Source: Isurus oxyrinchus (Eukaryota). Taken from it: DNA of 64,000 bases. Under the pieces are notes generated by a model. It was not told the DNA's origin, searched no databases, and saw only the letters and a program-made list of their open reading frames with translations. Every line of letters begins with the position of its first letter. The first letter of the stretch is position 1. The position numbers and the translations under genes were made by a program. The stretch covers positions 1,364,001 to 1,428,000 of the forward strand of contig JANJGN010000071.1 of NCBI GenBank assembly GCA_026770705.1. The letters are read 5' to 3'. This document shows positions 1 through 64,000 of this stretch, piece after piece.

Positions 1-255
1 ATTTCCATATTCTTCCATAAATATGAAAGGGAACACAAATCCCAGAATCCAGGTCAACTCTCCGGTGCAGCACTGAGGGAGGTCAGGTAATCCACAGGGG
101 AGTATGTGCTAGTGTGTTTGTTTGTGAGTGTGTCTTTGTGTGTGCTCATAGATGTGGGATTGTGTGTCTGCAGGTGTCTATTTAAGGCTGTATATTTATG
201 TGTGTTTTTGTAGTGTTTCAATCTGAGAGAGATGTTGAAGTTTGTCTTAACTAAC

Positions 256-408
256 GTTCCACAGTGATGGTTATGAACCCCTCCACTGCTCCATGTTCAT
301 TCTCTGAGCACACTGATAGTCTCCAGTGTCCCTGGATGTAACTGTGAGGAATCACCAACCACAGCTCATTGTTGGAACTTGTTCTGTTCATTGTGATATT
401 CAGATGTC
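256..408 (-). pseudogene. Gene A: degenerate third-type Ig (C2/I-set) exon, 3' half only
   Basis: Aligns with the intact gene C exon at 62641-62793 (MNRTSSNNELWLVIPH...ENEHGAVEGFITITVE). Compensating +1/-1 indels scramble the DTGxYQC motif. The 5' half and acceptor are replaced by unrelated sequence at ~409-590, and homology resumes near 590. Confidence 0.8.
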
Positions 409-731
409 AGGACCGGACTCAACAAGACAGATTGCAGGTTTACCAACAGAAAGTGAACAACAATTTATATTTAAAGGGAAGAAAGTGCAGGTTAATCAGC
501 AAGTGGTCTCTGATTGGAGGAGGTGTTGCCATGGAAAATAATGTGTGTGAGATGTAAAGTTTAGACAGCTTGTCCCTTCATTCAGCAACAATCAAATAAA
601 GATCAGTTAACTTCTATCGACTGTGAAGCACTTTGAGAGGCATGAGAATGTGGATACTGAGAATGGGCTGCACTGTCAGAGGGTCAGCGCTGAGGGAGTG
701 CTGATGTAGAATGAATGGTGTATGTAATTAC

Positions 732-1028
732 CTTGCACATTTAGTACGAGGGTCCGCTCCGATGAAACAGATGGATATCTCACTCTGCAGCTGAGATTGT
801 GTCCGTGGTGTTTGAGTGATGGGATCAGGGTCAGAACAGAAGTATAGTTCAGAGTGACACCATGCTGAGTTACAGTGTTTGAGACTGATCCAGGTACGTC
901 AGTGGGAGTGTCCCAGGTTAAGACAGGTGCTGCTGTTCCATTGCACGTTGTGTTGAAGGTGCAGATTACATCCACAGGCTTTCCTGCAATAATTTCAGCA
1001 GGGAATATCGTGGGTTTATCTGTGAAAT
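732..1028 (-). CDS. Gene A Siglec-like C2-set Ig exon (DFTDKPTIFPAEIIAGKPVDVICTFNTTCNGTAAPVLTW...LSCRVRYPSVSSERTLVLNVQ)
   Basis: AG/GT bounded, 297 nt, phase 1-1. Has C...W...C Ig pattern plus the extra B-C loop Cys typical of Siglec domain 2. Confidence 0.9.
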
Positions 1029-1756
1029 CTAACAGACAGAGAATGGATCCTTTTAGAGAAATATAACGTGAAGCATCAGTTCAAATAGAAATCACAGTCC
1101 CACAAGAAAAAGCACTTTTACAAGGATGATATCAGATCTGAGAGATTACAATGATCAGGAGAGAATTTCCTGCTTTGAGACTTTGGTGTTTCTGTCTCTC
1201 AGCTTAATACACGTTCAGTCCGAGACACTTGAACTGATAATAGTGGGTGAGGGTGAAGGAGCAGACCAGAGTTTGGAGTGCACTACCCCATCATTCACTC
1301 AGCAATCTGGGCCACTTATTACTCTGCAATTTGTGGGAGCTTGCTGTGCGCAAATTGGCTGCTGTGTTTCTCACATTACAACAGTAAATACAATTCAGGA
1401 ATCAGCTCATTGGCTGTGAAGTGATTTGGTCCGTGCTGAGGTGGTGAAAGGTGCTATAGAAATGTGAATCTTTCTTCTGTCGCTATGTCAGACTTCGAGA
1501 CAGGATTAGAGAGATCGATGGGAGTGGATAACCTGATAACATTGATGGACACAGTCAATACATTTTATCATTGATATTAAAGTGAGTATTAGAGGTTCCT
1601 TTAGGAGTGAACTGGAAGCCATCACCAGGTTATTGAGAATCAGACAGTGTGTTATAATAAGCTGTGTTTTGTGTTAATATGTAAATGTCATAGTTCGTGT
1701 TATTTCCCATTGAGTGTTGAATGTGAATTGGTGAGTAATTATAACACAGCACTTAC

Positions 1757-2122
1757 CAGAAACGTGAAGCTGGGTTACAGGGTAATAGTTATAGCTCGGA
1801 CCATTGTCAAATTCTATTCTGAAAAAATAAGGTCCTGCATCTCCCCGTGTGATGTTGTTTATAATCAGGGAACAGTCGCCATCTTTCCGGTCTCCAGACA
1901 GCCGGGTCCGATGGTGGAACCGTGGTAACTCGTGACTGTGATCCTTGGAGTGAAAGGCTGTAGACGATGTTCTCCATTCCTCATTATTAAGCCAGACTCC
2001 ACCTCGCGGTTGGTTTTCCAGACACGATGGATAACTGTAATGACATGGAATCTGTACACAGGAACCTTCCTGCACTGTCACCTCTCGTGGAGTGTCACCT
2101 TTCCACTCTTGCGAGGGTTCAG
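1757..2122 (-). CDS. Gene A proximal V-set Ig exon (Siglec-type, essential Arg present: YFFRIE)
   Basis: ctccccag acceptor and gtaagt donor, 366 nt, phase 1-1. Motifs VQEGSCVQIPC, RTRLSGD, DCSL and YFFRIE match Siglec/MAG/CD33 V-set domains. Confidence 0.92.
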
Positions 2123-2174
2123 CTGGGGAGAGAAATCTCAATATTTAACTCTGAATGGTTTGTGGATCCACTGA

Positions 2175-3010
2175 ACCCGATATTTACAGATGAGGCTGAA
2201 TTGGGGGGATGGTCAATACTGAGGAGAAAGGCAACAAATTATATTGTCAGGAAGAATAGAAAAACAGGATATAATTTAAATGGAGACAGGCTGCAGAATG
2301 CAGTACAGAGGGATCTGGGTGTCCTTGTACATGAATCACAGAAAGTCAGCATTCAGGAACACCACGGAATGAGGAAGGCAAGTGGAATGTTGGTCTTTAT
2401 TGCAAAGGGATGGAGTATAAAAGGAGGGAAGTCTTGCTACAGCTGCACAGGGTGAGATTGTATCAGGAGCAGTGTGTACAGTTCTGGTCTCCTTACTTAG
2501 GGAGGGATAGACTTGCATTGGAGGCAGTTCAGAGGAGGTTCACTGGGCTGATTCCTGGGATTAAAGGGTTTGTCCTGTGAGGAAATGTTGAGCATGTTGG
2601 GCCTGTATCCATTGGAGTTTAGAAGAATGAGGGGTGACATTATTGAAACATATCCGATTCCGAGGGGGCTTGACAGGGTGGATGCTGGGAGGATGTTTCC
2701 CCCTCGTGGGGGAATCTAGAACCAGGGAGCACAGTTTCGGAATGAGGGCTCTCCCATTTAAGACTGAGATGAGGAGGAATTTCCTCTCTCAGAGGGGCGC
2801 TAGCCTGTGGAATTCTCTTCCCCAGTGAGCAGTGGAGGCTGGGCCATTGAATAGACTCAAGGCTGAGTGAGGCAGGTTTTTGATCGACAAGGGAGTCAAG
2901 GGTTTGGGGGACAGGCAGGAAAATGGAGTTAAGGCCACAACCAGATCAGTGAGAGCAGGCTCGAGGGGCCGAATGGCCTGCTCCTGTCCCTATTTCTTAT
3001 GTTCCTACAT
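2175..3010 (+). mobile_element. CR1-clade LINE 3' fragment (mirror copy ~27150-27990, minus)
   Basis: Degenerate ORF2 C-terminus (QRDLGVLVHESQKVS; FKTEMRRNFLSQR..LWNSLPQ) with a CR1-type tail. Confidence 0.8.
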
Positions 3011-3559
3011 TCTTACCTTCTTAAAATATTAAAGCTGCAGAATAAACATGCAAGTGACTGACCCGCTCGACCCACCTTCCATCTGGGGGTCCCATGGGGA
3101 GGACCCTTCCTGAGCCAGGTCCACCAGCCAACATGGTCTGGATCCGAGCACAGGAGACATGGGGGGGAGTGACTAACAGGCTCCTTGTGACAGGCCCCGT
3201 CTGTCCAATGGCTGGCTTTCAGCTGCCAAGGCCAGAGTGGTCCTTGCTAAAACCGGCTCAGGACAGGCCAGGACCCCTGTGCAGACCCCCTCCAGCGCTG
3301 CAGCCTCTGTACAAACCCCTCACGCGCTTGTGGAGAGACACAAACTAGGCTGCACATTACCGAGGAGAATCCCCTCTACGGACTAAGGGGCTGACTCGTC
3401 ACCTTAAACTCCGCAAATGAGGAGGCTCTCGCTCGGTATCGGGGCTTGGCATTCGCTCAATAAAAATAATCAAATGACATTTTGGTCAGAAATCGAAGGA
3501 GGTTGCACATTCCCTCAAAAATAAGACTCAAGCTGGGGTCGAGGGTCAAAGGGCAACAA

Positions 3560-5230
3560 CTTATATTTACACAACAACTTTAACATGACAAATCACCCCA
3601 AGGTGCTACACAGGAGCGTCATAAAACAAAGTATGTCACCCAGACACATGTGGAGATATTAGCGATAGCTGGCCAGAAGAGGTCGGTGTTATGGATAATC
3701 TTCAAAGGGGGATGAAATGGATAGTGAGAGAGAGACAGAGCGATAGAGGGAGTGAGAGAGAGAGATGGAGAGGGGTTGAGGGAGGGTATTACAGAGCTCG
3801 GGTCCCAGGCAGCTGAAGGCACGGCCGCCGATGTTGGAGTGATGGGACCGGGGGATGGTCAAGAGGCTGGAATTGGATGAGCACAGAGACCTCAGAGGGT
3901 TGGAGGGGCTGGAGGAGGTTACAGAGAGAAGGAGGGTTGTAGTGATTGGAGGAGTTACAGAGATAGGGAGGGTTGTAGAGGCTGGAAAATTTAAGAGAGA
4001 TTGGGAGAGTGTAGGGTATGGAGGAGTTCGCAGAGTTAGGGAGGTTTGTAGTGGCTGGAGGAGGTTGCAGAGATTGGTAGGTTTGTTGGGCAGGATGATT
4101 TTACAGATATAGGGAAGCAGCAGAGGCTTGAAGAGGTTACAGAGATAGGGATGGTTGTAGGTCCTGGAGGAGGACGAGGAGATTACAGGGATAGTGAGGA
4201 AACAAAGATGAAAATTGTGACATTGAGACTTTGCTTGACCAGAAGCCAGTCTCGGTCATCGAGCAGAGCGGGTGATAAGGGAATGGGACTTGGTGTGAGT
4301 AAGGACGTGGTCAGCAGTTTTGGATGGCCTCAAGTTTATGGAGTGTAGACCGTGTGTTGGAACAGTCGAGTCTGGAGGTAATGAAGGCGTGGATGAGGGT
4401 TTCAGCAGCAGATGAGCTGAGACAGGGTGATGTCGTGCGATGTTACGGAGGTGGAAACAGACGGTGTTAGTGAGGGCGCAGATATGAGGCCGGAAGCTCA
4501 TCTCAGGATCAAATGGGACAACAAAGCTGGGACCAGATTGGCTTCAATCTCAGAGAGCTGCCAGGGAGAGGAATGGAGTTGGTAGCGAGGGAACAGAGTT
4601 TGGAGCGGGGAATGAAGACAATGGCTTCAGTCTTTCCAATATTTAATTGGAGGGAATTTCTGCCCATCCAGTACTGGATGTCGGATAAGCAGCCTGATAA
4701 TTTAGCAGCAGTGGAGGAGTCGAGAGAGGTGGTGGTGAGGTAGAGCTGGGGATCCTCAGTGGACAGGTGAAAACTAATACTGTTCAGATGATGCTGCAAA
4801 GCCATTGCAAGTGATTCTCTGGCTACGATGAGATGGATAAGAATGGAGCCAGGGGAGAGCAGTCCCACCCAGCTGGACGACAGTGGAGAGGTGTTGGAGG
4901 AGGATGGTGTGGTCGAGCGTGTCAAAGGCTGCAGACAGATCGAGAAGGACGAGGAGGGAAAGTTGACCTTTGTCACAGTCACACAGGATGCCATTTGTGA
5001 CCATGATAAGAGATGTTTCAGCACAGTGGCTGGGGTGGGAACCTGATTGGAGGGATTCAAACATGGAGTGCCAGGAAAGATGGGAACGGATTCAGGAGAT
5101 GGAAACACGTTCAAGGACTTTGGAGGGGAACGAGAGGCTGGAGATGGGACGGGGGTTTACACGGACAGTGTGAGGGTTGGAAGGTGTAGTGGGGAGGAGA
5201 CACTTCACTCAGGGGGGAGGTGTCATCACC
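3560..5230 (-). mobile_element. L2-clade LINE fragment (mirror copy ~24220-26590, plus)
   Basis: RT motifs ESLQSG..H.AET.L..VTN, LLVLLDLSAAFD and WM..N.LQLNIGKTEAI, frameshifted. Confidence 0.85.
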
Positions 5231-5428
5231 CCTCAGCTCGGTTTAGGTTACAGCTATGATGTGGATACAATCACACACAATAAGCTCATGGATCTGGGAG
5301 CAGAAATAGACAAATCATTAAAAATAGTGACGCTGGTTAACACGGCCAAAAAACAAGCAAATCAAACACTATTATTTCCCATTGAGTGTTGGATGTGAAT
5401 TGTTGAGTAATTATAACACAGCACTTAC

Positions 5429-5815
5429 CAGAAACGTGAAGCTGGGTTTCAGGATAGTAGCTGTATGTATTTCTGCTGTCAAATTCTATTCTGAAATAAT
5501 AATATCCTGCATCTTCCCGTCTGATGTTGTTTATAATCAGGGAACAGTCGCCATCTTTCAGGTCTCCAGACAGCCGTGTCCGTTGGTGGAACCGTGGTAA
5601 CTCGCGATTGTGATTCTTGGAGTGAAAGGCTATGGTCCCTCTAGACCTTGTATTCCATGTATTCCATGTGTACCGTTTCATGTACCAGATTCCGACATGT
5701 GCTCGCCCTACTACATGTGCTGGATAACTGTAGTTACATGGAATCTGTACACATGAACCTTCCTGCGCTGTCACCTCTCGTGGAGTGTCAACTTTCCACT
5801 CTTGTGACAGTCCAA
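5429..5815 (-). CDS. Gene A distal V-set Ig exon (Siglec-type, Arg present: YYFRIE)
   Basis: AG/GT bounded, 387 nt, phase 1-1. Starts VGLSQEW, which completes the signal peptide, and carries the Siglec V-set Cys pattern. Confidence 0.92.
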
Positions 5816-6437
5816 CTGGGGAGAGAAATATCAATATTTAACTCTGGATGGTTTGTAGATCCACTAGACTCGATATCCACCCCCTCCTTCACGGGGTCAG
5901 AGTGGCTGCAGTGTGGACCATCTACAGGACACACAGGGATCTCCCCAATGTTTCACAATGGATGGAAGAGAATCCTGGACACAAAAGCGGAAATATTCAT
6001 GCTACATTGGCTCATGGTGCTCAGGACCCTGTTTGTGTACAAACCTGCTCTGCAACAGAACTGAAGTTGGGGAAAATCCATTTGGAATTCCACTGTCCAG
6101 GGCATTGGGTTAACTTGCTAAGTTTGTTTTAAATCTAACATTTATTTTTGGTCTGTTGCCTTAAAGGAAGTGTAACTGGGAGTCAGGTTAATTAGGAATT
6201 TTAGGAGTTATTATAGCAGTCATTGTAGTCTTACGTACGTGCTTGAAATCTTTTATTTTGATGACAAATATTTTAATTTATTGTTTTAAATCTCTAAATG
6301 TCTTGATGGAGTTATTGCTTCTGAATTCAGTGCACAATCATAACAAATACAAATTGCAAAATCCTTATGATAGTGTGACCAAGTTTCTCTCATGGACTTG
6401 GTCTGCCTGGCACACATCACCTGCCAAGTGATAACAC

Positions 6438-7747
6438 TGTTGTAATATGCCTTTCAGGGACAGCAGCATGACATCACTCGAGGGGAAGTGTGTCATGTGA
6501 TTTTTAGGAACTGGAGTTCGCTTAAGTAAGTTCTATGTGTATTTGTGTGTGTTAGGCAAAAGGTCTATCTTTAAGTTCAAGTTTAGTTTGTATTTCTGTA
6601 TTTGGGTGTTTAGAAAAGGGGGAACTTGACGTAAAAAGAAGCCAGCATTCCATTGAGGTTTTATGTCTGTTGAAGGGAAGTCAAAACAAATACAAGGTGT
6701 AAGAAACTGTGCTGTTGCCTAGCAACAGTGACCCAGGGAGAAAGACCCACAGAGAGAGAGAAAAACAGAAAAGTACTTTCAGTTCTGTTGAAAGGAGTTG
6801 CCAGGAGAAGCAGCAAAGGAGCGGGACAGATAGTCAGTCCCAAAGTAAAGATGAAGCCAAATCTATCGAGTGGAACAGGAGAAAGGGCCCAAGAAGACCT
6901 TCTAGTCAAATCTGGAAAAGGCCCTGTTAAGTGAAGTTAAGAGTGAGGAGCGGACAATGGCTTCAAGCTTAAAGGAAGAAGCAGCAGGACACAGACCTAA
7001 AGCAAAATAGGCTTGTGAGAAGCCAGAAGATCCTAGGAGACACCACAGGTTGGTGACTCATTACTACGGCCATGTGAAGCCATGGTGTTCCATTGACACG
7101 GCTGAGCATTGGAGAGACAGGGCGTGGAAGGAAGGCTGAATGCACGTGGCGATCCAGGGGGCAGGAACATGGGAAGGAGAGTTTGAAATAGTGAAAGTGG
7201 ACCCTTGTGGAAGGTGCCTGAGTGAAAGTGTCATGTTGGAGAAGATTCCAAAGCGAGTTCTTGGAGAGTGGAGATTGGAAACCCTCATATGGATATCTCA
7301 GTTCAGTGAGACTGGTGGTCCCACAGTGTAACAAACGTCTGGGGAGAGCTGAGGAGAGAACCATAGCATTTGTTTCAAGTGGGCTCTGTCACTTGGTTTA
7401 AGAGTGTGGTGTCCCTGACCACAGGTCGTCTATTGGTTTACATCGACTGTGTACATAGTGTGAACATGAGAGTATAAAATAGTTATTGTAACTTGTGTTA
7501 TCTTTGTGAATCTGTATATATCTGCAAAGATATAGGTCTGGGTGAAGGAGTAATATAATATAGTTTGTCTTTCCTAGTTTAATAAATGTTTTATTCTTTT
7601 GTTAGAAGTTCATCAGATGACTCCTGTGACTCTGTTCAGTAGCCGCACTCCACATTCCTAAATAAAAATATAAGTTAGGACCTATCAAGCTGATCTCCAC
7701 CCTGGGATCTGACTTGCCCAGTAGTAACATCAGCTGGGATGATAACA
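6438..7747 (+). mobile_element. Solo LTR-like element (internally deleted mirror copy at 21792-22315)
   Basis: TGTTGTAA...ATAACA termini, AATAAA motifs near the 3' end, no coding capacity. Confidence 0.55.
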
Positions 7748-8550
7748 CCATCCAGTCCAAGTTTCACTTTGGCCTGTGAGCAGAACACAGCTCACACAGT
7801 TTGTCTGCAGGTGTCTCCCAGCTTTCTATCCTTGTATATCTGTTCTCATGTCCCTGTTCTAAATAACTGAACCCAAAATGTGTTTACCCAATTCCGTATC
7901 AGTGGCTGGTGCCTTTATATCATTATAAAAACACAACATGGTGATGAGCGGTGGCCAAACATTCTGGTAGCAAGATTCAGTACAGGTATGACGTGGTGAA
8001 CAGCCTGAGATCGAGCTACATGACATGAGATGACCCTCGACGCTTTGGTCAGACCACAACAGAGACACAGCATCAGAGAGGGTTGAAATCGCAGTGTACT
8101 GACTGCTCAGGAAACCTTTGAAGACACAGTGATGGGAAAGAGCTCAAGTAAAGAGCTGGGGAGCAGACGGATCCCTTGTGGTGAGATTACAGCACACGGC
8201 CTGTAGGTCAGTGAGTGGGACAGTGTGTATCGCCAGGACCAGCAGCGGGTTAGCTCAGTCAGGGAAGGCGAGTGACCAGGGTGTGGGCTGGATCGATAGT
8301 GAGCGAGGGAGAGTCAAACACACAAAAACCATTATAAAAATCAGCCCAGAGAAGTTAGTGATTATAACGGGCGGCTTCGAGATTGCTGAACAGCAAATTG
8401 AATAAAAAACAAAGACTCCATTACTCCGTGGTGTGTTCCTGCCACAACCCGTCTTCGTGGGCGGAGCTTCGGAAAAGCGCACGAAAGGGGCTAAAGCGAC
8501 ACTCATCCCAGGTCCTGTAGGAGAAGGAAGGTCAAAGGAATATTGTCAGA

Positions 8551-9300
8551 ATGTCCACGAAATTCCCCAGTTTGAACTGGGATGTAGCTGACCGACTATC
8601 TGAATTCAGAATGTTTAAACAGCGTACAGAGCTCTGGTTTCCTGATTCAGCTGTGACTGAACCAGACGAGCCACCCATAAAAATTCACCTCGCGATTGGG
8701 AATGAAGGTCTACCCAGGCTGAACACATCAGGATTAACAGCAGAAGAGTGAAAGGATCCCCAATAGATATGGACGATATTGGAAGACAGGTTCAGAATCA
8801 GGTGAAACTCCATATTCATCAACTAGAGTTTATGTCATTTCATCAGCCTACACAATCCATAGACCACTTCATCAGCCGATGTAGAGAAAAGGGTACGCAC
8901 TGTGATTTCAAACACACAGCCTGCAGACACAGTTATTGAGTTGGTGATCACATCCACTCCCATGGAAGCCTTCCAGAAAGATCTGCTAGATAAGACCAAA
9001 ACCTATAGCATTGAAGAGCTACTCAAGGATGGACATAAATACGAAGTGATCCTCGCATGTCACCGAAGCTTACAGGTCCTCAGTACAACATCAATTGTTG
9101 ACATACTCACTAGAACATCCAAACCTAGTGAGATGTGTGGAAGGTGTGGCCTTCTGCAGGCACCAAGGAAATGCCCAGCTTTCCACCAATCCTGCAAGGC
9201 TTGTGGCAGAAAGGGCCATTGACAGCGGCAGGGCACTAGAGCAAAGGCTGATGCAGCTACAAAGAGCCGTGCGCTGATCCAAACAGACCCTGCACAACGG
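8551..9300 (+). mobile_element. Degenerate Gypsy-type LTR retrotransposon gag fragment (mirror ~20900-21660, minus)
   Basis: Broken ORFs with a gag-like N-terminus and tandem zinc-knuckle motif CGRCG..APRKCPAF.QSCKACGRKGH. Contains several stops and frameshifts. Confidence 0.7.
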
Positions 9301-11105
9301 GGAACCTTCAATCAATAAAAATGACCATCCGCTATCCCATCAGGAACATATACATGTGGTGACTGACAAACCAGGAAATGGCGATGATGTGCACGGCGAG
9401 ATGAGGAGCCCTGATCGATATTCTACCTCTCACACATTTCCTGACGTGGCTTGCCAATAAATTGTGGATTGTTGTCCTTAATGATCTCTCTGGCATCATC
9501 AAATAAATTGAAAATGTCCCATAGGGGTGGGATGTTCTGGCCCCACCCACTGCCAGGATTGTCCGGTCCGGCCGAAAGCCAATGGATTTATGTCTCAGAA
9601 ACTACCGCATCACCTCAGCTCATGACATAACATTAAAATATGCGGAAAGTTTCAACAATATTGGCAATTTCAAGGGAGCTGCAACATTACACCTGCATGA
9701 GAATGCAAGTCTGTCAGACTCCTTGCATTAAAATAAATACAATCCAACTTTGCCACGCTATCTTGTGTCTTAACTGCCCAATAATTTCTCTGCCTTCCAG
9801 GTTCACTTGCTCTCTCTTCTAATTTTGGCTGTGCATCTCCCTCTGCTGAACCTCCTCTCGGGATCCCATCCCCTGCCATGTTAGTTTAAAGCCTCCCCAC
9901 TTGCATCAAGGGTAAAATGCCAATTGAAACCAGGGACAACATTCAAGAATGACAATCCCACAGATCACTGTGAGCTTTTAAAGACACAACCAGACAAGGT
10001 TACCACCACAAGATCTGGGCGTAACAGCAGATTAACACTGCGCTTTAGAGACTCAAATATTCAACGGATCTATACACTTATGTCATTGTCAAGAAATATG
10101 AAAATGATACCATAAACCTCTTGTTCCCTGTCGTTCTCAAAGATCCATCCCTGCGGCGGCAGCCTTAAGATTTATTGATGTGGGGCTTAATTTATCAGAT
10201 TGTAGAATGATCCGGAACAGAAGGAAGCCATTTGGCCCATCGAGCCTGTGCTGGGCCTTTGAAAGATCTGTCCAATAAGTCCCACTCTCACCTCTGCTCT
10301 CTCCTCCACAGCCCTGCAAAATGTCCCCTTCAAGTATTTATCTAGTTCCCCTTCTGAAAGTTCCTGTTGAATCTGCTTCCACCGGCCTTTCAGGCAGTGA
10401 GTCAATGGTCTCTCTCTGAGCTGCAAAGTGCTCAGATTCTGTGAAATTTAAACTCTGCAGCAGATCAGAGACAATCATGATAACTCAGAATATTTGACAG
10501 TTTTACACAGAGACAGCTTTACCTTCCTTCTCTCTTTCAGTTATCTTGCTCCCTTATTGAAGTATCTAGCATGGTGAGAATGGACAGGAAGTGTGTCACT
10601 GAACAGCCTGTCTATTCTAGGAGCTGCTGTGTTGTCTTCATGGGAAATTCTGATTAAAATCAGCAAAAGACACTAATTTCAGGCCATTGTTATCCGAGTC
10701 CTAACATCGGGATAGACCTCAACCCCCAGTTTTTATCCCTGATTCTCTATTCAGCCGATCGCTCCCCTGTCACTCACTGACCTACACTGGCTCCCAGTCC
10801 AGCAATGACTCAAATTTCAAATTCTCATCATCGATTTCTTACCCCACCATCAACCCTCTCCCCTCCCTATCTCTGTAACCTCCTCCAGTTCCTACAACCT
10901 TCTGAGATCTCTGCTCTCCTACAATTTTGCTGTTAGACAGGGAGTCAGTGTATATCACTGAGCACAGGGGTGATGGGTGAATGGGACTTGGTGTGAGTTT
11001 GTACACTGGCTCACTGCTGAATCAGTTCCCTATCAGAGCTCAATAAGAATGTTCTTTTACAAAGACTATTAACCATAAATCTGTCCGAGCTGACGATGGT
11101 ATTAC

Positions 11106-11145
11106 CTTGGAGAAGTGACAGGAGGAAGTAAGATTTCCCGATCAT
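11106..11145 (-). CDS. Gene A leader (signal peptide) exon, coding part MIGKSYFLLSLLQ; exon 11106-11185
   Basis: ATG plus 13 codons and a phase-1 GT donor. Joins VGLSQ/EW of the V exon to give a plausible signal peptide. Coding sequence is identical to the mirror copy. Confidence 0.85.
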
Positions 11146-11595
11146 TGTCCACTCCCAGATATTCCATCCACTTCTCACTCTCAAGCTGTGAAAGAGAAAG
11201 GAGTTAATGAGACCTCACCTCTTGTCCGACAGCTCTCGAGTAATCAGAACTGCTTTTAGACAATGTCTTCACAGAATAATTTAATTCTCTGTGGGATGAT
11301 AGGTGCTCTGCAGAGAGTTACAATGTTTTAACAAAGAAAAACTATGGAGGGTTTGCATTTCTATAGCATCTTTCACCACCTCAGGATGTACCAAAGCTCA
11401 TGTCTCTGCACTTCCCTCATCCCTTGAGCTAGAAAGATGTGCTGTACAACAGAGTTGAGTCTCACACCCAGATCTCAATAATCAGTAGAAATCTTTCAAA
11501 GGCATCAATCATTGGAATCTGTCTTTATAAAGTCACAACATCAACAAAGGACGGTGTTGGTGGTGGAAGTGAATTCCAATCGTTCCGTTACTTAC

Positions 11596-11690
11596 CCAGG
11601 ACCTGTCCGACTGCTCGCCTGGGGAGGAACTGCCCACACGCTCTGCTTGGGCTGAATGACCTCTTCCTGTGCTGCTCCCTCTGTGTATTT
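11596..11690 (-). other. Gene A probable non-coding first exon
   Basis: Strong donor (GG|GTAAGT) next to 11596, conserved in the mirror arm (18632). The start position is not determinable. Confidence 0.5.
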
Positions 11691-11722
11691 AATTAGAAAG
11701 GGCTGATGTGTCACTGTGAGAC

Positions 11723-11736
11723 AAAATGAGGAAGTG
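11723..11736. promoter_or_regulatory. PU.1/ETS-type site in putative gene A promoter
   Basis: AAAATGAGGAAGTG just upstream of the predicted first exon, conserved in the mirror arm. Confidence 0.45.
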
Positions 11737-12039
11737 GGTAATCAGTGAGAAGATCGAGAATGTTTTAGGCTCTCAGCAAAACGTTTCCGGGTGATGATTT
11801 GTCAGCTCATATTTGGGCATCTGTAGTCATGAAACTTCTCCATTAGCTCCGTGTGATTAGTCTCCTCCCCCTTAACTCAGTGGCTGAAAATCAGGCAATA
11901 GAGTTCCCAATACAGGTCTCTGGCCGTATGGTCCATGTAGACAATCCGTGGTATCATTACGGAGGGAGTGCTGCACTATCAGGGGGTCAGTACTGAGGGA
12001 GTGCTGCACTGAAACAGGGTCAGTTCTGAGGGAGTGCTG

Positions 12040-12278
12040 AACAAAAACAGAATTACCTGGAAAAACTCAGCAGGTCTGGCAGCATCGGCGGAGAGAAAAG
12101 AGTTGACGTTTCGAGTCCTCATGACCCTTCGACAGAACTTGAGTTCGAGTCCAAGAAAGAGTTGAAATATTAGTTGGTTTAAGGTGTGGGGCGGGGGGGA
12201 GAGAGAGAGAGAAGTGGAGGGGGGTGGTGTGGTTGTACAACCATACCACCCCCCACCCCCAACCCCCACCCCCTCCAC

Positions 12279-12309
<31 letters not shown>

Positions 12310-12510
12310 CCCCTACCCCACATCACTCCTTAAACCAGCTTATATTTCAACACTTTCTTGGACTCAAACTCAAGTTCTGTCGAAGGGTCATGAGGACTTG
12401 AAACGTCAACTCTTTTCTCTCCGCCGATGCTGCCAGACCTGCTGAGTTTTTCCAGGTAATTCTGTATTTGTTTTGGATTTCCAGCATCCGCAGTTTTTTT
12501 GTTTTTATCT
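12040..12510. mobile_element. Penelope-like inverted terminal element (hairpin-forming), present in left arm only
   Basis: AAACAGAATTACCTGGAAAAACTCAGCAGGTCTGGCAGCATC...GACCCTTCGACAGAACT followed by its reverse complement. Related copies lie at ~51735-51885, ~58830-58920 and ~63780-63995. Confidence 0.6.
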
Positions 12511-13610
12511 CTGAGGGAGTGCTGCACTGTCAGAGGGTCAGTAATGAGGGAGTGCTGCACTATCAGAGGGTCAGTACTGAGGGAGTGCTGCACTGTCAGA
12601 GGGTCAGTACTGAGGGAGTGCTGCACTGTCAGAGGGTCAGTAATGAGGGAGTGCTGCACTATCAGAGGGTCAGTACTGAGGGAGTGCTGCACTGTTGGAG
12701 TGTCAGGAGTGAGGGAGTGCTGCAATTGTCGGAGGGTCAGTACTGAAGGAGTGCTGCACTGTCAGACGGTCAGTAATGTGGGAGTGTTCCACCATCAGAG
12801 GGTCAGTAATGAGGGTGTGCTGCACTGTCGGAGGGTCAGTTCTCATGGAGTGCTGAACTGTTGGCGGGTGTGTACTGAGTGATTTCCGCACAGTTGGAGG
12901 GTCAGTATTGAGGGGGTGCCGGACTGTGGTAGGGTTAGTACTGAGGTAGAGCGGAGTGTGAAGATATATCCTTTCATGGCAACTTTTAAATAGAATTTAT
13001 TTAAACAGAATTATTGTACTGTGTGTAATGCAAAAGAAAGGATTTGAGGAACTAAGTCATGTTGCCGTAAGCCTAAAAATAATTTTCACCGATTTCCATG
13101 ATTTAGCATTGAAACCTCCCTCTTTGGGCACCAGTCTTGATTCAAACAACTCGCTCAGCACAGTGGGAGGGTGAGTACTGATGGAGTGCTGCACTGTGGG
13201 AGGGTGAGTACTGAGGGAGTGCTGCACTGTGGGAGGGTGTGTACTGAGGGAGTGCTGCACCGTGGGAGGGTGAGTACTGAGGGAGTGCTGCACTGTGGGA
13301 GGGTGAGTACTGAGGGAGTGCTGCACTGTGGGAGGGTGTGTACTGAGGGAGTGCTGCACTGTGGGAGGGTGAATACTGAGGGAATGCTGCACTCTGGGTG
13401 GGTGAGTACTGAGGGAGTGCTGCACTGTCAGATTGTCATCCATGAGGGAGTGCTGCACTGTCAGAAGGTCAATGATGACGGGGTGCTGCACTTGAAAAGG
13501 GTCAATAATGAGGTAGTGCAGCACTGTCAGAGGGACAGTAATGAGGGAGCGCTGCACTGACAGAGGGTCAGGACTGAGAATATGCTGCACTTTCAGTTCT
13601 GAGCGTGGTC
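12510..13610 (+). repeat. 33-bp minisatellite (GAGGGAGTGCTGCACTGTCAGAGGGTCAGTACT), G-rich orientation, interrupted by a ~190-bp cassette
   Basis: Direct reading of tandem units. Produces the spurious 11-aa repeat ORFs (TVQHSLSTDPL). Confidence 0.9.
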
Positions 13611-13619
13611 TGCACTGTC

Positions 13620-14250
13620 CTAAGTGCATTCTAGGCGCTGACCAAGATTCCGCCTGATGTCTGTGTAACAACAACATCATGTACACGTCGAGAATAATTC
13701 TCACTGTGTCTGTGCAGCAGGACAGCTTTGGAATGGCACCACCACTGGCAGCAGTGTGCAACTACAATGTGACATGTTTACATGGGAAATTCCTATTATA
13801 AAGATGGGCTGAGGAACTCATATGATGGAGAAAAGGTGACAGCATGAAGCTATGTCTTTGAGCCAAGTATTTGGCAGCAAAATAAGAATTTTAATCTATA
13901 AATATCTACAGAACAGGCTGAGCATTTTAATTACTTGTGTTAATCAATGTAATTTTATTCATAACCTAAATGCTTCTTACAATCTATCGCAGCATGAAAA
14001 AGGTGCAGCATTCAGAAAGCACATTCCAATCAGAGAACACAGTTTAGCAACGTCACATTTCTGTTCATTCCTATTCGACCATGTTGGCTGCACACAGCCA
14101 GACAATGCCGTGGTTATGATGTGTCCACACAGCAGGACTGGGGAGCACCAGGTATAAGGAAAAGTTTCAGCTTGCTGAGGAGAAGAAGGAGAATCTCTCG
14201 TTCCAGGTTTCTCTCCGTACATTAAGAAGCAGGCATGCCGATGTTTCATT
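13620..14250 (-). pseudogene. Orphan copy of gene C 3' region / 3' UTR
   Basis: Near-identical to ~59400-60011 in the same orientation. Ends abruptly at GATGTTTCATT (14250). Confidence 0.75.
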
Positions 14251-14389
14251 CACCAGACCCTACAACCCTCCCTTTGAATGTAAACTCCTCCCATCCCTAC
14301 AAATCACCTTTCTCTGTTACAGATTCATGCCCCTAAAGCATCCCTTTCACTGTAACCTCCACCATCCCTACAACACCCCCATTCAGATC

Positions 14390-17300
14390 TCCCTCAGTAC
14401 AGAGGCTCCAACAGAGCAGCAGTCCCTCAGTACTGACTCTCTGACAGTGCAGCACTCCCTCAGTACTCGCCCTCCCACAGTGCAGCACTCCCTCAGTACT
14501 GACTCTCTGACAGTGCAGCACTCCCTCAGTACTCGCCCTCCCACAGTGCACCACTCCCTTAGTACTGACCCTCCCACAGTGCAGCACTCCATCAGTACTG
14601 AACCTCCCACAGTGCAGCACTCCCCCAGTACTCATCCGCCAACAGTGCAGCACTCCCTTAGCACTGACCCTTCCACATTGCAGCACTCCCTCAGCACTGA
14701 CCCTCCCACAGTGCAAAACTCCCTCAGCACTCACCCTCCCACAGTGCAGCACTCCCTCAGTATTGACCCACCCACAGTGCAGCACTCCCTCAGTACTCAC
14801 CCTCCCACATTACAGCACTCCCTCAGTACTCACCCTCCCACAGTGCAGCAATCCCTCAGCACTCACCCTCCCACAGTGCAGCACTCCCTCATTACTCACC
14901 CTCCCACAGTGCATCACTCCCTCGGTACTCACCCTCCCACATTGCAGGCAATCCCTCCGTACTTACAATCCCACTGTACAGCAGTCCCTCAGTACTCACC
15001 CTCACACAGTGCAGCACTCCCTCAGCACTCACCCTGCAACAGTGCAGCACTCCCTCAGCACTCACCCTCCCACAGTGCTGCATTCCTTCAGTACTGACCC
15101 TCCCACAGTGCAGCACTCCCTCAGTACTCACACTGCGACAATGCAGCACTCCCTCAGCACTGACTGTCCCACAGTGCAGCACTCCCTCAATACTGACCTT
15201 CCCACAGTGCGGTACTCCCTCAGAACTGACCTCCCACCAGTGCCGCACTCCCTCAGTACTGACCCAGCCACAGTGCAGCACTTCCTCAGTGCTCACCCTC
15301 CCACAGTGCAGCACTCCCTCAGTACTCACCCTCCCACAGTGCTGTGTGAGTTGTTTCAATCAAGACTGGTGCACAAAGAGGGAGGTTTCAATGCTAAATC
15401 ATTGAAATCGGTGAAAATTATTTTTAGCCTGAGGGGAACATTGCTTAGTTCCTCAAATCCTTTCTTTTGCAATAAGACACAGTACAAGAATTCTGTTTAA
15501 ATAAATTCTATTTAAACATTGCTAGGAAAGGATAGATCCACAAAATCTGCACTCCTTGAGTAAAGTGAAACGTACAGGACTAATCTATTTATACTGAGCT
15601 GATGATAGAGAATTTTACACAAGGCATGTTGCTAATTTCAAACATCATCTGAAGAATGGCAGGTCTGACAGCGCAGCACTCCCTCAGTACTGACCTTCCA
15701 ACAGTGCAGCTCTCCCTCAGTACTGAACATCCAAAAGTGCCGCACACCCACATTACTCAGCCTCTCACAGTGCAGCACTCCCTCAGCACTCACCCGCCCA
15801 CATTGCAGCACTCCTCAGTACTTACAATCCCACAGTGCAGCACTCCCTCAGTACTGACCCTCCCACAGTGCAGCACTCTCTCAGTACTCTCCCTCCCACA
15901 GTGTTGCCCTCCCTCAGCACTCACCCTCCCAAAGTGCAGCACTCCCACTGTACTCACAATCCCACAGTGCAGAACGCGCTAAGAACTGACCCTCTGACAG
16001 TGCAGCACTCCCTCAGTACTGACACTCTGACAGTGCAGCACTCCCTCAGTACTGACCCTCTGACAGTGCAGCACTCCCTCAGTACTGACCCTCTGACAGT
16101 GCAGCACTCCCTCAGCACTCATCCTCCCACAGTGCAGCATTCCCTCAGTACTGACCCTTTGACAGTGCAGCACTCCCTCAGTAGTCACCCTCCCACAGTG
16201 CAGCACTCCCTCAATACTCACCCTACCACAGTGCAGCACTCCCTCAGTACTGACCCTCCCACAGTGCAGCACTCCCTCAGTACTGATCCTCCCACAGTGC
16301 AGCACTCCCTGATTAATGTCCCTCTGACAGTGCAGCACTCCCTCAGTACTGACCCTCCCACAGTGCAGCACTACTTCAGTACTGACCCTCCCACAGTGCA
16401 GCACTCCATCAGTACTCTCCCTCCCACAATGCAGCACTCCCTCAGTACTGACCCTCCCACTGTGCAGCACTCCCTCAGTACTCACCCTCCCACAGTGCAG
16501 CACTCCATCAGTACTCACCCTCCCACAGTGCAGCACTCCATCAGTACTCACCCTCCCACAGTGCTGTGTGAGTTGTTTCAATCAAGACTGGTGCCCAAAG
16601 AGAGAGGTTTCAATGCTAAATCATTGAAATCAGTGAAAATTATTTTTAGGCTTACGGGAACAAGACTTAGTTCCTCAAATCCTTTCTTTTGCAATAAGAC
16701 ACAGTACAAGAATTCTGTTTAAATAAATTCTATTTAAACATTGCTAGGAAAGGATAGATCCACAAACTCTGCACTCCCTGAGTGAAGTGAAACGTACAGG
16801 ACTAATCTATTTATACTGAGCTGATGATAGAGAATTTTACACAAGGCATGTTGCTAATTTCAAACATCATCTGAAGAATGGCAGGTCTGACAGCGCAGCA
16901 CTCCCTCAGTACTGACCTTCCAACAGTGCAGCTCTCCCTCAGCACTGAACATCCAAAAGTGCCGCACACCCACATTACTCAGCCTCTCACAGTGCAGCAC
17001 TCCCTCAGCACTCACCCGCCCACAGTGCAGCACTCCCTCAGCACTCATCCTCCCACAGTGCAGCATTCCCTCAGTACTGACCCTTTGACAGTGCAGCACT
17101 CCCTCAGTAGTCACCCTCCCACAGTGCAGCACTCCCTCAGCACTCACCCTCCCACAGTGCAGCACTCCCTCAGTACTCACCCTCCCACAGTGCAGCACTC
17201 TCTCAGTACTCTCCCTCCCACAGTGTTGCCCTCCCTCAGCACTCACCCTCCCAAAGAGCAGCACTCCCACTGTACTCACAATCCCACAGTGCAGAACCCG

Positions 17301-18270
17301 CTAAGAACTGACCCTCTGACAGTGCAACACTCCCTCAGTACTGACCCTCCCACAGTGCAGCACTCCCTCAGTACTCACCCTCCCACAGTGCAGCACTCCC
17401 TCAGTGCTCTCCTTCCCACAGTGCAGCACTCCCTCAGTACTCACCCTCCCACAGTGCAGCACTCCCTCAGTACTCACCTCCCACAGTGCTGTGTGAGTTG
17501 TTTCAATCAAGACTGGTGCACAAAGAGGGAGGTTTCAATGCTAAATCATTGAAATCAGTGAAAATTATTTTTAGGCTTACGGGAACAAGACTTAGTTCCT
17601 CAAATCCTTTCTTTTGCAATAACACACAGTACAAGAATTCTGTTTAAATAAATTCCAGTTAAACTTTGCCATGAAAGGATATCTCCTCACACTGTGCACT
17701 ACCTCAGTACTAACCCTCCCACAGTCCGGCAACCCCTCAATACTGACCCTCCGACTGTGCGGAACTCACTCAGTACAGACCCGCCGACAGTTCAGCACTC
17801 CCACATTACTGACCCTCTGACAGTGCAGCACTCCCTCGGTACAGACCCTCTGACAGTGCAGCAGTCCCTCAGTACTGACTCTCTGACAGTAAAGCACTCC
17901 CTCATTAATGACCCTCTGACAGTGCAGCACTCCCACATTACTTACCTTCTGACAGTGCAGCACTCCCTCATTACTGACATTAAGACAGTGCAGCATTCCC
18001 ACAATTCTTACGCTCCAACAGTGCGGCACTCCCTCAGTACTGACTCTCCTACAATTCAGCACTTTCTCAATACTGACACCAGACAGTACAGCGCTCCCTC
18101 AGTACTGACTCTCTGACAATGCAGCAATGCCTCAGTACTGACACTCTGACAGTGCAGCACTCCCTTGTTACTGACGCCCTGACAGTGCAGCACTCCCTCA
18201 GTACTGACCCTCTGACAGTGCAGCTCTCCCTCGGTGCTGACCCCCTGACAGTGCGGCACTCCCTCAGTAA
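14390..18270 (-). repeat. 33-bp minisatellite arrays (C-rich orientation) with higher-order ~1-1.2 kb duplications
   Basis: Tandem 33-mers. A unique cassette GTGCTGTGTGAGTTGTTTCAATCAAGACTGG... recurs at ~15340, ~16560 and ~17487. Confidence 0.9.
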
Positions 18271-18491
18271 TGCTACCAGGGATTATCAACCTGGATCATT
18301 TGGCCAGAGACCTGTATTGGGAACTCTGTCGCCTGAGTTTCAGCCTCCGAGGTGAGGGGCAGGAGTCTAATCCCACAGAGCCAATGAAGAAGCTTCATGA
18401 CTACAGCTGCCCAAATATGAGCTGACAGATCATCACATGGTAAACATTTTGCTGAGAGCACAAAACATCCTCGATCTTCTCACTGATTACC

Positions 18492-18505
18492 CACTTCCTC
18501 ATTTT
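18492..18505. promoter_or_regulatory. PU.1/ETS-type site in putative gene B promoter
   Basis: CACTTCCTCATTTT, the mirror of 11723-11736. Confidence 0.45.
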
Positions 18506-18539
18506 GTCTCACAGAGACACATCCACCCTTTCTAATTCA

Positions 18540-18632
18540 ATACACAGAGGGAGCAGCACAGGAAGAGGTCATTCAGCTCAAGCAGAGCGTGTGGGCAGTT
18601 CCTCCCCAGGCGAGCAGTCGGACAGGTCCTGG
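18540..18632 (+). other. Gene B probable non-coding first exon
   Basis: GG|GTAAGT donor at 18633 and a downstream acceptor ttctctttcacag ending at 19042. Confidence 0.5.
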
Positions 18633-19082
18633 GTAAGTAACGGAACGATTGGAATTCACTTCCACCACCAACACCGTCCTTTGTTGTTGTTGTGACTTTA
18701 TAAAGACAGATTCCAATGATTGATGCCTTTGAAAGATTTCTACTGATTATTGAGATCTGGGTGTGAGGCTCAAGTCTGTTGTACAGAACATCTTTCTAGC
18801 TCAAGGGATGAGGTAAGTGCAGAGACATGAGTTTTGGGGTGTCCTGAGCAGGTGAAAGGCGATATAGAAATGCAAATCCTTCATTGTTTTACTTTCTTAA
18901 AGCCTAGTAGTTCTCTGCAGAGCACCCATCATCCCACAGAGAATCAAATTAGTCTGTGAAGACATTGTCTAAATGCAGTTCTGATCTCTCGACAGCTGTC
19001 GGACAAGAGGTGAGGTCTCATTAACTCCGTTCTCTTTCACAGCTTGAAAGTGAGAAGTGGATGGAATATCTGGGAGTGGACA

Positions 19083-19122
19083 ATGATCGGGAAATCTTAC
19101 TTCCTCCTGTCACTTCTCCAAG
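19083..19122 (+). CDS. Gene B leader exon, coding part MIGKSYFLLSLLQ; exon 19043-19122
   Basis: ATG at 19083 and phase-1 GT donor at 19123, in frame with the V exons. Confidence 0.85.
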
Positions 19123-22100
19123 GTAATATCATCGTCAGCTCGGACAGATTTATGGTGAATAGTCTTTGTAAAAGAACATTCTTATTGAGCTGTGATTGGG
19201 AACCGATTCAGCAGTGAGCCAGCGTACAAACTCACACCAAGTCCCATTCACCCATCACCCCTGTGCTCACTGATATACACTGACTCCCTGTCTGACAGCA
19301 GAATTGGAGGAGAGCAGAGATCTCAGAGGGTTTTAGGGTTGGAGGAGGTTACAGGGATTGGGAGTGTAGAGGGGGGATGGTGGGGTAAGAAATCGATGAT
19401 GAGAATTTGAAATTTGAGTCATTGCTGGACTGGGAGCCAGTGTAGGTCAGTGAGTGACAGGGGAGCGATCGGCTGAATAGAGAATCAGGGATAAAAACTG
19501 GGGAATGAGGTCTATCCCGATGTTAGGACTCGGATAACATTGCCCTGAAATTTTGTGTCTTTTGCTGATTTTAGTCAGAATTTCCCATGAAGACAGCACA
19601 GCAGCTCCTAGAATAGACAGGCTGTTCAGTGTCACACTTCCTGTCCATTCTCACCTTGCTAGATACTTCAATAAGGGAGCAAGATAACTGAAAGAGAGAA
19701 GGAAGGCAAAGCTGTCTGTGTGTAAAACTGTCAAATATTCTGAGTTATCATGATTGTTTCTGATCTGCTGCAGAGTTTATATTTCATTGAAACTTATCAC
19801 TTTGCAGCTCAGAGAGAGACCATTGACTCACTGCCTGAAAGGCCGGTGGAAGCAGATTCAACAGGAACTTTCAGAAGGGGAACTGGATAAATACTTGAAG
19901 GGGACATTTTGCAGGGCTGTGGAGGAGAGAGCAGAGGTGAGAGTGGGACTAATTGGACAGGTCTTTCAAAGACCCAGCACATGCTCGATGGGCCAAATGG
20001 CTTCCTTCTCTTCCGGATCATTCTACAGTCTGATAAATTAAGCCCCACATCAATAACTCTTAAGGCTCCGGCTGCAGGGATGGATATTTGAGAGGGAAAA
20101 GGGAACAAGAGGTTTCTGGTATCATATTCATATTTCTTGACAATTACATAAGTGTATAGATCTGTTGAATATTTGAGTCTCTAAAGTGTAGAGGTAATCT
20201 GCTATTACGCCCAGATCTTGTGGTGTTAACCTTGTCTGGTTGTGTCTTTAATTGCTCACAGTGATCTGTGGGATTGTCATTCTTGCATGTTGTCCCTGAT
20301 TTCAAATAGCATTTTGCCCTTGATGCAAGTGGGGAGGCTTTAAACTAACATGGCAGGGGATGGGATCCTGAGAGTAGTTTCAGCAGAGGGAGATGCACAG
20401 CCAAAATTAGAAGAGAGAGCAAGTGAACCTGGCCAGTTAAAGCACAATATCATGTGGCAAAGTTGGATTGTATTTATTTTAATGCAAGGAGTCTGACAGA
20501 CTTGCATTCTCCTGCAGGTGTGATGTTGCAGCTCCCTTGAAACTGCCAATATTGTTGAAACTTTCTGCATATTTCAATGTTATGTCATGAGCTGAGGTGA
20601 TGCGCTAGTTTCTGAGACATAAATCCATTGGCTTTCGGCCAGACCGGACAATCCTGGCAGTGGGTGGGGCCAGAACATCCCACCCCTATGGGACATTTTC
20701 AGTTTACTTGATGATGCCAGAGAGATCATTAAGGACAACAATCCACAATTTATTGGCAAGCCACGTCAGGATATGTGTGAGAGGTAGAATATCGATCACC
20801 GCTCCTCGTCTCGCCGTGCACATCATCGCCATTTCCTGGTTTGTCAGTCACCACATGTCTATGTTCCTGATGGGATAGTGGATGGTCATTCTTATTGCTT
20901 GAAGGTTCCCCATTGTGTAGGGTCTGTTTGGATCAGCACACGGCTCTCTGTAGCTGCATCAGCCTTTGCTCTAGTGCCTTGCCGCTGTCAATGGCCATTT
21001 CTGCCACAAGCCTTGCAGGATTAGTGGAAAGCTGGGCATTTCCTTGGTGCTTGCAGAAGGCCACACCTTCCACATGTCTCACTAGGTTTGGATATTCTAG
21101 TGAGTGTGTCAACAATTGATGTTGTACTGAGGACCTGTAAGCTTCGTTGACCTGCGAGGATCACTTCGTATTTATGTCCATCCTTGAGTAGCTCTTCAAT
21201 GCTTTAGGATTTGGTCTTATCTAGCAGATCTTTCTGGAAGGCTTCCATGGGAGTGGATGCGATCACCAACTCAACAACTGTGTCTGCAGGCTGTGTGTTT
21301 GAAATCACAGTGCGTACCCTTTTCTCTACATCGGCTGATGAAGTGGTCTATGGATTGTGTAGGCTGATGAAATGACATAAACTCTAGTTGATGAATATGG
21401 AGTTTCACCTGATTCTGAACCTGTCTTCCAATATCGTCCATATCTATTGGGGATCCTTTCACTCTTCTGCTGTTAATCCTGACGTGTTCAGCCTGTGTAG
21501 ACCTTCATTCCCAATCGCGAGGTGAATTTTTATAGCTTGTTCGTCTGGTTCAGTCACACCTGAATCAGGAAACCAGAGCGCTGTACGCTGTTTAAACATT
21601 CTGAATTCAGATAGTCGGTCAGCTACATCCCAGTTCAAACTGGGGAATTTCGTGGACATTCTGACAATATTCCTTTGACCTTCCTTGACATGAGAACAGA
21701 TATACAGGGATAGAAAGCTGGGAGACACCTGCAGCCAAACTGTGTGAGCTGTGTTCTGCTCACAGACCAAAGTGAAACTTGGACTGGATGGTGTTATCAT
21801 CCCAGCTGATGTTACTACTGGGCAAGTCAGATCCCAGGGTGGAACTCAGCTTGATAGGTCCTAACTTTTATTGTTTATTTAGGAATGTGGAGTGCGGCTA
21901 CTGAACACAGTCACAGGAGTCATCTGATGAACTTCTAACAAAAGAATAAAATATTTATTAAACAAGAAAGGATGATCTATAGGACAATACTGCTTCACCC
22001 AGACCTATATCTTTACAGATATATACAGATTCATAAGGATAACACAAGTTACAATGGCTTCTATCTTGTGTTTGTTTTGACTTTCCTTCAAGAGTCACCC

Positions 22101-22316
22101 AACCCCATTAGATTGCTCGCTTCTATAAAAATGAAGCCAAAACTCAAGTTTCCCCCTTTCATAACACACAAATACTGTAACCAAACTAAACTTGAACTTA
22201 AAGATATACCTTATGCCTAACACACACAAAACACACCTAACTTATGTAAGCTATCCCCTGTTCCTAAAAATCACAGTGATGTCATGCTGCTGTCCCTGAA
22301 AGGCGTATTACAACAG

Positions 22317-23242
22317 TGTTATCACTTGGCAGGTGATGTGTGCCAGGCAGACCAAGTCCCTGAGAGAAAGGTGGTCACATGATCATAATGATTTTGCAAT
22401 TTGTATTTATTACGAGAGGTGTGCACTTAATTCAGAAGCAATAATTACACCAAGACCTTTAGAGATTTGAAAATTAAATTAAAATACTTGCTCTCAAAAT
22501 AAAAGATTTCAAGCACATACAATACTCTACAATTACCACTATAGTAATTCTTAAAATTCCAAATTAACCTGACTCCCAGTTACACTCCCTTTAAGGCAAC
22601 GGTCTGAAAATAGACTTTATATTTAAAACAAACTCAGCAAGTTAACACAATACAATAGCAATACCGAACAGTGGAATTCCAAGTGGCTTTTCCCCAACTT
22701 CAGTTCTGTTGGATAGCAGGCTTGTGCACAAATGCTTGAGGTTTCATTAAGACTATATCACACACTAGTGTTAGATCTTACATGGCATTCTGACACATAG
22801 CCTTTCATTCTCCCTGATAGATATATATTTCTCTCTTTGTAACATGAAAATTCTATTGTTCCAAATGTTTTTGAAACTGTATCTTCCTCATAACAAATTC
22901 TTTCGTGGTGCCCATATTGCCAGGAGCCTTTGAGAAAAATAAACACATTCCTTAGTCTTGCTTATCTGGCGAGTTGTAAACAAACTAAGATTCCTTTGAA
23001 ATCCAACAACCCCTTCATTGATATAAAAATGCAAATTCTCTTCATACCTTCCATGCTAAGCAGCATCCATGTTTCCTCAATAGCATGTCAAGCACCTAGC
23101 TCCTTTGGATAATTTTAAACTGACAAACTAATTAACTCCAAATGTACTTAAATCACATGCAGACCCGATTATACACACCCCAATAAACCTACTTCACAAT
23201 AAACCAGAAAAATATTATGAAAATTATTATACTTTCATCACA
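22317..23242 (-). mobile_element. Solo LTR-like element (same family as 35215-36109; truncated mirror at ~6035-6436)
   Basis: TGTGATGAAAGTATAAT...GATAACA termini and similarity to the 35215-36109 insert. Confidence 0.6.
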
Positions 23243-23646
23243 ATAGGAATCACTGCCTTAGACATTGAGGATATCGGACAGCTAGGCTAATTAGTGATTC
23301 ATGACGGTGATAATGGGGGGAGTTCTGAGGGCTCCTAATCCATTGTCCTGTCTTGTAAATCAGCACTGAATGGATGTCAATTGGTGGGTCTTGCAGACAC
23401 TGTGTTGGGTGGAAGACTGGCTTCACTAAACAGGTTCCTGAGGACCATGAGCCAATGTAGAATGAACTTGTCCACTCCTGTGTCGAGGATTCTCTTCCAT
23501 CCATTGTGAAACTTTGGGAAGTTCATTGTGTGTCCTGTAGATGGTCCATACTGCAGCCACTGTGCCCCAGTGATGGAGGGGGTGGATATCAAGTCTAGTG
23601 GATCGAAAAAATATTCAGAGTTAAATATTGATATTTCTCTCCCCAG

Positions 23647-24021
23647 TTGGACTGTCACAAGAGTGGAAAGGTGACACTCCACGAGAGGTGACAGTGCAGG
23701 AAGGATCGTGTGAACAGATTCCATGTCATTACGGTTATCCAGCACATTTGGTCAGGAGATCACTTGTCGGAATCTGGTATATGAGAAGGTATTGGGATAG
23801 ATGGTCAACATGGTCTATAGCATTCCACTCCGTGGATCACAGTCACGAGTTACCATTGTTCCACCATCGGACACGGCTGTCTGGAGACCTGAAAGATGGC
23901 GACTGTTCCCTGATTATAAACAACATCAGACGGGAAGATGCAGGATATTATTTTTTCGGAATAGAATTTGACAATGGTCCGAGCCATAACTATTACCCTG
24001 TAACCCAGCTTCACGTTTCTG
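23647..24021 (+). CDS. Gene B distal V-set Ig exon (Siglec-type; essential Arg replaced by Gly, YFFGIE)
   Basis: AG/GT bounded, 375 nt, phase 1-1, open frame. GGA at 23958-23960 where the paralogues have AGA. Confidence 0.92.
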
Positions 24022-25254
24022 GTAAGTGCTGTGTTATAATTACTCAACAATTCACATCCAACACTCAATGGGAAATAATAGTGTTTGATTTGCTTGTTTT
24101 TTGGCCGTGTTAACCAGCGTCACTATTTTTAATGATTTGTCTATTTCTGCTCCCAGATCCATGAGCTTATTGTGTGTGATTGAATCCACATCATAGCTGT
24201 AACATAAACCGAGCTGAGGGGTGATGACACCTCCCCCCTGAGTGAAGTGTCTCCTCCCCACTACACCTTCCACCCCTCACACTGTCCGTGTAAACCCCCG
24301 TCCCATCTCCAGCCTCTCGTTGCCCTCCAAAGTCCTTGAACGTGTTTCCATCTCCCGAATCCGTTCCCATCTTTCCTGGAACTCCATGTTTGAATCCCTC
24401 CAATCAGGTTCCCACCCCAGCCACTGTGCTGAAACAGCTCTTATCAAGGTCACAAATGGCATCCTGTGTGACTGTGACAAAGGTCAACTTTCCCTCCTCG
24501 TCCTTCTCGATCTGTCTGCAGCCTTTGACATGCTCCACCACACCATCCTCCTCCAACACCTCTCCACTGTCGTCCAGCTGGGTGGGACTGCTCTCCCCTG
24601 GCTCCATTCTTATTCATCTCATCGTAGCCAGAGAATCACTTGCAATGGCTTTGCAGCATCATCTGAACAGTGTTAGTTTTCACCTGTCCACTGAGGATGC
24701 CCAGCTCTACCTCACCACCACCTCTCTCGACTCCTCCACTGCTGCTAAATTATCAGGCTGCTTATCCGACATCCAGTACTGGATGGGCAGAAATTCCCTC
24801 CAATTAAATATTGGAAAGACTGAAGCCATTGTCTTCATTCCCCGCTCCAAACTCTGTTCCCTCGCTACCAACACCATTCCTCTCCCTGACAGCTCTCTGA
24901 GATTGAAGCCAATCTGTTCACAGCTTTGTTGTCCCATTTGATCCTGAGATGAGCTTCCGGCCTCATATCTGCGCCCTCACTAACACCGTCTATTTCCACC
25001 TCCATAACATCGCGCGACGTCACCCTGTCTCAGCTCATCTGCTGCTGAAACCCTCATCCACGCCTTCATTACCTCCAGACTCGACTGTTCCAACACACGG
25101 TCTACACTCCATAAACTTGAGGCCATCCAAAACTGCTGACCACGTCCTTACTCACACCAAGTCCCATTCCCTTATCACCCGCTCTGCTCGATGACCGAGA
25201 CTGGCTCCTGGTCAAGCAAAGTCTCAATGTCCAAATTTTCATCTTTGTTTCCTC

Positions 25255-49699: not shown

Positions 49700-50310
49700 C
49701 TGGTCTGAGTCTCACTCCAGGGAATTCAGTCCCATAATGTAGATCAACGCTCCGTGCTGAGGGAGTGCTGCACTCTCAGAGGGTCAGTAGTGTGGAAGTG
49801 TTGCACTATTGGAGGGACAGTACTGAGGGAGTGCTATACTGTCGGAGGTCAGTACTGAGGGAGTGCTGCTGTGTCGAAGGGTTAGTACTGAAATAGAGCT
49901 GCACTGACGGAGGGACAGTACTGAGGGAGCGCAGCACTATCGAAGGGTTAATACTAAGGGAGTGCTGCAGTGTCAAAGGGTTAGTACTGAGGGAGCGCAA
50001 CAATGTTGAATGAGACATTAAACTGAGTCCCCCGTCTGCCCTCTCGGGCGGGTGTGAAAGATCCCACAGCCACTATTTGGAGGAAGAGCAGGGGGTGTTC
50101 TCCCCGGTGTCCTGGGACCAATATTTATCCCTCACCCAACATCACCAAAAACAGATGATCTAGGCCATGATCACATTGCTATTTGTGGGATCTTGCTGTG
50201 CACAAATCAGCTGCCACATTTCCTACAGTGTGAGTGCACTTCAAAAACATCCTTCAGTGGCTGTGAAATGCTTTGGGATGTGGTGAAAGGCGTTAGAGAA
50301 ATGCAAGTCT
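49700..50310 (+). mobile_element. Deu-domain SINE with internally amplified 33-mer (similar copies ~52120-52770 + and ~43090-43360 -)
   Basis: 33-mers run into GAGACATTAAACTGAG...AAAGATCCCA...GAAGAGCAGGGG...AATATTTATCCCTCA...TGCAAGTCT, which resembles the SacSINE1/AmnSINE1 Deu core and tail (recalled, not aligned). Confidence 0.7.
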
Positions 50311-50409
50311 GTCCTCCTCCCCCTCTCTCTCCTGTACCTCTCTCTCTCTCTCTCCCTCTCCCTCAATCCTCCTCTCACTTTCTCCCTGATAAATTCTTTC
50401 TTTTTGCAG

Positions 50410-50466
50410 GTTGACACTGCTTTAGGTTCTTCGACGATTGAGAAATCTGTGGATTCCCCGGACACG
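50410..50466 (+). CDS. HAMP: Hepcidin-like gene exon 2 (propeptide VDTALGSSTIEKSVDSPDT)
   Basis: Strong polypyrimidine acceptor and gtaggt donor, 57 nt, phase 0-0. Size is similar to HAMP exon 2. Confidence 0.75.
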
Positions 50467-52857
50467 GTAGGTGGAAATTCATTCCTTATTTTAAGGTTTC
50501 TCCCTGCTCGTTTCTTCCACAGAAAGTTTTCTGATTTCAAGCTGATTTCAGTGGCAGTCTGTCTCGGTTATACTCAGGAGGCAGGTTTGAAATCGAACCC
50601 CCCCTCAATTTTTTTGCAAAGCTGGGAAGAGGCAATTCCAAGGAAGTGAACATATCCCCACAGGAATTTTAAATGTAACCCACGCCGGGAATAGTGAGAG
50701 GGAGACTGATCCAGCCTGGGAGTGGGTTAAAGAGAGGCTGGGAGTCGAGAGTCGGAGAGAGGGATGGAATGGGGGAGGGAGGGATTGGAAGAGAGAGACA
50801 GAGAGTGGGACGGGGAGGGGTGAAAGGGAAAGAAAATAGGTGGGAGAGAGTGACAGAGGGAGAAATTAAAGAGATGCAGAGTGAGGGAAAGTGAAAAGGG
50901 AAGAGAGATTGTCCAAGAGAGAGAAATTAACAGGAAAGGGAGAGTTACAGAGTGAGCGAAAGTTACAAAAATAGTGTGAGAGAGAGGGAGAGATACAGAG
51001 TGGGAGAAGGAGACAGGGGAGAGAGAGGGAGAGAGACAGGAAAAGGGAGAGAGGAGAGAAAGATTGGGAGAGAGGGCAATTGAGCGGAAGAGTAGGAGAG
51101 AGAGAGACAGGGAGAGGAGGAGTGGAAGAGAGGAAGAGAGAGAGAGATATGGAGCAGGAGAACACCTCCTCCGGTCCCGATGTTCCTCCAAAATCTCTGA
51201 CATTACTGCATCTCCCGGGTCCCCCTGATTCCCATCGCTCCACCATTGGTGGCCGTGCCTTCAGCTGCCTGGGGCCCTGAGCTCCGGAATACCCTCCCTT
51301 AACCTCTCTGCCTCTCTCTCTCTCTCTCCTTTAAGACGCTCCTTAAAAACTGACATCTTTGACCAAGCTTTTGGTCACCTATCCCTAATATCTCCATATG
51401 TGACTCAGTGTTAGACTTCTCTCTGATTTACGCTCCGGTAATGTGGGCTGGGACATTTTGCAATGTCAGAGGCGCTGTGTAAATGCAAGTTGTGAGTGTT
51501 ATGTGGAAGGGAGACCCCAGGCGGCAGTCAGTGCCAGAGACTGGAGTCATTGTGTGCAGACCGTATCTAATCTCTCCGAATGCACAATCGGTTTGACTGT
51601 CAGCCAAAGCATTTTTGATATTTGATCCTTCTACCTGTTTATAACCAGGCCTACATCAAACACCGAGAGGCTGGTTAATCAACAGACACCTTAGAGGATC
51701 GAGTGAAAGACAAAGAGGACTTGCATTTCTCTATAAAAACAAAGAAAACTGCAGATGCTGGAAAGCCAAAACAAAAACAGAATTACCTGAAAAAACTCAG
51801 CAGGTCTGGCAGCATCGGCAGAGAAGAAAAGAGTTGACGTTTCGAGTCCTCAGAAGGGTCATGAGGACTCGAAACGTCAACTCTTGCATTTCTCTAGCGC
51901 CTTCCAACACATCAGGACGTCCCAAACTGTTTCGCAGACAATCAAGTGCTTTTTTTCTTTCATGTGAGGTCACTGATGTACTGTGGGAAAAGAATCAGCC
52001 ATTGGCGCACAGTAAGATCCCACAGACAGCAGCATGATAATGACCAGCGCGCTCCCAGTACTTGCACTGCAAGTGTCAGTTCAGGGTGTCTGCTCGATTC
52101 TCTGCAACTCTCAGCTCTGAGTTAAAAGGACCACCAGGCATAATTGAGAAATTACCGATTTGTCGGAGGGTCAGTACCAGCGGGGGGGCAGGAGAGTCGG
52201 AGGGTCAGTACTGAGGGGGCGCTGCATTGTCAGACAGTCAGTCTTGGAGTGCTGCATTGTCAGAAGGTCAGTACCGGCGGGGGACTGCACAGTCGGAGGG
52301 TCAGTACTGAGGGGGTGCTGCATTGTCAGACGGTCAGTACTGAGGGAGTGCTGCACAGTCGGAGGGTCAGTACTGAGGGGGTGCTGCACTGTTGAAGGCG
52401 CTGTCTTTCAGATGAGATGTTAAACTGAGACAACATCTGCCCTCTCAGATGGATGTAGAGGATTCCATGGCCACAATTTAAATGAAGTGCGTCAGGAGTT
52501 GGGGGTATGTGTGGAGGGGGTGGTGGGGGGTGGATGGGATGCAGTTATGTCTGCTTTCCTGGGGCAAACATTTATCCCTCAACCGACATTGGTAAAAAAC
52601 TGAAAATCGGGGCCATTATCACATTTCTGTTTGTGGGATCTTGCTGTGCGTGAATTGCCTGCTGCGTTTCCTACATTACAGCGGTGAGCTCACTTCAGAA
52701 AAAGTCCTTCCTTCAGCTGTGGAACACTTTGGGCCATCCCGAGGAGGGGAAAGGCGCTATAGAAATGCGCCATCCTCCTTCCAATGACGCGCCTGATTGA
52801 AATGATGCCTTCTTTCTTTCCGGAATGTTCTCACCTATTGTCCTCCTGCTTTTCCAG

Positions 52858-52974
52858 GGCTCCTTGCTGCAGCGCCAGAAGAGAATGGACAGACAGCAGC
52901 TCTGCAGATTCTGCTGTAACTGCTGTAATTGGAGAGGACCAAATGAGACTTGTGGTCTCTGCTGTAGATATTAG
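52858..52974 (+). CDS. HAMP: Hepcidin-like gene exon 3: GSLLQRQKR / MDRQQLCRFCCNCCNWRGPNETCGLCCRY*
   Basis: Furin site RQKR followed by the hepcidin 8-Cys signature C-xx-CC-x-CC-x(n)-CG-x-CC-xx-stop. Phase-0 acceptor ttttccag. Confidence 0.93.
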   Translation, partial: GSLLQRQKRMDRQQLCRFCCNCCNWRGPNETCGLCCRY

Positions 52975-53279
52975 ACCCTGGCCTCATTCACGCAAGGTCA
53001 TCCTGCACCATGCCACAGCCTCTCCCCTCCTTATCTACTGCTTAGCAATCTATTTCACACAGGCCCTGTTCATTAATTCCAACTGAAACTTTACCTGCGT
53101 TTTACAGCAGGGAAAGGAGCCATTCGGCCCATCTGTTCCATGCTGGAGTTTCTGCTCCACACGAGTCTCCGCCCACCCCTTCTCCATCTCACCCCATCAC
53201 CATATCCTTCTATTCATTTCTCCCTCATGTGTTTATCCAGCTTCCCCTTAAATACATCGACACTATTCACCTCACGTGA

Positions 53280-53433
53280 CTGTGTTTGTGTCTGTCTTTA
53301 TGAGCGTGTGTGTGTGTGTGTGTGTGTGACTGTCAATATGTGTGTGTCAATGTGAATGTGTGTGATTGTGTCAGCGTGTGTGTGTGTATGTGTGACTGTT
53401 AGTGCGTGTCAATGTGAATGTGTGTGATTGTGT

Positions 53434-53464
<31 letters not shown>

Positions 53465-53620
53465 ACTGTGTCAGTGTGTGTCAATGTGAATGAGTGAGTG
53501 TGTCAGTGTGTCTGTGTGGGTGTGTGTGACTGTGTCAGTGTGTGTCAATGTGAATGAGTGAGTGTGTCAGTGTGTCTGTGTGGGTGTGGGTGTGTGAGTG
53601 TGCAAGTGAATGTGTGAGGA
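53280..53620. repeat. (TG)n-rich repeat
   Basis: Low-complexity TG sequence with ~50-70 bp duplications. Confidence 0.85.
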
Positions 53621-55454
53621 ATCTTATGACTAAGTCATTTGAATGGATGTTACTGGGGTTAATGATAGTTAAAATTCAGAGAGATGTAAAGCGGGCTCCT
53701 GATTTTGCTGCTTTATGCTCCCGGGCACAGATTGACCCCGACAATGTGTTCATGATTCACCATCATCTTGTCGGGACTTTAATTGTAAAGATTATGATTT
53801 GTGAAAAAAAATGAATAAACAACTTGTGTCTTCACAAAGTGTCTGGCTTGGTATTTCAGGCTACTTGTCTCTCCCTCACCCTCCCCCCCCACCATGCCCC
53901 CCACACCAGGGAACAATTGTCCCCCCTTCCTCTGAAGTTCTGGGTAAAGATCAGCTTTGTTCAATGCAAGCTGTTCCGACATCGAGAACGTTGTTACAAA
54001 TATCACACAAAGGGCACACGCCATGATAGCCCACTTTCAACAGATTTTACCAGTTGACCAGGTTGAAAACCTTTTCATAAACCACAACGTAGGTGTTCAA
54101 TTCTTGCTGCTGTTTGCTTAATGTTCTCATAACTGCTATAACCTCTCTAGTTCCACTACATAACAACACCAACATAAATAAACAGAAGCAGGAGTAGGCC
54201 TTTTGGCCCCCCAAGCCTGCTTGTCCATTCAATTTGAACCTGGCTCCTGCTGAAAGTTATTTAAGTTGAAGCGATAAAGCCATCAGGTGCAGGGATTAAA
54301 ATGTAAGCAAAGGAAAAATAATACTTAGACATGAGATTTAAAATCAGTTTCTGTGAAGAATCATACTGAGGCCATTGCACTGGATTCCTTCTTTCCAGAG
54401 TGAAGGGTTTAAAACTAGGAGTCACATTCAGCAGCTGCGTTGTCTTCTCTAGTTGACTATTTGGAGGTTGCCTGTAGATGTGAATCAGCAGGTCAGCAGC
54501 TTTGGGGAGTGATTGAAGGTCCCTTTTATTTACAGGATCTGCCACAGGATGTGCAGGAATATTCCTGCTGAATTCTCCATCCTTGCATTCATGAAGGGTT
54601 TGAAACTGGAAGTCATATTCAGCAGCTGCAATGGCCTCTGTAGCCAACTGTCTGGAGGTTGCCTGTACAGGTGGACTCGGCATGTCAACAGCTTTGTAGG
54701 GCGGGGGGGTGCACGGGTAGTAAAGGTTCCTTTACTTTAAAGGCTCTGCCAGTGCAACACTTGATGATCCTGGGTCAAAATCATGTATCACCCTCCCCAA
54801 CAGCACTGTGGATGTGCCCTATGGAGGTTCCTTGGCTTCGACAAGCAGCCTACCAGCTCTGCTCTCAATTCCTCTTCACACTTGCTTCCTTCCTCCTCTG
54901 GTCTTTACTTTGTTATAGTGTTAGTGTCCGCTCTGCCTTTTTTGTTGCTTTCCCAATTCTTCCCACCAACTCTCTCTGGCTTGATCCTGCTCTGTGCTCA
55001 TCTCATTGGTTTGGGTTTCTATACGTTCATTGACCTGGTGTCATCTGAAACTGGTGCAATCAGGTAGGGGTGGGGGGGTTGGCGCTGGCCGTGGGTGGTG
55101 ATACACGGCTACCTTTTTACCAAAATTCTTTCACGGGATGTGGACAGCGTTTGTTACCTGTTCCTGACTGAGCCCTGGAGAAGGGGGTGCTGAGCTGCCT
55201 TTTCGAAGTGCTGCAGTTCACCTGGTTTGACTGGTCTGTGGCGGGTTTTGATATAACTCAGTGGCTTGCTCGGCCATTTCAGGGGCCAGTTAAGAGTCAA
55301 CCACATTGCTGTGGGTCAGGAGTCACACGTAGGCCAGAATGGGTAAGGACGGCAGGTTTCCTTCCCCAAAGGGCATTAGTGACCCAGATGGGTTTTTGTA
55401 ACAATTGGCCTTAGTTTCATGGTCACCATTACTGAGACTAGCTTCGCATTCCAG

Positions 55455-57430
55455 ATGTCACATCCAGTCGTGGACAATTAAACAACTCACTGGAGGAGGA
55501 GTCTCCACAAATATCCCCATCCTCAATGATGGAGGAGCCCAGCACACCAGTGCAAAAGACAAGACTGAAGCATGCGCAACAATCTTCAGCCAGAAGTGCT
55601 GAGTGGGTGATCCATCTCGGCCTCCTCCTGAGGTCCCCAGCATCACAGATGCCAATCTTTAGCCAATTCGATTAATTCCACGTGATATCAAGGAAGGGCT
55701 GAAGGCACTGGATATTGCAAAGGCTCCAGGCCCTGACATTATTCCGGCAATAGTACTGAAGACTTGTGCTCCAGAACTTGCTGCGCCCCTAGCCAAGCTT
55801 TTCTGGAATTTTCTAGTACAGCTGCAACACTGGCAACTACCCGGCTATGGGGTACGTCCTGTACACAAAAAGCAGGACAAATCCAACCCAGCCAATTCCC
55901 CAGCAGTCTATTCTTGATCATTACTAAAGTGATGGAAGGGGTCATCAACAGCGCTTGCAAGCAGCACCTGCTTACCAAGAACCTGCTCACTGACGCTCAG
56001 TTTGTGTTCCACCAGGATCATTCAGCTCCTGGCCTCATTACAGCCTTGGTTCAAACATGCACAAATGAGCTGAACTCCAGAGGTGAGGTGAGAGTGACTG
56101 TCCTTGACATCAAGGCAGCATTTGACTGAGTGTGGCAAAACAAGGAGCCCGAGCAAAACTGGAGTCAATGGGAATCGGGGGAAAACTCTCCGCTGCTTGG
56201 AGTCATACCCAGCACAAAGGACGATGGTTGTGATTATTGGGGGTCAATCATCTCAGTTCCAGGACATCACTGCAGGAGTTACTCAGGGTAGTGTCCTAGG
56301 CTCAAACATCTTCAGCTGCTTCATCAATGACCTTCCTTCCATCATAAGGTCAGAAGTGGGGATATTTGCTGATGTTTGCACAATGTTCAGCACCATTCAC
56401 GGCTCCTCAGATACTGAAGCAAGTTATGTCCAAATGCAGCAAGACCTGGACAACATCCAGGCTTGGGCTGACAGGTGACAAGTAACATTCATGCCACACA
56501 AGTGCCAGGCAATGACCAGCTCCAACAAGAGAGAATCTAACTGAAGGCGCAGAAAATTTGGATTTATTTTAAAGAGCCAGCCAGGACCAGCAGCTAGGGT
56601 GACAAAGCGTACACAGACAATCACATCCTTACGTGAAAGCTAAAAACCTGTACAGAGGGCTCAGCTGGAAATTTGCAATGAGGAAATGGGAGACACACAC
56701 ACAAGGACACAGGGTGACTCAATCAAGAATTGGGGAAGGTTATTTCACACCGTCCGATGGCCTTGAACCACATCCAGTCAGCCTCCGGAAACCTTTTGTA
56801 TCGAACAAACATAGATTCTTTGCTGTCTCAAAAGGACAATAGCCAGTCTCTGCCCTGTAATTACTGTACAAGAACACAATTATCAGCCCACCGGAGGGTC
56901 ATTGTGCTGTGGCCTTTGTCTAACTAATACCATTACCTTGTAACTGAGAGTAAAAAATATATAAACTGTGCTCATTTGAACTTCGGTGGAGAAGTGCCTG
57001 GACTGCTCAGCGTTTGCTCCCCACATGCCTAATAAAGGAACCACTTGAATATTGCATCTGGAGTCCGAGTGTTGACATTTTGTACCAGAATATCCCACAG
57101 ACCATTCATAACCATCGCCCCTTGGCATTCAATGGCATTACCATCACTGAATCCCCCAATATCAACATCCTGGGAGTTACCATTGAGCAGAAACTGAACT
57201 GGACCAGCCATATAAACACTGTGGCTGCAAGAGCAGGTCAGAGGCTGGGAACCCTGCAGACAGTAACTCACCTCCTGACTCCCCAAATCCTGTCCACCAT
57301 CTACAACGCACAAGTCAGGAGTGTGATGGAATACTCTCCACATGCCTGGATGAGTGCAGCTCCAACAACACTCAAGAAGCTTGACACCATCCAGGACAAA
57401 GCAGCCCGATTGATTGGCTCCCCTTCCACA
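55455..57430 (+). mobile_element. HER1/CR1-clade LINE ORF2 fragment, interrupted by a solo LTR
   Basis: RT motifs VTVLDIKAAFD, ITAGVTQGSVLG, IFADVCT and INILGVTIEQKLNW, with stops and frameshifts. Confidence 0.88.
56542..57108 (+). mobile_element. ERV-like solo LTR with 4-bp TSD (TAAC)
   Basis: TGAAGG...CATTCA termini, TAAC at 56538-56541 and 57109-57112, internal TATATAAA (~56958) and AATAAA (57031). The LINE rejoins across it. Confidence 0.82.
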
Positions 57431-58919
57431 GAGCTAGATAGATTCTTGATTAACAATGGGGTGAAAGGTCATTGGGGGTAGGCAGGAATGTGAGGTTGAG
57501 GTGACAATCAGATCAGCCATGATCTTACTGAATGGCGGAGCAGGTTCGAGGGACTGAGTGACCTACTCCTGATCCTAACTCAGATATCCATATGTTCTCA
57601 AAGGCAAATGGGGATGGGCAACAAATACTGGCCTAGTCAGCGACACCAACATCCCTGAAATGAATAAGAAAAAAATGTATCAATCAATTAAATTTATTGA
57701 TTAATCGAATCTAAATTCCTCCAGCTGCCGTGGTGGGATTTGAACCCGTACCTCCAAAGCATTCACCTGGGCCTCTGGATCACTGGCCTAGTGCCATTCC
57801 CATTGTGCGACTGTCTGCTATCATCATGGCTCTTTCACATCGATGTGGAAGTCCTGATAACAGAAGCATTGGACGAGGTACAGAAAGGTGTCAGATCAGG
57901 AGCTCCATTGCTCAATATGAACGGATAATAAAGATAAATGAACATAAACCTTCCAGTCGCTAATTAGGGAGTCACTGTGGAGCCCATGAGTCCCTCGCAG
58001 CGCTATTGCAACCTTCTGGATCCCCAGTAGGGGACTCGGGGTGCAGCTGTGTCTTCCTCATCATTTGGAAAAGCCGGAATTGTTCGGGTGCCCCTTCAAA
58101 CAGGCCAAAGATGCAGTGGGTGATGTCTCCCACAGGCCCTGGGAGACCTCCCCTGCCAATTTGTTTTGTAGCTTATTCTTCAACTGCGACATTGGATCAG
58201 CTTGAAAAAGGGTGAGGCTGAGGCAATACCACCAGGTAAGCGTCTATCCCCTCCCACTTCACCCCCCCCACCCCCGTAACCATCACAGTCCCTCCCATCG
58301 TGCTGGAGGAGCATAATGTGCACATTCCCCTCCTTCCAATCAGTCTCCTCCCTTCCTCTCTAATCCTTGATCTTATTGTGTTGGGGGTTGACATGCCAGT
58401 CCTCCTCCCTAGACTGTCTGATGTTGACATCCCAATGCCCCATGTAGACCTGACCTCTCTCCAACTAGAGGCCCATTGTACTGTGACTTACAGAGACCAC
58501 CGGCCCCCCTCGATTCCCACCCCCACCCCTACTCTCTATATTACCTGCTCCCCACTGACAGGCTGCAGATGCCTCCCCTGACTGGGATTGTGCCACCTGC
58601 GGCCTAGTATCAAGCCACCCACCCCCAGGATGGACGTGTGTGAGCGACTGACCACGTCCTGCACACCATGCTGGGCACGACCAACCCAGGACTGCCAGGC
58701 TGTCCCCACCACACTGGACTGGGCCTAGAATAGGCGTGCCAAGCACAGCTCTCTAAATCGTGGCGCAGACCCACAGCACTCGCAATGTTTTGTGGCCCGA
58801 ATCCTTGCTGAGGAACTGCCCAGCACTAAAATCAAAAAAACTGCAAATGCTGGAAATCCAAAACAGAAACAGAAATACCTGGAAAAACTCAGCAGGTCTG
58901 GCAGCATCGGCGGAGAAGA

Positions 58920-59370
58920 ACTGAGGGAGTGCGGCACTGTCGGAGATTCAGTACTGAGGGAGTGCTGCACTGTCGGAGGGTCTGAGCTGAGGGAGTGCTG
59001 CACTGTCGGAGGCTCTGAACTGAGGGAGTGCTGCACTGTCGGAGGGTTTGAACTGAGGGAGAGCTGCACTGTCGGAGGGTTTGAACTGAGGGAGTGCTGC
59101 ACTGTCGGATGGTTTGAACTGAGAGAGTGCTGCACTGTCGGAGGTTCTGAACTGAGGGAGTGCTGCACTGTCTGAGGGTTTGAACTGAGGGAGTGCTGCA
59201 CAGTCGGAGGGTCTGAACTGAGGGAGTGCTGCACTGTCGGAGGGTTTGAACTGAGGGAGTGCTGCATTGTCGGAGGGTCTGATCTGAAGGAGTGCTGCAC
59301 TGTAGGAGGGTCTGAACTGAGGGAGTGCTGCGCTGTTGGAGGGTCAGTACTGAGGGAGTGCTGCGCTGTC
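58920..59370 (+). repeat. 33-bp minisatellite (TGAACT variant)
   Basis: Tandem GAGGGAGTGCTGCACTGTCGGAGGGTTTGAACT. Confidence 0.9.
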
Positions 59371-60079
59371 TAAAGAACATTGTACAAATTGCACAAAATT
59401 GCATCTGATGCCTGTGTCTCATGCTAACATGAAGTTCATGCACACAACAGGAATATTTCTCGCTGTTTCTCTGCAGCAAGACAGCTTTGATATCACACCA
59501 GCCACTGGCAAATGTGTGCAGCTACAATGTGACATGTTTACATTGGAAATTTCTATTATAAAGATGGACAGAGGAATTCATCTGATTGGAAAACGTGACA
59601 ACATGAAGTAATGTCTTTGAGCCAAGAATTTTGCAGCAAAATAAGAATTTTAATCTTTAAATATCTACAGAACAGGCTGAGCATTTTAATCACTTGAGTT
59701 AATCAATGTAATTTTATTCATAAGCCAAATGCTTCTTACAATCTATCGCAGCATGAAAAAGGTGCAGCATTCAGAAAGCACATTCCAATCAGAGAACAGA
59801 GTTTAGCAACGTCACATTTCTGTTCATTCCTATTCGACCATGTTGGCTGCACACAGCCAGACAATGCTGTGGTTATGATGTGTCCACACAGCAGGACTGG
59901 GGAGCACCAGGTATAAGGAAAGGTTTCAGCTTGCTGAGGAGAAGAAGGAGAATCTCTCGTTCCAGGTTTCTCTCCGTACATTAAGAAGCAGGCATGCCGA
60001 TGTTTCATTGCACTCTGTCTGCTGATGGGAGTCCGCTTGGAAATTGCTGTTTGTGCTGATGGAAAGAATAAGCTTTTCA

Positions 60080-60690
60080 TAAATTGAGGGATTGAGTACA
60101 AACACAGGGAGGTTATGCTGAACATTTATAAAGCTCTGGTTAGGTCACAACTAGAGTATTGTGTCCAGTTCTGGTCTCCTCACTTTGGGAAGGAAGTGAG
60201 GGTCCTTGAGAGGGTGGGGAGGAGATTGAGCAGAATGGGTCCAGGGATGAGGGATTTTAGCTACAAGGTTGGGTTGGAGAAGCTGGGGTTGTTCTCCTTG
60301 GAACAAAGGAGATTGAGGGGGGATCTGATCGAGGTGTACAAGATGATGATGGGTTTAGATACGGTAGACGAAGAGAAGCTGTAGCCATTAGCTGATGGTA
60401 CAAGGACTGGGGGACACAGATTGAAGGTTGTGGGCAGAGGGGGGATGTGAGGAGGAACTTCTTTACACAGCGAGTGGTAATGAGCTGGAACTCGCTGCCT
60501 ACGAGGATGGTGGAAGCGGAGACGATGAACGATTTCAAAAGGAAATTGGTTGGACACTTGAGGGGAAATAAACTCACAGGGATACGGGGACAGAGCGGGG
60601 GAATGGGACTGACTGGATTGCTCTACAGAGAGACAGCATGGACTCAATGGGCTGAATGGGCTCCCACTGTGCTGGAATGCCTCTCTGATA
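60080..60690 (+). mobile_element. CR1-clade LINE 3' fragment
   Basis: YKALVRSQLEYCVQFWSP, LGLFSLEQRRLRGDLIEVYK and FFTQRVV..WNSLP. Confidence 0.88.
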
Positions 60691-60795
60691 CGAAGGTGAT
60701 TCTAACCAGGGCACTGACCAATTTCATTACAACTTAACCCAACATCACACGTTATTTGTCCGCACTGACTGACCAGATTGTTGCTGTACAAAGCT

Positions 60796-60935
60796 TCAAA
60801 CAGTCTGTCGACTTCCTTTCACTGTTTGTCTCTCCCAGACACAGACTCCAGCAATAGTGATAACCACAGCCACAAGGAATATCACAGCTCGTATTCCCAG
60901 GATCAGGATCACGTGCAGAATCTCTCCTCCACTGT
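60796..60935 (-). CDS. Gene C transmembrane + short tail exon, activating type (YSGGEILHVILILGIRAVIFLVAVVITIAGVCVWERQTVKGSRQTV*)
   Basis: ttctctag acceptor, phase 1, in frame with the Ig exon at 62641-62922. Hydrophobic helix contains Arg and is followed by a ~12-aa tail without Tyr. Confidence 0.85.
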
Positions 60936-62640
60936 CTAGAGAACACACAGAAAGAAATCATCACTGACTCTCCGCTTTCAATCTCTCACTCTGGCTGAAC
61001 AATCAAGCTTCATATCACTACAACATTTGCTGTAATATTGACCCATCCACTGGGATTCAATGTGGAATGAATGTTTTCATTGTAAACACTCTAAGAGTGG
61101 ACAATCGGAACTTTCCCCTTAGCGTGGAACATTGGTGAGAATGGATCATTGTGCTGTTGGACTCCCTGTCCAATGTTTCTCTCCATCGCTGTGTACAGGA
61201 TTGTGCTGTAGAAAATTCTGGAAACGTTTAGTGCAGCGTGGAAATCCATCTCGGACGCGTGTGCGAATCGGGCAGGATCGAGATGGACTCCCTCACGGAC
61301 TTACTCACCCCGCTTAATAAACAGTTCCAATCTTTACCCAGAGAGAGGGGAGAATGTGGAACTCGCTCCCACAGGGAGTGGTTGAGGTGAACAGTATCGA
61401 TGTATTTAAGGGGCAGGAGGGTCGGTAACCAGAGGGACACAGATTGACGAACCGGAGGGGGAGATGAGGAGAATTTGTTTTGATAGAGCGAGTTGTTGTG
61501 ATCTGGAAGGTGCTGCCTGAAAGGGCGGTGGAAGCAGATTCAATAGGAACTTTCAAAAGGGAAATTGGATTAACACTTGAAGGAGGAAGATGGGGGCAAA
61601 GTGGAGTGGTGGTTAGTGGATCTGATTGGATAGAACATTGAAAGACCTGGCACAGGCACAATGGGCTGAATGGCCTCCTCCTGTGCTGTATCATTCTCCG
61701 CTTCTATGATCTCTCCCCCAGTTAGTAACCGCTCCAGATCCCTCTTGAAGGCAACAGAGAGACAGCAACCACCACACCCACTGACAGCACATTCCCGAGG
61801 ATCCCTACTCTCTGGGAAAAGATGAACTCCCCAACATCCAGCCTATTCCTGCTTCCTGGAGAGTGTAAACCCTTCCCAGAGCGCGGATGAATCTTTCAAT
61901 AAACTGTATTATCAAATCTACCATTTGATATATAAGTTAATTTCGATGAACTTACAGCATGTGTTGCAAATTGTGAAGTGAAGTTGGCTGAAAAGCTGGG
62001 AGGTGCAAGGTTAAGCACCACAGTGCCATCACTGGTGGGAGGATGTAAAGACAGTGTGACGTTTACATATGTTGCCCCCATTATAAACAGGGTCATTGGA
62101 CATGATGGCAAAACTGAACACTGGAAAGGTGAGAAAATGAAGTAAGCTCTTCACTAACAGGAAATCCCTTCCTAAACTTCCTTATCTCTCCCTTTCTCTC
62201 AGATACACAAAAAATTTGTCACAGGGCATTATAAGGAGGAGTTAGGACAGGCAAGAGTTACGGATTAGGAAGCTTCTTAAAGGAGGAGAGAGATACACGG
62301 AGAGGTGGGGAGTATCAGTTGGAATCTTTGTGCATGTGAGTTTCTGGAATAGACTTTGTAATTTGGATATTCTTCGATAAATATGAATGGGAACACATAT
62401 CCCAGAATCCAGGAGAACTCTCCAGTGCAGTACTGAGGGAGGTCAGGTAACTCACAAGGGAGTGTGTACTACTGAGTTAGTGTGTGAGTGTGTCTTTCTG
62501 TGTGCTCATGAGTGTGGGATTGTGTGTGTGCATGCACTTTGGGTCTGTACATTTGTGAGTGCTTGTGTGTGTGTGCGTGGGAGAGCATCTGAATATTTGT
62601 GTTTGGAGATGAGAGAAATATTAAAGTCTGTGTAACTCAC

Positions 62641-62922
62641 ATTCCACAGTGATGGTTATGAACCCCTCCACTGCTCCATGTTCATTCTCTGCCACACACT
62701 GATATTCTCCAGTGTCCCTGGATGTAACGTGAGGAATCACCAACCACAGCTCATTGTTGGAACTTGTTCTGTTCATTGGGACATTAAGATGTCGCCACAT
62801 CAGGTTAGAAGCTGGGAAGCTCTCGACAGAGCAGATTATCACTGCAGAATTCCCCTCAATTATATTGATCGATGAAGCGTTAATCATATCTGGAGAAGTA
62901 ATTGAGAGATTCCGTGGTGCGT
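62641..62922 (-). CDS. Gene C membrane-proximal Ig (C2/I-set) exon (DAPRNLSI...IICSVESFPASNLMW...DTGEYQCVAENEHG...ITVE)
   Basis: ttttag acceptor and gtgagt donor, 282 nt, phase 1-1, MAG/CD22/Siglec-like domain. Upstream exons lie beyond the window end. Confidence 0.9.
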
Positions 62923-63049
62923 CTAAAAACAAATACAGATCAGTTAACTTACACTGACTGTGAAGCACTTTGAAAGACACTGAGAATGTGAAAGGTGTGA
63001 TGTCAATGTACGTTCTTTCACCACATAGCCCGTAATCCAGGCAGACACT

Positions 63050-63520
63050 TCAGTTCAGTATTGAGGGCGTGCTGCACTGTCAGAGGGTCAGTACTGAGGG
63101 AGTGCTGCACTGTCAGTGTGTCAGTACTGAGGGAGTGTGGCACTGCCAGAGGGTCAGTCCTGAGGGGATGCTGCACTGTCGGAGGGTCAGTAGTGAGGGA
63201 GATCTGCACTGTTGGAGGGTCATTACTGAAGGAGTGCTGCACTGTCAAATGTTCGCTTCTGAGGGAGTGCTGCACTGTAGGAGGGACAGGGAGTGCTGCA
63301 CTGTAGGAGGGACAGTACTGTGGGAGCGCTGCACTGTAGGAGGGACAGTACTGTGGGAGCCCTGCACTGTAGGAGGGTTACTGCTGAGGTAAAACTGCAC
63401 AGTCAGAGCGTCAGTTCTGATTGACCAGTGCAATGTTGGAGGAGCACTACTGAGGGATCATTACACTATTAGAGAGTCAGTAATGAGGGAGTGCTGCACT
63501 GTAGAAGGGTCAGTGCTGAG
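63050..63520 (+). repeat. 33-bp minisatellite, intronic
   Basis: Tandem degenerate 33-mers. Confidence 0.85.
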
Positions 63521-64000
63521 GAGGCAAACACGCTGTTATGTGTGTACTATAGGCCTCCTGTGATAATGTGGAGTGCCAGGTACCTTTAAGAGAATACAAG
63601 TGGATAAACCATGTGACAGTACTGACCAATCACTGGACAGTGTGGGCCACTGGTTAACTGTAAGTCTAGAGCTGGAGGTGGCTGTGGGAGCAGGCAAGGA
63701 TTTAGTGCTCTGCCCTCTGTTACAATAAATAATCAGCTTGTTCTAATGTCGGTCTCTCTTGGTTATTGATAGCGAGCATCAACTAAGAAGAACTCAGCAG
63801 GTCTGGCAGCTTCGGGGGAGAAGAAAAGAGTTGATATTTCGAGTCCTCATGACCCTTCGACAGAACTGAGGTCATGAGGACTCGAAACGTCAACACTTTT
63901 CTTCTCCGCCGATGCTGCCAGACCTGCTGAGTTTTTCCAGGTAACTCTGTTTTTGTTTTGGATTTCCAGCATCCGCAGTTTTTTTGTTTTTATCAACTAA

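Follow-up and report, generated by a model that had tools for sequence, protein, structure and literature searches.

We consider it probable that positions 60796–62922 of the window (the whole 64,000-nucleotide stretch of Isurus oxyrinchus DNA that was analysed, contig C71:1364001-1428000) contain the 3′ end of gene C, one copy of a Siglec-like shark gene type that likely forms the activating arm of a paired-receptor cluster; gene C is itself probably a dead member of that cluster. The initial annotation had proposed an activating receptor coupled to an ITAM adaptor. For the family this proposal stands, on the strength of a Siglec V-set, an invariant Arg in the transmembrane (TM) segment, no signalling tail, ITIM/ITSM-bearing relatives and adaptor exons with acidic TM segments; for gene C as a working copy it does not, since ATA replaces the start codon. 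The combination of a basic TM residue with a short ITIM-free tail is that of the Siglec-14/16 type, and in Siglec-14 that residue is an Arg close to where the TM segment begins.

Gene C is encoded on the reverse strand. Its membrane-proximal C2-type Ig exon, Cj (62641–62922; 282 nt, phase 1-1, two Cys, open, with AG/GT ends), is followed after a GT...AG intron (60936–62640) by the TM exon (60935–60774), which is preceded by a pyrimidine tract and an AG acceptor. The coding part of this exon (60796–60935) specifies a short stalk, a hydrophobic segment containing Arg (CGA codon, 60889–60891) and a 12-residue tail without Tyr, ended by TGA at 60798–60796; the translation reads ...HVILILGI-R-AVIFLVAVVITIAGVCVW, and then the tail. 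As the initial annotation had claimed, the Ig exon splices in frame to the Arg-TM exon (62922–62641 to 60935–60774; matching phases, GT-AG ends, Cj donor at 62641) and the tail is about 12 residues long and Tyr-free. The TM prediction that it called for agrees: the best 21-residue window (residues 8–28, mean Kyte-Doolittle 2.95) contains the Arg, which is the eighth position of the hydrophobic segment and residue 15 of the forced-frame exon translation, and hydrophobicity is absent in the other two frames. The longest ORF over the exon (77 aa, 60755–60985) is in a different frame, in agreement with the remark in the initial annotation that its ORF track missed the TM frame. A chance origin of the TM exon is contradicted by its 228 matches in the same genome, against 0 for the reversed control. 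Nothing in the PDB matches the exon at E<=10, a point against the activating reading. Beyond the stop, 22 nt of 3′UTR (60774–60795) run to a GT donor, which leads to a non-coding last exon (59690–60055; AATAAA at 59718, ATTAAA at 59690, 3′ end provisional), and a further coding tail exon is therefore not possible. By the 50-nt rule for nonsense-mediated decay, the 22-nt post-stop distance is short enough to escape. Arrays of a roughly 33-nt minisatellite (window positions 12333–18300, 33480–34230, 58728–59521 and 63021–63457) give long spurious ORFs with QHSLSTDP-type repeats.

Upstream of Cj an intron leaves the window (62923–64000, reverse strand), and the remaining exons, all on the same strand, lie outside the window edge. 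In the coordinates of locus L031 (window coordinate minus 60000) these are the C2a exon (L031:5979-6275), the V-set exon (L031:7220-7588) and, 4.6 kb past the edge and so out of view of the initial annotation, the leader exon (L031:8540-8622). The architecture is thus signal-V-C2-C2-TM, and each of the exons (leader, V-set, C2a, Cj, TM) is open and in phase 1. At L031:8577-8579, however, the leader exon of gene C reads ATA in the place of the ATG usual in the family. Six codons upstream the same exon has an in-frame TAA, and neither the leader exon nor the upstream non-coding exon examined offers another ATG. Genome-wide, the same leader context carries ATA 15 times (on 8 contigs) and ATG 490 times, and we therefore regard the ATA as inherited by a few copies and not as a base-call error; an apparent restriction of ATA to gene C was discarded, as the single match had come from too strict a pattern. 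In the contigs of four runs guessed to be RNA, every contig over the start position reads G, the ATG letter. On the ATA, the upstream stop, the lack of another ATG and the G in the contigs, gene C is probably a start-lost, non-functional copy.

The ectodomain is that of a Siglec. The best PDB matches of the V exon are Siglec-5, MAG, Siglec-8, CD33, Siglec-10 and sialoadhesin (E 5e-16 to 1e-13), no PDB sequence other than a Siglec stands among the top 18, and the exon order leader-V-C2-C2-TM gives the V-set followed by C2-type domains of a type I TM protein. The scores of Siglec-5, MAG and CD33 against the shark V lie within 5 bits of one another (E ~1e-15), whereas Siglec-15 is a weaker match (E 3e-8). 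In the alignments inspected, the F-strand Arg of V (YFF-R-IE) aligns with the Arg of Siglec-5 and MAG, and there is a Tyr on the G strand; through this Arg the V domain would bind sialylated glycans. The essential F-strand Arg is present in 71 of the 76 intact V exons at Arg-TM loci (104 V exons scored). Cysteines are found at positions 21, 26 and 84 of V and 22, 28 and 80 of C2a, presumably the Siglec pattern of a V-to-C2 Cys pair plus an intra-sheet disulfide in V. All 120 longer homologues retrieved belong to sharks and rays; lamniform sharks supply the closest (up to 84%), and RefSeq automatically names most of the 120 Siglec-like. A divergent V-set frame inside the cluster (C71:1281437-1281718, reverse strand) is about 30% identical to the family.

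Two further genes of the family lie in the same window. Gene A (732–11187, reverse strand) is of the Arg type, with a leader carrying ATG (11187–11106), V1 (5815–5429), V2 (2122–1757) and C2a (1028–732), and its Arg-TM exon lies 859–1020 nt left of the window. As it is open throughout and starts with ATG, gene A has the stronger claim to being a working activating receptor and is the better test subject: gene C matters little by itself, being probably dead, and gene A is the testable one. Gene B (19041–34923, forward strand) has the inhibitory design: a leader with ATG, V1, V2, C2a, an uncharged TM exon (32207–32303) and two tail exons (33181–33262 and 34675–34923) with an ITIM-like LFYANI and an ITSM TEYAQI. 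In its V1 (23647–24021) Gly replaces the essential sialic-acid-binding Arg, and V2 retains it. The splice donor of its C2a exon (29434–29435) is CT instead of GT, and this exon may be skipped; joining V straight to TM keeps the frame, as in RefSeq model P0016. While the initial annotation was correct in placing an inhibitory gene B in the same cluster, the close partner of gene B is gene A, not gene C. Genes A and B stand head to head, and long aligned 5′ blocks are 91–94% identical, introns included. The V exon of gene C has a near relative of its own: it shares 88% identity with that of L164, whose TM exon belongs to the second uncharged type.

A maximum-likelihood tree was built from the intact V exons nearest the TM, 58 in all (43 Arg-type and 15 uncharged-type; exons with breaks and loci lacking a V in range were omitted), and in it the gene C and L164 exons are sisters (support 100/99). 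The Arg/uncharged label needs 12 changes on this tree, of which at least 7 are forced by well-supported branches; shuffled labels need 13.4 on average, and 101 of the 500 shuffles need no more than the observed 12. With the labels thus mixed, ectodomains are not sorted by tail type, as in paired receptors. Ectodomain exons may be shuffled or converted between activating and inhibitory ends, with copies born and dying quickly. An ITIM-like frame at window position 47538 (reverse strand) was dropped, as it had no link to any family exon.

The cluster to which these genes belong is large. Pattern counts in the assembly, which contains some haplotype duplication, gave 228 Arg-TM exons and 333 uncharged TM exons, the latter of two types, together with 753 V exons and 395 ITSM-type last exons that often stand in tandem; the reversed controls gave 0. 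Among the first 100 Arg-type TM exons listed, 98 have CGA and 2 CAA. We sampled the first 80 Arg loci listed, as well as the first 40 uncharged loci of contig C52 not yet in the sample. Arg was found in 78/80 of the sampled Arg loci (Gln in the other 2) and an AG acceptor in 79/80; an open V-C2-TM was present in 31/80, the leader being out of the fetched range for most of these, and 49/80 failed. Best-match identity among the Arg loci has a median of 98.0% and exceeds 99.5% in only 6/80, which indicates that most Arg copies are true paralogs. Many sampled Arg loci have two or three tandem V exons. On C52, V exons follow one another in tandem at a spacing of ~2.3 kb in two runs of six to seven (1871633-1886939 and 3109165-3122178), the latter run preceding Arg-TM locus L102, and multi-V Siglec-like proteins also occur in RefSeq (P0001, P0002). 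Family genes with the second uncharged TM type are found at C34:15130000-15149999 (L209-L210), on a contig of 19.9 Mb, and these members are a possible chromosomal anchor of the cluster. Variation in V is concentrated between the B and C-prime strands, in a loop region where dN is 0.33 (0.05 in the framework). Pooled NG86 dN/dS was 0.65 for V, 0.69 for the main variable loop region, 0.35 for the F-G loop and 0.82 for C2a, remaining below 1 in V and in the loops tested; we claim no positive selection.

Splicing of the family was followed in the contigs of the same four guessed-RNA runs. Placed at 90% likeness, these contigs reveal joints at the level of the family, and not expression level, strand or gene C itself. 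Among the joints listed are leader-V (7588/8540 in L031 coordinates) and V-C2a (6275/7220). C2a is joined directly to TM (937/5982) in 3/4 runs, with two extra matched letters and one inserted letter, which fits the exon end of a paralog spliced to the acceptor at 60935, and C2a is joined to Cj (2924/5982) in 2/4 runs. The joint from the TM exon to the 3′UTR last exon (55/774, with CT..AC ends) is seen in 1/4 runs. The initial annotation had suggested looking for RNA reads across 62641/60935: while family transcripts do use the TM acceptor, this exact Cj-TM joint is not among the 15 joints listed, beyond which there are 183 more. The Cj-to-Cj joints listed use the Cj donor, and RefSeq catshark model P0029 has the same exon type as Cj joined to Arg-TM in the same frame. 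A full Cj precedes TM in only 9/80 sampled Arg loci, and judging by their exon content most Arg loci would splice C2a directly to TM. At most of the Arg loci L051-L130 just the 3′ half of a Cj exon (positions 130–282) is left, ~600 nt 3′ of C2a. This half-Cj is a shared relic that transcripts appear to skip.

The Arg anchor is conserved among sharks. Among 158 proteins fetched, 24 homologues have this TM; their sources are the white shark Carcharodon carcharias, the catsharks Scyliorhinus canicula and S. torazame and the bamboo shark Chiloscyllium punctatum, which represent three shark orders. Arg is kept in 24/24 of them and a tail Tyr is found in 0/24; the block V-I-x-I-L-G-I-R-A is invariant over the three orders and the tail varies. 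The 158 proteins, collected by a word-based search and so weak evidence on this point, included no Arg-TM homologue from rays or from other shark orders. The copies within the genome do not by themselves prove selection on the Arg, because its CpG is lost just as seldom as that of a tail Arg (2/79 each), and it is the conservation across orders that carries the claim. In Chiloscyllium punctatum the same Arg-TM ends proteins of another Ig family (P0155-P0158; named CD22-like, CEACAM5-like or sialoadhesin-like), from which we infer that the anchor exon was shuffled between families. A CD22-like gene of the present genome (C2274) was considered as a bearer of the Arg anchor and rejected, having an uncharged TM candidate instead.

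According to passages of PMC13358205, activating paired receptors have a short tail and bind ITAM adaptors through a basic residue in the TM. By analogy, the TM Arg would pair with the two Asp residues of a dimeric ITAM adaptor, and this adaptor, once phosphorylated, would recruit Syk. The genome contains TM exons with Asp of FcR-gamma (97% identical to catshark FcR-gamma), of CD3-zeta and of a DAP12-like chain (E 5e-7 to DAP12, 2.5e-5 to CD3-delta). A degenerate adaptor motif search returned 14 matches, two of which (L223, L224) translate to the DAP12-like TM and a third of which is L222, vs 20 matches in the control; a quick motif scan found no ITAM exons near L223, and a Pfam DAP10 search gave weak matches only, several with stops. 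The FcR-gamma (L132/L133) and DAP12-like (L223/L224) exons are each present twice on small contigs, probably as uncollapsed haplotypes. A CxxC-TM exon with Asp (L222, C24:26051312) scores best with CD3-delta and could be CD3 or DAP10.

As to which adaptor is used, the indications differ. Measured as fractional depth between the flanking charged or polar residues, the receptor Arg lies at ~0.30, the FcR-gamma Asp at ~0.27 and the DAP12-like Asp at ~0.41, which points weakly to FcR-gamma or zeta. The initial annotation had drawn an analogy to LILRA, OSCAR and GPVI, and this holds as regards the position of the Arg towards the outer end of the TM and the short tail. The NxxR motif at the TM start is absent, however, with L-G-I-R in 24/24 homologues. 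In the available text of PMC2413239 it is NxxR TM segments, those of LILRA/OSCAR/GPVI/XFL, that bind FcR-gamma, and the activating Siglecs described in parts of PMC13358205, PMC8615218 and PMC6288428 use DAP12. The absent NxxR and the Siglec precedent lean to DAP12 and against putting FcR-gamma first. A predicted complex of the Arg-TM and two FcR-gamma TM chains had a score of 0.14 and a mark of 0.34 and is given no weight either way. On balance we rank FcR-gamma first, with about an even chance of being the partner; DAP12 comes second as a credible though less probable choice, and CD3-zeta or some other chain comes last and would be a surprise.

Several other readings of the locus and of the family have to be weighed against this one. 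It is unlikely that gene C works after all, be it by initiation at a non-AUG (ATA) codon, via an unseen upstream coding exon or because ATG is the usual allele. Every exon is open and the splice sites are intact (375 codons in all), ATA leaders recur on 8 contigs, and the ATA paralog L074 is likewise open downstream of its ATA; on the other hand, the two other ATA paralogs sampled (L063 and L090; n=3) have further breaks, the in-frame TAA stands upstream with no ATG in the exons examined, and no contig in the four runs has the ATA letter, though contigs drop rare variants. More improbable still, the copy number could be an assembly artefact, with both haplotypes kept or falsely duplicated. Some haplotype duplication is evident from the doubled FcR-gamma and DAP12-like exons on small contigs, and three pairs of C52 loci are >99.8% identical; C52 (4.17 Mb), however, lists 66 Arg-TM and 86 uncharged TM exons with zero mismatches on a single contig, the C71 and C52 loci are just 93–99.4% identical and not collinear, and many Arg-TM paralogs are also found in white shark RefSeq.

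We give a similarly small chance to dual output of some loci, by which one ectodomain would be joined to Arg-TM in some transcripts and in others bypass it in favour of a headless Ig-TM-ITIM module further downstream. Such modules, consisting of two to three Cj exons, an uncharged TM and a tail without a leader, V or C2a of their own, lie 11–23 kb downstream of Arg-TM on the same strand at 3/7 loci followed (gene A, L053 and L064), and the phases are compatible. Yet one frameshifted Cj exon is common to 5/6 modules checked (those of gene A, L053, L167, L186 and L196, not of L064), which makes a copied, decaying relic the more likely origin, and the apparently headless module L175 has another inhibitory end upstream, not an Arg-TM. 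The Arg-TM proteins might, with hardly greater probability, be adaptor-independent tethers or decoys that serve sialic-acid adhesion or uptake or compete with the inhibitory forms, the Arg only snorkelling at the outer membrane edge: the 18 hydrophobic residues after it (16–33) might nearly span the membrane alone, and sialoadhesin is given as having no signalling domain in a part of PMC13358205. Against this, seven hydrophobic or Gly residues precede the Arg, the block around it is invariant in three shark orders where the tail is variable, and the anatomy is standard for activating paired receptors in the same source. For the family, the reading as an activating receptor is a good fit. A headless Cj-Cj-Cj-TM-ITIM module, with the shared 1-nt deletion in its middle Cj, is located 12–18 kb left of the window (C71:1345884-1351617; also L143-L148).

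The closest known systems include the primate pairs Siglec-5/14 and Siglec-11/16, in which a Siglec V-set ectodomain is common to an ITIM form and a short-tailed basic-TM form; the available portions of PMC6288428 and PMC13358205 further describe homogenisation by gene conversion and frequent null alleles of the activating form. The shark cluster differs in scale (about 230 + 330 TM exons, against two pairs in humans) and in its common tandem V-set domains; DAP12 coupling is demonstrated for the primate receptors, whereas for the shark forms adaptor coupling is a prediction. Siglec-15 is also a short activating Siglec, found in fish too, that engages its adaptor via a basic TM residue (PMC7226832, in part), but this residue is Lys and the family is not expanded. 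The FcR-gamma partners LILRA2, OSCAR, GPVI, NKp46, Fc-alpha-RI and Xenopus XFL TM1 share the outer-end TM Arg, the short tail and the reuse of one TM exon on many ectodomains (sections of PMC2413239); the shark proteins differ in having Leu three residues before the Arg, and thus no NxxR, and a Siglec-type ectodomain. In gene number the cluster resembles chicken ChIR, with hundreds of genes (an excerpt of PMC10247546), and Xenopus XFL, with at least 75 genes in which Ig exons are combined with two TM types (PMC2413239, in part), although these are LRC- or FcR-like families, not Siglecs.

In fish only four Siglecs are regular and inhibitory CD33-related Siglecs are lacking, according to the accessible part of PMC7226832, where sharks go unmentioned; the corresponding text of PMC8455134 mentions Siglecs once, as a gnathostome family, and that of PMC4536121 holds no shark data. 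The literature covered, which leaves most subscription journals and supplements outside and with them genome-paper tables that may mention it, describes no shark Siglec expansion, cluster or anchor of this kind. Humans have 15 Siglecs. We tentatively propose, as a bolder and rather less likely than likely reading, that lamniform sharks possess the largest Siglec repertoire yet seen: a cluster of 10+ Mb with at least 500 gene units, in which V exons are combined with an ITIM end or else with an Arg anchor peculiar to sharks, which couples to FcR-gamma instead of DAP12 and which moved onto a CD22-like family in the bamboo shark. The surprising part is the scale of the cluster and the mixing of ectodomains. 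If true, these would be the first FcR-gamma-coupled Siglecs, and the paired arrangement would have arisen independently of the primate pairs or be far older than them. Hundreds of activating and inhibitory Siglec-like genes in sharks would take paired sialic-acid sensing as far back as the oldest antibody-bearing jawed-vertebrate lineage. The cluster would also be a candidate for the NK and myeloid receptor system of sharks, of which little is known, and would provide a natural series on what decides the choice between FcR-gamma and DAP12.
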